Assembly (NCBI GenBank): GCA_964508365.1
Contig: CAZDTP010000042.1
Coordinates: 1-35,659 of the forward strand
Reading direction: 5' to 3'
Length of the DNA: 35,659 nt
Source of the DNA: an uncultured archaeon
GTDB lineage: Archaea; Asgardarchaeota; Lokiarchaeia; Sigyniarchaeales; SOKP01
A model generated the notes under the pieces. That model ran no database searches. It saw only the letters and a program-made list of their open reading frames with translations, and had not been told where the DNA came from. Positions 1 to 35,659 of the stretch are shown here, in pieces. Each line of letters begins with the position of its first letter. Within the stretch, counting starts at the first letter, position 1. Both the position numbers and the translations under genes were made by a program.

Positions 1-1050
1 CCCCCATAAATTATGTGCAATTAACCAATGTCCTTGTTCTTCATAGTGCCATTTCCCTATGTTCCCGTCTGCAATTTCTGGACCTAACTCTTCTGCTTTA
101 TTTTGTAGAAAAATCTTATCTATCTGACTAACTTTCTCTTCAAGTTCTTTTTCTGAGTTTGCTTCTACTGTGTAAAACATTGTACCTCTTTTTCTCTTTA
201 AGTTTTCCCATAAGGGAAAAATTCCTTTTTCTGTGCCTACTCTTACTAATAAATCCATAAAGTACATCGAATCGTAAATATCAATCCCTTTACGCCTAAT
301 TTCTGTGAAAATTTTTGCTGATATTTCTTCAGATTTTCGAGGCATGAGAAATGTTTTATAATTCGCAAATGGAGGTTTTGGAAAAATTTGTAATGATGCT
401 TGGGTTTTCACTCCAAAAATACCGTTATCACCACAAAAAAGACTTGAGAAGTCAGGACCGTTTCCGAATCTATTAAACGGAAGTTTTGAATATTTGTTTG
501 CTTGCGAACCTGTTTCAATTATTTCCCCCGTTGGTAGAACGACCTCTAAAGAAACTAATTGATTCGTACATGACCCATATTTAGCACATCCCCCACCTCC
601 AACTGATTGATGAGAAATACCACCTCCAACTGAAGCTGTCAGTCCGGATCCAGGACCTAAACATCCGGTATATAATCCAAAATTGCATAAATAATCGTTC
701 AATTTTCCCCACGATATGCCTGCTTCGACTGTAACGATAAGATTTTCTTGGTCTAAATTAATTACATTGTTCATTCGCTTTAAATCCAAGACAATTCCAT
801 TATCATCAATGGGCTTGCTGCCACCGAATTCGCAGTCTCCACCTCCACGAGGTATCACAGCTATATTCTCCTCGTTAGCAATCTTAAGAATCTCAGAAAC
901 CTCTTGAGCATCCTTTGGTCTTATAACTATCTCTGGTACGCCTTGTAATACTGGATCTACATTCCTCGAATAAGCGTGTCTTACATAAATGCTATTTGAG
1001 ATGTACTTTTTTGAAACTATTCCTTCAAGCTTTTGATATAATTCTGGCAA
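1..1050 (-). CDS. FAD-binding oxidoreductase, VAO/PCMH (GlcD/D-lactate dehydrogenase/alkyl-DHAP synthase-like) family; 3' end runs off the window; missing from the ORF track
   Basis: Manual translation from TTG at 1050 (GAGGA upstream, in-frame TAA 6 nt upstream): MPELYQKLEGIVSKKY...PEIVIRPKDAQEVSEILKIANEENIAVIPRGGG...VLDLKRMNNVINLD...VTVEAGISW...SVGGG...KYG...LEVVLPTGEIIETGS; open to position 1. Confidence 0.9.
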   Translation of the reverse strand, partial: MPELYQKLEGIVSKKYISNSIYVRHAYSRNVDPVLQGVPEIVIRPKDAQEVSEILKIANEENIAVIPRGGGDCEFGGSKPIDDNGIVLDLKRMNNVINLDQENLIVTVEAGISWGKLNDYLCNFGLYTGCLGPGSGLTASVGGGISHQSVGGGGCAKYGSCTNQLVSLEVVLPTGEIIETGSQANKYSKLPFNRFGNGPDFSSLFCGDNGIFGVKTQASLQIFPKPPFANYKTFLMPRKSEEISAKIFTEIRRKGIDIYDSMYFMDLLVRVGTEKGIFPLWENLKRKRGTMFYTVEANSEKELEEKVSQIDKIFLQNKAEELGPEIADGNIGKWHYEEQGHWLIAHNLWG

Positions 1051-1081
1051 GTTTTAAATCCTCAATTTTATGGAATAAAAT

Positions 1082-1091
1082 AATATATATT
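1082..1091. promoter_or_regulatory. Possible bidirectional TATA element between divergent genes
   Basis: Palindrome AATATATATT about 32 nt upstream of the minus-strand start at 1050 and about 55 nt upstream of the plus-strand start near 1146; AT-rich background makes this weak. Confidence 0.3.
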
Positions 1092-1145
1092 GGAAAGCTT
1101 CAACTACTTAAAAGTAACTCAATTATTACTTATGGTTTAAGAAAA

Positions 1146-1727
1146 TTGGGATTGAGTAAAAAATATCTTACTATTACCTTAGCAGTAATAATACTAATAT
1201 TACCATTATTTTTTGGCATTTACACAGAATTCCTCATCATAAATGATTTTACTCTTTTTAGTTTGGCATACTTACTAATAGGATTTGTATTCCTTTTGGT
1301 TTTAGGAAAAGTGATGGAACATTTTATGTTCAAAGGAGTAAGCAAAGAAAATATGAAACAACACGATGTAATTAATGCTTTATTGAATAAGGATGGTAAA
1401 CCCGTCTTATTTATTTTTTTTCCTCTGACTATGATAATGGAGGAATTTATCTTTCGTTATTATCTTATAGGTTTTTTAATTAACCAGTTAAAATTAGAGA
1501 TAATATCAGTAATTTTAATATCGAGCGTCATTTTTTCTCTTTATCATATTCATATCTGGTTCAGGTTTAAAAATTTTAAAATCTTTGTAGCTTATCTTAT
1601 TTCTTCATTTTGCTTAGGAATTTATAATGGTTATATCCTCCTATCACTAGGAATATTTACGTGTATCATAGCTCATTCCATTTTAGTATTTCTATTATAC
1701 TACAACCTTTATAAAAAACTTTCTTAA
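1146..1727 (+). CDS. CPBP/Abi (Rce1-like, CAAX protease type II) intramembrane glutamic endopeptidase
   Basis: EEFIFR motif 1, FSLYH motif 2, AHS motif 4, several TM helices. The track start (996) overlaps the divergent flavoprotein gene, so TTG at 1146 or 1152 is more plausible. Confidence 0.8.
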   Translation: MGLSKKYLTITLAVIILILPLFFGIYTEFLIINDFTLFSLAYLLIGFVFLLVLGKVMEHFMFKGVSKENMKQHDVINALLNKDGKPVLFIFFPLTMIMEEFIFRYYLIGFLINQLKLEIISVILISSVIFSLYHIHIWFRFKNFKIFVAYLISSFCLGIYNGYILLSLGIFTCIIAHSILVFLLYYNLYKKLS

Positions 1728-1779
1728 AGTTCTCTGATTATTTTTTTTATAATTACTTTATTTAATATTAGTTGATATT

Positions 1780-2652
1780 ATGAAATTATTCTTCCGCGAT
1801 TTAACAGAAAAGGATATACCAGCAATTTTAAATATCAGTAAAGATATATGGGAAGGGGATGATTACATACCCGATGTTATAGAAAGATGGTTAAATGAAG
1901 ATGGAAACTTGGCTTATGGTGCTTTTCTTGAGAAAGAAATGAAGGAATTAATTGGACTTGGAAGAGTAAAGATGTTTTCTAATGGAGTAGCTTGGTTAGA
2001 GGGTGGTCGAGTGAAAACATCTCATCAAAAACAAGGAATTGGACGCGATTTGATGAAATATGCTATTGATTACGCAATTCAAGCAGGCGCTAAGGTTGCT
2101 CAATACGATACATCTTCTAGAAATTTTGGTTCGAAATCTTTAGCAAAATTCCACGGATTTAAAGAGAAAAAAAGGATGGAAGTCTTAGAATGTAAAATTG
2201 GAGAGTTAAAACTAAAAAAAAGCGATTTCTCTCAAATACGGAAAATAACTAACGAGGAAGCAAAAAGTAAATATAAAAAAATGGATATTGGCCCTGGAGA
2301 TGAATTAAATATCGGATGGTCATATATACCCTTATCATATTTAGAGGATAAAAATTCATTATGGTTGACTAATTCTGAAGCAATTTTACAAAAGATAGAT
2401 ATCAAGAGCCGAGCTCAACCAGAAAAACCTAGAGAAAATGAAGTATGGATTATAATTTACGGTGATCCATTAGCCGCATGTAAATTAATATCTTATACAT
2501 TAAATTTCGAAATTAATAAAGATAAGATCGATATAGTTGATCTTTACTGTAAGACTGAAGCAGTAAAGTATGTAAAAGAATTAGGGTTTAAAGATGCCTC
2601 TTGGGAAGATGGACCCGTAGCGGTTGTTCTTTTTGAAAAAAAATTAAATTAA
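1780..2652 (+). CDS. GNAT-family N-acetyltransferase with a C-terminal extension
   Basis: WLEGGRVKTSHQKQGIGRDLMKY acetyl-CoA-binding motif A; NFGSKSLAKFHGF motif B-like. Confidence 0.8.
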   Translation: MKLFFRDLTEKDIPAILNISKDIWEGDDYIPDVIERWLNEDGNLAYGAFLEKEMKELIGLGRVKMFSNGVAWLEGGRVKTSHQKQGIGRDLMKYAIDYAIQAGAKVAQYDTSSRNFGSKSLAKFHGFKEKKRMEVLECKIGELKLKKSDFSQIRKITNEEAKSKYKKMDIGPGDELNIGWSYIPLSYLEDKNSLWLTNSEAILQKIDIKSRAQPEKPRENEVWIIIYGDPLAACKLISYTLNFEINKDKIDIVDLYCKTEAVKYVKELGFKDASWEDGPVAVVLFEKKLN

Positions 2653-2673
2653 AATACTAATTTATTGAAAAAT

Positions 2674-2686
2674 AAAAAAAAAAAAA
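2674..2686 (-). terminator. Oligo-T (T13) archaeal terminator of the acyl-CoA ligase gene
   Basis: A13 on the + strand 5 nt past the minus-strand stop at 2692, between convergent genes. Confidence 0.45.
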
Positions 2687-2691
2687 GGAAA

Positions 2692-4422
2692 TTATCTATT
2701 TCTTAAAGCTTTTTTATCAACTTTACCTATTGTAGTTAACGGTAATTGATCTAAAAATTCAATGATTTTCGGAACTTTATATTTTGCTAAATTGTCTTGA
2801 GCATATTTTAAAATATCTGCTTTAACTTCTTCTGAAGCTTGGTATCCTTCCTTAAGCAGCACATACAATTTAACTATTTCTGAACCTGGACGATCTGAGT
2901 CAGGGATTCCAACGGTTGAACATAACTCAATTGCGGGATGCTTATTCATCTTATCGTCAACTTCAACACTAAATACTTTAAATCCACTTACAATTATCAT
3001 GTCTTTTGTTCGATCAACTATTGTAAGATATCCATCCTCATCCATCACACCTACATCACCAGAATAAAACCAACCATCTACAAGAGCATTTTGTGTTTCT
3101 TTTGGTTTATTCCAATATCCTTTAAATATTTGAGGTCCTCTAATAGCAATCTCACCTGGTGTCTCTAGAGGAACTTCCTTATTTCGGTCAGTAACATCTA
3201 CTAATTTTACTTCCGTGTTAGGAAACGGAACTCCTACAGTTCCGATTTTCTTCTCTCCAAGATAAGGGTTCATAGTTACTCCTGGAGATGCCTCTGTCAT
3301 TCCATAAGCTTCTACAATTTTTCCTCGACCTACAACATCTTCAAATTCATTTATACTTTTAGTAGGGAAAGGAGCTGCGCCAGATATATATCCTATCACA
3401 GAACTTAAATCTAATTTTTTAAATTTCCGATTTTTTAGAAGCATCATATAAAGAGTTGGAACATTATACATTAATGCAATTTTTCCTTCATATTCTTTCA
3501 TTTTACCAGTCATATAATTTGTATCTCGTGGATCAGGAACTAAAATTTGAGCGCAACCCATAAAAGTGCTCTGAAGGCAAAATTGTAAACCCGCCAAATG
3601 GAAAAAAGGAAATCCAGACATGTAAATGTCTTCACCGGGATTAGCACTAGGTTCAAACCAATGAAATACTATTTGCATTAAATGTATTAAATTTCGATGA
3701 GTTAGTATTGCCCCTTTAGGAGGACCAGTCGTTCCACCAGTATATTGAAGTAATAAAACATCTTCCGGACCTATTACAACATTAGGTGATTTATCGTTTG
3801 GATATTTCTCCACAATATCTTTATAGGCAAAATATTTTATGCTATTAATTGGTTCAACTTTTCCATAGGGAATTTTCCCTATTTTAATTAATTGTTCTTT
3901 CATAGAGGGTTCTAAATCCAAAACATCAGCTACATTAGTAGTGATCACAATTTTTACATCTGTGTCCTTCGTTTGGAGCGCTTCTCTTACTTTTTCTTCG
4001 TAAAAAGAGTCAACAGTAATTATCGCAACCGCTCCGCTGTCTTTTAATTGATACCTTATTTCACTTGGCTGCAATAAAAAGTTCATCCCTGAAGCAGCAC
4101 ATCCTGCGTAAAAAGTTCCAAATAGCGCAATAATAAATTGGGGAAGATTTGGTAAATTTATTACAACGCGTTCTCCTTTTTTTACACCATTCTCAACAAG
4201 AAAGTTAGCAAAACTGTTAATATATTTTTCTGCTTCTTTATAAGTCGCACAAGAACCTTGAAAATCGTAACATAAACTATTGGGGTACTTAATAACCGTA
4301 CGTTTCATCATTTCTGCTACAGAATAATACTCTAGATCAATTTTTGGTTTTACATGAGCATCGTAAGATTTAAGCCATATTTTTTCCGAATACGGACTAT
4401 TTTTGGCATTTTTGTTATTCAT
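2692..4422 (-). CDS. fadD: Long-chain fatty acid--CoA ligase (AMP-forming, FadD-like)
   Basis: LQYTGGTTGPPKG AMP-binding motif, SGAAP, EAYGMTE, WFYSGD, DRTKDMIIVSG, KVDKKAL. Confidence 0.9.
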   Translation of the reverse strand: MNNKNAKNSPYSEKIWLKSYDAHVKPKIDLEYYSVAEMMKRTVIKYPNSLCYDFQGSCATYKEAEKYINSFANFLVENGVKKGERVVINLPNLPQFIIALFGTFYAGCAASGMNFLLQPSEIRYQLKDSGAVAIITVDSFYEEKVREALQTKDTDVKIVITTNVADVLDLEPSMKEQLIKIGKIPYGKVEPINSIKYFAYKDIVEKYPNDKSPNVVIGPEDVLLLQYTGGTTGPPKGAILTHRNLIHLMQIVFHWFEPSANPGEDIYMSGFPFFHLAGLQFCLQSTFMGCAQILVPDPRDTNYMTGKMKEYEGKIALMYNVPTLYMMLLKNRKFKKLDLSSVIGYISGAAPFPTKSINEFEDVVGRGKIVEAYGMTEASPGVTMNPYLGEKKIGTVGVPFPNTEVKLVDVTDRNKEVPLETPGEIAIRGPQIFKGYWNKPKETQNALVDGWFYSGDVGVMDEDGYLTIVDRTKDMIIVSGFKVFSVEVDDKMNKHPAIELCSTVGIPDSDRPGSEIVKLYVLLKEGYQASEEVKADILKYAQDNLAKYKVPKIIEFLDQLPLTTIGKVDKKALRNR

Positions 4423-4684
4423 TTTTTATCAAATTTTAATATTATTTCAGTATAATAAACGAAATTCGGTAATTACTTTATTGTCACAACAATATTTAAA
4501 ATTAATCATCAGATATCTTCCACTAACAGTCACAATAGTTAATATCGGGAAAGCTTATTGAATAAATAAATAAAAACTTGAATTAAGATATTATAATCTT
4601 TTAGATCATCATTAACTCATTTAATCTATCAAAATCCTCTTTAAAATGAGATAATCTTTGTAATTTATAGTAAAAAAAAGAATT

Positions 4685-4695
4685 AAAAAAAAAAA
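4685..4695 (-). terminator. Oligo-T (T11) terminator
   Basis: A11 on + immediately after the minus-strand stop at 4696. Confidence 0.4.
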
Positions 4696-5229
4696 TTAGT
4701 ATTGTTCTGCTTCAACTTTAGTAGATTTGTATCCTTTTCCACAATACACACAATAAGCAAGTCCAATTTCTCTCAATTGTTCAAGCATTCTCTCGGTATA
4801 TTGACTCCCACACTCACTGCAAAACACAGCATCAGGCTGTACGATTAGAATTTCTTTTTGCATTGGTTTAATAATCTCTTGTTCCTCATAAGAATTTTGA
4901 GGAGCTTCTGGTTGCTCGCAACATTTTTTATCAGAAGGTTCCTTGATAGGTTTAGGTTTACCAGAAATCCCATAATAGATTTCTTCAAGGAGCTTATAAA
5001 GTCCAACGAATATTCCTTTTAGTAAAAGAAATACTCCTTTTAGTATATAGTAAATTAAATAAGCTACACCTTTAAGGATATAATATACAATTATTACTGA
5101 TAGGATTAGCACTCCAACTGCGAACATTATTACGAAAACTTGAGAATAGATGGGTAGAGCCAAAAACCAAGCCATAAACTCTTGTAAATACAAAAGAGCA
5201 CGATCTGCGATTTGTTCCCAATCAACCAT
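4696..5229 (-). CDS. Hypothetical membrane protein with a C-terminal CxxC...CxxC zinc ribbon
   Basis: Long hydrophobic helix (about res 20-80), charged linker, FCSECG...YCVYCG. Confidence 0.75.
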   Translation of the reverse strand: MVDWEQIADRALLYLQEFMAWFLALPIYSQVFVIMFAVGVLILSVIIVYYILKGVAYLIYYILKGVFLLLKGIFVGLYKLLEEIYYGISGKPKPIKEPSDKKCCEQPEAPQNSYEEQEIIKPMQKEILIVQPDAVFCSECGSQYTERMLEQLREIGLAYCVYCGKGYKSTKVEAEQY

Positions 5230-5364
5230 TTTTCATCACTTCGTTAATTCATTTTTATTAATAATATTTTAATTAAAAGAAGGCTAAAGTCGATTATAAA
5301 AAAAATGGAGTCCAGTTTTTAGATTTATTCTAAAAAGAATAAAATTGAAAGATATTATTAAACG

Positions 5365-6777
5365 TTAAATTTCGGTATTTTTATTCAGATTTTTATTTGA
5401 TTTACTGAAATCATACATAAATTTAAACGCCTTTATTGCGTGACTTATCTGAGTCATTATTGGAATTTTATATTTATACGAATGTTTTAAAAAGTATTCA
5501 ACAACCCAACGGGAACCAAAAACGCAAGTAATAACAGGTTTATTCAGCTTAGTTGAAAGATTTCTCATATCCCTCAAGAGTGGTGTTACAGGTAAGGAAA
5601 AGGTTTCTATAGGTTTTTGAGGGACAGCGAAAATGTGTAATAAGGCATCTACTTGCTCATCGTTTAGTACTGCTTTTAACGATTTACTAAAGGTCATAAA
5701 TAATGAAGGTCCCAAGTCGACAGGATTCTTCAAAGAAGTCCAATTGGGTGAGAAAGATTTCAACTCCTTAATGGTTGGTTCATTTAAAACTGCAAGTTTT
5801 AGCCCTAACCTTTCAATTTCGTCGCATGCTAATATTCCTAAACTCCCAGAAGATGTAACTATTGCAATGTTCTTTCCTTTAGGTAGGGGTTGAGTAGCAA
5901 ATACCTGAGCAATATCAAACATCTCGTAAAAATTATTTACGCGATAAATACCGGAATATTGTTTGAAAATCGCATCGTAAATTTTATCGTCTCCCGCGAT
6001 AGAGCCAGTGTGACTCTTTATCGCTTTCGAACCAATTTCGCTGCGACCATTTTTTAGAATTAGTACTGGTTTAGTCAATTTTTTTAATATTTCGATTAAT
6101 TTTGGTCCTCGTTTCACGCCTTCTAAATAAACTGTTATTACATTTGTATTCGTATCCTTCTCAAGATATTCCAGCATATCAATCTCATCAACATCAACTT
6201 TATTTCCAAGAGTTATAGTTTTCGAAAAACCAATTTTTTGACTTGCGGACCAATCAACAAATATATTTCCTAACACTCCTGACTGAGCGATAATAGAAAT
6301 AGTGCCCCCTTCTATAGATTGATTAAAATCTACTTCTGTGGTTGTAAATTTGTTGTTAAAATTAGTAACACCCACGCAATTAGGGCCAATTATTCTTACA
6401 TTCGACTTTTTAGCAATTAGCTCTATTTCTTCTTGAACTTTGACAAATTTTTCGATACCCGTTTCAGCAAAGCCCGCAGTTTCTATAATTATTCCTTTAA
6501 CGCCTTTTTTGACAGAATCCTTCACTATTTGAAGCACATTTTCATTCTTTACTACGACAATTGCCAATTCGACATAATCAGGTATATCATTAATATTTTT
6601 GAACACTTTATGACCAAAAATAATATCTTTATTGATATTAACCGGATATGTTTTAAAATTCGAATTCAATAAATAATTTGTCATAGTATAACCAAATTTG
6701 AAAGTCTCTGAGGCGCCTATAATAGCGATAGATTTAGGATTAAAGAAAACATCCATATCAGTTATTTGATCGCTCAT
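5365..6777 (-). CDS. Acyl-CoA synthetase (NDP-forming) alpha subunit, AcdA-like, without an ATP-grasp domain
   Basis: FFNPKSIAIIGAS CoA-binding start, IIGPNCVG, AQSG, GNKVDVDE, phospho-His motif SHTGSIAG, TSSGSLG ligase domain. Confidence 0.9.
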   Translation of the reverse strand: MSDQITDMDVFFNPKSIAIIGASETFKFGYTMTNYLLNSNFKTYPVNINKDIIFGHKVFKNINDIPDYVELAIVVVKNENVLQIVKDSVKKGVKGIIIETAGFAETGIEKFVKVQEEIELIAKKSNVRIIGPNCVGVTNFNNKFTTTEVDFNQSIEGGTISIIAQSGVLGNIFVDWSASQKIGFSKTITLGNKVDVDEIDMLEYLEKDTNTNVITVYLEGVKRGPKLIEILKKLTKPVLILKNGRSEIGSKAIKSHTGSIAGDDKIYDAIFKQYSGIYRVNNFYEMFDIAQVFATQPLPKGKNIAIVTSSGSLGILACDEIERLGLKLAVLNEPTIKELKSFSPNWTSLKNPVDLGPSLFMTFSKSLKAVLNDEQVDALLHIFAVPQKPIETFSLPVTPLLRDMRNLSTKLNKPVITCVFGSRWVVEYFLKHSYKYKIPIMTQISHAIKAFKFMYDFSKSNKNLNKNTEI

Positions 6778-6804
6778 AATTTAATTTGTCCCTTTGAAAA
6801 GAAT

Positions 6805-6812
6805 ATATAAAA
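6805..6812 (-). promoter_or_regulatory. Candidate TATA box for a (near-)leaderless acdA-like transcript
   Basis: TTTATATA on the minus strand about 28 nt upstream of ATG 6777, the usual archaeal TATA-to-TSS distance. Confidence 0.3.
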
Positions 6813-6945
6813 GATTATGATCTATTGAACTTAAAATTTAGTTTCGAAGGTTGAAACTATATTGTTTTCGAAATTAGGGGTATTTATATTCTAAGATTTA
6901 AATAAATTGTAAGACGAAAAATTTAATTTGTTTTTTAAAAATTGT

Positions 6946-7503
6946 ATGGAAGCTATAACAGTTAATAGATATGTTCAAGTTATTTGTCCTGTGTGTAAAG
7001 CACAGAACACGGTACGAATTCCTAAATCCGTAATTAACCACGCCTCGCAGTTAACTACCGTCTCTGTTCCTAAAGGTGAAATCTGTCCACATCACTTCCA
7101 ATTATTTCTAGATAAAAATTTTGCAATAAGGGGATACCAAAAAGTAGATTTCCAATTAAACCATGATGAGACCGATAAGCAAGATAAGTTTGATTCTAAA
7201 AACCACTTTGTTAACAGTTTAGAGCTCTATAATTCCAATATTTTAGATAAGAATAAACCTAAAACTATACCAAGAAAGCCAGATATTTATAAAGTTAAGA
7301 AATTTGTTGATATAAAAACTAGGATTAAATCTACAATGACTTTAAATGAAATTTACGATGAATTTTGGGAATTTATTGACGAAAATAATGAAATCTTTCG
7401 AAAATTCATTCTAAAAGATAAAAGAAGAAGGCTAATTTTAGGTATGAATGACCTAACGCAAAAAACTGAACATCGTTTACTTGAAATTTCTCCTAAAAAT
7501 TGA
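6946..7503 (+). CDS. Hypothetical protein with an N-terminal putative metal-binding domain (CPxC...CxHH)
   Basis: VQVICPVCKAQNTVRIPK...GEICPHHFQLFLDKNFAIRGYQKVDF. ATG 6946 is preferred over the track's TTG 6928 (same frame). Confidence 0.75.
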   Translation: MEAITVNRYVQVICPVCKAQNTVRIPKSVINHASQLTTVSVPKGEICPHHFQLFLDKNFAIRGYQKVDFQLNHDETDKQDKFDSKNHFVNSLELYNSNILDKNKPKTIPRKPDIYKVKKFVDIKTRIKSTMTLNEIYDEFWEFIDENNEIFRKFILKDKRRRLILGMNDLTQKTEHRLLEISPKN

Positions 7504-7612
7504 ATTATTGATAATTAAGGTAATAAGTTTTTTATTAAATTAGTCTATATATCTCTTAGTTAGTTATCAATTCTTTAAGTTCATAAAGAATCTCACGTGC
7601 GAGCTCAGCTTA

Positions 7613-8764
7613 ATGACTATAAGTAGTCTAATTCAAAAAGAATTTAATAGAATCAAAAGTGACAAGAGAACTCTAATTTTATTGTTCACAATCCCAATGT
7701 TATTAATTGTAATTTTTGGACTAACTACTGGTGTCGGTCCTACTAAATTTTTTACAGCGGCAATCATAAGCTGTGATGAAATGCCTACTTACGATGATTT
7801 TCCCTCAAATTCTACCGAATTTGATAACGTTTTTATCTCGATAATAGAGCATAATTCAACAACATGGGACCTTCATAGTCAGTATAATTCCACGAATATT
7901 GAAGAATATTACCAAGCTTTTAATCGCTGTTTGTATTTGTTAAAAAACGAGCTTATAGATGTTTTCATTATACTTCCACCAAATTTTTCAGAGTCGATTG
8001 CATACAACTTTAATCCTGTATTAATCTATTACATCGATGGTTCTGACTCTAGCGCTGTTGGTGCGATAGAAGTTACAATCCAGGAACCACTCGCTTTATT
8101 TAGGGTAGAAATAAACATGATAGAAAATTTTACTATAATGGTCCCTCACCTGGAATTTGGTGTACCATCGTGGGAATCTCAATTATTAAACTATGCATTA
8201 TCTCTTATTTTACCAATTATTATAGTTGGAACTACTATGAACCTTACATCCTTATCTATTGTTTCAGAGGGTCCACTCCCAAGGATGCTTATAACTCCAA
8301 CAGCAAAAAGAGATATAATTTTCAGTAAGCTAATAGCAAACATAGTAGTAATGTTTATGCAAGCCACAGAAATATTCATTATGACCTCATTTTTTGGTTT
8401 GTATAGCTTAGGCTCACTATTTGATTTCTATCTAGTGTTAATGTTGATTGGGTTTACTGGAGTAGCTATAGGTTTATTTATTTCAGCGATTAGTCCAACG
8501 GAACAGGGAGCTAATCAGATGTATCTAATGATGTTTATCGTCATTATTATTTTCTCAGGAACTTTATTATCCGCAGAATCCTTAGGAGGAGCAAAATTCC
8601 TTGCCGATTTTCTACCGTTAAGTCATGCTTCAGTATTGATTACTGATATCACTCTAAGAGGATTACCACTAAATTTAGAACATGTGTTTTCTATGCTAAT
8701 GATTTCTTTAGTCTTTCTAACTTTTGCCTACATTGCTTATAAATTTAAAAAACTGGAGGTATAG
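7613..8764 (+). CDS. ABC-2 type permease with a large extracellular loop (YhhJ/ABCA-like)
   Basis: KEFNRIKSDKRTLILLFTIP N-terminus, 1 TM + ECD + 5 TM, ITP..K.DII.SK motif, PLSHA; several N-x-S/T sequons in the ECD. Confidence 0.9.
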   Translation: MTISSLIQKEFNRIKSDKRTLILLFTIPMLLIVIFGLTTGVGPTKFFTAAIISCDEMPTYDDFPSNSTEFDNVFISIIEHNSTTWDLHSQYNSTNIEEYYQAFNRCLYLLKNELIDVFIILPPNFSESIAYNFNPVLIYYIDGSDSSAVGAIEVTIQEPLALFRVEINMIENFTIMVPHLEFGVPSWESQLLNYALSLILPIIIVGTTMNLTSLSIVSEGPLPRMLITPTAKRDIIFSKLIANIVVMFMQATEIFIMTSFFGLYSLGSLFDFYLVLMLIGFTGVAIGLFISAISPTEQGANQMYLMMFIVIIIFSGTLLSAESLGGAKFLADFLPLSHASVLITDITLRGLPLNLEHVFSMLMISLVFLTFAYIAYKFKKLEV

Positions 8765-8824
8765 ATAATCATTAGAAGAGATAAAAAATCCAAACGAGCT
8801 TCAGGTGGAGAAAATGGTAAGAAA

Positions 8825-10000
8825 TTGTATCTAAAGAACAGTAGTATAAGGTTACTTAACCAAATTAAAAAAGAATTTCGTCTTTTATGGACAGATAAAT
8901 TTAACATTTTTATAGCGTTAATTGTACCTCCTCTTGTTGTAGTTTTAATAGGAGTAACTTCTGGTAGTCCTGGAAAGCTTGCAATTCCTATTGATTGTGT
9001 CGTTGTTTCCTATGATTCAAACACTTATATTGAAGAAAATAATTTCACAGAGTCTACCTTGGATGATTATAATCTTAAATATATCGAGGCCGTTAATTCT
9101 TCAGATTTATTAAATCTTGTCCAATTTTTTAACGCTACTGAGGAGATATATGCGATGGAAACCGCAAGAAGTTACATGAATTCTAAAAGGATTAATATTA
9201 TTATAGCAATTCCTGTCGACTTTTCTGAATTAATAAGTTGGGGGTATCCAGGTTTAATCGATTGCATAACAGATTCATCAGATATCCAAAAAATTCAAGT
9301 TAACTTAAATGCTGTTTACGATTCGATAAAAATTTTTGTCTCCCAAAATAATTTAACGCCTCAATTTGAACTCAATGGCTTTGAGGAATTCACGATTCCT
9401 GAAAACTATAGCTCTGGATATAATAATACCATGGTATTAGTTTTATCTTTTATGATAATAGGCGTTGGCATGGTCTCAACAATCTTAATTATCGTTCAAG
9501 AAAAGCCCGCTGCAAGGCTGTTACTCACGCCAGTTAAAAGAATTGAAATACTATTAGCTAAATATATAACTTACATTAGCGTTCTAATCGTTCAAAATAT
9601 TTCGCTCGTAATGACCGCCTTAGGCTTTGGTTTATATTTAGTAGGAACAGTATTTGATTTATTTCTAGCTTTATTTATTTTAGGTTTTGCCGGTCTTGCA
9701 ATTGGTATTTTTATTAGTACCTTAAGTAAAACTAAAACCCAAGCAAATCAGTTATTTTTTGCAACCTTTCTTGTTTTGATTCTTTTAAGTGGTATTTTCA
9801 TCCCCATTGAAGCTATGCCCATATATCTACAAGCTATAGCCTACGTGCTTCCCTTATCTCATGGAAACCCTTTAATTACAGGAATAATCACTAAAGGAAA
9901 ATCGGTATTTGGTTTTGATTTCTTCACTCTTTTAGGAGTAAGTGTTGTTCTCGTAGTGTTGTCATTTATTTTGTTTCAGAGAAGAAAATACGAGGTGTGA
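8825..10000 (+). CDS. ABC-2 type permease (paralog of the upstream gene); start uncertain, possibly 8765-8771
   Basis: KKEFRLLWTDK, LTPVKRIEILLAK, LLSGIFIPIEAMP, LPLSH. Confidence 0.9.
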   Translation: MYLKNSSIRLLNQIKKEFRLLWTDKFNIFIALIVPPLVVVLIGVTSGSPGKLAIPIDCVVVSYDSNTYIEENNFTESTLDDYNLKYIEAVNSSDLLNLVQFFNATEEIYAMETARSYMNSKRINIIIAIPVDFSELISWGYPGLIDCITDSSDIQKIQVNLNAVYDSIKIFVSQNNLTPQFELNGFEEFTIPENYSSGYNNTMVLVLSFMIIGVGMVSTILIIVQEKPAARLLLTPVKRIEILLAKYITYISVLIVQNISLVMTALGFGLYLVGTVFDLFLALFILGFAGLAIGIFISTLSKTKTQANQLFFATFLVLILLSGIFIPIEAMPIYLQAIAYVLPLSHGNPLITGIITKGKSVFGFDFFTLLGVSVVLVVLSFILFQRRKYEV

Positions 10001-10001
10001 T

Positions 10002-11036
10002 ATGGAGACTACCGATATTTCGAATAAGACAATGGTACTAGTAGAAAATTTAGATGTTATATTCGGAAAAAAGCGTATAGTTCATGATGTCTCATTTAAT
10101 GTAGAAGAGGGGGAGATCATTGGGATGTTTGGAATATCCGGAGCTGGAAAGACAACTATAATAAGGGTTTTAACCTGCCAGATTGAAAAAAAAAACTGGA
10201 ATGGCAAAGTATTAGTTACTGGTCTATCTCCTAGTAAAAAGGGAAACTACTCAAAAATTTTAAGCAATATCGGTTATGTACCTCAATTAGAACTGCTAAA
10301 TCTATATTTTGAACTAAATCCCATGGTTAATGTTGAAATTTTTACCTCTACTTATGGAATGGATAAAAGAGAAGCTAAAATAACTGCTGAAAAATTATTC
10401 AACATATTAGATATCCCCAAAGATACTTGGAAAAAAAGAGTTAAAAAGATGAGCGGCGGGGAAAAAAAGCGCTTATCAATGGCTATTGGATTAATACACC
10501 ATCCAAAAGTCTTATTTCTTGATGAACCCACAACTGGAGTTGATGCATCTAAACGCTACGATATTTTAAGCTATCTAAAGAAGTTAAACCAGCAACTAAA
10601 TACGACAATGTTCATAATTACTCATGATTTAGAAGCAGCGCTAATATGTGATAAAAGTGCTATTCTAAGGGAAGGGAAATTGCTTGAATTCGATACACCG
10701 CAAAAGCTTATAAACTCATTACCCAGTAATGGTTTGGTAGCAAGAATTTCAATTGAAAATTTAAACCAAGAGGTAATAAAGACCATTCAAAATTATCCTT
10801 CCATAGAAAAAGTGTTAAGGGTTGGAAACGAGACTATCGAAGTTTTAATGGATGATTTTGAAACTAACTTACCTAAATTGATGAAGTTCTTGTTTGAAAA
10901 AAAGTTAAATATTTATTCCATGAGCAGAGATGTTGCTAATTTTAGAAGATACTTTCAAATCAGAATACAAGAAGAGGAAGAAAAAGAAAACAGCAAAAAT
11001 CGTTCTGAACTATTGAATGAAGGTGACATTCCATAA
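10002..11036 (+). CDS. ABC transporter ATP-binding protein (DrrA/ABC-2 type) with a C-terminal regulatory domain
   Basis: Walker A GISGAGKTT, signature MSGGEKKR, Walker B LFLDEPT, H-switch ITHD; GAGGTG SD overlapping the upstream stop. Confidence 0.95.
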   Translation: METTDISNKTMVLVENLDVIFGKKRIVHDVSFNVEEGEIIGMFGISGAGKTTIIRVLTCQIEKKNWNGKVLVTGLSPSKKGNYSKILSNIGYVPQLELLNLYFELNPMVNVEIFTSTYGMDKREAKITAEKLFNILDIPKDTWKKRVKKMSGGEKKRLSMAIGLIHHPKVLFLDEPTTGVDASKRYDILSYLKKLNQQLNTTMFIITHDLEAALICDKSAILREGKLLEFDTPQKLINSLPSNGLVARISIENLNQEVIKTIQNYPSIEKVLRVGNETIEVLMDDFETNLPKLMKFLFEKKLNIYSMSRDVANFRRYFQIRIQEEEEKENSKNRSELLNEGDIP

Positions 11037-11077
11037 TAAATCTTAGCCGTAAAAACAAAAAGAGACTCAAAAGGCTC

Positions 11078-14000
11078 ATGTTACTCATTATTTTAGTAGG
11101 AACACCAACTCTATCATTAGTTTTAATTAATATTAGATGGACATATTTTATTAGTGAAACAGATGTAAGTAAAGCTAAAAACCTTGCGACAGTATTTACA
11201 AGTTCGCATCATAATCAAATAGGGTTGTTTGTGGAGCCTGATATTGATTCAAATTATAGAGCAATAGATTCCACAAATTTTACATTTACTAACATGTATG
11301 TCCCAGATTTAGTAGATCCTAACAATAACACCAATATACAATCCTTTCTAAAAGATATATTCTTTGATTATATATTTGAAAAACAAAATTACGATGGTTC
11401 TTATTCAGACATCGCGGGTTTAGGGAACCTATTTTCTACTTATATGGCTATTGAAACCCTGAAAATAGCGAATATCTCGTACCTCGAGAGAAGAGTTCAT
11501 CTTGGAGAAACAGATAATATAGCGAAGTATTTACTAAACTCTCTTAATGGTGGTGGATGGGGTTTTAGGTTTAATCAATTTCTAAACGATTCAGATATAA
11601 TTTCTACTTTTAGCGCTATTGAATTATCTTACAGCATATCTGAAACTTCTATTATTACAAACAAGAAAGTCGGAGAATTTATAAATTCTACATGGCTTGG
11701 AGGTAGTTATAGTTTAACTAACAACTCCTTAATTGTCACTCCTGAAACGACATTCTACGGCGTAAGAGCTTATTTAAGGATGAACATGTCCTATACTATA
11801 GGTGATTTAATAGCAATTGGGGCATATTTTAGTTTATTATATAATCCTCTTGACGGCGGTTATTTTAATCCCGAAACTAGCAGTTCGGATATACAATCTA
11901 CCTATTATTCTATATCTACCCTTGAGTTATTGGGAATTCCTTTATTAAATCCATCTAAAACAATGGAATTTGTGTTGAATTGCTCAAATATTAATGGAGG
12001 TTTTGGATTCCGTCCAAATACTTCAATATCAGATTTTAATTCGGGTTGGGCAGCAATGAAATCAATTGGAATATTAACACCGATGCTTACTCTCACAGTT
12101 GCAGATTCTAATTTAATAAAACAGATATCTGTTCAATATTATAATTGGTTGCTCTTTTTTCAAGCCAGGAATGGTTTGTTTGGCAAAATTACACTAGAGT
12201 CTAACTATTTTGGTGTTTTAACTTATCATACTATGGGATATTTAGATTCGATGCAAACTCCTCAATTTCAAGCGGTAAAAAATAAAATATTAGATTTTGT
12301 ATGGACATGCTATAATCTATATGATGGAGGATTTGGGTCTGAACCGGGACAGAACGCAACATTATTTTCTACTTATTGCGGTATTAAGCTTTTACAGATG
12401 ATTACACCGCGAGATCGTCCATGGTTTCAAACAGGACCTATCAATGTATTAAATGCGACTAGAACTTTCCTTGCTAACCTACAAAATCCTGATGGAGGAT
12501 TTAGAGTAGGTGATGATATAGACTATTTATTTTCTCTTTTTGGAGCTTTTTCCGTACTTTTTACGGATTTAATAAATATTAATGCATCTACTGTAGAAAG
12601 TACATATTGGGCATTAATTTCTTTAGAGCTGATAAACGGACTTCATATGATTCAATACAACAATTTTACGCATTGGGTAAGATCATGTCAAAACGCAGAC
12701 GGAGGATTTTCTATTGTTATAGGGTTTCACAGCGATATCATTTCGACATATTATGGACTCCAAATATTTAAAGAAGAATTCGTTCAAGGACCAATTTCAA
12801 AAATGTCAGCGATTAATTTCTTAATTACATCGCAAACTTCGGATGGTAGTTTCTCTTTACTGCCCATGATGGGTGATTTTTTAGACTTACCATCCTCATT
12901 TCTTACGACATACGTGGCCTCTAAAGCGTTATATGATTATGATTTTCAACCAGGAAACATTAAAAATGCCCTTTCTTGGTTTTCTGATTGTATCAGCGGT
13001 CGTACGGGAGGGGTTGGAGATAATCCAAATTTTGGAGCAGATTTAAGAAATTCTCCTTATGGAATCATAATAATTGATGAATTAAAATATGATCAAAGTT
13101 TCGATTCGAAACCGTGGAATGCGCTATTAATATATATTTTATTAACTGAAGCGGGTATTTTAAGCGTTTATGTATTGCTTATAATTCGCAAAAAAATTTC
13201 TTTGATAAAGCGTATTATAGAAAAAGTAGGTCTGGGAGGGAAAATTACACCATCCTATCTACAAAGGTTTCCAGCAATTCATTGTGAAAATTTCAGCGTA
13301 TATGCGGGTGGTAAGTTAATTGTTGATTCTGTTTCAATGAAGGTAGATCACGGCCAAATTCTGGGAATTTTAGGTGAAAGTGGAGCAGGTAAATCCACCT
13401 TTATTAAGGGTTTATTGGGGATGAGAAAAATAACCGGATTCTGCCAAATCTTTGGTTTAAATATAAATAAAAGAACTTCTAAAAAGATACGACCGATATA
13501 TGGGTATGTTCCTCAAGATCTAGGCAAAATTTATCATGAGTTCACGGTTCTTGATAATTTACTCTCATTTGGGAGTCAGTACGGTCTAACTGAGCAAGAA
13601 ATAATAAGCAGGTCTAAAAGACTCTTGCGAAGTTTAGAGATAGAAGATAAAATGAATGAATTAGTTAAAAATCTTTCAGGAGGTCAAAAACGTAGAGTCA
13701 GTATCGTAATCGGTTTAATCCATTCACCTATCTTTCTCATTTTAGACGAACCTACTTCGGGATTAGATCCGATAATTCGTGAAAATTTATGGCTAGCTTT
13801 AACTAAAATTAATGAGCAATTTGGTACAACATTAATTGTGATAACTCACTATCCAGAAGAATCTCGATTTTGTAATAGGGTTGCGATTTTTGGTAGGAAT
13901 AGAGGCGTTATAGATTTTGGGAAGCCTAAAGAACTATTAGCTCAGTTACCAGGCAAAGGACGCTCAATTGAATTATGTTTTAACACTAATCAAGAAAATA

Positions 14001-14224
14001 TGGTCCAAAGATTAGAATCTATAGATGGAATAGAAAATGTATTAGAAAATAAAGTAGGAACGGAATATTCAATATTCACTAACCTAAATGTCAAATCTCT
14101 TATTATTAAGATTGAAAACGAAGTAGGTAAGGATACAATCCAGGAATTAAAGCAAATCGATTCAAAAATGGAGCAATTTTTTAGATATAAATTAATCGAG
14201 GTACCAAAAATTGATAAGCTCTAG
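11078..14224 (+). CDS. Fusion: signal anchor + about 11 prenyltransferase/squalene-cyclase-type (alpha/alpha barrel) repeats + TM helix + intact ABC ATPase
   Basis: Repeats QNYDGSY, NGGGWG, WLGGSY, YNPLDGGY, CSNINGGFG, FQARNGLFG, CYNLYDGGFG, LQNPDGGF, CQNADGGF, QTSDGSF, CISGRTGGV, each followed by a D/T-x-x-S/T-T-Y/F-like helix; TM res 681-703; GESGAGKST, LSGGQKRR, LILDEPT, ITHY. Confidence 0.88.
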   Translation: MLLIILVGTPTLSLVLINIRWTYFISETDVSKAKNLATVFTSSHHNQIGLFVEPDIDSNYRAIDSTNFTFTNMYVPDLVDPNNNTNIQSFLKDIFFDYIFEKQNYDGSYSDIAGLGNLFSTYMAIETLKIANISYLERRVHLGETDNIAKYLLNSLNGGGWGFRFNQFLNDSDIISTFSAIELSYSISETSIITNKKVGEFINSTWLGGSYSLTNNSLIVTPETTFYGVRAYLRMNMSYTIGDLIAIGAYFSLLYNPLDGGYFNPETSSSDIQSTYYSISTLELLGIPLLNPSKTMEFVLNCSNINGGFGFRPNTSISDFNSGWAAMKSIGILTPMLTLTVADSNLIKQISVQYYNWLLFFQARNGLFGKITLESNYFGVLTYHTMGYLDSMQTPQFQAVKNKILDFVWTCYNLYDGGFGSEPGQNATLFSTYCGIKLLQMITPRDRPWFQTGPINVLNATRTFLANLQNPDGGFRVGDDIDYLFSLFGAFSVLFTDLININASTVESTYWALISLELINGLHMIQYNNFTHWVRSCQNADGGFSIVIGFHSDIISTYYGLQIFKEEFVQGPISKMSAINFLITSQTSDGSFSLLPMMGDFLDLPSSFLTTYVASKALYDYDFQPGNIKNALSWFSDCISGRTGGVGDNPNFGADLRNSPYGIIIIDELKYDQSFDSKPWNALLIYILLTEAGILSVYVLLIIRKKISLIKRIIEKVGLGGKITPSYLQRFPAIHCENFSVYAGGKLIVDSVSMKVDHGQILGILGESGAGKSTFIKGLLGMRKITGFCQIFGLNINKRTSKKIRPIYGYVPQDLGKIYHEFTVLDNLLSFGSQYGLTEQEIISRSKRLLRSLEIEDKMNELVKNLSGGQKRRVSIVIGLIHSPIFLILDEPTSGLDPIIRENLWLALTKINEQFGTTLIVITHYPEESRFCNRVAIFGRNRGVIDFGKPKELLAQLPGKGRSIELCFNTNQENMVQRLESIDGIENVLENKVGTEYSIFTNLNVKSLIIKIENEVGKDTIQELKQIDSKMEQFFRYKLIEVPKIDKL

Positions 14225-15917
14225 AGATATAGAGTTGGAACGAATCAGGTTAAAAATACTAGATGCTGTACGTTTCTCTAAGCGTTTCTGGATGACATTC
14301 AGAGAAAAAACATTTGGAATTGCTTCGATTATTAATTTAATCTATAAAAAGTCGTTTTTCGAAGTTTTGTTTTTTACTAATAGAGATGTTATTGAAAAGG
14401 GAGTACCTTTATTAAAGATATACACACCTCTAGAAGATGAAATTGATTTTAATGAAATTATATTTGAACCAGATTTTGACGAAGACGGATTGATAAATCC
14501 CGTAAAAATTATCCATAGAATGAGAAGGATTATTAGTTCGGAATTCCAAAGTCACCTAATAATATTAAATACTGAAATTAAACTAGTTGACGATAGATTT
14601 GAGAATTATCAAATTAAAGCTAACCCGTACGACCGAGAGATAAGAATCTCTTACTCTGATTTTGATGTTAAACTTAAAATTAATTTAGAAAAATATCCGT
14701 TTTTACCAACCTTTTCTTTTTCAAGATCATTATCTAAAATTATCCCTGAGAGAGAATTTACAGAAGATGTGATGATTAAAAATTGGGACACAGAAAATCC
14801 CCCTCACATTTATGAAATTGTTGAAAGAATATGTGATATTGTCTCTGCAAGAGTAAAAATAAAAAAGTTAAAAGAAGATTCTCAATATTTAGTTTTAAAT
14901 CGTGTTACCTTAGGCAATATCATTGATAAATTATCATTCAAAATTCACAGAGGAAAATCGATAGGAATAATATTTGATGAAAGAAGCTTAACCAAAATTG
15001 ATCCTAGGATGGAATTAATGATTTTATTCGACACCATAGCGGGTTCACAACACGACTATTCTGGTTCAATCGAAATTTTTGGAAAACCTACTCTGTTGTT
15101 AAGTCAATCTGAGAAAGAAAAAATCTTTATTCTACCTCAAGCATACGATTCCACAATAAGAAAAATGAAGATCAAGAAAGCCATTCAATATAAAATTGAT
15201 TTACACGAAATTTACAAGAAAAAGAAGGATAGCTTCAGTTTAATGTTAAAAAATGCTGGTTTTACTCAACATTTAGATGAGTTAATGGAAGATTTTTTGA
15301 AGACAAGGTCGTATAAAATCAATCGCCAGAAAGTATATATAAAAAAAGTGTTAGAATCAACAGGATTACTAAATAAGAAAAATAAGAAATTCTCAAAGTT
15401 GACTCCCTTAGAATATCTTCTTTTCTCAATTACCAGGGCACTAATCCAAACACCTACAATAATCATGTTTTCTATACCATTTGGGATTTTAGGCAAACTC
15501 GAATATGAAAAGTTTAATTCATACATGGATAAAATCAAAGAAAATTTTCATGTAGTTCTAATATTCCATGGTCCGGAAGAAATTATATCAAAATGCGACC
15601 AAATTCTAATGATTACAAAAAATATTTCAAAAATAGGAACCATTAAAGACTACATTGAAGAATTACCTCAATATGGTGAAATTTTGAGTATTGAATTGAA
15701 CAATCCAGACGATTCCTTAATTCATAAACTTAAACAAATGAAGGAAATAGATGTATTAATTGAAGAAAGAAAAAATGAGAAATTTAAAATCTTCATAAAA
15801 AATAGTATTACGGATGTAATAATCCAAATCACAGAACTATTGGGGCCAACCCTTTATAGTTTTAAAAGATTCACCGCCTCCATCGGTGATTATATGGAGT
15901 TTATTGAAAATAGATGA
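14211..15917 (+). CDS. Degenerate (pseudo) ABC ATPase with an N-terminal UBC/UEV/RWD-like region
   Basis: NBD skeleton recognisable (LSFKIHRGKSIGII; KKFSKLTPLEYLLFSITRALIQTPTIIMFSIP; LIFHGPEEI...CDQILMI) but Walker A, signature and Walker B DE are replaced; C-terminal domain resembles those of the two upstream ATPases; KINLEKYPFLP...KNWDTENPPHIYEIVERI upstream. Confidence 0.7.
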   Translation: MISSRDIELERIRLKILDAVRFSKRFWMTFREKTFGIASIINLIYKKSFFEVLFFTNRDVIEKGVPLLKIYTPLEDEIDFNEIIFEPDFDEDGLINPVKIIHRMRRIISSEFQSHLIILNTEIKLVDDRFENYQIKANPYDREIRISYSDFDVKLKINLEKYPFLPTFSFSRSLSKIIPEREFTEDVMIKNWDTENPPHIYEIVERICDIVSARVKIKKLKEDSQYLVLNRVTLGNIIDKLSFKIHRGKSIGIIFDERSLTKIDPRMELMILFDTIAGSQHDYSGSIEIFGKPTLLLSQSEKEKIFILPQAYDSTIRKMKIKKAIQYKIDLHEIYKKKKDSFSLMLKNAGFTQHLDELMEDFLKTRSYKINRQKVYIKKVLESTGLLNKKNKKFSKLTPLEYLLFSITRALIQTPTIIMFSIPFGILGKLEYEKFNSYMDKIKENFHVVLIFHGPEEIISKCDQILMITKNISKIGTIKDYIEELPQYGEILSIELNNPDDSLIHKLKQMKEIDVLIEERKNEKFKIFIKNSITDVIIQITELLGPTLYSFKRFTASIGDYMEFIENR

Positions 15918-15954
15918 AGTAATTAATTGGATTATAAAAGAGGATATAAAAAAA

Positions 15955-16761
15955 ATGTTAAAAAGTTTATATATTTTAGATCAAAACGGAATTTTGTTAT
16001 ATTCCAAAGAGTTCATTAGGGAACAGCAATACGACGACAATATCTTAATAGGATTTTTCACTTCAATCGCTAATTTTAGTCGGGAAGCTTTAGGAACGGC
16101 TGTAAAAAATGTTGACCTCGGAGAAAATAATAAACTTATTCTCGCTCCAATCGAGGATGAAGGTCTACTTGGGGCTGCAATTATAAGTTCAAATGATAAT
16201 AACGAATTAGTAACAAAAATAATTAGAAATATCTTGCAAGAATTTATTGACTCCTATTCACCTGATTACGATCACGAAAAAATCATTAATGAAGAGATGG
16301 AGAAAATTATTCAAGATGTTTTAAGAACTAAAATGATTCATTCACCTATAATAAGGATCGCACTTTCTTGGCTAATTATCGCTCCATTAACGATACTTTT
16401 AGTTTTTGCTAGCATTAATTTAACACTTTTTCTCTATATGACTTTCGATCTCAATCAATATTTCACACCCGATCAAATGTTTTCGAGATTTTTCCCTGCG
16501 TTAATTCTTTTATCTACTGGAAACATTGTAATACTATTTCTGTTCCCAAATTTACTTCTTGGCTTTTTATCTCCTAATAGAATTATCGCTGTAGTGAATT
16601 CGATTATTTATTTAGTTGTTACAATTATTTTATTTGCTTACTCATCTGAACCTGCTTTTGTTTATATTATCATAGGTCATTTACCTTTAACATTGATTTT
16701 CTCACTGTTTTTCTTATTTATCGGAATCAGATCGTCGTCAAAGAGATTTTTGAAAAAATAA
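15955..16761 (+). CDS. Longin-like domain protein with about 4 C-terminal TM helices
   Basis: MLKSLYILDQNGILLYSKEF...ILIGFFTSIANFSREALGTAVKNVDLG...LGAAII...IIRNILQEFIDSY matches the longin beta-beta-alpha-beta-beta-beta-alpha pattern; ATG 15955 follows GAGGA; four hydrophobic segments follow. Confidence 0.72.
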   Translation: MLKSLYILDQNGILLYSKEFIREQQYDDNILIGFFTSIANFSREALGTAVKNVDLGENNKLILAPIEDEGLLGAAIISSNDNNELVTKIIRNILQEFIDSYSPDYDHEKIINEEMEKIIQDVLRTKMIHSPIIRIALSWLIIAPLTILLVFASINLTLFLYMTFDLNQYFTPDQMFSRFFPALILLSTGNIVILFLFPNLLLGFLSPNRIIAVVNSIIYLVVTIILFAYSSEPAFVYIIIGHLPLTLIFSLFFLFIGIRSSSKRFLKK

Positions 16762-16915
16762 GAGAATTACACATTTCTTACCTTTTTCTATTATTACATA
16801 CAAAACTGGAAGCAAAGGATTAAATAAATTTAATTCTTTGTATTATTCTGATATTTCTCTATATAACGATTTGATCTTTTTCTCTTAAAGCTCGATATTT
16901 TTAGGTGAACGATGT

Positions 16916-18448
16916 TTGAAAGGTGATAACGCACAGAATAGGGGTTTCGAACCAATTATAAAAAAATACGAAAAAGAAAAAGCACTCGTTCTGGAGAGTA
17001 TTTCGGAGCTTATCGTCTTTCAAGATAAAAAGCAAAATATTTTATGGTTAAATAAAGCAGCAGCAGATTCCGTTGAAAAGACACAAGAAGATTTAATAGG
17101 AGGGATATGTTACTCCGTTTGGCACAATTCTAATAAAATTTGTGTTAATTGCCCTGTAGAACTCTCGTTAAAAATAGGTGAACCTACATCTGGTGAAATT
17201 ACAACTCCACATGGGAGAACTTTTTTCATAAAAGGTTTTCCCGTAAGGGATAATGAAGGAGAAATAATAGGAGCAGTTGAAGTTGCCAGGGAAATAACCA
17301 AACTCAAACAAACTGAAAAAAATTTAATTGATTCTGAAGAAAAGTATCGGAACCTATTTGAGAGTTCCCCTTATTCTATCGGCATATTTGATTTAGACGG
17401 AACTTTAATTGATTGTAATAAAGCTACAGCGAAGCTTTTATCTACTCATAATTTAGAAAATGATATTATTGAAAAGAATTTTAGAGAATTTTGGGGACAT
17501 CATGAGAAAAATAAGCCACTGATCCCATTATTCGAAGGTATCCTTAATAAGCTAAAAAAAGACGGAGAAACATTAGAATTTGAATTTCCTATATATCGAT
17601 CAGCGGGAGGTGTATTATGGGCTCACGCTATCGCTTCATTACTAAAAATAGGAAACGAGGAAAGAATTCGATTTATTGTTCAAGACATTACAGAAAGAAA
17701 ACTTGCCGAGCAAGAATTAGAAACATCGGAAATAAAATATCGAGAAGCGTATAATCGTATTAATTTTTACAAAGACATCTTTTCTCACGATATTAACAAT
17801 ATCTTTCAAAATATCCAAACATCAGTAGAACTTATCGATTTAAATGAGGAACAATCGATTGGCATTAAGAAAGACGATGAATTGTTGGATATTATTAGAA
17901 AACAGATCAAGAGAGGGACCAATTTAGTATCAAACATAAGAAGATTATCGGAAATTGAAAATAAAGACTTAACCTTACAAAAGGAAGAAATTATTAAAGT
18001 TTTAAAAGATGTTATAGACGCTTTAATTAAAGTATTTAAAAATAGAGAGATAAATATTCAGATTTATAATGAACCAAAAGAAGTATATGTTAAAGTAAAT
18101 GAACTTTTACCAGATATATTTGAAAACTTATTAATCAACGCTGTAAGACATAATCAAAATTCAATTATTGAGATTCTTATCAAGTTTTCAAGGGTAGTGA
18201 AGGATGGAGTCAATTTTATCAAACTCGAATTTATTGATAATGGAATTGGTATTTTCCCTGAAATGAAAGAAAAAATCTTTCAGAGAGATCTGGTTGAGAG
18301 AAAGGATAAAATTGGGTTAGGACTTGGTTTAACACTTGTTAAGAAGATAGTCGGAAACTATAACGGCCAAATTTGGGTGGAGGATAAGGTTGCAGGAGAC
18401 CATTCCAAAGGAAGTAATTTTATAATTATATTACCGGAGGAGGTTTAA
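16916..18448 (+). CDS. Soluble PAS-PAS histidine kinase
   Basis: Two PAS/PAC repeats (VAREITKLK; VQDITERK), H-box FSHDINN, N-box FENLLINAVRHN, G1 DNGIGI, G2 GLGLGL. Confidence 0.92.
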   Translation: MKGDNAQNRGFEPIIKKYEKEKALVLESISELIVFQDKKQNILWLNKAAADSVEKTQEDLIGGICYSVWHNSNKICVNCPVELSLKIGEPTSGEITTPHGRTFFIKGFPVRDNEGEIIGAVEVAREITKLKQTEKNLIDSEEKYRNLFESSPYSIGIFDLDGTLIDCNKATAKLLSTHNLENDIIEKNFREFWGHHEKNKPLIPLFEGILNKLKKDGETLEFEFPIYRSAGGVLWAHAIASLLKIGNEERIRFIVQDITERKLAEQELETSEIKYREAYNRINFYKDIFSHDINNIFQNIQTSVELIDLNEEQSIGIKKDDELLDIIRKQIKRGTNLVSNIRRLSEIENKDLTLQKEEIIKVLKDVIDALIKVFKNREINIQIYNEPKEVYVKVNELLPDIFENLLINAVRHNQNSIIEILIKFSRVVKDGVNFIKLEFIDNGIGIFPEMKEKIFQRDLVERKDKIGLGLGLTLVKKIVGNYNGQIWVEDKVAGDHSKGSNFIIILPEEV

Positions 18449-18814
18449 CTGGTTTCAATTTTTATCGTGGAAGACGATTTGTCCTTACAAAAGTTATATG
18501 AGATGATGATTTTCACATTTGGATTTAAAGTTGTTGGAAAAGCGAACAACGGAAAGGAAGCAATTGAAAAATTTTATGCACTAACTAATAAACCCGATGT
18601 AATTTTAATGGACCACCGTATGCCCGTTCAAAATGGAATAGATACAGCGTTAATATTGTTAAAACTAAAAAAACCTCCGAAAATCATCTTCACAAGTGCG
18701 GATATATCTATTAAAAACCGAGCGTTAGCAATAAACGGTTTAACATTTTTAGAAAAACCATTTACTGTGAAGGCTTTACATGATGAGATTATAAAAGTAT
18801 TAGGGATAAGTTAA
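18449..18814 (+). CDS. Stand-alone response regulator (CheY-like receiver); start extended from the track's 18467 to CTG 18449
   Basis: (L/M)VSIFIVEDD beta1/acidic pocket, phospho-Asp in VILMDHRMP, FTSAD, EKPF; GGAGGAGGT SD at 18436-18444. Confidence 0.88.
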   Translation: MVSIFIVEDDLSLQKLYEMMIFTFGFKVVGKANNGKEAIEKFYALTNKPDVILMDHRMPVQNGIDTALILLKLKKPPKIIFTSADISIKNRALAINGLTFLEKPFTVKALHDEIIKVLGIS

Positions 18815-19024
18815 TTTTTCCACCAGTTCAAACCGATTAAGATTCTTTCTCCTCCAGAAAGTTAATTTAAAAGAGTTCAACAGTTCAATTATAAGAAAAT
18901 TACTCCTTTTTATGAAAGCCTTTTATGACAAATTTAAAATTAAGCAAATAATTTTCGAACGTATAAAGAATTTTTAATCTAAATTCAAAAATTATAAAAA
19001 AAAAAGATAAAAAGGTATTAAAAT

Positions 19025-20512
19025 ATGAGCTATAAATTAGCAGATGATAAGGATTTAGACGCGATGATTGGTATTGTAGGAAAAGAGTATGCCACCAATA
19101 ACAAGGCAATTACAGCGTCATATCTTTCCAAATCTGTAATGGGATTAGAGTCACAAATTCCTGATATCGTCGTACGCCCCAAATACATTGAAGAAATTCG
19201 TAAAATTCTACTTTACTGCTCTGCAGAAAAAATTGCAGTCTCACCGATTTCAGCCGGACTATCAGGCGGCTTTGCGTGTCCAACTATTAAGCCTGCGGGA
19301 GTTATGCTTGATTTAGGTAGAATGAATAGAATTATCGAAGTCGATACAGATAATCGATACGTCGTAGTCGAACCGGGAGTCACGATTGGAGAGCTTTGGG
19401 CTTACATGCATAAAAATTATCCAGAGTGGGCGCCTCCCGTACCAGACGGTGCTCCACCAGCTTCTACCGTAATGGGTGATGCTATCGATCGAGGGTTTTC
19501 CCTTTATACTAGCTCCGTTGGTCCACAAGGTGATAACTTCATGTGCGGTGAAATAGTGTTTCCAAACGGAGATATTGTGCGAACTGGTTCTTGGGCTCTT
19601 CCATTTGCGAAACCGTTCTATAAATATGGATTAGGTCCAGATATCTGGTCCTTTTTAATGGGTTCACAAGGAGCTTTAGGCGTAATGACTAAAGTCGCAG
19701 TTAAAATATATCCTCATCCAAAATTTAAGACTGTGGTTGTGTGGGGTATGTCCAATCCTGAGGATATGCAGAACCTAACACTAGAAATAGGAAAACAAGA
19801 ATTTGGAATTGCTCACAACACCGTTATGGTTCAAGGTGGGAATTATCCTTTAGTAATGACGCGTTGGCCAAAGGATAAAGTTCCTCACGATTATGAATTC
19901 TACGAACAGTTAGGAATTAGTAGGTGGTGGATGAATTGGGAGTGCTGGGCACAAACTCAAGAAGAGTTAGATTATGTAGTTAATAGAATCAATAAAATGG
20001 CTGAAGATTTCAAGAAAAATAGAGCTAAAGACCCTGATAGTATAAAACCTCAGGAACTACATCCCAAACAAATCGCTAGCAGATTGAAGAAACCCAATAA
20101 GATTGCAGTTCCTTATTCTTTTTGGGAGGCAGGATTTTTATTCATTACGTTCTATACCCCATGGAACGAATGCGCCCATTTTGCTGAAATGTATACTGCT
20201 GCTATGGAGAAATATGGTTTTCCACCAGTCATGTGGATTGCTAGTATTGAACGTTGTAGACAAGCAATTTGTATGCCAATTATTTGTTTCGATAGCACAA
20301 AACCATCAGATTTCGAAAAAGTTCAAGAGATGAATAGAGAAACAACAGAATACGCGCTTAAGCAAGGGTGGTTGAATTATCGTCCAGATCCATACATCCA
20401 CGCACCTCTCACTTATTCTCAAGCAGGAATGTATTGGAAATATTTGAGGATGATAAAGAAGATGTTTGATCCTAATCAAATTATGCATCCTGGGAGGCTT
20501 GCTCTTCCATAA
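19025..20512 (+). CDS. FAD-binding oxidoreductase, VAO/PCMH (GlcD-like) subunit
   Basis: PDIVVRPK...E, MLDLGRMNRIIEVD, VVEPGVT, GEIVFPNGDIVRTGS, GSQGALGVMTK, FDPNQIMHPGR. Confidence 0.88.
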   Translation: MSYKLADDKDLDAMIGIVGKEYATNNKAITASYLSKSVMGLESQIPDIVVRPKYIEEIRKILLYCSAEKIAVSPISAGLSGGFACPTIKPAGVMLDLGRMNRIIEVDTDNRYVVVEPGVTIGELWAYMHKNYPEWAPPVPDGAPPASTVMGDAIDRGFSLYTSSVGPQGDNFMCGEIVFPNGDIVRTGSWALPFAKPFYKYGLGPDIWSFLMGSQGALGVMTKVAVKIYPHPKFKTVVVWGMSNPEDMQNLTLEIGKQEFGIAHNTVMVQGGNYPLVMTRWPKDKVPHDYEFYEQLGISRWWMNWECWAQTQEELDYVVNRINKMAEDFKKNRAKDPDSIKPQELHPKQIASRLKKPNKIAVPYSFWEAGFLFITFYTPWNECAHFAEMYTAAMEKYGFPPVMWIASIERCRQAICMPIICFDSTKPSDFEKVQEMNRETTEYALKQGWLNYRPDPYIHAPLTYSQAGMYWKYLRMIKKMFDPNQIMHPGRLALP

Positions 20513-20520
20513 CTGAGTAA

Positions 20521-20526
20521 GGAGGT
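20521..20526 (+). promoter_or_regulatory. Shine-Dalgarno GGAGGT
   Basis: 8 nt upstream of ATG 20535. Confidence 0.6.
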
Positions 20527-20534
20527 AAAAAAAA

Positions 20535-21890
20535 ATGGCTAAAACTGGAATGGAAAGATTAAAAGAATTAGAAAAGGAAATATATAAGTGTATCCATTGT
20601 AAAGCTTGTAGGTTTGCTTATTCGGGAGAGCCTAGTAGAGCTGGAATAGGGGAATTCACTGGAAAACAAGGTACAGTTCTTTACGAAGGAATGCTTGACG
20701 CGTGTCCTGCTGGAATAGAATACGGTTGGGAAGCATTTTGGAACGCTGGTAAAATTTGGATTGCTCGTTCAATTTTAAGCGGAGATTTAGAATTTTCTGA
20801 TGAAGTAAGGGATGTGATTATGCCGTGCATTACATGCGGACAATGTTCAGCCCAATGTGATAATAAAATACCCACAGTAGACATCATTGAATCTTTACGG
20901 GCTGCGTGTATAGAATCAGGTGTTCCTATGATTGAGAAACATCAATTAGTCGATCGCCTAGTCAAGGAATTAAACAATCCTTACGGCGGAAAGGCAAATG
21001 AACGATTTAAATGGGCGAAGGATGCCGGTTTAGGAAAATATATAAATAATAAAAACGCTAAAATTGGATATTATGTCGGTTGTACTGCTAGCTATCGGCA
21101 AATAGAAGTTGCAGTCGCTACAGCAAAAATTTTTGAACAATTAGGAATAGATTTTACATTAATCGAAGAAGAAGTGTGTTGTGGAAGCCCCTTCTTTAGA
21201 ATCGGCGCCGTTGATACTGCCCAAGAGTTAATGAGGAAAAATCTCGAGGCTTTTAAGAATTTAGAAACGGTCTATTTCTCATGTGCAGGTTGTTATCGGA
21301 CTATAACGATTGATTATCCAAAATGGATGGCAGAAGACGAGAAACTCCCTTTTAAAACCATGCATGCATTTGAATTAGTTTCAAAATTAATCACTGAAGG
21401 AAAGATTAAATTCAAACCTAATAAAGAACTCAAGGGAAAAGTTGTAACATATCACGATCCTTGCCATACTGGAAGACATTTTGCGCTTGACATGGAACAA
21501 AAAATGATCAAGAACTCCAAGAACCTAATGTTTGATATGCGCAAGGTAGACAAAGCGATCGACGAATGGTTTGAAATTCCTAGAGTTATTTTACGGAAAC
21601 TTGAAGAAGATGTCGGGATTAAGTTTACTGAGATGTATCGTATAAAAAATAATTCGATGTGTTGTGGTGCTGGTGGAGGAGTTAGAGCAGGTTACCCTGA
21701 ATTCTCAATACGAACTGCAAGTCTGCGATGCGATGAAGCTAATGCAGTAGGAGCAGATATTTTGACAACTGAATGTCCTTTTTGTTGGAGGAATTTAAGC
21801 GATGCTAATGATCAGTATAATCATGGTATGCAAGTAATGGGCGTTCTGGAAATGATCTCTAAATACAATTTATTAGATATAATCTCTTAA
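20535..21890 (+). CDS. Fe-S oxidoreductase, GlcF/HdrD/GlpC-like (2x[4Fe-4S] + two CCG domains)
   Basis: CIHCKAC...CP, CITCGQCSAQC, YVGCTA, VCCGSP, FSCAGC, YHDPCHTGR, MCCGAGGG, TECPFC. Confidence 0.9.
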   Translation: MAKTGMERLKELEKEIYKCIHCKACRFAYSGEPSRAGIGEFTGKQGTVLYEGMLDACPAGIEYGWEAFWNAGKIWIARSILSGDLEFSDEVRDVIMPCITCGQCSAQCDNKIPTVDIIESLRAACIESGVPMIEKHQLVDRLVKELNNPYGGKANERFKWAKDAGLGKYINNKNAKIGYYVGCTASYRQIEVAVATAKIFEQLGIDFTLIEEEVCCGSPFFRIGAVDTAQELMRKNLEAFKNLETVYFSCAGCYRTITIDYPKWMAEDEKLPFKTMHAFELVSKLITEGKIKFKPNKELKGKVVTYHDPCHTGRHFALDMEQKMIKNSKNLMFDMRKVDKAIDEWFEIPRVILRKLEEDVGIKFTEMYRIKNNSMCCGAGGGVRAGYPEFSIRTASLRCDEANAVGADILTTECPFCWRNLSDANDQYNHGMQVMGVLEMISKYNLLDIIS

Positions 21891-21905
21891 TACAATTTAT
21901 TAGAT
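21855..21905 (+). repeat. 24-nt direct tandem repeat (1 mismatch, 27-nt period) over the gene's 3' end
   Basis: ATCTCTAAATACAATTTATTAGAT (21855-21878) and ATCTCTTAATACAATTTATTAGAT (21882-21905). Confidence 0.8.
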
Positions 21906-21925
21906 GCATCAAATTGAAAATAAGT

Positions 21926-21949
21926 AAGGAGAATCACTCCTTTTTTTTT
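21926..21949 (+). terminator. Hairpin + U-tract terminator
   Basis: AAGGAG-aatca-CTCCTT stem-loop running into T9, 36 nt after the stop. Confidence 0.55.
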
Positions 21950-22090
21950 ATCTTTTTAGAATAAAAATATGTTTCTAGTTATTCTATAATTACTAAAATC
22001 AGTAATTAGAAAGCATCACACAAAATAATACTAAAAAAATAAATTCGAAAATTTTTATTACTATTAAAAAGAAGTTTGGGGTTTTTTTAG

Positions 22091-25000
22091 TTGACTAACG
22101 TGGAAAATAAGACGGCTTACCCATATATAACAGAATTTAAAAAGGAGCCGTTTAAGTCTTTTGTTTTAACAAATAGAAAGGATATCGGTAATTTCTATTT
22201 AAGTAATTACAATAATGTTCTAGAATTATATCAGGATCATAATAAGAACTTAATTGAAGAATCGTCTTTAAGTTTGGAGGATATTTTTTGGTTTCTCCTT
22301 CTGAGGAAATATCTCAAACAAAAAGTGGACGACCATAGTGAAGGTTTCTTAGAATTTATAAAAAAGTGTGAAGTTGAGATAATTGAAAAAGATCAATTGG
22401 GATTCAAATCATCGCCTTATTCAGTAAAAAGACCTGATATTTGGTCAACATACCATGCTCTAGCAAGTTTAGAATTATTAGGAGTGCTCCAAAAGTACTT
22501 ATCGTCTAAAGGCCAAGATATTGTTATTGAAGAAATTAAGAATTTTATTTATGATCATAAAAGAAATAATGGATTCTTACATTGCCTTGACAAACAATGC
22601 GAATTATGTAATCAAGGACCTTTAGGAAAGACTTTTTACTATGTTGTTGAAAATCTCATGCTTATCGGTGTTGATGTAAGGGTTTTCATAGAGCAATTCC
22701 GTCAATATTTAAGAGAAAGAAAAAAAGATGTATCATTAATTTTTAAACTCCTCAGTTTAAAATTCTTTGATTTAGATTCAGATGTAAAAGATAAGGAAAT
22801 TCAGCATTTCTATCAATTTCAACAGGCAAATGGAGGTTTTGTCATAGATTCAATTGAAGGAGATATTGAAACTACATTTTGGTGCGTAAATCTTCTAGAT
22901 ATATACTCATGGCTTATAGATTACAACTCAGCAAGAATTTATTCTTTTATCGCTGAGAAATTAGACTCATTATTGAAAGATAAAGAAAGATGGAATTTAA
23001 TCGCGTTAAGAAATGTTACTAAACTAGTAATCTTGCTATCTATTATCTGGAATCGTTTTATCGAAGAAATCGAAAGAGTCGTATTTAAGCGGTTAGAGAT
23101 TTATAATTTTATCGATTTAAACCAGATAAAAACTACCTTTGGGTTAAACCATGGAGTAGAGGAGATTGTACTCTATATCAACCTCAATTATATGTTTAGT
23201 TTGAAGAATATCGATATTACTTCGGAATTTAATAAATACCTACAAAATTTAAGTCATGGTAAAAAGATAATAATCCAAGAAGTTTACGAACAATTAAGAA
23301 ATAATAGTATTGTATCACTTTCGGATATTTACAAAAAATATAAAAGTTCCTACCAACAGGAACCTGTGAAATTAAAAGAAGACATCTTTCCGATCATATA
23401 TGACTTAATAAGCAACCACTTTTTTGAAGGGGAGATCAGAGCAAAAAAGGCTTATTTATTCAAAACAAAATTCTACTTTTGTTTAGATTTTTTATACAAA
23501 AACATAATTATTTCCGATAAGGAAATTAACACCGAAAGATTGTTTGAAGAAAAAGCTAAACTGAAGGAAATTAAAAATGATATTTACAATATGACTTTGA
23601 AGCTTAAAAACACTATCCCTCTTATCAAAGAAGAAATAGAATCATATCTTTTGATAGACGAAGTTGATTTCGCTAAACAAAGGTTGAAGTTTGTATTGAG
23701 AGATTCATTAATGGAAGCAGATTTTCTTAATAAAAACATTGAAACATCTTTCAATCAAGATCTTATATACATCAACCTACAAGCTGCTTTAGGTTCTGAA
23801 ATATCTCAATGGAACAAGTCATACTCTTTATTGCAAAAGCGTTTAGGTGAATTAAATAATTATCTCCTAGAAAAGATCCAAGAGATGGAAAAATTAAAAA
23901 AATTTAGCATTATTTTAGACGAACTAGATAATAGAATATACGATATTCAGGATCAGATAAATCGCGAGATAGATTCTTTTAAAAATTACATTACGGAAGT
24001 TCTTGAGAAGGGTTATGATGAAGAAAAATTAAATCTTATTATAAATGCATTTAATAAAATAGCTCAGGTTGTAAGCAAATACGATTCAGTTATTTACAAA
24101 GTCTCGCATCAAATTACATCTAAAGAGAAAAAGATTGCAAAGAACCATAAGAAAATAATATATAAATGGGTTAATTTTAAAGAGAACTTTGATTTGATTT
24201 TTGCTGATTATACTAATGGTTTTCAGTTTTTCAACGAATTAAATAGACAGATAGGAAATGTTAAAGATAATATACAAGAAGGAATTTTGCAAATTAAAGA
24301 GGACGCTAAAAATAGTGCGTCTCAAAATCAATATCAAGACGCATTTAATATTATCAAGATGGAAGCGGATAACCTACTAAAAGAAAAAACAAAGGAAATT
24401 CAAAGCTTAAAATTAAATGTTAAAAAAAACACTTCCTTTAAACAGAAACTATTCCCGCTTTATAAATATATAAATGAAAAGCTCGACAGTCTGGAAGAAA
24501 ACATTATTGAGTTCATAGCCGAACAGGAGCAATTTTTAAAAGAAAAGGTTATAGAAGAAAGAAATAGAGCAAGTGTTGAGGATTTTGATAGTTTTGTTTC
24601 CGATACTATCCAAAATTTTAAGAATAAGTTAGAAAATTACAGGAAAAACATTGAGCAAAACAAAACAAATAAAATTCCGAATGTTATTAGTGGTTTTGAT
24701 GCAATTCTAATTGATTTTAACGAAAATAATAAGATTTTTTCTAAAAAGCTAATAAATCTAAAAATCATTATCCCAGATCTTGATGAAAGTTCGATAAAAA
24801 TAATACAATGGGAGAAATTTAAAGTTTTTATTAGTGATGAAGTTGATAAACTGAAGGAAGAATATGTGAATGGCATTATTTCTCAAGAAATTATACTCAT
24901 GAGTGAGGAGGAGCACACAGACACAATTAGTATAAAAAAACTAGCCGATAAGCTAAAAATCAAATGTAAAGCGATAATTCCAAGAATTAAAGACATGATA

Positions 25001-26503
25001 GAGGTGTCTAAATTGCAAGGTGATTTACTTGAAGATAAAAAAGAACTAATAGTTCACACTGAAGCTTATCATAAATATAGAGAATTAAAAAATTTTACAG
25101 AAAATAGAATTATTAAGCAAACACAAGAGGCAGTAGGAAAATTATTAGCCCTTTACGATTCGTGTATAAAAAACAAAACTCTTGGAGTAAATTTATTAGA
25201 AATTGAGAATAGAATTAAAGATTTAAGTGATTTGAAGGAATCTATTACCAACCAATACAACACTAAGACAAAAGAGTTAAATGTTGACGAGAATAGATTA
25301 GAGAATATGGAACTGATTAAGAATCTAAAAGCGGTTATAGATAATAATGAGATAGCGATTTTGAATATAAAAGAAAATTTAGTGATTTTTGAGGACTTAC
25401 AAATATTCATTGTCGATGTGTTAGATAATGTAAAAATCGAAATAGAAAACCAACTAACTAAAACTTTTGATAATGTTGAGAGAGCTGAGTCCCATGCAAA
25501 GATGAGGGAAATTCTTGAAGGGAGAAAGGAGCGTGTTATAATTAGACTAAAACAGGTTGACGAAAAAATCGAGAATAGATTGAAATCGATCATTAGTATA
25601 TCTTATGAATCAAGGAAATTTGAGACCGAAGCGAGAGAATTCTACGTTAAGAAAAAGAATGTGATTAAAAAAAGAGTAGAAGAAAGAGTTCAAGCAATAA
25701 ATGATAAAATAAATTCTTTAAGGTTTGAGACGGATCGAGGTAAATTATTAACCACGATTACCAACAAAAATACCCATTTATCTCAATTATTAGGAACATT
25801 GCAGACGAGGGTTGAAGATTATATCGAAACAGGGCAGTATAAGAGAGCCTACTTAAAAGTTAGTAAAAAAAAGGTCTCTATCGAGCAGGAAATTAAAAAT
25901 ACAAGTAAAGAAATAAAAGATTTAATTAGGACATTTAACCGAAATTCGAACGATTTCGAAACCAAAAATATTCACATCATAGATGATTTTAACCGCTTTA
26001 TTAAAGAATTTAACGACATTTTAAGAGAGAAAGTAAACACATTAGAAGAATTAATCATAAAGTCATATGTAGAAATGGCAATAAAAGCCGTTGCTAATGA
26101 ATTCTTAACCTTAAGTTTCTTGCAGAATGAATTGAAGATAAAAAAACCACTTATTCAAAAAAACCTAATTTCTCTGATTAGTGCTGGAAAATTGAAAGGG
26201 AAATACGATCCTCAGATCGGTTTATACTACGAAAACCCGGAAGTTCTGAATAAGCTTGATGAAAAAGAGTTAGAAGTTATAAAGAAAATGAATTTCCGTG
26301 TATATATATTTATGAGGCGTTTAAAGAATTTTACAAACCAATATGGTTCCATTATTGCTTTCTTTGCATCTCTCCTTACAATATCTTATTATATCTTCCG
26401 AATTACAGGAGAAAACCCAATTACGATAATGATTCCTATTATTTTGACATTAGTAGTACTTGGTTACCTTCTCTTTAAGAAAAAGAAAGATGAAAAGATT
26501 TGA
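22091..26503 (+). CDS. 1470-aa multidomain protein: prenyltransferase-like repeats, winged helices, long coiled coil, PCI-like winged helices, C-terminal 2-TM anchor
   Basis: LGF...PDIWSTYHALASLELLG, KRNNGF, FQQANGGF...GDIETTFW; heptad-rich res ~480-1330; TISIKKLADKLKI...MIEVSKLQG and LTLSFLQNELKI...LISAGKLKGKYD; two hydrophobic helices then KKKK. Confidence 0.8.
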   Translation: MTNVENKTAYPYITEFKKEPFKSFVLTNRKDIGNFYLSNYNNVLELYQDHNKNLIEESSLSLEDIFWFLLLRKYLKQKVDDHSEGFLEFIKKCEVEIIEKDQLGFKSSPYSVKRPDIWSTYHALASLELLGVLQKYLSSKGQDIVIEEIKNFIYDHKRNNGFLHCLDKQCELCNQGPLGKTFYYVVENLMLIGVDVRVFIEQFRQYLRERKKDVSLIFKLLSLKFFDLDSDVKDKEIQHFYQFQQANGGFVIDSIEGDIETTFWCVNLLDIYSWLIDYNSARIYSFIAEKLDSLLKDKERWNLIALRNVTKLVILLSIIWNRFIEEIERVVFKRLEIYNFIDLNQIKTTFGLNHGVEEIVLYINLNYMFSLKNIDITSEFNKYLQNLSHGKKIIIQEVYEQLRNNSIVSLSDIYKKYKSSYQQEPVKLKEDIFPIIYDLISNHFFEGEIRAKKAYLFKTKFYFCLDFLYKNIIISDKEINTERLFEEKAKLKEIKNDIYNMTLKLKNTIPLIKEEIESYLLIDEVDFAKQRLKFVLRDSLMEADFLNKNIETSFNQDLIYINLQAALGSEISQWNKSYSLLQKRLGELNNYLLEKIQEMEKLKKFSIILDELDNRIYDIQDQINREIDSFKNYITEVLEKGYDEEKLNLIINAFNKIAQVVSKYDSVIYKVSHQITSKEKKIAKNHKKIIYKWVNFKENFDLIFADYTNGFQFFNELNRQIGNVKDNIQEGILQIKEDAKNSASQNQYQDAFNIIKMEADNLLKEKTKEIQSLKLNVKKNTSFKQKLFPLYKYINEKLDSLEENIIEFIAEQEQFLKEKVIEERNRASVEDFDSFVSDTIQNFKNKLENYRKNIEQNKTNKIPNVISGFDAILIDFNENNKIFSKKLINLKIIIPDLDESSIKIIQWEKFKVFISDEVDKLKEEYVNGIISQEIILMSEEEHTDTISIKKLADKLKIKCKAIIPRIKDMIEVSKLQGDLLEDKKELIVHTEAYHKYRELKNFTENRIIKQTQEAVGKLLALYDSCIKNKTLGVNLLEIENRIKDLSDLKESITNQYNTKTKELNVDENRLENMELIKNLKAVIDNNEIAILNIKENLVIFEDLQIFIVDVLDNVKIEIENQLTKTFDNVERAESHAKMREILEGRKERVIIRLKQVDEKIENRLKSIISISYESRKFETEAREFYVKKKNVIKKRVEERVQAINDKINSLRFETDRGKLLTTITNKNTHLSQLLGTLQTRVEDYIETGQYKRAYLKVSKKKVSIEQEIKNTSKEIKDLIRTFNRNSNDFETKNIHIIDDFNRFIKEFNDILREKVNTLEELIIKSYVEMAIKAVANEFLTLSFLQNELKIKKPLIQKNLISLISAGKLKGKYDPQIGLYYENPEVLNKLDEKELEVIKKMNFRVYIFMRRLKNFTNQYGSIIAFFASLLTISYYIFRITGENPITIMIPIILTLVVLGYLLFKKKKDEKI

Positions 26504-26521
26504 TTTTGATATTCCGTTATT

Positions 26522-28066
26522 TTATTCTTTTCTTTTTTTAAGTAAGACAAATTTTGTAATAAGTAGAGAACTTAAAGTTATGATATATATGATGCTCCAA
26601 AGAACGATGTAAATTTCTATATTAAGATACCAGATTGGGTTTTTCAGATCGTTAAAAGTGTGTACTTCGTTCGTCATAATAAAAGTCGTCCCTAAGCACC
26701 AGAGTTGACTGAATCTTTCGATACTATCAATTGTATAAACCATAACAGGGAGATTGTGTAAATAAAATGATCTATATAATTCATTAGAGTATTCATCCCC
26801 CGTTTTGATAATTGTATAATTATATTCAGACATTTCGAATTCTTCTAAGGAAGGATTAGATCTCATATCCATGCCTAATAAAATATCAGTGGCATTTTTT
26901 TGGTTAATCAAATCAATCCATTCAGCGTCGCTAGTGAAAATCATAACTTTTGTTAAATCAATTCCCGATTCGAGTGTTTCGTTCATTATTGTTTCAAAAT
27001 ATACTTCACTATAGAGATGGCTTGATGATGGTAATTTAGTATCGAAATCTATATAAAAGCCATTATCTCTTGTAAAATTTAAAACTTCTTCAAATGTTGG
27101 AATTTGTATGCCCCTGTAATTTTCTCCGTCTTCTTTTGAAATACGACCAAAAGCTAAAGCCCCGTATGGATCTTTGTCCGCAAACCAACTACCAGCGTCT
27201 AATTGTCTTAGTTCAGAAAGCGTGAATGTTTCAGCGCGATCGTTCTTTCGATTTGGAAAAATATCCTCTACATCAGTGGTTCGAGTGAGAGTATCATCGT
27301 GCAGTAAAAATAATTCTCCGTCAATAGAAATTCTTATGTCGACTTCCCAACCAACAGCCCCGTGTTCTACTGCTAATTCTCCCGCTACGATAGTATCTTC
27401 TGGGGCTAAATGCGATGCACCTCTATGTGCTATAATGTTGGGTTTGGGAGGTAGATCGCCGAAAATCACATTTGAGGGGATAAACAATAGCGGAGACGCA
27501 AAAGCAAAAAAATATCCAGTAATTAAAAGTCCTAAAATAACATTTGACTTTATTTCTACATTTAATATCCTATTTGATAAATGACCTTTCCATTGTGGGA
27601 TTGATTTTATCAAAGGATATAAGCCCAAAATAAGTAAGAGTGAAAGGGGTATTGTAAAAAATATACTATAAAACTCAATAACTTGAGGAATTAATCGGGA
27701 GTATTGTTCTAAAGAGTATAATAATAATGCGAATAGACTTGAATATATGAACATTAGAACTATTGGTATAATTTTATTTAGGATACAAGGTTTAATTTCG
27801 TTATTTTTTTTAATATTCCTAAGGTGTATGTGAAAAATCGCTACTCCATAAAGTAGCGGAAGTAAGAGGATTACGATAATTAGAAATACAAGATTTAAAT
27901 CAAAGCCAATATAATCAGAGACTATTAAATTAATATCTCCCCAATATACATGAAAAATTAGCATTATCGATTCTAAAATCATCATGTTTATGATTAACAT
28001 CAAATCACATAGCAACCACTTTTTTCCTTTTATTTTTTGAAGCATATTGAGTAACATCATTTTCAA
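26522..28066 (-). CDS. Six-TM glycerophosphodiester phosphodiesterase (5 TM + GDPD + 1 TM)
   Basis: IIAHRGASHLAPEDT, WEVDIRISIDG, LLHDDTLTRTT, LDAGSWF, IPTFEEVL, LWCLG; TM pattern. Confidence 0.9.
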   Translation of the reverse strand: MKMMLLNMLQKIKGKKWLLCDLMLIINMMILESIMLIFHVYWGDINLIVSDYIGFDLNLVFLIIVILLLPLLYGVAIFHIHLRNIKKNNEIKPCILNKIIPIVLMFIYSSLFALLLYSLEQYSRLIPQVIEFYSIFFTIPLSLLLILGLYPLIKSIPQWKGHLSNRILNVEIKSNVILGLLITGYFFAFASPLLFIPSNVIFGDLPPKPNIIAHRGASHLAPEDTIVAGELAVEHGAVGWEVDIRISIDGELFLLHDDTLTRTTDVEDIFPNRKNDRAETFTLSELRQLDAGSWFADKDPYGALAFGRISKEDGENYRGIQIPTFEEVLNFTRDNGFYIDFDTKLPSSSHLYSEVYFETIMNETLESGIDLTKVMIFTSDAEWIDLINQKNATDILLGMDMRSNPSLEEFEMSEYNYTIIKTGDEYSNELYRSFYLHNLPVMVYTIDSIERFSQLWCLGTTFIMTNEVHTFNDLKNPIWYLNIEIYIVLWSIIYIITLSSLLITKFVLLKKRKE

Positions 28067-28196
28067 ACTTGGAATCTTTAATTTAATAATAAAATAATCT
28101 TTTTTTATTGATAAAAGGATTTAGAGGATTAATTATTAAAAACAAAAAAATTTCTATTTATCTATTTATAGCTTTAATCTTTGTTATTGAGCATAT

Positions 28197-29729
28197 TTAT
28201 CTGCTTTTTTTTAGTTTATGTCTAATAATATCGATTGAACTTAAAGCTATTATGCAAATCGCAATCCAGATCGTGATGTAGGAAAGAATAGGGAAGAATA
28301 AAAAGTTACTCTCCAAATCGTTAAACTTATAGGGGGAATTAGTCTTTACCCAATCCACTCCCAAACACCATAATTGATAATATCTTTCGACAGACTCGAT
28401 TGTCCAAACCATAGTATCTACATCAGCTGTTTTTAAAGCTCTATATTCATCATTGGAGTACCCATCACCTGTATTAATATATGTATAATTAATAGTAGAA
28501 GATTGAAATTCTTGCGTTGTTGGTGAACCAGGCCATCCCAATTGTATCTCAGGAGCGGAATTATTTATCATTTCTATCCATTCGCTATTTTCTGTTGGTA
28601 TCATTACTTTACCTAAATCCATACCTGATTCTATCGTCATGTTTAAAAGAATTTCGTAGAAATCATCATAATATGGATGACCTACTGAGGGTCTATCTGC
28701 ATCAAAATCTAAAAGGTAATCGTTATCTCTTGTGAAATTTAACACTTCTTCAAAAGTGGGAATTTTAATGCCTCTGAATGATTCTGCGGTTGCTTTTGAG
28801 ATTATTCCACTAGCAATAACTCCATAGGGATCGTTATCTACAAACCATGATCCAGCGTCTAATTCTCTAAGTTCTGAAATATTGAATGTGTAAGCCTTAT
28901 CATTTTTTCGATTTGGAAAATGTTCAGAGATATTAGTTGTTCTAGTGAGAGTATCGTCGTGCATTAAAAAAGGAACGCCATCAAAGCTGATTTGAATATC
29001 AACCTCCCATCCTACAACTAAATCATATAAGAGAGCCGCTTCACCTGCTTCGATTGTATTCTCGGGAGCAAGGTGCGAGGCTCCCCGGTGAGCTATTAAC
29101 TCTGGTTTAGGTGGTAAATCGTAAAATAATACATTAGATGGAATAATAATAAAAGGTATTGTATAAGTAATTACATATCCTCCTATTATGCAAGTTAATA
29201 TGATCATCCATTTTCTATTTGCTTTTATGAGTTTATTTGATAAATTTTCCTTTAATTGTGGTATTATCTTAAGTATAGGGTATAAAATCATTATGAGAGC
29301 AATATCTAGTCCAAGAAATATAAAAAAGCTATAAAATTCTATACTTTGAAATATAACATTTGCGTATTCTTCAAGAAAATCAAGTAAAATTACAATAAGA
29401 AGATTATAAATGATTATTAAAATAATTGGTATAATTTTATGGATGATATGAGGTTTAATTCTATTAGTTTTTATTATTTTTCTTAATTTAATAGTTAATA
29501 GTGATAAACCATAAATCAACGGGATTATAATAATAATACCAATGATAAGAACGATATTAATCTTAAAATCAACCCAACCCGAGAATGTTGAATTAATGTC
29601 TCCCCAATATGGTTCAAGTAAATAAATGTACGTCATAAAAATCGCAAAATTTACGCAATATATGCTATAGAGAATTATCCATTTTTTTCCTTTTCTTCTT
29701 AGAAATGAGTTGATATCCATTTTTACCAT
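28197..29729 (-). CDS. Six-TM glycerophosphodiester phosphodiesterase, tandem paralog
   Basis: LIAHRGASHLAPENT, WEVDIQISFDGVPFLMHDDTLTRTT, LDAGSWF, IPTFEEVL, LWCLGVDWVKTN; colinear with the neighbour from the N-terminal KGKKW onward. Confidence 0.9.
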   Translation of the reverse strand: MVKMDINSFLRRKGKKWIILYSIYCVNFAIFMTYIYLLEPYWGDINSTFSGWVDFKINIVLIIGIIIIIPLIYGLSLLTIKLRKIIKTNRIKPHIIHKIIPIILIIIYNLLIVILLDFLEEYANVIFQSIEFYSFFIFLGLDIALIMILYPILKIIPQLKENLSNKLIKANRKWMIILTCIIGGYVITYTIPFIIIPSNVLFYDLPPKPELIAHRGASHLAPENTIEAGEAALLYDLVVGWEVDIQISFDGVPFLMHDDTLTRTTNISEHFPNRKNDKAYTFNISELRELDAGSWFVDNDPYGVIASGIISKATAESFRGIKIPTFEEVLNFTRDNDYLLDFDADRPSVGHPYYDDFYEILLNMTIESGMDLGKVMIPTENSEWIEMINNSAPEIQLGWPGSPTTQEFQSSTINYTYINTGDGYSNDEYRALKTADVDTMVWTIESVERYYQLWCLGVDWVKTNSPYKFNDLESNFLFFPILSYITIWIAICIIALSSIDIIRHKLKKSR

Positions 29730-29840
29730 TCATTTATTAAATTAATTACTAATATATTTAACTTCGAATTTTCTGTTAATAAGCGTTATGGTAATTTGTT
29801 GAAGTTTAAAAAATTATAAATCAGAATATAAAAAAGGAAT

Positions 29841-32003
29841 TTAGTCATAATCCATAATGAATTCTACGGTATCAGTATTTCTTTTAAGGTAGCCTAAATG
29901 GCATGCTTGATTAAAATGGATGTAAAATTTCTTATCTATAATATCTTCCTCTTGTGCAAATTCTTTAAAATCAGAAAGCGGCATTTTTCCATCTACGCTA
30001 TAAGTATGAGCAATTTTTATTAGCGTTTTTACATTTCTATTTAAATATATTTTTCTTTCTGTCATTTTCTTATTCTTTTCTTTTTGATTTAATTTTAATT
30101 TTAACATAGAAGTTTTCAATTTCGATTTATCCAATCCAATTACATCAGAATAAAAAGTTACACCCACGTCTTTAAACATTTTAAATTCTTCACTGTGGGC
30201 AAAGTTATCAAGTTCTGTGATAATTTCTTCTATTGATCGATCCGCAAGTAGTTCTTTTTCCCTTTCTCTTCGTTCTCGATAGTTTTTAATTAAATCGACT
30301 TCTCGAAACTTATTTTGATCTAATTCAAAGCAGATTCTCTCTCGATTTTTAATATTGTATAAATCTAACTGTTTTGAATCTAAAAGCACACAATTCATAG
30401 TCGATTCCTTTCTATCTGCAGCTTTATAAAAAGGGACATCAATAGATTGTCTGGCTATTAATAGATAGCACCTCCCTGGTCCATATCGGCCCGTTCTACC
30501 GCGTCTTTGGATTAATCTAATCTCTGAGGGAACGGGTTCGTAAAAAATAATTGCGTTCACATTTGGAATGTCAAGTCCTTCTTCTGCAACGCTGGTGGCT
30601 ACAAGTATATCTAGCGTTCCTTCTTTAAATTGTTTAATAATTTCAATTTGCTTATCTTGCGAAAATCCTAAATCATCTGTTTTGGATGATTGACCGATAA
30701 ATTTTTCAACTTTTAAGAGAGAATCAAAGCGTTTTTCTATTAAACTCTTTAATAATTCAGCCATGTCTCTGTATTGCGTGAAAATGATGATTTTATTGTT
30801 TCGATAATCTTCGATTTCTTCAGTAATTATTGAAAATAACTTTTCTATTTTAGGATGTGAATATTCATTAATGTTATTCTGTATTAGATTGTTTTTGATA
30901 AATTTGAAGTGTTCGGAGTTGACGATTCTTTTAGCCGAAAGTATGTCTTGATCGGATTTGTATTCAATTTTTTCTAGAAATTTTAAAAATAGCGTAATAT
31001 TTTGAGATTCCAATAAATCTTTACCGTGAAGTAAACTTATAAAACTTGAGCAATAAGAGAAAATCGATTGAACATTTAAAGAGTTTTCTTTAACTAAATC
31101 TCTTATTCGATCAGTCTTAAAATAGAGTGCACTGAAATAATCCTCTTCAGATAGTTCCGGTAAATAGCCGTTCTCGTACTTGAGAGAAAGTGTCAAATCG
31201 CGAGATATCCCTAAGAAATCTAATTTAGAATAATATCTTTTGTTAGGGGGTAATAATTTTTTGTCAATAAAAAATTTTAGAAATTTTTCAAACAAGTTAT
31301 ACCAGACTGCGCTCAGTTCAATTACTTTTACGGGTAAATCGACGAACTCTAAATATGTATCGATATCGTATATATACTGTTTTACATCTTGGTCCTCGTA
31401 CGTTTTGAAAATTACATTTTCAATAAACAAATTATTACATAATTGCTGTATGTGAAAATAGCTTTTTCCTGGAGATGCGGTTAATCCTAAAATGAGAGGA
31501 TCTTGGCATGTATTGAGATATTCGTTCGATATAAAACAATACGAATAATTACCTCTCGTTCTGTGAGCTTCGTCAAAAATAATTAGAGAAACATGCTTTA
31601 AATCGTATCTACCTCTTTCTACATCATTTCTTATTATCTGAGGTGTTGATATAATAATTTTAGAGTTATTAAAGTGAATAATCCTTTTTTCAGGCGATAT
31701 TCTACCCGTAAACGAAATAATCTCATTTGGTTCAATGTTAAGAAATTCCTTACATGACGCTTTATGTTGCGAAACTAAAGGTCTAGTGGGAGCAAGAATA
31801 ATAATTTTAGATTCAGGATATTTTTCTAAAGCCTTACCTACAAGTAAAATACCAATAATCGTTTTTCCTAAACCAGTTGGTAAAACTATTAAAGAATTTC
31901 TTCCTTTACACCTTTTTATTATATTATTTTGATACTGTCTATACAATACTCGATTTTTTTTTAAAAAGGGATGATTAAAATATCCAGAAACTTCTGTTTG
32001 CAT
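29841..32003 (-). CDS. hef: Hef/FANCM/Mph1-type SF2 DEAH helicase, apparently without the ERCC4 nuclease
   Basis: RQYQ, LPTGLGKT, FDEAHR, GLTASPG, IIFTQYRD, ATSVAEEGLDIP, QRRGRTGR. Confidence 0.88.
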   Translation of the reverse strand: MQTEVSGYFNHPFLKKNRVLYRQYQNNIIKRCKGRNSLIVLPTGLGKTIIGILLVGKALEKYPESKIIILAPTRPLVSQHKASCKEFLNIEPNEIISFTGRISPEKRIIHFNNSKIIISTPQIIRNDVERGRYDLKHVSLIIFDEAHRTRGNYSYCFISNEYLNTCQDPLILGLTASPGKSYFHIQQLCNNLFIENVIFKTYEDQDVKQYIYDIDTYLEFVDLPVKVIELSAVWYNLFEKFLKFFIDKKLLPPNKRYYSKLDFLGISRDLTLSLKYENGYLPELSEEDYFSALYFKTDRIRDLVKENSLNVQSIFSYCSSFISLLHGKDLLESQNITLFLKFLEKIEYKSDQDILSAKRIVNSEHFKFIKNNLIQNNINEYSHPKIEKLFSIITEEIEDYRNNKIIIFTQYRDMAELLKSLIEKRFDSLLKVEKFIGQSSKTDDLGFSQDKQIEIIKQFKEGTLDILVATSVAEEGLDIPNVNAIIFYEPVPSEIRLIQRRGRTGRYGPGRCYLLIARQSIDVPFYKAADRKESTMNCVLLDSKQLDLYNIKNRERICFELDQNKFREVDLIKNYRERREREKELLADRSIEEIITELDNFAHSEEFKMFKDVGVTFYSDVIGLDKSKLKTSMLKLKLNQKEKNKKMTERKIYLNRNVKTLIKIAHTYSVDGKMPLSDFKEFAQEEDIIDKKFYIHFNQACHLGYLKRNTDTVEFIMDYD

Positions 32004-32328
32004 TAAAGAAAAGTTGAAGTTAATTCTTTTTAATACAGAGGGGGTTAAGGTTTAATAAGATTAAAAAAAACTTTTTAGACTAATTTATCATTTCAAGTAA
32101 CTTAGTTTTTATTATTATTTTCTTTTAATATAGTATTAAATAAGATATGGAACTATATCGATTAAACAAATACTATGTAGATTCAACAAGTTTAAATATA
32201 ATAAATTCTTAATGAATAATAAATAACTGAATTACAACTTAGCCTCTTCTCCCAAGTTAGTTTATACGCGCCGTGGTTCACTTTGGATAAGGTTAAGCTT
32301 GATAATTGGGAAAAGCATGTGAATAAAA

Positions 32329-33903
32329 ATGAAGATTTTATATATTAATCCGGCCCGTCTGGAATCGGGGATGGATGCTATTATTACTGGTGCTCCATTA
32401 AGTTTAATTTCGATAGCTGCTATGGTCCCAGAACATGATGCAAAATTGTTTGATTTCAAGGTTGATAAATATCGCGAGAGACAATTTCGTAGCGAGTTAA
32501 ATCTGTACGATACAGTAGCAATCACAAGCATGACTCCACAAATATATTCCGCCTTAGAAGTTGCTAAAATGGCGAAAGAGCAAGGTTGCAACACGATTAT
32601 AGGTGGATACCAGCCTACCTTAGTACCAGAGTTTGTAGCTGACCATGAGTATGTAGATTTTACGGTAAGAGGAGAAGGAGAACATACATTTAAAGAAATT
32701 ATCGATTACCTTGATGGGAATAAAAAGCGAATTTCTCTTAAAGAGATTGATGGAATCTCGTATAAAAATAAGGAAGGTAATATTATCCATAATTCTGAAA
32801 GAAAATTAGAACCCAACTTAGATAATTTTCCAATGCCTAGACGAGATTTATTAAAAGGAAAGCTTTACACGTACTTGGGCACCACAACTCGCCAAGTAGA
32901 GACTTCAAGAGGTTGTCCGCACAACTGCAAGTTTTGCTGTATTATAAAAATGTGGAGAAATTCAGACAAGGGAACTACTTACAGAACCAAATCAATTTCA
33001 AGAATAATGAGAGAAGTGTACGATGTTGACTGGAAAAATAATTTTATTTTTTTCTGTGAAGATAACTTCACAATTAATGTGAAAAGAACAAACAAGATAT
33101 TAGATACTTTAATTAAATCAGGAGTCAACAATAAAATGCACTTTTCTTGCCAATCAAGAGTGGATACTCTATATAGGAACCCCGAATTAATCGATAAATT
33201 GTACAAAGCCAATTTTAGGCAAGTTTTTCTTGGAATTGAATCCGTTCATCAGCAGAGTCTAGACGCGATGAATAAGAAGAACACTACGCCTGCAATGGTT
33301 AAAGTAGTAGTAAAAAGTTTACGAGACAAAGGAATTTCAATTTTTGGTGGTGTGATAATTGGATTTCCTGGCGAAACCAAACGAATGGTTAGACAAAATA
33401 TTCAAAATACTATAAACTTAGATTTAGACTGTGTTCAGTTTACCCCCATTACTGCTTTTCCGGGAACGGATTTTTACGATGAAATGAAAGAAAAAGGAAT
33501 GATAACCGCAAGCAATTATAAATTTTACGACTTATTTCATCCGATGATGGGAACTGAAGAACTAACTTCCATAGAAATGTATCGCCTTGTAGCTGAAGCC
33601 TATGCCGCTTTTTATCTGAAAGGATGGCTATTAAGAAGAGCCAAAGAATACTTGAATCCTTTTGGAAAATTCAATTGGATGCTGTCATCCTTGTTAAGGT
33701 TAATTAAGCAGGGTGTATTAGGCGGTTTAGGAATGTTCTATTCTCAAGGTATCACAACTAAAGTGATTTCAAAGGAATTAAAAAATAAGGTTGATTTAAT
33801 GAAAGACATCACCCCCACTCTTGAAATATCCACAGCAAAAAAAACCGAAGAACCGTTAAAGCGTGATACGCTAACACCAGAAATAGCTGAAAAAATATAC
33901 TGA
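32329..33903 (+). CDS. Cobalamin-binding (class B) radical SAM protein
   Basis: N-terminal B12-binding domain (APLSLISIAA, ITSMT, GGYQPT, VRGEGE), ETSRGCPHNCKFC, FCEDNF, FLGIES, IIGFPGET, TAFPGT. Confidence 0.9.
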   Translation: MKILYINPARLESGMDAIITGAPLSLISIAAMVPEHDAKLFDFKVDKYRERQFRSELNLYDTVAITSMTPQIYSALEVAKMAKEQGCNTIIGGYQPTLVPEFVADHEYVDFTVRGEGEHTFKEIIDYLDGNKKRISLKEIDGISYKNKEGNIIHNSERKLEPNLDNFPMPRRDLLKGKLYTYLGTTTRQVETSRGCPHNCKFCCIIKMWRNSDKGTTYRTKSISRIMREVYDVDWKNNFIFFCEDNFTINVKRTNKILDTLIKSGVNNKMHFSCQSRVDTLYRNPELIDKLYKANFRQVFLGIESVHQQSLDAMNKKNTTPAMVKVVVKSLRDKGISIFGGVIIGFPGETKRMVRQNIQNTINLDLDCVQFTPITAFPGTDFYDEMKEKGMITASNYKFYDLFHPMMGTEELTSIEMYRLVAEAYAAFYLKGWLLRRAKEYLNPFGKFNWMLSSLLRLIKQGVLGGLGMFYSQGITTKVISKELKNKVDLMKDITPTLEISTAKKTEEPLKRDTLTPEIAEKIY

Positions 33904-34051
33904 CTTTTTTATTTCTTGTTTTATAATAAATTTAAAGTTGATTCGTTTTAGGTAGTCTTGCCTTAATATCTCGATTTTACGTTGAAAGATTTGAAAAACA
34001 TAAAAATTTATCTTACAAGTAATTTTTAAATTCAAAGATTTGACTTAAAAA

Positions 34052-35443
34052 GTGATAAAACTGAAAATAGCTTTTATTGGAGCAGGCTCAATAGTATTTG
34101 GTGAAAATGTTCTTACCGATATACTTACATTTCCTTCAATACAAAAAGATACGATAATATGTCTTGAAGATATTGATCAACATCGATTAAATATGATGTA
34201 TGATCTAATGAAAAAATATAAAGAGTTGGCCCCCAAGGAATTGGATGGCGTTACATTCGAAAAAACTACGGATATGAAAACAGCAATATCGGATGCAAAG
34301 TATATTATCAGTGCAATTCATGTTGGAGGCTTAGATGCATTTCAAGCAGATATAGATATTCCGTTTAAGTATGGGGTTTCACAATGCATTGGAGATACGT
34401 TAGGACCGGGAGGTGTGTTCCGGTTTTTGCGTAACGCTCCTGTGTTAAAACAAATAGTAGAACTAATAAAAGAGATAGGTTACAACTCTGAAAATCAGGA
34501 AGGAAGGCCTCTTTTTCTTAACTACACAAATCCTATGGCAATGAATACATGGTATTGCAATTCTATAAACCCAGATTCAACTGTTGGGCTCTGTCATGGA
34601 GTTCAAGGAACGAGTATGGCGTTAAGGGATTGGATTGGAGTTAAGCCGGAGAATTATAGCTTTTTCTGCGCTGGAATTAACCACATGGCATGGTTCCTTG
34701 AATTGTGGTATCGAGAATCAAACTCTTCAAACTTTCCATGGAAAAATGCTTACCCTCTTTTAAATAAAAGATGTAAAGCTAATCCAAACATCATTGGGGG
34801 AGATATTCTTCGATGGGACATGATGGAAGCAACGGGATATTTTATGACAGAAACTTCAGGACACCTTAGTGAGTATCTCCCATATTATCGCAAAAGAAAT
34901 GATTTACTGGAGAAATATAGTGGAAAAAAATCGGGTCATGATAGCCTATTACAAGCAGAAGATTATAAAATGCAAACAAAGAACCAAGAAAGGATGGAAC
35001 GTCGATTTGAGCAAAAAATATCACGGAAAAAGTTAATTCTAAAACGAACTCCATCCTATGAGTATTGTTCTCACATAATCAATGCAATGGAAACGAATAT
35101 CCCTTTTAGATTTAATGGTAATGTTATGAACAAAAATGGATCTTTAATTACCAACTTACCTAAGGATTGTTGCGTTGAAGTCCCAATATTCGCTGATTAC
35201 CACGGACTACATCCCCAAGGAGGAATTGAATTACCAACGGTGTGCCAGGCTCTCTGTATCTCAAATGTAATGGTTCAAAAAGCAGCAATAGAAGGACAGC
35301 TCTCGCTTGATAGAGAAAAAATATACCATGCGATTCTCTTAGATCCTAATACAGCTAGCGTTTGTTCTCCTAAGGAAGTGAAAGACATGGTTGAGGATAT
35401 GTTTGAAGCTGAAAAGCAATGGCTTCCTCAATTTAACCAATAA
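34052..35443 (+). CDS. melA: GH4 family NAD+/Mn2+-dependent glycosidase, probably alpha-galactosidase (MelA-like)
   Basis: KIAFIGAGS, GDTLGPGG, NYTNPM, GLCHG (metal Cys), GINHMAW, ETSGHLSEYLPY, CVEVP, AILLDP. Confidence 0.8.
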   Translation: MIKLKIAFIGAGSIVFGENVLTDILTFPSIQKDTIICLEDIDQHRLNMMYDLMKKYKELAPKELDGVTFEKTTDMKTAISDAKYIISAIHVGGLDAFQADIDIPFKYGVSQCIGDTLGPGGVFRFLRNAPVLKQIVELIKEIGYNSENQEGRPLFLNYTNPMAMNTWYCNSINPDSTVGLCHGVQGTSMALRDWIGVKPENYSFFCAGINHMAWFLELWYRESNSSNFPWKNAYPLLNKRCKANPNIIGGDILRWDMMEATGYFMTETSGHLSEYLPYYRKRNDLLEKYSGKKSGHDSLLQAEDYKMQTKNQERMERRFEQKISRKKLILKRTPSYEYCSHIINAMETNIPFRFNGNVMNKNGSLITNLPKDCCVEVPIFADYHGLHPQGGIELPTVCQALCISNVMVQKAAIEGQLSLDREKIYHAILLDPNTASVCSPKEVKDMVEDMFEAEKQWLPQFNQ

Positions 35444-35659
35444 TTTAAAATCCTAATTTTTTTTTATTAGAGTATTTTAATATGATCTTTGAATAAGATT
35501 TAATTCTTGTCTTAAAACTCTGGAATATTTATCATTTTATACCCTACTAAAAAGAAGTGTTTCTTACCTGTTATCCTAAAATCTCAATACAATTGAGGGT
35601 ATATAAAAAAAGAAAAAAAAGAGTATTAATTATGAAACTAATTTATATGTTTTTTTAGA

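Follow-up and report, generated by a model that had tools for sequence, protein, structure and literature searches.

An ABC ATPase joined across the membrane to a predicted double prenyltransferase-like toroid in a conserved ABC-2 transporter operon of Asgard archaea

The window analysed here, a 35,659-nucleotide stretch of contig CAZDTP010000042.1 (assembly GCA_964508365.1) from an uncultured archaeon of the Lokiarchaeia, contains an operon of six genes in the order permease, permease, ATPase, fusion protein, dead ATPase paralogue and membrane protein (Table 1). The 22 loci examined share this arrangement, except where contigs end, where the order is rearranged (one locus) and where the plain ATPase is short or split (three loci). 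The fourth gene was originally predicted to join an ABC ATPase to a prenyltransferase-like barrel, and the fusion is real: one open frame of 1048 residues carries both PF00432 (Prenyltrans; E 7.5e-31, 108 bits against a cut-off of 26.5, in two stretches) and ABC_tran (residues 750-894, E 5.4e-25) in Pfam searches.

Table 1. Genes of the operon and features of the fusion protein, in window coordinates (KD, Kyte-Doolittle value).
Feature	Residues	Position	Strand	Remarks
ABC-2 permease 1, 383 aa		7613..8764	+	Pfam ABC2_membrane_3/ABC2_membrane; first operon gene
ABC-2 permease 2, 391 aa		8825..10000	+	Pfam ABC2_membrane_3; topology as permease 1
Plain ABC ATPase (NBD1), 344 aa		10002..11036	+	Pfam ABC_tran; motifs intact
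Fusion protein, 1048 aa		11078..14224	+	Single open frame: TM1, double toroid, TM2, ABC ATPase
TM1, signal-anchor-like helix	1-21	11078..11140	+	KD peak 2.28
N-terminal helical hairpin	28-65	11159..11272	+	N46-x-x-G49-x-F51 repeat; may complete the C-terminal barrel
Inserted (gamma-like) alpha/alpha toroid	85-392	11330..12253	+	Six repeats
C-terminal part, outer (beta-like) toroid	393-672	12254..13093	+	Five repeats
Near-invariant polar motif G-D648-x-P-x-F652-G653-x-D655-x-R657-N658		13019..13051	+	About 25 residues before TM2
TM2	681-705	13118..13192	+	KD 2.30; followed by RKK
ABC ATPase core	733-956	13274..13945	+	Pfam and NCBIfam; Walker A, Q-loop, LSGGQ, Walker B, H-switch
C-terminal domain after ATPase core	957-1048	13946..14221	+	Pairwise alignments with NBD1 and the dead paralogue run through it
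Dead ATPase paralogue, 568 aa		14211..15917	+	Start overlaps the fusion stop
Small membrane protein, 291 aa		15886..16761	+	Soluble N-terminal domain and ~4 TM helices (hydropathy); last operon gene

By hydropathy, permease 1 has a first TM helix, roughly 150 aa of sequon-containing outside loop, and then TM2 to TM6; TM2 to TM6 of permease 2 match the insect ABCH transporter 8yzp (E 8.2e-9). The plain ATPase, NBD1, is 37% identical to the ATPase of the fusion and is presumed to be its partner; its nearest solved relatives are ABCA3 and ABCA1 (E 1.3e-43). The dead paralogue begins with a domain of about 235 aa without known family, and the ATPase-like part behind it has weak ABC ATPase matches and is 22% identical to the ATPase of the fusion (E 3e-10). 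A search of this protein for G-x4-G-K-[ST] found none. Of the 22 loci in relatives, 17 have the small membrane protein, and several of the rest are truncated by contig ends. The protein has no Pfam or NCBIfam family, and its N-terminal domain matched only designed helical repeats in a sequence search of solved structures, so that a longin-like character of this domain was not confirmed. No clue to a pathway was found in the neighbourhood outside the six genes.

The fused ATPase was described as having intact Walker A and B motifs, signature and histidine, and this holds well beyond the single sequence, as GESGAGKST, YVPQ, LSGGQKRR, LDEPTSGLD and THYPEE are at least 95% conserved across 126 homologues. 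Its closest match among solved structures is ABCA3 (E 2.9e-54), and for the two live ATPases together the closest structures are ABCA1, ABCA3, ABCA4, ABCA7 and the insect ABCH 8yzp; the prokaryotic ABC-2 exporters of the DrrAB, NodIJ and RbbA group are also among the closest known exporter systems. None of the curated NCBIfam scores tested (DrrA, NodI, RbbA, GldA) was reached, the fused ATPase scoring 158.8 bits against a cut-off of 312.45 for DrrA, 145.9 against 1050 for RbbA and 133.4 against 521 for NodI. The GldA-family match extends to residue 1036, and the C-terminal domain that follows the ATPase core is common to the fusion, NBD1 and the dead paralogue.

In each operon permease a large outside loop separates TM1 from TM2, as in ABCA proteins. 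In contrast to the ABCA and ABCH exporters the subunits are encoded by separate genes, and a large outside domain is carried by the ATPase subunit on two extra TM helices rather than within the permease, and the fold of this domain differs from those of the ABCA outside domains.

A Kyte-Doolittle scan of the fusion protein finds two hydrophobic regions, residues 1-21 and approximately 681-710, with an ectodomain of 655 aa between the N-terminal anchor helix and the strong second TM helix. The latter had been placed at residues 681-703, and the scan agrees, centring it on 681-705 with the RKK behind it. TM2 was found in 129 of 129 homologues (scores 1.64-3.24) and is the sole membrane crossing separating the ectodomain from the ATPase. 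By this layout the ectodomain must lie on the side of the membrane opposite to the ATPase and, the ATPase being cytoplasmic, should be outside the cell; K+R around TM2 stands at 5.05 after the helix versus 1.80 before it (129 homologues). An outside location had been proposed from about 12 N-x-S/T sequons, and the location stands through TM2 and the charge bias, although the sequon argument itself is downgraded. There are 13 sequons in the ectodomain and two in the cytoplasmic part, and densities are 2.18 versus 0.96 per 100 aa in the 129 homologues; however, 13 is not clearly more than the 9.1 expected from the N/S/T-rich composition (shuffle fraction 0.10), and the sequons are thus soft evidence. 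The N-terminal hydrophobic helix of the original prediction is also present, and is better described as a conserved signal-anchor-like TM helix. In an N-terminal alignment of 51 homologues its outer end carries a conserved G-T/A-P and an Asn, and K/R-rich tails precede it in longer homologues. The protein therefore probably has two TM helices.

Among the matches listed, 120 of 120 homologues carry both domains. Contig-end fragments aside, the only proteins that match the full length of the ectodomain are 1042-1153 aa long, with ectodomain identity as low as about 27%, and whole-ectodomain matches sit in open frames of 1024-1100 aa; shorter matches are fragments or single-repeat matches only. 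A representative search gave no unfused complete protein with a full-length ectodomain match, so the division into two genes in relatives, which would have spoken against the fusion, was not seen, and every full-length relative found is fused. The named relatives are all Asgard. The gene is single copy, with no paralogue in the same genome, and is present in 38 of 300 genomes of the phylum, 33 of 68 of its own family and 13 of 27 of its own genus. Since it is patchy even within the genus it is an accessory gene, and such a distribution fits poorly with export of bulk membrane lipid. Public records label the fusion by its two domains only, and the literature searched gave no relevant description of it or of Asgard prenyltransferase-like proteins. 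For Asgard Rab-like GTPases, Rab geranylgeranyltransferase subunits were not found by BLAST (PMC10933270).

The eleven ectodomain repeats first noted are recovered as nine strict x-x-x-[DN]-G-[GS]-[FWY] motifs (residues 103, 155, 256, 303, 413, 469, 538, 586 and 640) and two degenerate ones at approximately 203 and 360. A twelfth, conserved repeat, N46-Q-I-G-L-F51, lies upstream of these in the N-terminal hairpin, where N46, G49, F51 and E53 are conserved columns. The structure model of the ectodomain (pLDDT 91, pTM 0.90) confidently predicts two prenyltransferase-beta-like alpha/alpha toroids, in keeping with the alpha/alpha barrels and the two-barrel layout of squalene-hopene cyclase (SHC) that had been proposed. 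SHC aligns over 455 residues and oxidosqualene cyclase (OSC) over 467, from model residues 1-2 to 646-648, which exceeds one barrel. The single-barrel matches among the best 50 run from residues 1-9 to 640-655 and align only 261-317 residues, and residues 85-392 alone are predicted to fold as a complete barrel. One toroid thus seems to be nested in the other in the model, in the style of SHC. Residues 393-672 are the best conserved portion of the ectodomain. ESM Atlas look-ups returned generic prenyltransferase-repeat clusters only, besides a match, in part only, to double-barrel proteins of actinobacteria that are about 595 aa long (TM 0.48/0.52).

With the prenyltransferase beta subunits (RabGGTase/GGTase-3, GGTase-I and FTase; PF00432) the ectodomain shares the six-hairpin alpha/alpha toroid, and it passes the Pfam gathering score; in contrast to them, which form heterodimers with an alpha subunit in the cytosol, it is outside, duplicated and nested, lacks the conserved Asp/Cys/His zinc site, and is joined across the membrane to an ABC ATPase. 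The class II terpene cyclases (SHC 1gsz, OSC 1w6k and Tpn2 7xkx) also have two alpha/alpha barrels, with 417-467 residues aligned, and the model resembles them in that one barrel seems to follow the first hairpin of the other as an insertion. However, the rmsd is high (6.8-7.8 A), so that the two barrels are angled differently from those of the cyclases, and DxDD is absent. Sequence kinship is much closer to the prenyltransferases (E 1e-25) than to SHC (E 3e-4). Class II terpene cyclases work from the cytoplasmic side.

The lack of a zinc triad and of DxDD, seen at first in one sequence, is upheld in an alignment of 44 ectodomains. None of these 44 sequences' His columns is conserved at 90% or more, the best being H44 (37/44), H532 (30/44) and H551 (27/44), and no conserved Asp/Cys/His zinc site was found among them. 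In the HMM alignment, which gives a sequence register and not a structural superposition, Cys240 and His290 of the RabGGTase beta subunit face Glu and Ser. No column set in the alignment corresponds to DxDD, and D-x-D-D occurs in one of the 44 sequences, by chance. With no conserved His/Cys site and no DxDD, a catalytic prenyltransferase or terpene cyclase is ruled out. A thioester-domain-like role, raised earlier as an alternative, is likewise ruled out for a thioester-type trap, the CGEQ motif being found in 0 of 44 sequences and the fold match being weaker. In the near-invariant polar motif ahead of TM2, D648 (44/44), F652, G653 and N658 are invariant and D655 (43/44) and R657 (42/44) nearly so; its place in the fold is given by repeat register only.

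We also note five unfused archaeal surface proteins (P0147-P0151) that combine Prenyltrans repeats with a C-terminal TM helix and, in three cases, a hydrophobic helix at the N terminus; such an arrangement suggests that the repeats lie outside the cell. These differ from the fusion in having no ATPase, and they match the ectodomain at single-repeat level only (E 1e-21 to 1e-26). The genomic contexts of the three checked differ from the fusion operon. Two of these three adjoin 7TM_transglut/ATP-grasp and transglutaminase genes, and at one locus a neighbouring protein joins Prenyltrans to a membrane ATP-grasp enzyme.

The fusion had been taken for a receptor-like ATPase. That reading does not sit with the conserved operon, as two ABC-2 permeases and another ATPase with intact motifs accompany the fusion there and make it a subunit of a complete transporter rather than a stand-alone sensor. 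We propose that it is one of the two ATPase subunits in a type V exporter and that its toroids take up or bind hydrophobic cargo outside the cell, and give this reading an even chance. The exporter would be a heterotetramer of the type V (ABC-2, ABCA/ABCH-like) class, composed of two different permeases, the plain ATPase and the fusion, with the fusion crossing the membrane twice and displaying the double toroid outside between its helices. Because the catalytic residues known from the related enzymes are missing from the toroids, we read them as a binding module, which would lie next to the permeases' outside loops or on top of them and receive or hold hydrophobic cargo brought out by the pump, while TM2 would tie it directly to the ATPase cycle. 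The cargo would most plausibly be an isoprenoid lipid or a lipid-linked molecule, and by family kinship alone the direction of transport would be export. The exporter model does not account for the dead ATPase and the last membrane protein, though both are conserved.

Contact between the ectodomain and the permease loops was examined by complex prediction with both loops. The predicted complex scores 0.56 (runs of 0.56, 0.59 and 0.55), and the best control 0.00; the runs share at least 77% of contacts, and partner pLDDT is at least 86. In the calibration, 58 of the 80 solved complexes pass the score mark, and of the 110 mismatched pairs 2 do so. Only seven of these 80 solved complexes score 0.60 or lower, as do both of the passing mismatches, and the present job, with its three chains and custom alignments, is unlike the calibration. 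The prediction thus lends weak support to the toroids touching the permease loops.

The same construction would also suit mechanotransmission as in MacB, LolCDE and FtsEX, where the ATP cycle would move TM2 and reshape the outside toroids, which would extract, release or remodel a surface molecule with no cargo passing through the permeases. Such coupling requires a direct connection from the ATPase through a TM helix to the ectodomain, as is present here; the ectodomain is anchored by a TM helix at each end, the stretch ahead of TM2 is well conserved, and the ATPase is under strong purifying selection. We nonetheless think it unlikely, as the permeases and ATPases are ABC-2, ABCA and ABCH by sequence and not MacB or FtsX, and it overlaps the exporter reading in that lipid exporters of this class also pass cargo to outside domains. 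Less likely again is receptor-like regulation within the transporter, in which the toroids would sense an outside ligand or the state of the envelope and gate the ATPase, restricting pump activity to times when the ligand is present. An ectodomain that appears non-catalytic and is joined to the ATPase by one TM helix alone would suit this, and the dead ATPase paralogue and the extra membrane protein suggest regulation; however, with complete transporter parts present a separate output is unneeded, and the histidine kinase and response regulator genes downstream of the operon here are absent beside it in the two relatives checked.

We give lower weight still to an outside enzyme, in which the clustered residues D648, D655, R657 and N658, or else the cleft that separates the barrels, would act on an exported molecule, for example a polyprenyl-phosphate-linked glycan. 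The near-invariant polar residues could form a new active site instead of a binding site, but the catalytic signatures of the nearest families are all missing, glycoside hydrolase matches are far weaker than prenyltransferase matches, and an energy source or co-substrate outside the cell is not evident. Transcobalamin and haptocorrin hold a corrinoid between an alpha6/alpha6 barrel and a C-terminal beta domain, and a transcobalamin-like role for the barrel had been suggested, yet haptocorrin matches only weakly (rank 50, rmsd 6.6, below the tool's helical-repeat warning level), and transcobalamin-type matches are not among the best 50 for the whole ectodomain, so that these matches give such a binder no support. 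An importer whose tethered toroids capture a scarce nutrient such as a corrinoid and pass it to the permeases is accordingly very improbable, given also that no further Pfam domain, and thus no transcobalamin-type C-terminal domain, is evident and that the core falls in exporter families.

Returning to the exporter with cargo-binding toroids, the arrangement itself is an unusual construction. Extra domains of ABC transporters are normally placed on the permease or at the cytoplasmic end of the ATPase, whereas here an ATPase subunit re-crosses the membrane to show a 655-aa domain outside. The pump core has its closest relatives in the eukaryotic ABCA lipid exporters and the outside domain in eukaryotic prenyl-binding subunits; the Asgard archaea are the archaeal group nearest to the eukaryotes. 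A more specific reading, which we offer tentatively and hold to be doubtful on balance, is that some Asgard archaea have an ABCA-like pump for lipid export that carries its own acceptor of isoprenoid lipids on the outside, namely a GGTase-like double toroid driven directly by the ATPase. If true, this would be a new coupling of ATP hydrolysis to lipid hand-off at the archaeal surface, and a prokaryotic setting in which a eukaryote-type prenyl-binding fold and an ABCA-type pump act together. Should the cargo be an isoprenoid lipid, the system would inform how Asgard archaea handle their membrane and surface lipids, a little-known matter.

The fusion is encoded by a single open frame in a window of about 31% G+C, and its architecture is secure. 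Pfam finds the prenyltransferase alpha/alpha toroid family (PF00432) in two stretches (E 7.5e-31) and an ABC ATPase domain at residues 750-894 (E 5.4e-25). The eleven repeats of the original prediction were recovered as nine strict and two degenerate motifs of the Q/N-x-x-D/N-G-G-F type between residues 103 and 647, and a conserved twelfth, N46-Q-I-G-L-F51, lies upstream of them. A hydropathy scan shows two hydrophobic regions, residues 1-21 (TM1) and about 681-710 (TM2); TM2 has its centre at 681-705, with RKK after it. Many homologues have database entries that lack the first 51 residues (997 aa) and begin at the equivalent of V52; because N46, G49, F51 and the TM1 helix are conserved upstream of that start (residues 1-52), these are probably miscalled starts.

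Coordinates of the operon, its surroundings and comparable loci in relatives
Feature	Sequence	Position	Strand	Description
Permeases 1 and 2 (ABC-2)	window			operon genes 1-2; TM1 and TM2 of each joined by an outside loop of ~150 aa
Plain ATPase	window	10002-11036	+	operon gene 3; 37% identity to fused ATPase; ABCA3 and ABCA1 likewise closest
Fusion	window	11078-14224	+	1048 aa
Fusion, residues 1-52	window	11078-11233	+	upstream of the V52-equivalent start
Dead ATPase paralogue	window	14211-15917	+	568 aa; 22% identity to fused ATPase, E 3e-10
Last operon gene	window	15886-16761	+	291 aa; soluble N-terminal domain of ~140 aa, about four TM helices
Histidine kinase, response regulator	window	16916-18814	+	after the operon
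1470-aa protein	window	22091-26503	+	~5 kb downstream of the operon
1470-aa protein	L003	18679-19204
Rearranged operon	L022	1420-9651
Plain ATPase, split or short	L023	6509-7571
Plain ATPase, split or short	L016	3497-4177
Plain ATPase, split or short	L026	3053-3607
Unfused Prenyltrans surface protein locus	L031	6001-11360
Unfused Prenyltrans surface protein locus	L032	6001-13607

No full-length relative found divides the two domains between two genes. Both are present in all 120 homologues listed, every named one of which is from Asgard archaea, and when the ectodomain alone was searched exhaustively, full-length matches came solely from proteins of 1042-1153 aa, matches beyond about E 1e-37 being single repeats only. 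The fusion occurs in 38 of 300 phylum genomes, with whole-ectodomain hits lying within open frames of 1024-1100 aa; 33 of the 38 belong to its own family (33/68 genomes; 13/27 in its own genus), and its own genome carries one copy. The gene is thus conserved but accessory. No paper describing it was found in literature searches.

One strongly hydrophobic helix divides the ATPase from the repeat region, and the ATPase must be cytoplasmic. This helix, TM2, was found in all 129 homologues scored, with a Lys+Arg mean of 5.05 in the 15 residues after it and 1.80 before it. TM1 has a conserved G-T/A-P, with an Asn at the outer end, and in homologues with longer N-termini it is preceded by a Lys/Arg-rich tail, so that it resembles an anchor that is kept more than a generic signal peptide; the fusion would then probably be a two-helix hairpin in the membrane with the repeats outside. 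Sequons, first read as a sign of this location, lend it soft support: across the family their density outside is 2.3 times that inside, although the 13 in this ectodomain are not clearly in excess of the 9.1 expected from its N/S/T-rich composition.

The fusion is fourth in a six-gene operon. Relatives whose fusions are as little as 47% identical show the same gene order, and at 35% the first five genes keep it. One locus is rearranged: that of a distant relative, L022 (fusion 35% identical), reads ATPase, fusion, permease 1, permease 2, with a dead-ATPase-like gene upstream on the opposite strand. Permease 2 matches the membrane domain of an ABCH transporter. Given two ABC-2 permeases and a plain ATPase in a conserved operon, the fusion is read as one subunit in a full type V transporter and not as a stand-alone receptor; the receptor-like NBD of the original prediction was not sustained. 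The dead paralogue forms the C-terminal ~310 residues (237-545) of its protein, is without Walker A, and has LTPL in place of LSGG and S-I in place of the Walker B D-E; the ~235-aa N-terminal domain matches no family. The start of this gene and the stop of the fusion overlap, by 14 nt here and 10-14 nt in relatives, and translational coupling is suggested by this. Neither Pfam nor NCBIfam had a match for the last operon protein, and searching solved structures by sequence returned only designed helical repeats.

In three relatives the plain ATPase gene is apparently split (181 + 169 aa) or short (226 and 184 aa), which could be frameshift, assembly error or decay. The operon is followed here by a PAS-PAS histidine kinase and a single-domain response regulator, a pair not found in the flanks of two relatives' loci (L002, L003). 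Farther downstream, the 1470-aa protein has a weak N-terminal Prenyltrans match (E 2.6e-7); in L003, where the fusion is 58% identical, a protein of 1470 aa at the same relative position shows this weak match too.

The fused ATPase has an intact Walker A, Q-loop, LSGGQ, H-switch and Walker B, the last including its Glu, and these motifs are at least 95% conserved in 126 homologues. Its closest sequences among solved structures are ABCA3 (E 2.9e-54), ABCA4, ABCA1, ABCA7 and an insect ABCH transporter. It belongs to the ABC-2/ABCA group but reached no named NCBIfam equivalog.

An AlphaFold2 model of the ectodomain (mean pLDDT 91.0, pTM 0.90) agrees with the predicted alpha/alpha barrels, and the top-ranked Foldseek matches are RabGGTase/GGTase-3 beta subunits (E 3e-9, TM by target 0.68-0.70). 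The best 50 single-barrel matches extend from model residues 1-9 to 640-655 with an aligned length of only 261-317. From these ranges and scores, one toroid would comprise residues 85-392 and sit within another made of an N-terminal hairpin (28-65) and residues 393-672, nested as the beta and gamma domains of class II terpene cyclases are.

The fusion shares this didomain layout with the class II cyclases but lacks their DxDD motif; likewise it belongs by score to the fold family of the protein prenyltransferases but lacks the zinc site of the enzymes, and membership among the latter was rejected. Across 44 aligned ectodomains (27-74% identity to that of the fusion) no His column is at least 90% conserved and no DxDD column set exists (D-x-D-D occurs in one sequence), in line with the first reading of this protein; a CGEQ-type thioester motif is found in none. 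Invariant columns are mostly in glycine-rich repeat loops. Directly before TM2, D648, F652, G653 and N658 never vary and D655 and R657 hardly do, and this polar motif is the best candidate functional site, whether for binding or catalysis. By repeat register, a sequence register and not a superposition, N658 lines up with the zinc-ligand His of RabGGTase beta.

The ectodomain and the two permease loops, each supplied as an alignment, were also predicted as a three-chain complex. The score of 0.56 (best control 0.00) lies at or below 0.60, a range holding only 7 of the 80 solved complexes used in calibration and both passing mismatches, the mark being reached by 58/80 solved complexes and 2/110 mismatched pairs; own alignments and three chains also set this job apart from the calibration. 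Runs agreed in at least 77% of contacts, with partner pLDDT of at least 86, weakly suggesting that the ectodomain contacts the loops.

FTase and GGTase hold C15-C20 isoprenoids in an aromatic-lined funnel. Since the transporter core has its nearest relatives among lipid exporters and the outside fold among these isoprenoid holders, the inner helices of the toroids begin with conserved S-T-Y-[YW] motifs and the known catalytic residues are missing, the ectodomain is best read as a module that binds or receives the cargo of an ABCA-like exporter; this cargo would most plausibly be an isoprenoid lipid or lipid-linked molecule. Mechanotransmission by the fusion without a transmembrane cargo is unlikely, and so is ligand-gated regulation of the pump through the outside toroids. 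An outside enzyme with a new active site is improbable. Nutrient capture by the toroids for import, on a core nearest to exporters, is very improbable.

Unfused archaeal surface proteins with Prenyltrans repeats (L031, L032) adjoin 7TM_transglut/ATP-grasp and transglutaminase genes, and a neighbouring 1392-aa protein in L032 joins Prenyltrans, 7TM_transglut and ATP-grasp in one chain, so that the membrane-bound, ATP-using enzymes with which outside toroids are combined seem to be of more than one kind.

Follow-up and report, generated by a model that had tools for sequence, protein, structure and literature searches.

The locus described here raises the question of what an ATPase-like protein which has lost its P-loop, signature and Walker B acids, and which carries an additional N-terminal half, could contribute to a transporter operon that encodes two intact ATPases besides. 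The gene (14211..15917, plus strand) lies in a window of 35,659 nucleotides from an uncultured Asgard archaeon (Lokiarchaeia, Sigyniarchaeales), the window being the whole stretch of DNA that was analysed, and the translated ORF specifies 568 aa with a predicted layout of two UBC-like domains, a pseudo-NBD and an R-domain. TTG serves as start codon with an SD-like GAGGT 8 nt upstream, and the ORF overlaps the preceding gene (11078..14224) by 14 nt. Orthologues of 564-584 aa share this start position, and the full-length AF2 model reaches a pLDDT of 88.1 and a pTM of 0.83. No description of the protein was found in the literature searched. We consider it probable that it serves a conserved ABC-2 (type V-like) exporter of Asgard archaea as an accessory subunit without enzymatic activity.

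The genomic setting consists of six genes on the plus strand. Two ABC-2 permeases (7613..8764 and 8825..10000; Pfam ABC2_membrane_3, E 1.1e-18 and 2.6e-23) are followed by a canonical DrrA-like NBD with R-domain and intact motifs (10002..11036; Pfam ABC_tran E 1.4e-24, TIGR01188 E 3.7e-55) and by a toroid/NBD protein (11078..14224; Pfam Prenyltrans E 7.5e-31, ABC_tran E 5.4e-25), which combines a signal anchor, a ~650-aa prenyltransferase-type alpha/alpha-toroid ectodomain, a TM helix, a canonical NBD and an R-domain. Downstream of the 568-aa protein, the translation of the sixth gene (15955..16761) gives a protein of 268 aa in which a soluble N-domain of ~110 aa is joined to about four TM helices (4TM protein); its profile matched neither a longin nor any other protein among the PDB sequences, and its ESM Atlas neighbours are Asgard clusters without a name. 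The order permease, permease, NBD, toroid/NBD, 568-aa protein, 4TM protein is the same in 45 Asgard species genomes, and this also applies to loci in which the orthologue is only 20-23% identical. The 4TM gene follows directly in 39 of the 45 loci, that is, wherever the contig extends that far, and it also adjoins the orthologue in the distant loci L048 and L049. Besides, the gene and the toroid gene co-occur in an all-or-none manner in one family, of which 135 genomes were compared: 75 have both, 56 have neither and none has the toroid gene alone, save for four incomplete assemblies (68-89% complete) with the orthologue but without the toroid gene, three of which have the orthologue no more than ~600 nt from a contig end. 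Due to its constant place in one six-gene ABC-2 operon, the protein most likely acts as an adaptor subunit without enzymatic function. The regulatory pseudo-ATPase subunit suggested by the initial annotation, which had been made from the sequence alone, would fit this strict conservation as well.

The C-terminal half is a true homologue of ABC NBDs. A family profile aligns residues ~236-444 to solved ABC NBDs (profile against PDB sequences; best 1vpl_A, E 3.9e-18), the best 60 of the 494 sequences at E<=1 all being ABC proteins, and Foldseek retrieved 4yer_A for this half at E 1e-13. NCBIfam models match residues 365-484 only (best E 5.6e-8); Pfam yields no match on the entire protein, and ABC_tran (PF00005) does not reach E 0.01. 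Within this pseudo-NBD (residues 223-488, 14877..15674), the alignment to 1vpl places non-consensus residues at the P-loop, LSGGQ and hhhhDE positions. i) The Walker A position, GLIGPNGAGKT in 1vpl, reads GIIFDERS (residues 252-259, 14964..14987), and a GxxGxGK[ST] P-loop occurs at this site in none of 136 family members. ii) LTPL replaces the LSGG of the signature (residues 397-400, 15399..15410), with LTPLE at the aligned position, and [LFYIMV]SGG[QEKR] is found in 0 of 136 relatives. iii) At the Walker B site there is no match to hhhhDE with the catalytic Glu; it is occupied by IIMFSIP, in which MFSIP (residues 419-423, 15465..15479) has S421 and I422 for D and E, and all 136 relatives lack the motif here too, since their Walker B regex matches fall elsewhere in the protein. 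Both neighbouring NBDs are canonical (GxSGAGK[ST], [ML]SGG[EQ], LDE). A lone Walker A regex match among the 136 relatives, GEFLKGKS in P0033, is taken as a chance hit.

The less central elements of the pseudo-NBD vary with distance. His453, within the H-loop region FHGPEE (15564..15581), and an LPQ-like Q-loop are kept in close orthologues and gone from distant ones, and a Lys-rich insertion of the helical subdomain (residues ~320-370, 15168..15320, from AF2 and alignments), modelled with low confidence at residues 354-369 (pLDDT <50), is likewise missing in distant family members. The C-terminal R-domain (residues 489-568, 15675..15914) has the predicted topology beta-alpha-beta-beta-alpha-beta-alpha, contains the invariant residues E518 and E523 and can be aligned with that of either neighbouring NBD; Foldseek alignments span the NBD and C-domain of 4yer, NosF and ABCA1/3/4/7 (E 1e-13 to 1e-10). 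The dead ABC ATPase with a persisting C-terminal domain that had been read from the letters is confirmed by these data, and the strings on which this was based (GIIFDERS, LTPL, MFSIP, and in the N-terminal half YPFLP and KNW...PPHIYEIVERI at residues 190-207) are found where they had been placed. With the P-loop, the signature and the Walker B acids missing, ATP hydrolysis by the pseudo-NBD is not expected, and ATP binding is improbable. The protein shares the NBD, the small alpha/beta R-domain and the ABC-2 permease setting with the ABC-2/type V exporter ATPases (TM_1403 4yer, NosF of NosDFY, ABCA1/3/4/7, DrrA TIGR01188). In contrast to these, it lacks the ATP motifs, its helical subdomain is enlarged by ~50 inserted aa, it carries 222 additional residues at the N-terminus, and it is the third NBD-fold protein beside two canonical ones.

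Since the three NBD types of the operon form separate clades, each with 100% support and spanning 13-14 of the 14 sampled loci, the dead copy is ancient and co-inherited with the other two. A search of its own genome identified the toroid NBD as closest paralogue (E 9.5e-30; plain NBD, E 1.3e-15), and these HMM scores suggest that the dead NBD may have arisen by duplication of the toroid NBD; the tree of the three types with outgroups resolves neither their mutual order nor a sister relation between pseudo-NBD and toroid NBD. Such a kinship would suit an alternative in which the pseudo-NBD takes a motor position in fixed stoichiometry, paired head-to-tail with an active NBD on one permease, most likely with the toroid NBD as the closest paralogue. 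The result would be an asymmetric transporter, comparable to ABC exporters in which one site is degenerate, with the RWD tandem as an appendage in the cytosol. As there are three proteins of NBD fold and two permeases, the dead NBD could indeed sit in a real NBD slot; the gene overlap with the toroid NBD points in the same direction, as do the R-domain, the LPQ-like Q-loop and the H-loop His retained in close orthologues. In ABC transporters, the NBDs form a head-to-tail dimer with composite ATP sites. However, a pseudo-NBD with neither Walker A nor signature would cripple both composite sites of such a dimer and not one, and two fully canonical NBDs are already there for the two permeases. 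Taking into account also the loss of the Q-loop and H-loop residues in distant members and the missing sister relation in the tree, we regard a motor position as rather unlikely and prefer the accessory subunit.

What this subunit might offer to other proteins is encoded in its N-terminal half. AF2 models residues 1-222 with a pLDDT of 92 and five concordant models as two helix plus beta-meander units, and the UBC-like assignment of both is made from predicted structure alone. In domain 2 (residues 101-222, 14511..14876), a long helix (97-129), a four-strand meander and a C-terminal helix (200-215) are accompanied by short helices (172-190) that stand where an E2 has the beta-flap. By VIA, it superposes on the E2 2h2y with Z 9.8-10.2 and an rmsd of 2.5-2.9 Å over 98-103 residues, as expected for a UBC fold, followed by the UEV-like domain of VPS37A (Z 9.7), the GCN2 and RWDD2 RWDs (Z 8.6-8.8) and the Tsg101/Vps23 UEVs (Z 8.0-8.2); Foldseek gives UbcH7 and UBE2D a probability of 0.97-0.99, and in each VIA search 50 of 50 among the matches listed are E2, UEV or RWD members of the UBC superfamily. 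Residues ~107-217 are accordingly modelled with confidence as a UBC-superfamily fold without catalytic residues. Lacking the catalytic Cys, the domain agrees with the definition of a UEV, and its predicted alpha-beta4-alpha-alpha structure with a helix for the beta-flap agrees with that of an RWD. The E2, UEV and RWD scores lie within ~1 Z unit or less of each other and hence give no UEV-specific signal. On the criterion that an RWD carries a helix where an E2 has its beta-flap (PMC3173227), the helical element past the beta-meander in the model marks the domain as RWD-type and not as a Ub-handling E2 type.

Domain 1 (residues 1-100, 14211..14510; helix 4-21, strands 26-31, 34-42, 47-54 and 68-71) is supported as a second, more divergent UBC-like copy, with middling fold scores (Z 7.3-8.2). 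In VIA, it matches the Ltn1 RWD (8aaf_e, model 1..113, Z 7.3), and both domains together align to FANCL (3zqs_B, 10..210, Z 7.5; 9a0j_L, 1..210, Z 8.2) and Knl1 (4nf9_A, 25..214, Z 8.0). The rmsd of these tandem alignments is 7.5-8.4 Å (TM 0.27-0.36), and thus the lobe arrangement appears unlike that of the eukaryotic tandems. At fold level, these matches bear out the initial annotation, which had proposed an E2-like fold at residues 125-210 within a segment (14589-14845, residues 127-212) that includes YPFLP and KNW...PPHIYEIVERI, a possible second degenerate copy at residues ~15-115, and a likeness to TSG101-type UEVs and to BRE/BABAM2, the latter being represented by 6gvw_C among the Foldseek matches.

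Several residues of this half are conserved. W192 (14784..14786), ahead of the last helix of domain 2, is invariant in two family alignments, one of them divergent, and W27, G36 and E51 of domain 1 are invariant down to 20% identity. The residue 8 positions upstream of W192, the site of the catalytic Cys in E2 enzymes, is Thr. As had been noticed from the sequence, HPN and a catalytic Cys are lacking: across residues 160-200, HPN is present in 0 of 36 aligned family members and Cys in two of the 36 rows without conservation. Between strands 3 and 4 lies YPFLP (residues 162-166, 14694..14708), a Y162-P163-x-x-P166 turn with both Pro conserved and the last Pro of YPXXXP not kept; the YPXXXP triple turn is a motif of the UBC/RWD fold that the DmFANCL lobes do without as well (PMC3173227). 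Searches at the sequence level gave little. Ten N-terminal regions matched no Pfam family at E<=10, including PF00179, PF05773 and PF05743, the N-terminal family profile found only a chance Rpb8 match (E 0.21) among all PDB sequences, and hhalign of lobe 1 against lobe 2 returned a probability of 0.4%, which means that there is no sequence-level evidence for an internal duplication. PF05773 (RWD) matched neither in the own genome nor in control genomes. The best ESM Atlas scores for residues 1-222 (0.77-0.78) include a UFC1-type E2 cluster and are no more than a lead. Throughout, the tandem module is fused to the pseudo-NBD and never to other domains: a search for stand-alone tandems returned only truncated fragments of the own family (49-91% identical), and longer fused forms were not found, which is weak evidence.

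So far, fused consecutive UBC folds are on record only from eukaryotic machines such as FANCL, kinetochore proteins and BRE. The double-RWD/UBC-RWD part of FANCL (3k1l, 3zqs; PMC3173227) likewise has two consecutive non-catalytic UBC lobes per chain and a helix for the E2 beta-flap, and it is the top Foldseek match (E 2.4e-3, probability 0.97; VIA Z 7.5-8.2 over 169-176 residues). The archaeal protein superposes on FANCL with an rmsd of ~7.5 Å, has no sequence similarity to it, contains neither RING nor ELF and continues into an ABC pseudo-ATPase. Tandem RWDs without catalytic residues also occur in the Knl1 C-terminus (4nf9/8ppr_K), CENP-O/P (7pb8) and Ctf19-Mcm21 (3zxu/5mu3), and BRE/BRCC45 (6gvw_C) carries a non-catalytic, scaffolding tandem of UEVs; here the likeness is at fold level only (Z ~8, rmsd 7.6-8.4 Å, Foldseek E 4e-3 to 0.2), and these proteins act in chromatin and kinetochore complexes, whereas ours sits with membrane transporter genes. 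Single RWD/UEV domains (2yz0/7e2k, 2daw, 8e22, 2f0r/3r42) and E2s (2h2y, UbcH5) superpose on domain 2 over 97-110 residues (2.5-4.2 Å, Z 8-10.2) and share the YPxxP turn between strands 3 and 4 and the conserved Trp before the last helix, but the archaeal domain lacks the Cys, HPN, a strict YPXXXP and any HMM match to PF00179, PF05773 or PF05743.

Could the tandem bind ubiquitin or a Ubl and so tie the transporter into the ubiquitin system of Asgard archaea, through regulated turnover or ubiquitylated cargo? The fold is near the Ub-binding UEVs of Tsg101/Vps23, the UEVL of VPS37A and BRE, the genome encodes three E2-like proteins, and a VWA plus RING-like gene lies right after the operon, although at the distant locus L048 only. 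Against this, none of the 46 loci compared has a gene for Ub, E1, E2 or E3 within or beside the operon, the E2-like genes, real E2s that do match PF00179, sit on other contigs, the fold scores do not favour a UEV, and tandem UBC-like modules are mostly scaffolds and not Ub readers (PMC6601020). The link to ubiquitin-like modification drawn by the initial annotation is therefore not borne out by the genomic context, nor by the RWD-type helix, and we consider it quite improbable.

Conservation of the family speaks for a functional protein of accessory type. At E<=0.001, 178 proteins are related to it, and the family is present in 92 of 399 genomes. The dN/dS comparison across orthologues, which had been proposed as a check, gave an omega of ~0.14-0.21 overall and of 0.07-0.36 across the four domains, all of which are under purifying selection; constraint is strongest in domain 1, which has the lowest values (0.07-0.11). 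On terminal branches, the pseudo-NBD evolves several-fold faster than its active neighbours (0.11 versus 0.02-0.06 among the three NBDs of the window, 2.57 versus 0.36-0.45 at the distant locus L049). A reading as a copy of the adjacent NBD gene in decay, with an artefactual N-terminal fold, is hardly credible and was rejected on conservation and dN/dS: the loss of all catalytic motifs, the faster evolution and the lack of a Pfam match would suit it, but the orthologues listed, most of them 564-584 aa long, have an unbroken reading frame, conservation is highest in the N-terminal part, and the concordant models have structural matches from one superfamily only. A decaying pseudogene had been anticipated in case orthologues kept the canonical motifs; they lack them, yet are under purifying selection.

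For the accessory subunit, we propose that the P-loop, the signature and the Walker B acids were lost before the sampled lineages split, and that the pseudo-NBD and R-domain may have survived as a docking module at the cytoplasmic face of the transporter. The most plausible contact would be of the NBD/R-domain type with the toroid-NBD protein encoded upstream, or would involve the 4TM protein encoded downstream. By analogy with the tandems of FANCL, Knl1, CENP-O/P and BRE, the N-terminal half may act as a protein-protein interaction platform, which would recruit a cytosolic partner to the transporter or relay a regulatory input.

In this context, Tromer et al. (2019) proposed a non-catalytic E2 of archaea as the origin from which kinetochore RWDs radiated (PMC6601020). 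It is conceivable, if doubtful, that in the tandem module an archaeal relative of the double-RWD scaffolds of eukaryotes (FANCL, Knl1/Zwint, CENP-O/P, Mediator, BRE) has survived. If so, the double-RWD architecture would be older than eukaryotes and its first job that of an adaptor on a membrane lipid/isoprenoid ABC exporter, whose 4TM subunit would bear another eukaryote-type regulatory domain. With its extracellular prenyltransferase-type toroid, the six-gene ABC-2 system is a candidate for an Asgard-specific membrane/lipid-handling machine with eukaryote-like regulatory parts. As a widespread and strongly conserved Asgard tandem with a defined set of genomic partners, the protein makes two matters testable now, the binding partner of a prokaryotic tandem RWD and the job of a fully dead ABC NBD in a transporter operon. 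Many complete genomes of the same genus lack the module, which is consequently dispensable.

The gene at 14211-15917 (+), which shares a 14-nt overlap with the gene upstream and has a GAGGT 8 nt before its TTG start, encodes a protein of 568 aa in a window of ~30% G+C. The initial annotation had read this protein as a dead ABC ATPase with an E2-like segment, and all strings quoted there were found in the translation: GIIFDERS (residues 252-259), LTPL (397-400), MFSIP (419-423), YPFLP (162-166) and KNW...PPHIYEIVERI (190-207). In its C-terminal half the protein carries a dead ABC nucleotide-binding domain (NBD), whose closest known counterparts are ABC-2 ATPases made of an NBD and an R-domain. 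A Pfam search of the protein gave no match and the NCBIfam ABC models match residues 365-484 only (best E 5.6e-8). A 36-member family profile compared with solved ABC NBDs hit 1vpl_A (E 3.9e-18, profile positions 236-444), with non-consensus residues filling the P-loop, LSGGQ and hhhhDE sites of the alignment; at E<=1 the profile reached 494 PDB sequences, of which the 60 listed are all ABC proteins. The full-length AF2 model (pLDDT 88.1, pTM 0.83) resembles ABC-2/type V structures of NBD plus C-terminal domain, such as TM_1403 (4yer, E 1e-13), NosF and ABCA1/3/4/7. A regex search of 118 close and 18 distant relatives found no signature motif and no P-loop at the proper site, and the Walker B matches fall elsewhere in the protein; one Walker A match among the 136 is presumably a chance match. 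The H-loop His and an LPQ-like Q-loop are kept in close orthologues only.

The N-terminal half is, according to structure prediction, a tandem UBC-like module. An AF2 model of residues 1-222, built from a 39-row alignment (pLDDT 91.9, five concordant models), contains two units (residues 1-100 and 101-222), each running from an N-terminal helix through a four-strand meander into helices and connected by a long helix (residues 97-129). In unit 2, strands 3 and 4 are linked by a YPxxP turn and the last helix is preceded by an invariant Trp; neither HPN nor a conserved Cys occurs in this unit in the family alignment. Short helices occupy the E2 beta-flap position in the model, which, on the criterion of PMC3173227, is a mark of the RWD type. 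A VIA-align search of 48,161 representative chains, run without Foldseek pre-filter, matched unit 2 (residues ~107-217) to an E2 (Z 9.8), the VPS37A UEVL (9.7), the GCN2 RWD (8.8) and the Tsg101 UEV (8.2), and all 50 matches listed belong to the UBC superfamily; a second run raised the top Z to 10.2 and placed 69 chains at Z>=8. The scores for both units jointly (Knl1, Z 8.0; FANCL URD, Z 7.5; FANCL in the FA core complex, Z 8.2 over 176 residues) and for unit 1 by itself (Ltn1 RWD, Z 7.3) are only middling, and rmsd values of 7.5-8.4 A in the tandem alignments indicate a lobe arrangement unlike that of the eukaryotic examples. Foldseek gave a weak but coherent list (best E 2.4e-3) with the FANCL central domain, Knl1, a 383-residue BRCA1-A chain C that we take to be BRE, CENP-O/P and Ctf19-Mcm21, followed by single E2s (probability 0.97-0.99). 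Since Pfam at E<=10 on the N-terminal regions, the N-terminal family profile against all PDB sequences and hhalign of lobe 1 against lobe 2 gave no support, the UBC-like assignment holds at the fold level only.

The gene belongs to an operon with the order permease (7613-8764), permease (8825-10000), plain NBD (10002-11036), toroid protein, target and a 4-TM protein of ~270 aa, which is found in 45 species-level genomes as far as contigs reach and is kept in two loci where the target orthologue is just 20-23% identical. The toroid protein (11078-14224, +; 1048 aa) consists of a signal anchor, a prenyltransferase-type alpha/alpha-toroid ectodomain of ~650 aa in which N-x-S/T sites are numerous, a TM helix and a canonical NBD with R-domain; the linkage of an ABC ATPase to an extracellular toroid is by itself unusual. 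Both adjoining NBDs, plain and toroid, have intact GxSGAGK[ST], [ML]SGG[EQ], LDE and H-loop motifs. The 4-TM protein (15955-16761, +; 268 aa) has a soluble N-domain of ~110 aa and about four TM helices; L048 and L049, both distant loci, retain it as well, and its profile matched no longin or other PDB sequence. Among 135 genomes of one family, target and toroid ectodomain are both present in 75 and both absent in 56, and the toroid gene never occurs without the target. The four genomes with the target only are 68-89% complete assemblies, and in three of these at most ~600 nt separate the gene from a contig end. Some genomes without the module are 99-100% complete, which implies that it is accessory and gained or lost as one unit.

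Within its own genome, the closest paralogue of the pseudo-NBD is the toroid NBD (E 9.5e-30 vs 1.3e-15 for the plain NBD). In a maximum-likelihood tree, pseudo, toroid and plain NBDs form three clades (100% support each) in an order that the tree does not resolve, and the pseudo-NBD branch is several times longer than the others. Almost the same set of loci recurs in each clade, and the branching inside the clades largely agrees, so the dead copy is older than the sampled divergence. Word-indexed and exhaustive searches found the family only in Asgard archaea, listed as Promethearchaeota, Loki-, Hel-, Hod-, Hermod- or Thorarchaeota, among other names. Of 399 genomes in the phylum 92 carry it, most of them in one family (78 of 134). 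The tandem module was never seen alone or fused to other partners. Nearly all members are annotated as hypothetical and most have 564-584 aa. The orthologues of one genus (G169, G170, G174, G175) have 619-625 aa and match in two pieces, with extra sequence after the first lobe; in genome G172 the gene is apparently broken into three ORFs; and in the distant member P0141 (748 aa), ~200 aa of N-terminal KKAPEKK/PVKK repeats precede the lobes, a Lys/Pro-rich tail resembling those of histone H1.

We consider the target to be, probably, a non-catalytic accessory subunit, which is the best-supported reading: pseudo-NBD and R-domain would dock on the cytoplasmic side of the transporter, and the RWD-type tandem, the most constrained part of the protein, would serve as a platform for protein interactions. 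A place in the motor itself is unlikely. ABC NBDs dimerise head-to-tail, so that a partner lacking both Walker A and the signature motif would leave the two composite ATP sites defective, and the two permeases are already matched by two canonical NBDs of the operon. The initial annotation had also suggested a link to ubiquitin-like modification; that the tandem reads ubiquitin or a Ubl is very doubtful, as ubiquitin-system genes are absent in and beside the operon at the compared loci and the three E2-like genes of the genome sit on other contigs. A pseudogene or modelling artefact is rejected: the gene is conserved and not decaying, with omega, on pairs with unsaturated dS, at 0.14-0.21 for the whole gene, 0.07-0.11 for lobe 1 and <0.36 in each domain.

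For the N-terminal half, the closest known modules are the UBC-like tandems of FANCL, kinetochore proteins and BRE; in the literature searched, we found no description of the fusion of such a tandem with a pseudo-NBD or of the operon. Eukaryotic RWDs have been proposed to stem from an archaeal non-catalytic E2, with just one Asgard RWD-like sequence mentioned (Tromer et al., 2019; PMC6601020). The present family is of real interest for eukaryogenesis.

Besides, the 191-aa product of 6928-7503 (+), which has a weak CpXC/zinc-ribbon-like match, accompanies the operon and may be a seventh, mobile member: in some loci its gene immediately precedes the operon, in others it comes right after the 4-TM gene. 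Beyond the operon (16916-18814 and 19025-20512, both +), a PAS histidine kinase and a single-domain response regulator are present in a subset of loci only; an FAD-linked oxidase still further downstream keeps 82-98% identity also in loci with operon proteins at ~60% identity. A 1470-aa protein (22091-26503, +) has weak Prenyltrans (N-terminal, E 2.6e-7) and PCI-domain (near the C-terminus, E 1.4e-3) matches. Locus L030 (DATKTW010000086.1), most likely an Asgard contig that was mis-binned, is filed under 'Candidatus Nanopelagicaceae bacterium' and carries target, 4-TM protein, kinase, regulator and oxidase at 90-98% identity; two loci labelled Odinarchaeota, L016 and L021, are placed with Promethearchaeota sequences in the tree. 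At the distant locus L048 (region 8700-11077), a gene for a VWA/Ssl1 + RING-like protein follows the operon, as does one for a VTT-domain membrane protein, and an Arf/Ras/Roc GTPase gene lies nearby.

Follow-up and report, generated by a model that had tools for sequence, protein, structure and literature searches.

An unnamed Lokiarchaeial protein with a prenyltransferase-like head, spectrin-like helical bundles, PCI-type winged helices and a predicted membrane anchor

What kind of protein joins a prenyltransferase-like N terminus, a long helical body and a C-terminal membrane hairpin in a single archaeal chain? The question is raised by one gene in a 35,659-nucleotide stretch of Lokiarchaeial DNA, the whole of which we call the window; we refer to its product as the rod protein.

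22091..26503, + strand: whole rod-protein gene, 1470 codons plus stop, open throughout

Translation starts at TTG 22091 or, alternatively, at GTG 22100, and an identical database protein, P0002, has 1467 aa. Upstream, an oligo-T run after the preceding gene and then a 200-bp AT-rich spacer suggest that the gene is its own transcription unit. Homologues are full-length and colinear (1460–1504 aa). In 79 of 80 loci, tblastn found one match running from end to end, with identities of 42–95% to the rod protein. Of the 134 genomes of its family, 133 carry the gene in a single copy, which we count as a sign of the protein's importance. More distant Lokiarchaeia, apparently including the cultured 'Ca. 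Lokiarchaeum ossiferum', carry orthologues of 21–25% identity that keep the length (1471–1490 aa); within the phyletic range computed here, the protein was not found in the remaining Asgard genomes searched. NCBIfam profiles gave no match to the rod protein and no ATPase or SMC signature was found in it, in agreement with an initial annotation that had not placed it among SMC-like or other known families. The protein is real, so far unnamed and outside known families.

Its N-terminal part combines a short peptide with a toroid that carries a Cys/His loop:

22109..22162, + strand: N-terminal peptide, residues 7–24 (KTAYPYITEFKKEPFKSF), conserved and predicted disordered
22196..23062, + strand: prenyltransferase-beta-like α/α toroid head, residues 36–324 (Pfam, AF2, VIA and Foldseek)
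22580..22609, + strand: HCx4Cx2C loop, residues 164–173, probable structural zinc knuckle with putative metal binding, possibly including C93 (22367–22369)

In the peptide, P11, Y12, F16 and K17 are invariant and residues 9–24 nearly so; the core EFK.P.[WF].[PS]F is kept in the orthologues of 21–25% identity, and residues 1–15 have AF2 pLDDT values below 50. The prenyltransferase-type repeats and the α/α barrel that the initial annotation had proposed for the N terminus are both borne out. Pfam PF00432 matches residues 48–166 with E 2.6e-7 and 30.8 bits, above its cut-off of 26.5 bits, over about 120 of 304 profile positions, and the AF2 model of residues 1–500 (pLDDT 90, pTM 0.87) contains a complete toroid at 36–324. 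In VIA comparisons, this predicted head aligns with the beta subunits of GGTase-I, GGTase-III and FTase at Z 19.6–22.0 (rmsd 2.9–3.6 Å over 246–270 residues, 15–17% identity), as against Z of about 15 for class II terpene cyclases and 12–14 for other toroids; Foldseek gave E 2.4e-5. Of the toroids compared, those of protein prenyltransferase beta subunits resemble the modelled head most, by a clear margin.

Direct computation shows that the head lacks the canonical Asp-Cys-His zinc site of these enzymes. The repeat register that holds the RabGGTase beta zinc-ligand motif, PDVCYSWW, has variable residues in the rod-protein family, and no Cys or His is conserved in residues 174–480. The only invariant Cys and His of the protein are C93, H164, C165, C170 and C959; the first four are invariant in 45 sequences, in which position 173 is C, D or H. 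The HCx4Cx2C loop, kept in the orthologues from G142 and G128 and deleted in those from G135 and G138, is a probable structural zinc knuckle. No gene for a PPTA alpha subunit scored above cut-off in a genome whose completeness is scored at 100%. Because the Asp-Cys-His site is absent and some orthologues have no HCx4Cx2C loop, the head looks non-catalytic. The conserved aromatic and basic residues of the toroid (W67, F263, W264, W274, Y278, R197, K224 and K235) would also be compatible with an active pocket that binds lipid or is catalytic through non-canonical chemistry.

Four winged helices punctuate the rest of the chain:

23117..23242, + strand: WH1, residues 343–384, small reduced winged helix (AF2 secondary structure)
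23255..23515, + strand: WH2, residues 389–475, canonical net-basic winged helix (AF2 topology H-S-H-H-S-S(-S))
24914..25060, + strand: WH3, residues 942–990, PCI/DDRGK-type, between both rods (AF2 S-H-H-S-S; Pfam)
26093..26245, + strand: WH4, residues 1335–1385, PCI-type, membrane-proximal (Pfam PCI; conservation)

The first two account for the winged-helix-like segments noted earlier near the N terminus. WH1 is always 42 residues long (45 sequences) and has no significant Pfam match. WH2 has a mean net charge of +7.7, and the equivalent region of a divergent paralogue, P0177, matches PCI with E 8.5e-4. WH3 and WH4 coincide with two segments to which a PCI pattern had been ascribed; both prove to be canonical winged helices (AF2 cores 945–988 and 1338–1380) with PCI as the top, and nearly the sole, Pfam match. 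For WH3, fixed at 49 residues, the window's own sequence scores 16.9 bits (E 0.0075); across the family, 27 of 61 members match PCI and 19 of 61 match DDRGK (best E 6.4e-7), and DDRGK1 is the best match among PDB sequences (E 0.016–0.036). WH4, fixed at 51 residues, reaches 24.4 bits when scanned alone (E 3.3e-5), above the Pfam PCI cut-off of 22 bits, and matches PCI in 56 of 61 members (best E 3.3e-7). WH4 (column entropy 0.64–0.86) and residues 511–570 show the strongest conservation in the chain, and WH4 is kept in the orthologues of 21–25% identity, whose only precomputed Pfam match is PCI. WH1, WH3 and WH4 are near neutral, with a charge of about +1 on the third helix of each. No generic HTH family in Pfam competes with PCI for WH3 or WH4, which supports their assignment, from sequence, as PCI-type rather than generic HTH. 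The three outcomes that the initial annotation had named as counting against it thus came out the other way: PCI is ahead of generic HTH, the α/α barrel forms in the model and the protein belongs to no known family.

Between the winged helices lie two helical rods:

23531..24913, + strand: rod 1, residues 481–941, four spectrin-like three-helix bundles (AF2)
23621..23800, + strand: residues 511–570 (EADFLNxNIExSFN...YIN), the other of the two most conserved stretches (column entropy)
25061..26089, + strand: rod 2, residues 991–1333, three spectrin-like three-helix bundles, net basic (AF2)

This part had been described as about 850 aa of heptad-rich helix. The helical character stands; the long coiled coil does not. 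In the AF2 model of residues 481–1470 (pLDDT 81, pTM 0.36), the rod helices fold back on one another with pLDDT 80–90, so that roughly 800 helical residues are predicted to form seven intramolecular three-helix bundles of about 105 aa each, in the order four bundles, WH3, three bundles, WH4. The helices span 482–521, 525–553, 568–640, 644–673, 680–743, 748–781, 785–856, 862–893 and 902–941 in rod 1, and 991–1027, 1035–1063, 1070–1131, 1135–1168, 1178–1236, 1250–1285 and 1294–1333 in rod 2. None exceeds 73 residues, and long helices (59–73) alternate with short ones (29–36), the pattern repeating about every 105 residues. The best structural matches to both rods are multi-repeat rods of spectrin, plakin and alpha-actinin, over 200–425 residues and at Z scores of 10–12.6, a range that common helical arrangements can also reach: rod 1 aligns with the alpha-actinin four-repeat rod 1hci_A (Z 11.2, 425 residues) and with beta2-spectrin repeats 14–16 (Z 12.3, 311 residues), and rod 2 with the beta2-spectrin three-repeat fragment 6m3p_B (Z 10.0, 281 residues). 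Two rod 1 units, 568–679 and 785–901, are related to each other (hhalign probability 85%, E 6.7e-6). The golgin-like geometry proposed in the initial annotation is not upheld by these bundles, helix lengths and matches.

Segment lengths are almost free of indels across the family: rod 1 measures 458–465 residues in 45 sequences, and rod 2, with a mean charge of +7.9, measures 342–346. Such near-constant lengths are in keeping with a rigid ruler rather than with a flexible coiled-coil dimer; the rigidity and length of the rod stay provisional because the orientation of the bundles relative to one another is uncertain in the model (pTM 0.36). Conservation, computed directly along with the domain anatomy, peaks within rod 1 at residues 511–570, with an entropy of 0.68–0.73 against 1.2–2.1 elsewhere. 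Here A543, F545, N547, N549, I550, E551, F554 and N562 are invariant, and a non-helical break is predicted at 554–567.

The chain ends in a putative membrane anchor:

26246..26344, + strand: juxtamembrane helices, residues 1386–1418, with conserved ELEVIKKMNF and basic RRLK
26345..26482, + strand: TM hairpin, TM1 1419–1437, GENP turn, TM2 1445–1464 (Kyte-Doolittle)
26483..26500, + strand: basic C-terminal tail KKKDEKI, predicted cytoplasmic from the positive-inside rule

Kyte-Doolittle windows reach 1.68 and 2.63 in the hairpin, and the full-length profile contains no further hydrophobic segment. The hairpin is flanked by RRLK before and KKKKDEK after; the TM1 sequence is conserved, and the hairpin is retained in distant orthologues. 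These features support a body that would be cytoplasmic, with the C-terminal hairpin holding it at the membrane's inner face, as had been proposed.

Comparison with known proteins shows partial likenesses. The head shares the toroid fold of prenyltransferase beta subunits (PF00432) across the whole barrel, including PFTB-type repeat motifs; unlike them, it has a shorter barrel, its HCx4Cx2C loop elsewhere, neither the zinc site nor an alpha-subunit gene, and a fusion to some 1150 additional residues plus a membrane anchor. The rods resemble those of spectrin, alpha-actinin and plakin in their tandem bundles of about 105 residues linked by continuous helices, with the four-repeat and three-repeat rods aligning over 281–425 residues, but the protein has no spectrin Pfam match and no CH, SH3, EF-hand or KASH domain, and the likeness is likely convergent rather than a case of shown common descent. 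Nesprins are membrane-anchored spectrin-repeat linkers, which the C-terminal anchor and cytoplasmic rod recall; the hairpin form of the anchor and the winged helices between rods set the rod protein apart from such linkers. WH4 and, more weakly, WH3 resemble the PCI subunits (PF01399) of the proteasome lid, COP9 signalosome (CSN) and eIF3, with the signature after helical bundles. Subunits of these complexes are also the best Foldseek matches to the C-terminal model, at E of just 4e-3 to 0.1. Unlike PCI subunits, the rod protein has several winged helices per chain and a membrane anchor, and neither MPN partners nor a horseshoe assembly is known for it. DDRGK1 (UFBP1), which is anchored in the ER membrane and serves the UFM1 ligase UFL1 as adaptor, is likewise an anchored helical protein with a PCI-like winged helix; it has about 314 aa rather than 1470, and the WH3 similarity to it is marginal. 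The DDRGK1 anchor is N-terminal.

We consider it moderately likely that the rod protein is a Lokiarchaeia-specific structural protein, one per genome, that acts as a cytoplasmic, membrane-anchored ruler or scaffold with a non-catalytic head. The hairpin would be inserted post-translationally, since the anchor is synthesized last. Outward from the membrane, the order would be WH4, the net-basic three-bundle rod, WH3 as a joint between rods, the net-acidic four-bundle rod and a distal head, in which two winged helices pack on the toroid and the conserved disordered peptide caps the N terminus. Such a spacer would be rigid and of fixed length, spanning some 35–50 nm if extended, on our estimate of about 5 nm per spectrin-type repeat. 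The toroid and N-terminal peptide may bind a ligand or partner instead of catalysing prenyl transfer, and the PCI-type winged helices may serve as joints for protein docking or self-assembly.

A membrane-tethered enzyme would account for the head differently, with an active prenyltransferase- or terpene-cyclase-like toroid working on isoprenoid lipids or proteins and the rod positioning it relative to the membrane. Archaeal membranes are isoprenoid-based, the head is specifically nearest to catalytic beta subunits with PF00432 above cut-off, and its aromatic and basic residues and Cys/His cluster are conserved. The missing zinc site, the position of the Cys cluster in a different loop that two orthologues have deleted, the lack of a PPTA gene and the partial PF00432 match leave this reading a small, though appreciable, probability. 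The bundles bear on another candidate, a golgin-like tether built as a parallel coiled-coil dimer and capturing vesicles or a second membrane. A tail anchor, a long helical body, many windows of heptad-like periodicity and a distal globular head that might bind lipid speak for it, but confident intramolecular bundles, short alternating helices, spectrin-type best matches and scarce indels, unlike those of fast-evolving coiled-coil tethers, make such a tether very unlikely.

Two further possibilities turn on the winged helices. The protein could serve as membrane receptor in an assembly of UFL1/DDRGK1-like or PCI-complex-like type, with winged helices that bring a tandem winged-helix partner, or some large particle (the ribosome or proteasome, for example), to the membrane. 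Besides the DDRGK matches of WH3, there is a 790-aa protein with tandem winged helices in the same genome (PCI 5.7e-22, E3_UFM1_ligase 1.4e-16, DDRGK 3.2e-15, VPS28 5e-6), and nine Asgard clades are reported to have Ufm1 homologues (PMC12962969). The similarities all concern one small fold, however, and for the sequence in the window itself they are marginal; the Ufm1 Pfam profile finds no match in this genome, and the two genes lie on separate contigs without linkage; we regard this role as quite unlikely. An anchor between chromosome and membrane, or one associated with DNA repair, is suggested by the gene's only strongly conserved neighbour:

29841..32003, − strand: convergent Hef-family helicase, context outside the rod protein (NCBIfam NF010337 Hef, E 5.7e-159)

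In 58 of 62 loci, Hef follows immediately downstream on the other strand, mostly across gaps of 17–153 bp, and it adjoins the rod-protein gene also in G135 and G142, where rod-protein identity is only 23–25%; nucleic-acid binding is within the range of winged helices, and the net charge of WH2 is basic. Yet the two genes are convergent and therefore not co-transcribed, the other winged helices are near neutral, PCI rather than DNA-binding HTH families is matched, and the two genes are no longer paired in G138 or G128 and are separated by inserted GDPD genes in the window. We give a DNA-linked anchor hardly any weight beside the structural ruler or scaffold.

The initial annotation had also pointed to a nearby ABC operon that includes an extracellular toroid. 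It is present in the window, but the association is not conserved: the toroid gene lies within 10 kb in 7 of the 41 loci with enough upstream flank.

The rod protein is encoded by a single long open reading frame on a stretch of the contig that also carries the following genes.

19025-21890, + strand: GlcD-like FAD-binding gene and CCG/4Fe-4S gene, upstream of the rod-protein gene
22091-26503, + strand: rod-protein gene, open for 1470 codons, starting at TTG 22091 or GTG 22100
26522-29729, - strand: two tandem multi-TM GDPD genes, between the rod-protein gene and Hef
29841-32003, - strand: Hef-family helicase gene (NCBIfam NF010337, E 5.7e-159, 530.7 bits; equivalog cut-off 610)

Between the upstream gene and the rod-protein gene lie an oligo-T run and an AT-rich spacer of 200 bp, and an identical database protein is 1467 aa long. 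Pfam and NCBIfam scans gave no family spanning the whole protein, a PDB sequence search with the whole protein gave no match, and full-text literature searches that paired Asgard archaea with spectrin, coiled coil, PCI or prenyltransferase turned up no account of the family. The protein has 193 relatives among 5.8 billion proteins by a word-indexed search, the best 120 of them at 46-100% identity; full-length members have 1460-1504 aa. Among the matches listed, all named sources are Promethearchaeota- or Lokiarchaeota-type MAGs, and the annotation is nearly always 'hypothetical protein'. Scanning one genome per species, we found the protein encoded at 146 loci, and tblastn returned a single end-to-end alignment in 79 of the 80 loci kept (42-95% identity).

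Of 399 Asgard genomes, those matched by a profile of the C-terminal part all belong to the class: 133 of the 134 from the window's family, as a rule with one match each, and 8 of the 18 from the order's other families. Divergent orthologues that escaped the rod profile, one of them in G138, are picked up with the head profile, and the cultured 'Ca. Lokiarchaeum ossiferum' (G138) appears to have a rod-protein orthologue. Orthologues at 21-25% identity keep the full length (1471, 1473, 1487 and 1490 aa), and in those of the divergent type PCI is the sole precomputed Pfam family. Searched exhaustively with a profile, 1.84 billion representatives yielded only 79 matches, about 50 of them family members or fragments and the rest generic PF00432 proteins. 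When shorter proteins were searched for a stand-alone head module, only gene fragments were found, and the ESM Atlas returned for residues 300-580 the protein's own cluster alone.

The segments of the protein are nearly fixed in length. In 45 sequences, rod 1 (residues 481-941 here) spans 458-465 residues and rod 2 (991-1333) 342-346, the winged helices WH1, WH3 and WH4 measure exactly 42, 49 and 51, and insertions relative to the window protein occur at 15 small sites in the entire alignment. Such constancy, unusual among coiled-coil tethers, argues that the geometry itself is under selection. An AF2 model of residues 481-1470 (66-sequence alignment) has a pLDDT of 81 and a pTM of 0.36, which makes its local structure credible and its global shape not. 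It predicts four bundles (482-941), WH3 (945-988), three further bundles (991-1333), WH4 (1338-1380), juxtamembrane helices and the terminal hairpin, with long rod helices of 59-73 residues (the longest 73) alternating with short ones of 29-36 at a period of about 105.

The modelled pattern is that of spectrin repeats, in which three-helix bundles of about 106 residues follow one another in tandem and are linked by continuous helices, each bundle's final helix running on into the first of its successor. VIA structure comparison matched the rods over 200-425 residues to plectin spectrin repeats 7-8 (Z 12.6 over 217 residues), beta2-spectrin repeats 14-16 (Z 12.3 over 311), the four-repeat alpha-actinin rod (Z 11.2 over 425; model residues 1-453) and a three-repeat spectrin fragment (Z 10.0 over 281; model residues 523-835), scores of 10-12.6 that lie below about 13, where helical rods may reflect a common, generic helical arrangement. 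The rod segments gave no match to a spectrin-family Pfam profile even at E up to 10. On both grounds, what the model lets us claim for the rods and spectrin repeats is geometry in common and not descent in common. Units 568-679 and 785-901 are related to each other (hhalign probability 85%, E 6.7e-6, 90 columns), and the rod arose at least partly through internal duplication.

The only hydrophobic windows in the whole protein are residues 1419-1437 and 1445-1464, with GENP between them and RRLK and KKKKDEK on the flanks. The sequence of TM1 is conserved, and the hairpin is retained in distant orthologues. Given the positive charge on both flanks and the lack of a signal peptide, the 1400-residue body should be cytoplasmic. 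Rod 2, beside the membrane, has a mean net charge of +7.9 and rod 1 one of -7.0, with WH1, WH3 and WH4 near neutral.

WH3 (942-990) and WH4 (1335-1385), which separate rod 1 from rod 2 and rod 2 from the membrane, are the two segments that the initial annotation had flagged as PCI-like, and PCI is indeed the top Pfam family for both. WH4 alone scores 24.4 bits against PCI (PF01399; E 3.3e-5, cut-off 22), a match shared by 56 of 61 members with essentially no rival family. WH3 reaches 16.9 bits in the window protein and matches PCI in 27 of 61 members, so that the winged-helix signature of the PCI domain is present in both; the WH2 position of a divergent paralogue matches PCI as well. Foldseek with the C-terminal model places PCI subunits of the proteasome lid, eIF3 and CSN, in which a helical-repeat domain precedes the winged helix, on top, but with E values of 4e-3 to 0.1 and high rmsd. 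Searches of the PDB with family profiles gave marginal matches only (RabGGTase beta, E 8e-4; DDRGK1, 0.016), and the WH4 profile gave nothing useful.

At the other end of the protein, the prenyltransferase-type repeats proposed in the initial annotation are borne out: PF00432, the prenyltransferase toroid, matches residues 48-166 with 30.8 bits, above its cut-off of 26.5. The AF2 model of residues 1-500 (71-sequence alignment; pLDDT 90, pTM 0.87) is a single packed unit in which a long helix (303-338) connects a 12-13-helix toroid to two winged helices, one small (343-384) and the other canonical (389-475). By Foldseek, its best matches are beta subunits of RabGGTase/GGTase-III and FTase (E 2.4e-5 and above). 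VIA, a search independent of Foldseek, separates the toroid families clearly, with protein prenyltransferase beta subunits at Z 19.6-22.0 (rmsd 2.9-3.6 Å over 246-270 residues), class II terpene cyclases at about 15 and glycosidase or thioester-domain toroids at 12-14. The alpha/alpha toroid of PFTB repeats is thus common to the head and these beta subunits. The first 24 residues include a nearly invariant peptide, AYPYITEFKKEPFKSF, that is predicted to be disordered and whose core persists even in the most distant orthologues. The same genome has another PF00432 toroid protein, its third, encoded in a stand-alone 379-aa frame (G000 contig C1:18287-18814, + strand; E 1e-11).

The best-supported reading of these features is a membrane-anchored scaffold with a rod of fixed length and a binding head. 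The rod would reach into the cytoplasm from its hairpin, its distal head would bind something without catalysing prenyl transfer, and the PCI-type winged helices may serve as joints or docking modules. An active enzyme head, which the shared toroid fold would allow, is less probable. Protein prenyltransferase beta subunits carry a catalytic zinc site, Asp-x-Cys ... His, in their C-terminal repeats, and, to judge by sequence, this canonical site is absent from the head: C93, H164, C165, C170 and C959 are the only invariant Cys or His in 45 sequences, none is conserved between residues 174 and 480, and the register of the RabGGTase ligand motif PDVCYSWW holds variable residues followed by TTFW. 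The HCx4Cx2C loop, with C, D or H at position 173, has the appearance of a structural zinc knuckle. It is kept in the window's family and in the G142 and G128 genomes and deleted in the G135 and G138 orthologues, a loss that rules it out as an essential catalytic centre. The beta subunits also need an obligate PPTA-repeat alpha subunit; the window's genome, scored 100% complete, has no PF01239 match over the cut-off (best E 0.003, 20 bits), though it may encode a very divergent one. A golgin-like dimeric tether, whose geometry was proposed in the initial annotation and would call for a long heptad coiled coil with few interruptions, likewise has lower odds than the fixed-length scaffold: no modelled helix exceeds 73 residues, the model folds the helices back on themselves into bundles for which spectrin-type rods are the best match, and the fixed segment lengths are not those usual in such tethers. 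Nor does the protein belong to a known SMC-like family, a counter-reading raised at the same time; Pfam and NCBIfam scans for the Walker A/B ABC-type ATPase head and the hinge of such proteins found no ATPase, SMC or hinge family in it.

Two other alternatives concern possible partners, and we consider both less probable than the scaffold. A receptor resembling DDRGK1/UFL1, the UFM1 ligase scaffold with its DDRGK-type winged helix, would account for the WH3 matches to DDRGK (PF09756) in 19 of 61 members (best E 6.4e-7) and for a WH3 profile whose best PDB match is DDRGK1 (E 0.016-0.036), with cullin winged helices next; the window's own WH3 has no PF09756 match at E up to 0.05. The genome also encodes a relevant protein:

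L093:4044-6416 (G000 contig C1, about 154043-156415), - strand: 790-aa tandem winged-helix protein with Pfam matches

It has at least four tandem winged helices (PCI 5.7e-22, E3_UFM1_ligase 1.4e-16, DDRGK 3.2e-15), Cys-rich motifs resembling zinc ribbons at the N-terminus and a VPS28-like domain (5e-6) at the C-terminus. Its make-up suggests an ESCRT-related or UFL1-like scaffold of Asgard archaea. Against the receptor, the same genome has no match to Ufm1 (PF03671) at E up to 0.01 with the Pfam profile, and a UFM1 system as the setting of the rod protein was set aside on that count; Ufm1 homologues found by structure have been reported elsewhere (PMC12962969). A Hef-linked DNA anchor draws on the one strongly conserved neighbour of the rod-protein gene. 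In 58 of 62 loci the gene immediately downstream is a convergent Hef, in most cases 17-153 bp away, and Hef still adjoins the rod-protein gene in G135 and G142 at a rod-protein identity of only 23-25%; the window's Hef has 720 aa against the 781 positions of NF010337. The near-neutral charge of WH1, WH3 and WH4, however, does not suggest DNA binding.

The remaining neighbours vary. The GDPD pair occurs also at five other loci (L009, L075, L046, L062 and L077) and is a lineage-specific insertion, since Hef directly abuts the rod-protein gene in most relatives. The FAD/CCG pair adjoins the gene in only 14 of 54-63 loci, and no more than 7 of 41 loci have the gene for the ABC-toroid protein within 10 kb, counts on which the ABC operon and the FAD/CCG genes were rejected as functional partners. 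The second toroid within 8 kb, pointed out in the initial annotation, is by the latter count a local coincidence and no conserved system. The FAD/CCG region (19025-21890) has a G+C content of about 0.40 against about 0.30, and its two proteins are 94-97% identical in genomes whose rod proteins are about 52-87% identical (for example at locus L014), which indicates that the region either is under extreme constraint or was recently exchanged among Lokiarchaeia.

Lokiarchaeia are Asgard archaea open to culture and imaging, with an actin cytoskeleton and elaborate protrusions; to our knowledge, almost nothing has been established about the links between their membrane and structures inside the cell. 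The rod protein is a concrete candidate for such a linker, being a single-copy, near-universal protein of 1470 residues with near-invariant segment lengths, a conserved anchor and modules (protein-prenyltransferase-beta fold, PCI winged helices and spectrin-like rods) that otherwise typify eukaryotic machines. A bolder version, which we think unlikely, is a membrane skeleton or ruler: a spectrin-like rod of fixed length, either standing on or lying along the inner membrane face, would couple the membrane to lokiactin, another membrane or a particle through a lipid- or protein-binding head and PCI joints, and would shape the protrusions of 'Ca. L. ossiferum', its head and PCI winged helices sharing ancestry with the eukaryotic modules. 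The apparent orthologue in that organism makes the linker idea directly testable. Even as a merely lineage-specific scaffold, the protein represents an unannotated family that merits a name and a profile model.

Shorter divergent paralogues occur in other Lokiarchaeia families (L091:8784-12494, + strand, and the database proteins P0177, P0181 and P0182), at 1231-1318 aa and in one case 931 aa. In the G128 genome, a 1473-aa orthologue is accompanied by a paralogue of 1236 aa at L091:8784-12494 on contig C2; from the alignment, this paralogue seems to be without WH4 and most of the anchor. The closest locus to that of the window, L001 (DATKTW010000086.1; 95% identical), is deposited as 'Candidatus Nanopelagicaceae bacterium', an actinobacterial label; to judge by its content, the contig is almost certainly Lokiarchaeial and was misbinned or mislabelled.

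Follow-up and report, generated by a model that had tools for sequence, protein, structure and literature searches.

The animal enzymes GDE2 (GDPD5), GDE3 (GDPD2) and GDE6 (GDPD4) are of interest for neurogenesis, neurodegeneration and cancer, where they are investigated as regulators of proteins with a GPI anchor. They act on inositol-phosphate head groups: those of glycerophosphoinositol, lyso-PI and GPI anchors. These are proteins of 540-650 aa, where five TM segments are followed by a GDPD ectodomain and one last TM segment. GPI anchors are cleaved by both GDE2 and GDE3 (PMC5576486, PMC7033719); the catalytic domain of the two was experimentally found to be an ectodomain, and mutation of GDE3 H229 or GDE2 H233 abolishes activity (PMC5576486). 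In the literature searched for Asgard archaea, archaea and prokaryotes, nothing relevant was found on prokaryotic counterparts of GDE2/GDPD5/GDPD2.

The window analyzed here is a stretch of 35,659 nucleotides from an uncultured archaeon of the Lokiarchaeia (contig CAZDTP010000042.1). Two adjacent genes within it, copy A and copy B, encode proteins featuring the same layout as the animal enzymes: five TM segments, a GDPD domain predicted to be an ectodomain, and one TM segment. The archaeal proteins, of about 510 aa, differ from the animal ones in that they lack the long cytoplasmic extensions at the N and C termini, sit in an ether-isoprenoid lipid environment, and are encoded by accessory genes in a variable slot. 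The type of cleavage is PLC-like for GDE3 and PLD-like for GDE2.

Two intact genes and the predicted topology of their products

The features of the two genes and of their surroundings are reported in Table 1. Both ORFs are intact at the coordinates of an earlier note on this DNA, and their products are 50% identical over the full length. A Pfam GDPD match (PF03009) covers approximately residues 214-466/469 of each (copy A, E 2.8e-22; copy B, E 5.3e-24). Copy B is counted in Table 1 from a TTG, but its translation more likely starts at an ATG, at 28060 or 28057; the spacer between the genes may hold a separate promoter for copy B, as judged from its sequence. ORFs 27174-27584 (+) and 25153-25593 (-), both inside real genes, were discarded as antisense shadows. 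Purifying selection acts on both copies, with dN/dS values of 0.10-0.32 for copy A and 0.19-0.28 for copy B. The paralogues are of old date, and selection has maintained both.

Table 1. Location of the two GDPD genes, their parts and the bordering genes in the window.
Feature	Coordinates	Strand	Evidence
Copy A (P0001, 510 aa), predicted six-TM GDPD ecto-phosphodiesterase	28197..29729	-	ORF, Pfam GDPD
Copy A, TM helices 1-5 (~residues 15-194)	29148..29687	-	Hydropathy, K+R counts, AF2 helices, TM-only profile
Copy A, GDPD TIM-barrel ectodomain (~residues 205-470; predicted)	28320..29117	-	Pfam, Foldseek, motif alignment, invariant columns
Copy A, TM helix 6 and basic C-terminal tail (~residues 481-509)	28203..28289	-	Hydropathy/K+R, AF2
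Copy A, upstream arm of short direct repeat, AAAAGGAAAAAAATGG (codons K-G-K-K-W)	29679..29694	-	
A-B spacer, 130 nt, A/T-rich	28067..28196	-	Sequence
Copy B (P0002, 514 aa counted from TTG), predicted six-TM GDPD ecto-phosphodiesterase	26522..28066	-	ORF, Pfam GDPD
Copy B, TM helices 1-5 (~residues 17-198)	27473..28018	-	Hydropathy/K+R
Copy B, GDPD ectodomain (~residues 205-473; predicted)	26648..27454	-	Pfam, motif alignment
Copy B, TM helix 6 and basic tail	26537..26620	-	Hydropathy/K+R
Copy B, downstream arm of the same direct repeat, AAAAGGAAAAAAGTGG	28016..28031	-	
Hef/FANCM-type helicase gene, one slot border	29841..32003	-	Pfam DEAD, Helicase_C, ResIII
Gene for 1470-aa tail-anchored protein with prenyltransferase-like head, other slot border	22091..26503	+	Weak Pfam PF00432; slot analysis

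Hydropathy indicates five N-terminal TM segments and a C-terminal one in both proteins, a count also shown by most full-length homologues. In copy A the K+R counts of successive loops are 6, 1, 7, 0 and 5, followed by an acidic domain of 281 aa (46 D+E versus 18 K+R) and by a tail with 5; copy B shows the same pattern. By the positive-inside rule, the sole basis for the orientation, this alternation strongly predicts cytoplasmic termini and an outward-facing GDPD domain. The outside loop that follows TM1 contains, in copy A, the conserved sequence YWGDIN. The AF2 model of the whole copy A has a mean pLDDT of 93.8 and a pTM of 0.90, and its helices (residues 15-37, 59-88, 95-132, 134-162 and 170-194) coincide with the predicted TM segments. 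When the model was compared by Foldseek, the best matches were the soluble GDPDs 2pz0, 5t9c and 2otd (E ~1e-14); neither this search nor a sequence search found a six-TM GDE structure in the PDB copy used, where the matches were soluble GDPD barrels only. The architecture described in the earlier note for each paralogue, with five TM segments, a GDPD domain carrying both catalytic histidines and one further TM segment, is confirmed by ORFs, Pfam, hydropathy and AF2. A cytoplasmic catalytic domain, which according to that note would speak against its reading, is the opposite of the orientation predicted by the positive-inside rule.

Kinship with the animal enzymes and conserved motifs

The similarity to the animal enzymes goes beyond topology. 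A library-wide phmmer search retrieved GDPD5-like, GDPD2 and GDPD4/5 proteins from annelids, molluscs, a crinoid, birds and fish, with E values of 1e-45 to 1e-35, as single full-length alignments (query residues ~11-499, 26-30% identity). A profile built from the archaeal TM regions only gives 20-37 bits with most of the named animal TM regions and 11 bits with that of Ciona, while the best of 660 shuffled controls scores 9.2 bits. The six-TM proteins form one clade, separated from the soluble GDPDs with 100% support both by FastTree and by IQ-TREE with C20-PMSF. By these sequence comparisons, A and B are genuine full-length homologues of GDPD5, GDPD2 and GDPD4, with a homologous TM bundle, rather than topological look-alikes, and the resemblance proposed in the earlier note is borne out.

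In copy A the catalytic set consists of H214 and R215, within LPPKP-x-LIAHRG, E242, D244, H257-D258 and D343, the latter replacing the E-x-K of soluble enzymes, and is accompanied by HPY. Over 75 archaeal, bacterial and eukaryotic members, H214, E242, D244, H257 and D258 are invariant, R215 and D343 nearly so. All catalytic H, R, E, D, H-D and D residues are kept in copy B which, like its orthologues, has HLY in place of HPY. The first histidine, H214, occupies the position of GDE3 H229 and GDE2 H233, and the catalytic histidines are the same in the animal enzymes.

Several motifs are common to A, B and animal GDE2/3/6: LPxKP-x-IAHRG, DG(V/I)PFLMHD-x-TL-x-RTTN..FP, AGSWF..DP, FD...P..HPY (with HLY for HPY in copy B; versus N-x-E-x-K in soluble enzymes), LWCxG and, before TM6, P-x-W...Y...W. 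All motifs listed in the earlier note as going beyond generic GlpQ are indeed present and shared with the animal enzymes; two of them, DGxPFLMHD..RTTN..FP and AGSWF..D, are not specific to six-TM proteins, because the nearest soluble GDPDs have them too. Motifs confined to the membrane family are LPxKP, the block with D for E, no Lys and HPY, and the C-terminal P.W..Y...W with TM6. The D-for-E replacement and the missing Lys, at the third metal site, suggest that the chemistry may differ from that of GlpQ/UgpQ.

Soluble and periplasmic GDPDs (GlpQ, UgpQ, T. tengcongensis 2pz0, B. subtilis GlpQ 5t9c) share with A and B the TIM barrel (TM-score 0.78-0.85 on target), the two catalytic histidines, the arginine and the Glu/Asp metal ligands; unlike A and B, they have no helix bundle and no HPY block, and carry E-x-K at the third metal site. 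Identity with the GlpQ/UgpQ equivalogs (NF008354, NF006989) was rejected: scores reach 39-85 bits where the curated cut-offs are 254-264, and the matches are confined to the N-terminal third of each profile. Two GDPD-fold enzymes with lyso-lipid substrates, the S. aureus lysophosphatidylglycerol phospholipase D (8ghh; NF053857) and a lysoplasmalogen-specific PLD (7ymp), give partial sequence matches (E 6e-10 and 1e-16; 39-61 bits, far below the cut-off of 450 for those families) and fold matches, but have another architecture and fall outside the six-TM clade. Closer relatives are found among bacteria: six-TM GDPDs of the Anaerolineae (Chloroflexota; e.g. loci L004-L035) feature the architecture and motifs of the archaeal proteins, with 24-30% identity, and fall inside the same 100%-supported membrane clade; unlike the archaeal proteins, they often bear a C-terminal extension of ~70-100 aa.

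A variable slot, a patchy distribution and the question of origin

A variable slot, described here for the first time, separates two convergent core genes and houses the GDPD genes. Its states in congeners are A+B, A only, B only and empty. Copy A has a 92% identical orthologue, also in tandem, in congener G255; copy B orthologues, 85-93% identical, are found in eight congeners. Every single B gene in congeners has the promoter and the first 17 codons of A, and is therefore derived from the tandem by deletion; the joint of the A leader to the B body is the short direct repeat reported in Table 1. The single A-leader::B-body gene of other species in the genus descends from the tandem seen in the window. 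The Hef-type helicase gene, which adjoins the 1470-aa gene in species lacking the GDPD genes, has no functional link to them.

No conserved neighbour is common to the 32 archaeal loci. A PfkB kinase gene adjoins 16 of 34 Anaerolineae loci, where C_GCAxxG_C_C and SulP genes are also seen; a GFO/IDH/MocA oxidoreductase gene is found at 6 of the 32 archaeal loci, six related Loki loci featuring it along with HAD. These associations are too local for a pathway to be deduced.

The family was found in 64 of 399 Asgard genomes, belonging to 21 of 85 genera and to several classes, and in one Bathyarchaeia genome; full-length six-TM forms are 2 in 401 sampled Anaerolineae genomes. Among the carriers of a homologue are two closed, single-contig genomes from the order of the source archaeon (4.3 and 6.0 Mb; G142, G138). 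Only 13 of the 42 genomes of the window's genus carry it: the distribution is patchy, and the genes are accessory, being absent from most congeners. Eukaryotic carriers are animals, an ichthyosporean and amoebozoans, those beyond animals being Chromosphaera, Mastigamoeba and Amoeba proteus; eukaryotic matches bearing names are from Amorphea only. A profile of the non-metazoan eukaryotic sequences, used to search for further protists, retrieved only Mastigamoeba paralogues and generic soluble GDPDs, a result which has no bearing on absence elsewhere.

In outgroup-rooted trees eukaryotes pair with Anaerolineae (SH-aLRT 98% in one tree, RELL 0.72 and 0.84 in two others). The pairing of eukaryotes with Archaea, with p-AU values of 0.045, 0.12 and 0.26 in three AU tests, appears weakly disfavoured, and in a three-topology test the two alternative topologies are nearly equal in likelihood. 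In the full-length tree, Archaea lie on one side of a branch with 98% support and the Anaerolineae form a clade with 100%; archaeal sequences stand apart from bacterial membrane-domain GDPDs, with which, had they branched together, the earlier note would have abandoned its reading. Columns polarised by comparing group consensus and outgroup yield 0-2 synapomorphies for each pairing of the three clades, and therefore no discrete support for any topology.

Vertical ancestry, from Asgard six-TM GDPDs to eukaryotic GDE2/3/6 through the archaeal host at eukaryogenesis, with secondary acquisition by Anaerolineae, would fit the much higher frequency of the family in Asgard genomes, the range of eukaryotic carriers past animals and one rooted tree, where archaeal sequences form a basal grade (support for archaeal monophyly 63%); two of the three AU tests, moreover, do not firmly reject eukaryotes with Archaea. 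This route is nevertheless doubtful: the third AU test and the rooted trees point to eukaryotes with Anaerolineae, eukaryotes are never found inside the archaeal clade nor beside Heimdall sequences, even inside a single genus the gene shows patchiness and mobility, and the named eukaryotic matches are confined to Amorphea. The earlier suggestion of possible Asgard ancestors is accordingly unsupported as it was worded, given a bacterial six-TM clade in Anaerolineae that rooted trees place with eukaryotes. On the same grounds, and since a Bathyarchaeia genome also carries the family, its classification as a eukaryotic signature protein of Asgard origin was rejected. That Asgard six-TM enzymes are the stock of eukaryotic GDE2/3/6, already acting at the surface on inositol-phosphate ether lipids or lipid-anchored proteins, with Anaerolineae as a secondary recipient, is improbable; if true, a GPI-like surface layer would have been shed or remodelled in a regulated way before eukaryotes arose.

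Proposed function and significance

Both proteins are likely to be metal-dependent phosphodiesterases of the GDPD family, with an outward-facing barrel set on a helix bundle and a lipid-type substrate, encoded by accessory genes in a variable slot. A five-helix bundle, an extracellular TIM barrel and a sixth helix would be arranged with both termini cytoplasmic. Held by the bundle at the external side of the membrane, the barrel would cleave the phosphodiester in head groups of glycerophospholipid type, with H214 and H257 as putative general acid and base, and E242, D244 and D343 as candidate metal ligands. By analogy, a membrane-embedded or lyso-lipid substrate is most likely, rather than a free soluble diester, because the animal relatives act on inositol-phosphate head groups and the whole bundle is conserved across three domains. 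The bundle could alternatively serve oligomerisation or regulation, and not lipid access. The genome encodes inositol-1-phosphate synthase, five CDP-alcohol transferases and five PIG-L family proteins, which makes inositol lipids plausible in the source archaeon. Most congeners do without the genes, which speaks against a core function in the cycle of the cell's own membrane lipids.

Different activities may also be considered. A membrane-anchored, GlpQ-like enzyme could hydrolyse soluble glycerophosphodiesters of decaying biomass, providing glycerol phosphate, inositol or phosphate: such a role, possible but rather unlikely, would agree with an accessory, niche-like distribution in common with sediment Anaerolineae, with nutrient GDPDs such as B. 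subtilis GlpQ as closest solved folds, and with sugar-metabolism neighbours (PfkB, GFO/IDH/MocA) at some loci; GDE3 itself owes its name to the hydrolysis of soluble glycerophosphoinositol, and JGI names some archaeal proteins so. Yet one TM helix or a lipobox would suffice for anchoring, whereas conservation across domains extends to the entire 5+1 bundle and its outside loop, the Lys of E-x-K used by soluble GDPDs is lost, and no transporter or catabolic operon is linked to the genes in the 32 archaeal loci examined.

A release of lipid-anchored proteins, GPI-like or other, from the archaeal surface is suggested by family membership, by the predicted outward domain and by the GPI anchor cleavage of GDE2 and GDE3; the PIG-L family and inositol-phosphate synthase genes are compatible with it, and two diverged paralogues could differ in their targets, like GDE2 and GDE3. 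It is made very unlikely by the lack of the genes in most congeners, by the absence of any linked candidate substrate gene and by the nature of PIG-L family proteins, common deacetylases which a control search also found in E. coli and B. subtilis; moreover, we know of no demonstration of GPI-anchored proteins in Asgard archaea. Least probable by far is a cytoplasmic catalytic domain, acting on inner-leaflet lipids or cytosolic diesters: topology is here a prediction, but the strict K+R alternation in both copies, the acidic character of the domain and the experimentally established ectodomain of animal GDE2/3, sharing the same layout (PMC5576486), all speak against it.

Intact relatives in Asgard archaea, one bacterial lineage, amoebozoans and an ichthyosporean indicate that the family is old and crosses the domains of life. 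For studies of eukaryogenesis the case advises caution: what looks like a eukaryotic signature protein proves to be the product of an accessory gene, mobile and patchily distributed, and the path by which it reached eukaryotes is not yet readable. The tandem provides two diverged natural variants, and the congeners a natural chimera, for work on substrate specificity. Prokaryotic proteins of ~510 aa, with an AF2 pLDDT of 94, should be tractable, and may allow the structure and mechanism of a six-TM GDE to be solved for the first time, along with the role of the bundle.

Two six-TM GDPDs of the GDE2/3/6 family

The two adjacent open reading frames reported by an earlier note are present on the minus strand of the window, which is AT-rich (G+C about 31%). 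For copy B, whose length is counted from a TTG codon in the table below, an in-frame ATG at 28060 or 28057 is the likelier start. The copies are 50% identical end to end, and are the only family members in the source genome (4.07 Mb, 149 contigs). In both, a Pfam GDPD domain (about residues 214-468) is preceded by five TM segments and followed by one, as judged by hydropathy: this is the architecture read earlier from the sequence. Against the equivalog profiles for GlpQ, UgpQ and staphylococcal lyso-PG PLD, both score much lower than the cut-offs. K+R counts alternate along the loops of copy A (6, 1, 7, 0, 5, acidic 281-residue domain, 5), and likewise in copy B; by the positive-inside rule, the catalytic domain is predicted to lie outside, with both termini in the cytoplasm. 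The two copies are under purifying selection, with dN/dS values of 0.10-0.32.

An AlphaFold2 model of copy A, built from a 75-sequence alignment, has a mean pLDDT of 93.8 and a pTM of 0.90 over the whole chain. The solved folds matching it are soluble GDPD TIM barrels only (2pz0, 5t9c, 2otd; E about 1e-14), the barrel resembling that of B. subtilis GlpQ (5t9c); no six-TM GDE structure was found in the PDB copy by sequence or structure searches.

Both proteins belong to the family of the animal enzymes GDE2 (GDPD5), GDE3 (GDPD2) and GDE6 (GDPD4). Phmmer returned 8414 matches in 1.84 billion representative proteins. After the archaeal relatives, the best of them, of 490-650 residues, align in one stretch (about 11-499) at 26-30% identity (E 1e-45 to 1e-35), so that the proposed resemblance to animal GDPD5, GDPD2 and GDPD4 holds over the full length. 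Named matches are GDPD5-like proteins of an annelid, a gastropod and a crinoid, GDPD2 of a bird and of bichir, and a bichir GDPD4/5; nearly all full-length matches share the 5+1 TM count. A profile of the archaeal TM region only (residues 10-198, stopping before LPPKP) gives 20-37 bits for most named animal TM regions, 11 bits for Ciona and about 5 bits for the rows of Chromosphaera and Mastigamoeba. Among 660 shuffles of matched composition, the top score is 9.2 bits. The archaeal and animal bundles are therefore homologous, beyond sharing a topology.

The motifs listed in the earlier note are all seen in a motif alignment. Signatures of the membrane family are LPxKP ahead of HRG, an Asp without Lys, then HPY (consistently HLY in the copy B lineage), and P-x-W...Y...W into TM6; soluble GDPDs, in contrast, feature E-x-K at the Asp position. 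RTTN..FP and AGSWF..D are shared with the nearest soluble GDPDs and are therefore not diagnostic. In an alignment of 75 members from Archaea, Bacteria and eukaryotes, H214, E242, D244, H257 and D258 are invariant, R215 and D343 nearly so. The first catalytic His of copy A is equivalent to GDE3 H229 and GDE2 H233, whose mutation (H229A in GDE3) kills activity (PMC5576486).

Taxonomic range and phylogeny

The nearest relatives come from MAGs of Promethearchaeota (Loki), Hodarchaeota, Hermodarchaeota, Thorarchaeota, Heimdallarchaeota and Helarchaeota, with a close one in a Bathyarchaeia genome; some carry the JGI label "glycerophosphoinositol inositolphosphodiesterase", the name of GDPD2. Matches are found in 64 of 399 genomes of the phylum (21 of 85 genera), and in 13 of the 42 genomes of the window's genus. 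A 14-row clade of metagenome proteins with the 5+1 architecture is from Anaerolineae (Chloroflexota: Anaerolineaceae, Brevefilum, Anaerolineales). The family is rare in this class: among 401 genomes drawn evenly across it, two contain the full-length form, the other 19 matches being soluble GDPDs. Prevalence is thus 16% of Asgard genomes versus 0.5% of sampled Anaerolineae. Named non-animal eukaryotes among the best 150 matches are Chromosphaera perkinsii (an ichthyosporean), Amoeba proteus and Mastigamoeba balamuthi, the last with at least five paralogues. ESM Atlas neighbours fall into three sets, Promethearchaeota, Chloroflexota and Chordata. No literature linking GDE2/3/6 to archaea or bacteria was found.

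Some database entries deserve comment. L059 (DATKTW010000045.1, "Candidatus Nanopelagicaceae bacterium SMAG_U14091"), labelled actinobacterial, matches window 26688-35235 gene for gene over 8.5 kb, with proteins mostly about 80-96% identical (GH4 glycosidase, radical SAM, Hef, A, B); the contig must therefore be Lokiarchaeial, and the MAG mis-binned or mislabelled. Locus L036 (labelled "Candidatus Deferrimicrobium", same SMAG series) likewise has a Hel-type archaeal copy, pairing with locus L037 at 98%. The M. balamuthi protein P0322 (EukProt m51a1_g12335, 1122 aa), annotated as a fusion of Pumilio repeats (PF00806) and a GDPD membrane protein, may be a merged gene model; protein P0138 (886 aa), too, has the look of a tandem or of merged models.

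The tree set included 76 rows: 32 archaeal, 12 from Anaerolineae, 22 eukaryotic (eight of them counted as such from tree position only) and 10 of a soluble outgroup; two long rows, P0203 and P0263, were excluded from later analyses. Membrane GDPDs form one clade, with 100% support, relative to the nearest soluble GDPDs, which confirms that the archaeal proteins are true kin of GDE2/3/6. Branching of the archaeal sequences with bacterial membrane-domain GDPDs, named in the earlier note as grounds for refutation, is not seen in the trees. In the full-length tree (515 columns, no outgroup), Archaea (98%), Anaerolineae (100%) and eukaryotes (94% SH-aLRT) each occupy one side of a branch, and eukaryotes are not seen nested among Heimdall or other archaeal sequences.

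Rooting was possible on the GDPD domain only (269 columns). With all rows, eukaryotes group with Anaerolineae (98%), archaeal rows being basal; an AU test gives p 0.045 against eukaryotes plus Archaea, and an equal value against Archaea plus Anaerolineae. When three group-constrained topologies were compared separately, eukaryotes plus Anaerolineae again ranked first (RELL 0.72 under LG+F+G4, 0.84 under LG+C20+F+G4), with the alternatives inside the confidence set (p-AU 0.26 and 0.18; 0.12 and 0.16, respectively). A count of polarised consensus characters gave no discrete support for any clade pairing. On balance the eukaryotic enzymes seem closer to the bacterial clade than to the archaeal one, though not decisively so, and the suggestion of Asgard ancestors for the animal family is not sustained by these trees. 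Archaea are more likely the older prokaryotic home of the family, an argument drawn not from the tree but from distribution, since Asgard genomes have the gene far more widely than Anaerolineae do.

A variable slot and a chimeric gene

Copies A and B are flanked by the 3' ends of two core genes that converge on them, encoding a Hef-type helicase and a 1470-aa protein. This slot was surveyed in 42 species genomes of the genus, searched with both paralogues and the end of the 1470-aa protein. The tandem is found in the window and in G255 (92-93% identical); A alone in G233; B alone, with the same flanking genes within contig reach, in G232, G240, G241, G246, G250 and G251. At least 17 species have an empty slot, with 18-90 nt between the core genes; among them is G244, although its 1470-aa protein shares 95% identity with that of the window. 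In G231, G266 and G254 the home slot is empty and A or B lies elsewhere. B of G254 is 85% identical to the window's, versus about 57% for flanking core proteins, and is accompanied by a 74-residue fragment of the helicase C-terminus; G269 has the same fragment with the first about 55 codons of B, a relic. Both pieces are 74-77% identical to the last 74 residues of the helicase, whose complete gene adjoins the 1470-aa gene elsewhere in either genome. They look like the footprint of a transfer by recombination in the flank.

Coordinates of the features discussed
Feature	Position	Strand	Remarks
Copy A	28197-29729	minus	ORF, 510 aa
Copy B	26522-28066	minus	ORF, 514 aa counted from TTG
Hef-type helicase gene	29841-32003		slot border, core gene
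1470-aa gene	22091-26503		slot border, core gene
Helicase 74-codon piece	L099:3069-3293 (G254)		adjoins transferred B gene
Helicase 74-codon piece	L105:1252-1473 (G269)		adjoins B relic
PAS-PAS histidine kinase (510 aa), then stand-alone receiver domain (115 aa)	window 16916-18814
FAD-binding oxidase, CCG/4Fe-4S protein	window 19025-21890
B12-binding radical SAM protein and family 4 glycoside hydrolase	window 32329-35443		beyond helicase gene

The slot takes up other cargo besides GDPD genes. In G232, G241, G246 and G251 (B only), about 1.3 kb separates the helicase and GDPD genes; the only such gap read, in G246 (L097:216-1244), contains genes for two small membrane proteins that the window lacks: one of 163 aa, and one of 146 aa whose N-terminus resembles a zinc ribbon and whose tail is rich in Cys and Gly.

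Every single B gene starts with MVKMDINSFLRRKGKKW, the leader that copy A has in the window, followed by B-type sequence; in G254 the leader differs by two conservative substitutions. In G246 and G240, the two species for which DNA was aligned, the 70 nt upstream of A precede this leader. The switch occurs at AAAAGGAAAAAA(A/G)TGG, common to A (29679-29694) and B (28016-28031). On the simplest reading, the window's tandem would be the parental state; a deletion between these short repeats would have produced the single B gene, which later moved between species.

Putative function

The catalytic residues are intact in both copies, which are probably ecto-phosphodiesterases. The barrel would sit on the outer membrane face and cut a head group of glycerophospholipid type by the two-His, metal-dependent chemistry usual for GDPDs. 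The substrate would most likely be a membrane-embedded or lyso-lipid: one helix would suffice to tether a scavenger, yet the TM bundle and outside loop 1 (YWGDIN) are conserved across all three domains, and characterised relatives act on inositol-phosphate lipids, GDE3 as a GPI-specific PLC (PMC5576486) and GDE2 in a PLD-like manner on GPI anchors (PMC7033719). A further argument for a lipid substrate is that inositol phospholipids are probably made by the source organism, whose genome encodes a single inositol-1-phosphate synthase, five CDP-alcohol transferases and five members of the PIG-L family; this argument is weak, since PIG-L proteins are widespread. A GPI-like sheddase role, suggested by family resemblance to GDE2/3/6, is possible but less likely.

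No neighbour is conserved across the 32 archaeal loci. In 15-16 of 34 Anaerolineae loci (for example L004:7748-9142), genes for a PfkB-family sugar kinase and for a C_GCAxxG_C_C redox protein come after that of the six-TM GDPD. Six related Loki loci feature a GFO/IDH/MocA oxidoreductase and a HAD hydrolase nearby. Both the PfkB and GFO/IDH/MocA families include inositol-catabolic enzymes, a weak lead to an inositol-containing product. Window genes at 16916-21890 have ordinary annotations; the radical SAM and GH4 genes are syntenic in L059, and unlinked to GDPD genes in other lineages.

What the window newly provides is an old pair of paralogues in what appears to be the parental tandem form, with a putatively deletion-derived chimera in other species, evidence for a variable slot and for transfer, a TM-only homology test, and the contrast in prevalence between Asgard and Anaerolineae. 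Most congeners lack the genes, which makes a niche function likelier than a core step of membrane biogenesis; the enzymes may act on lipids of foreign origin, lyso-lipids or an optional component of the surface.
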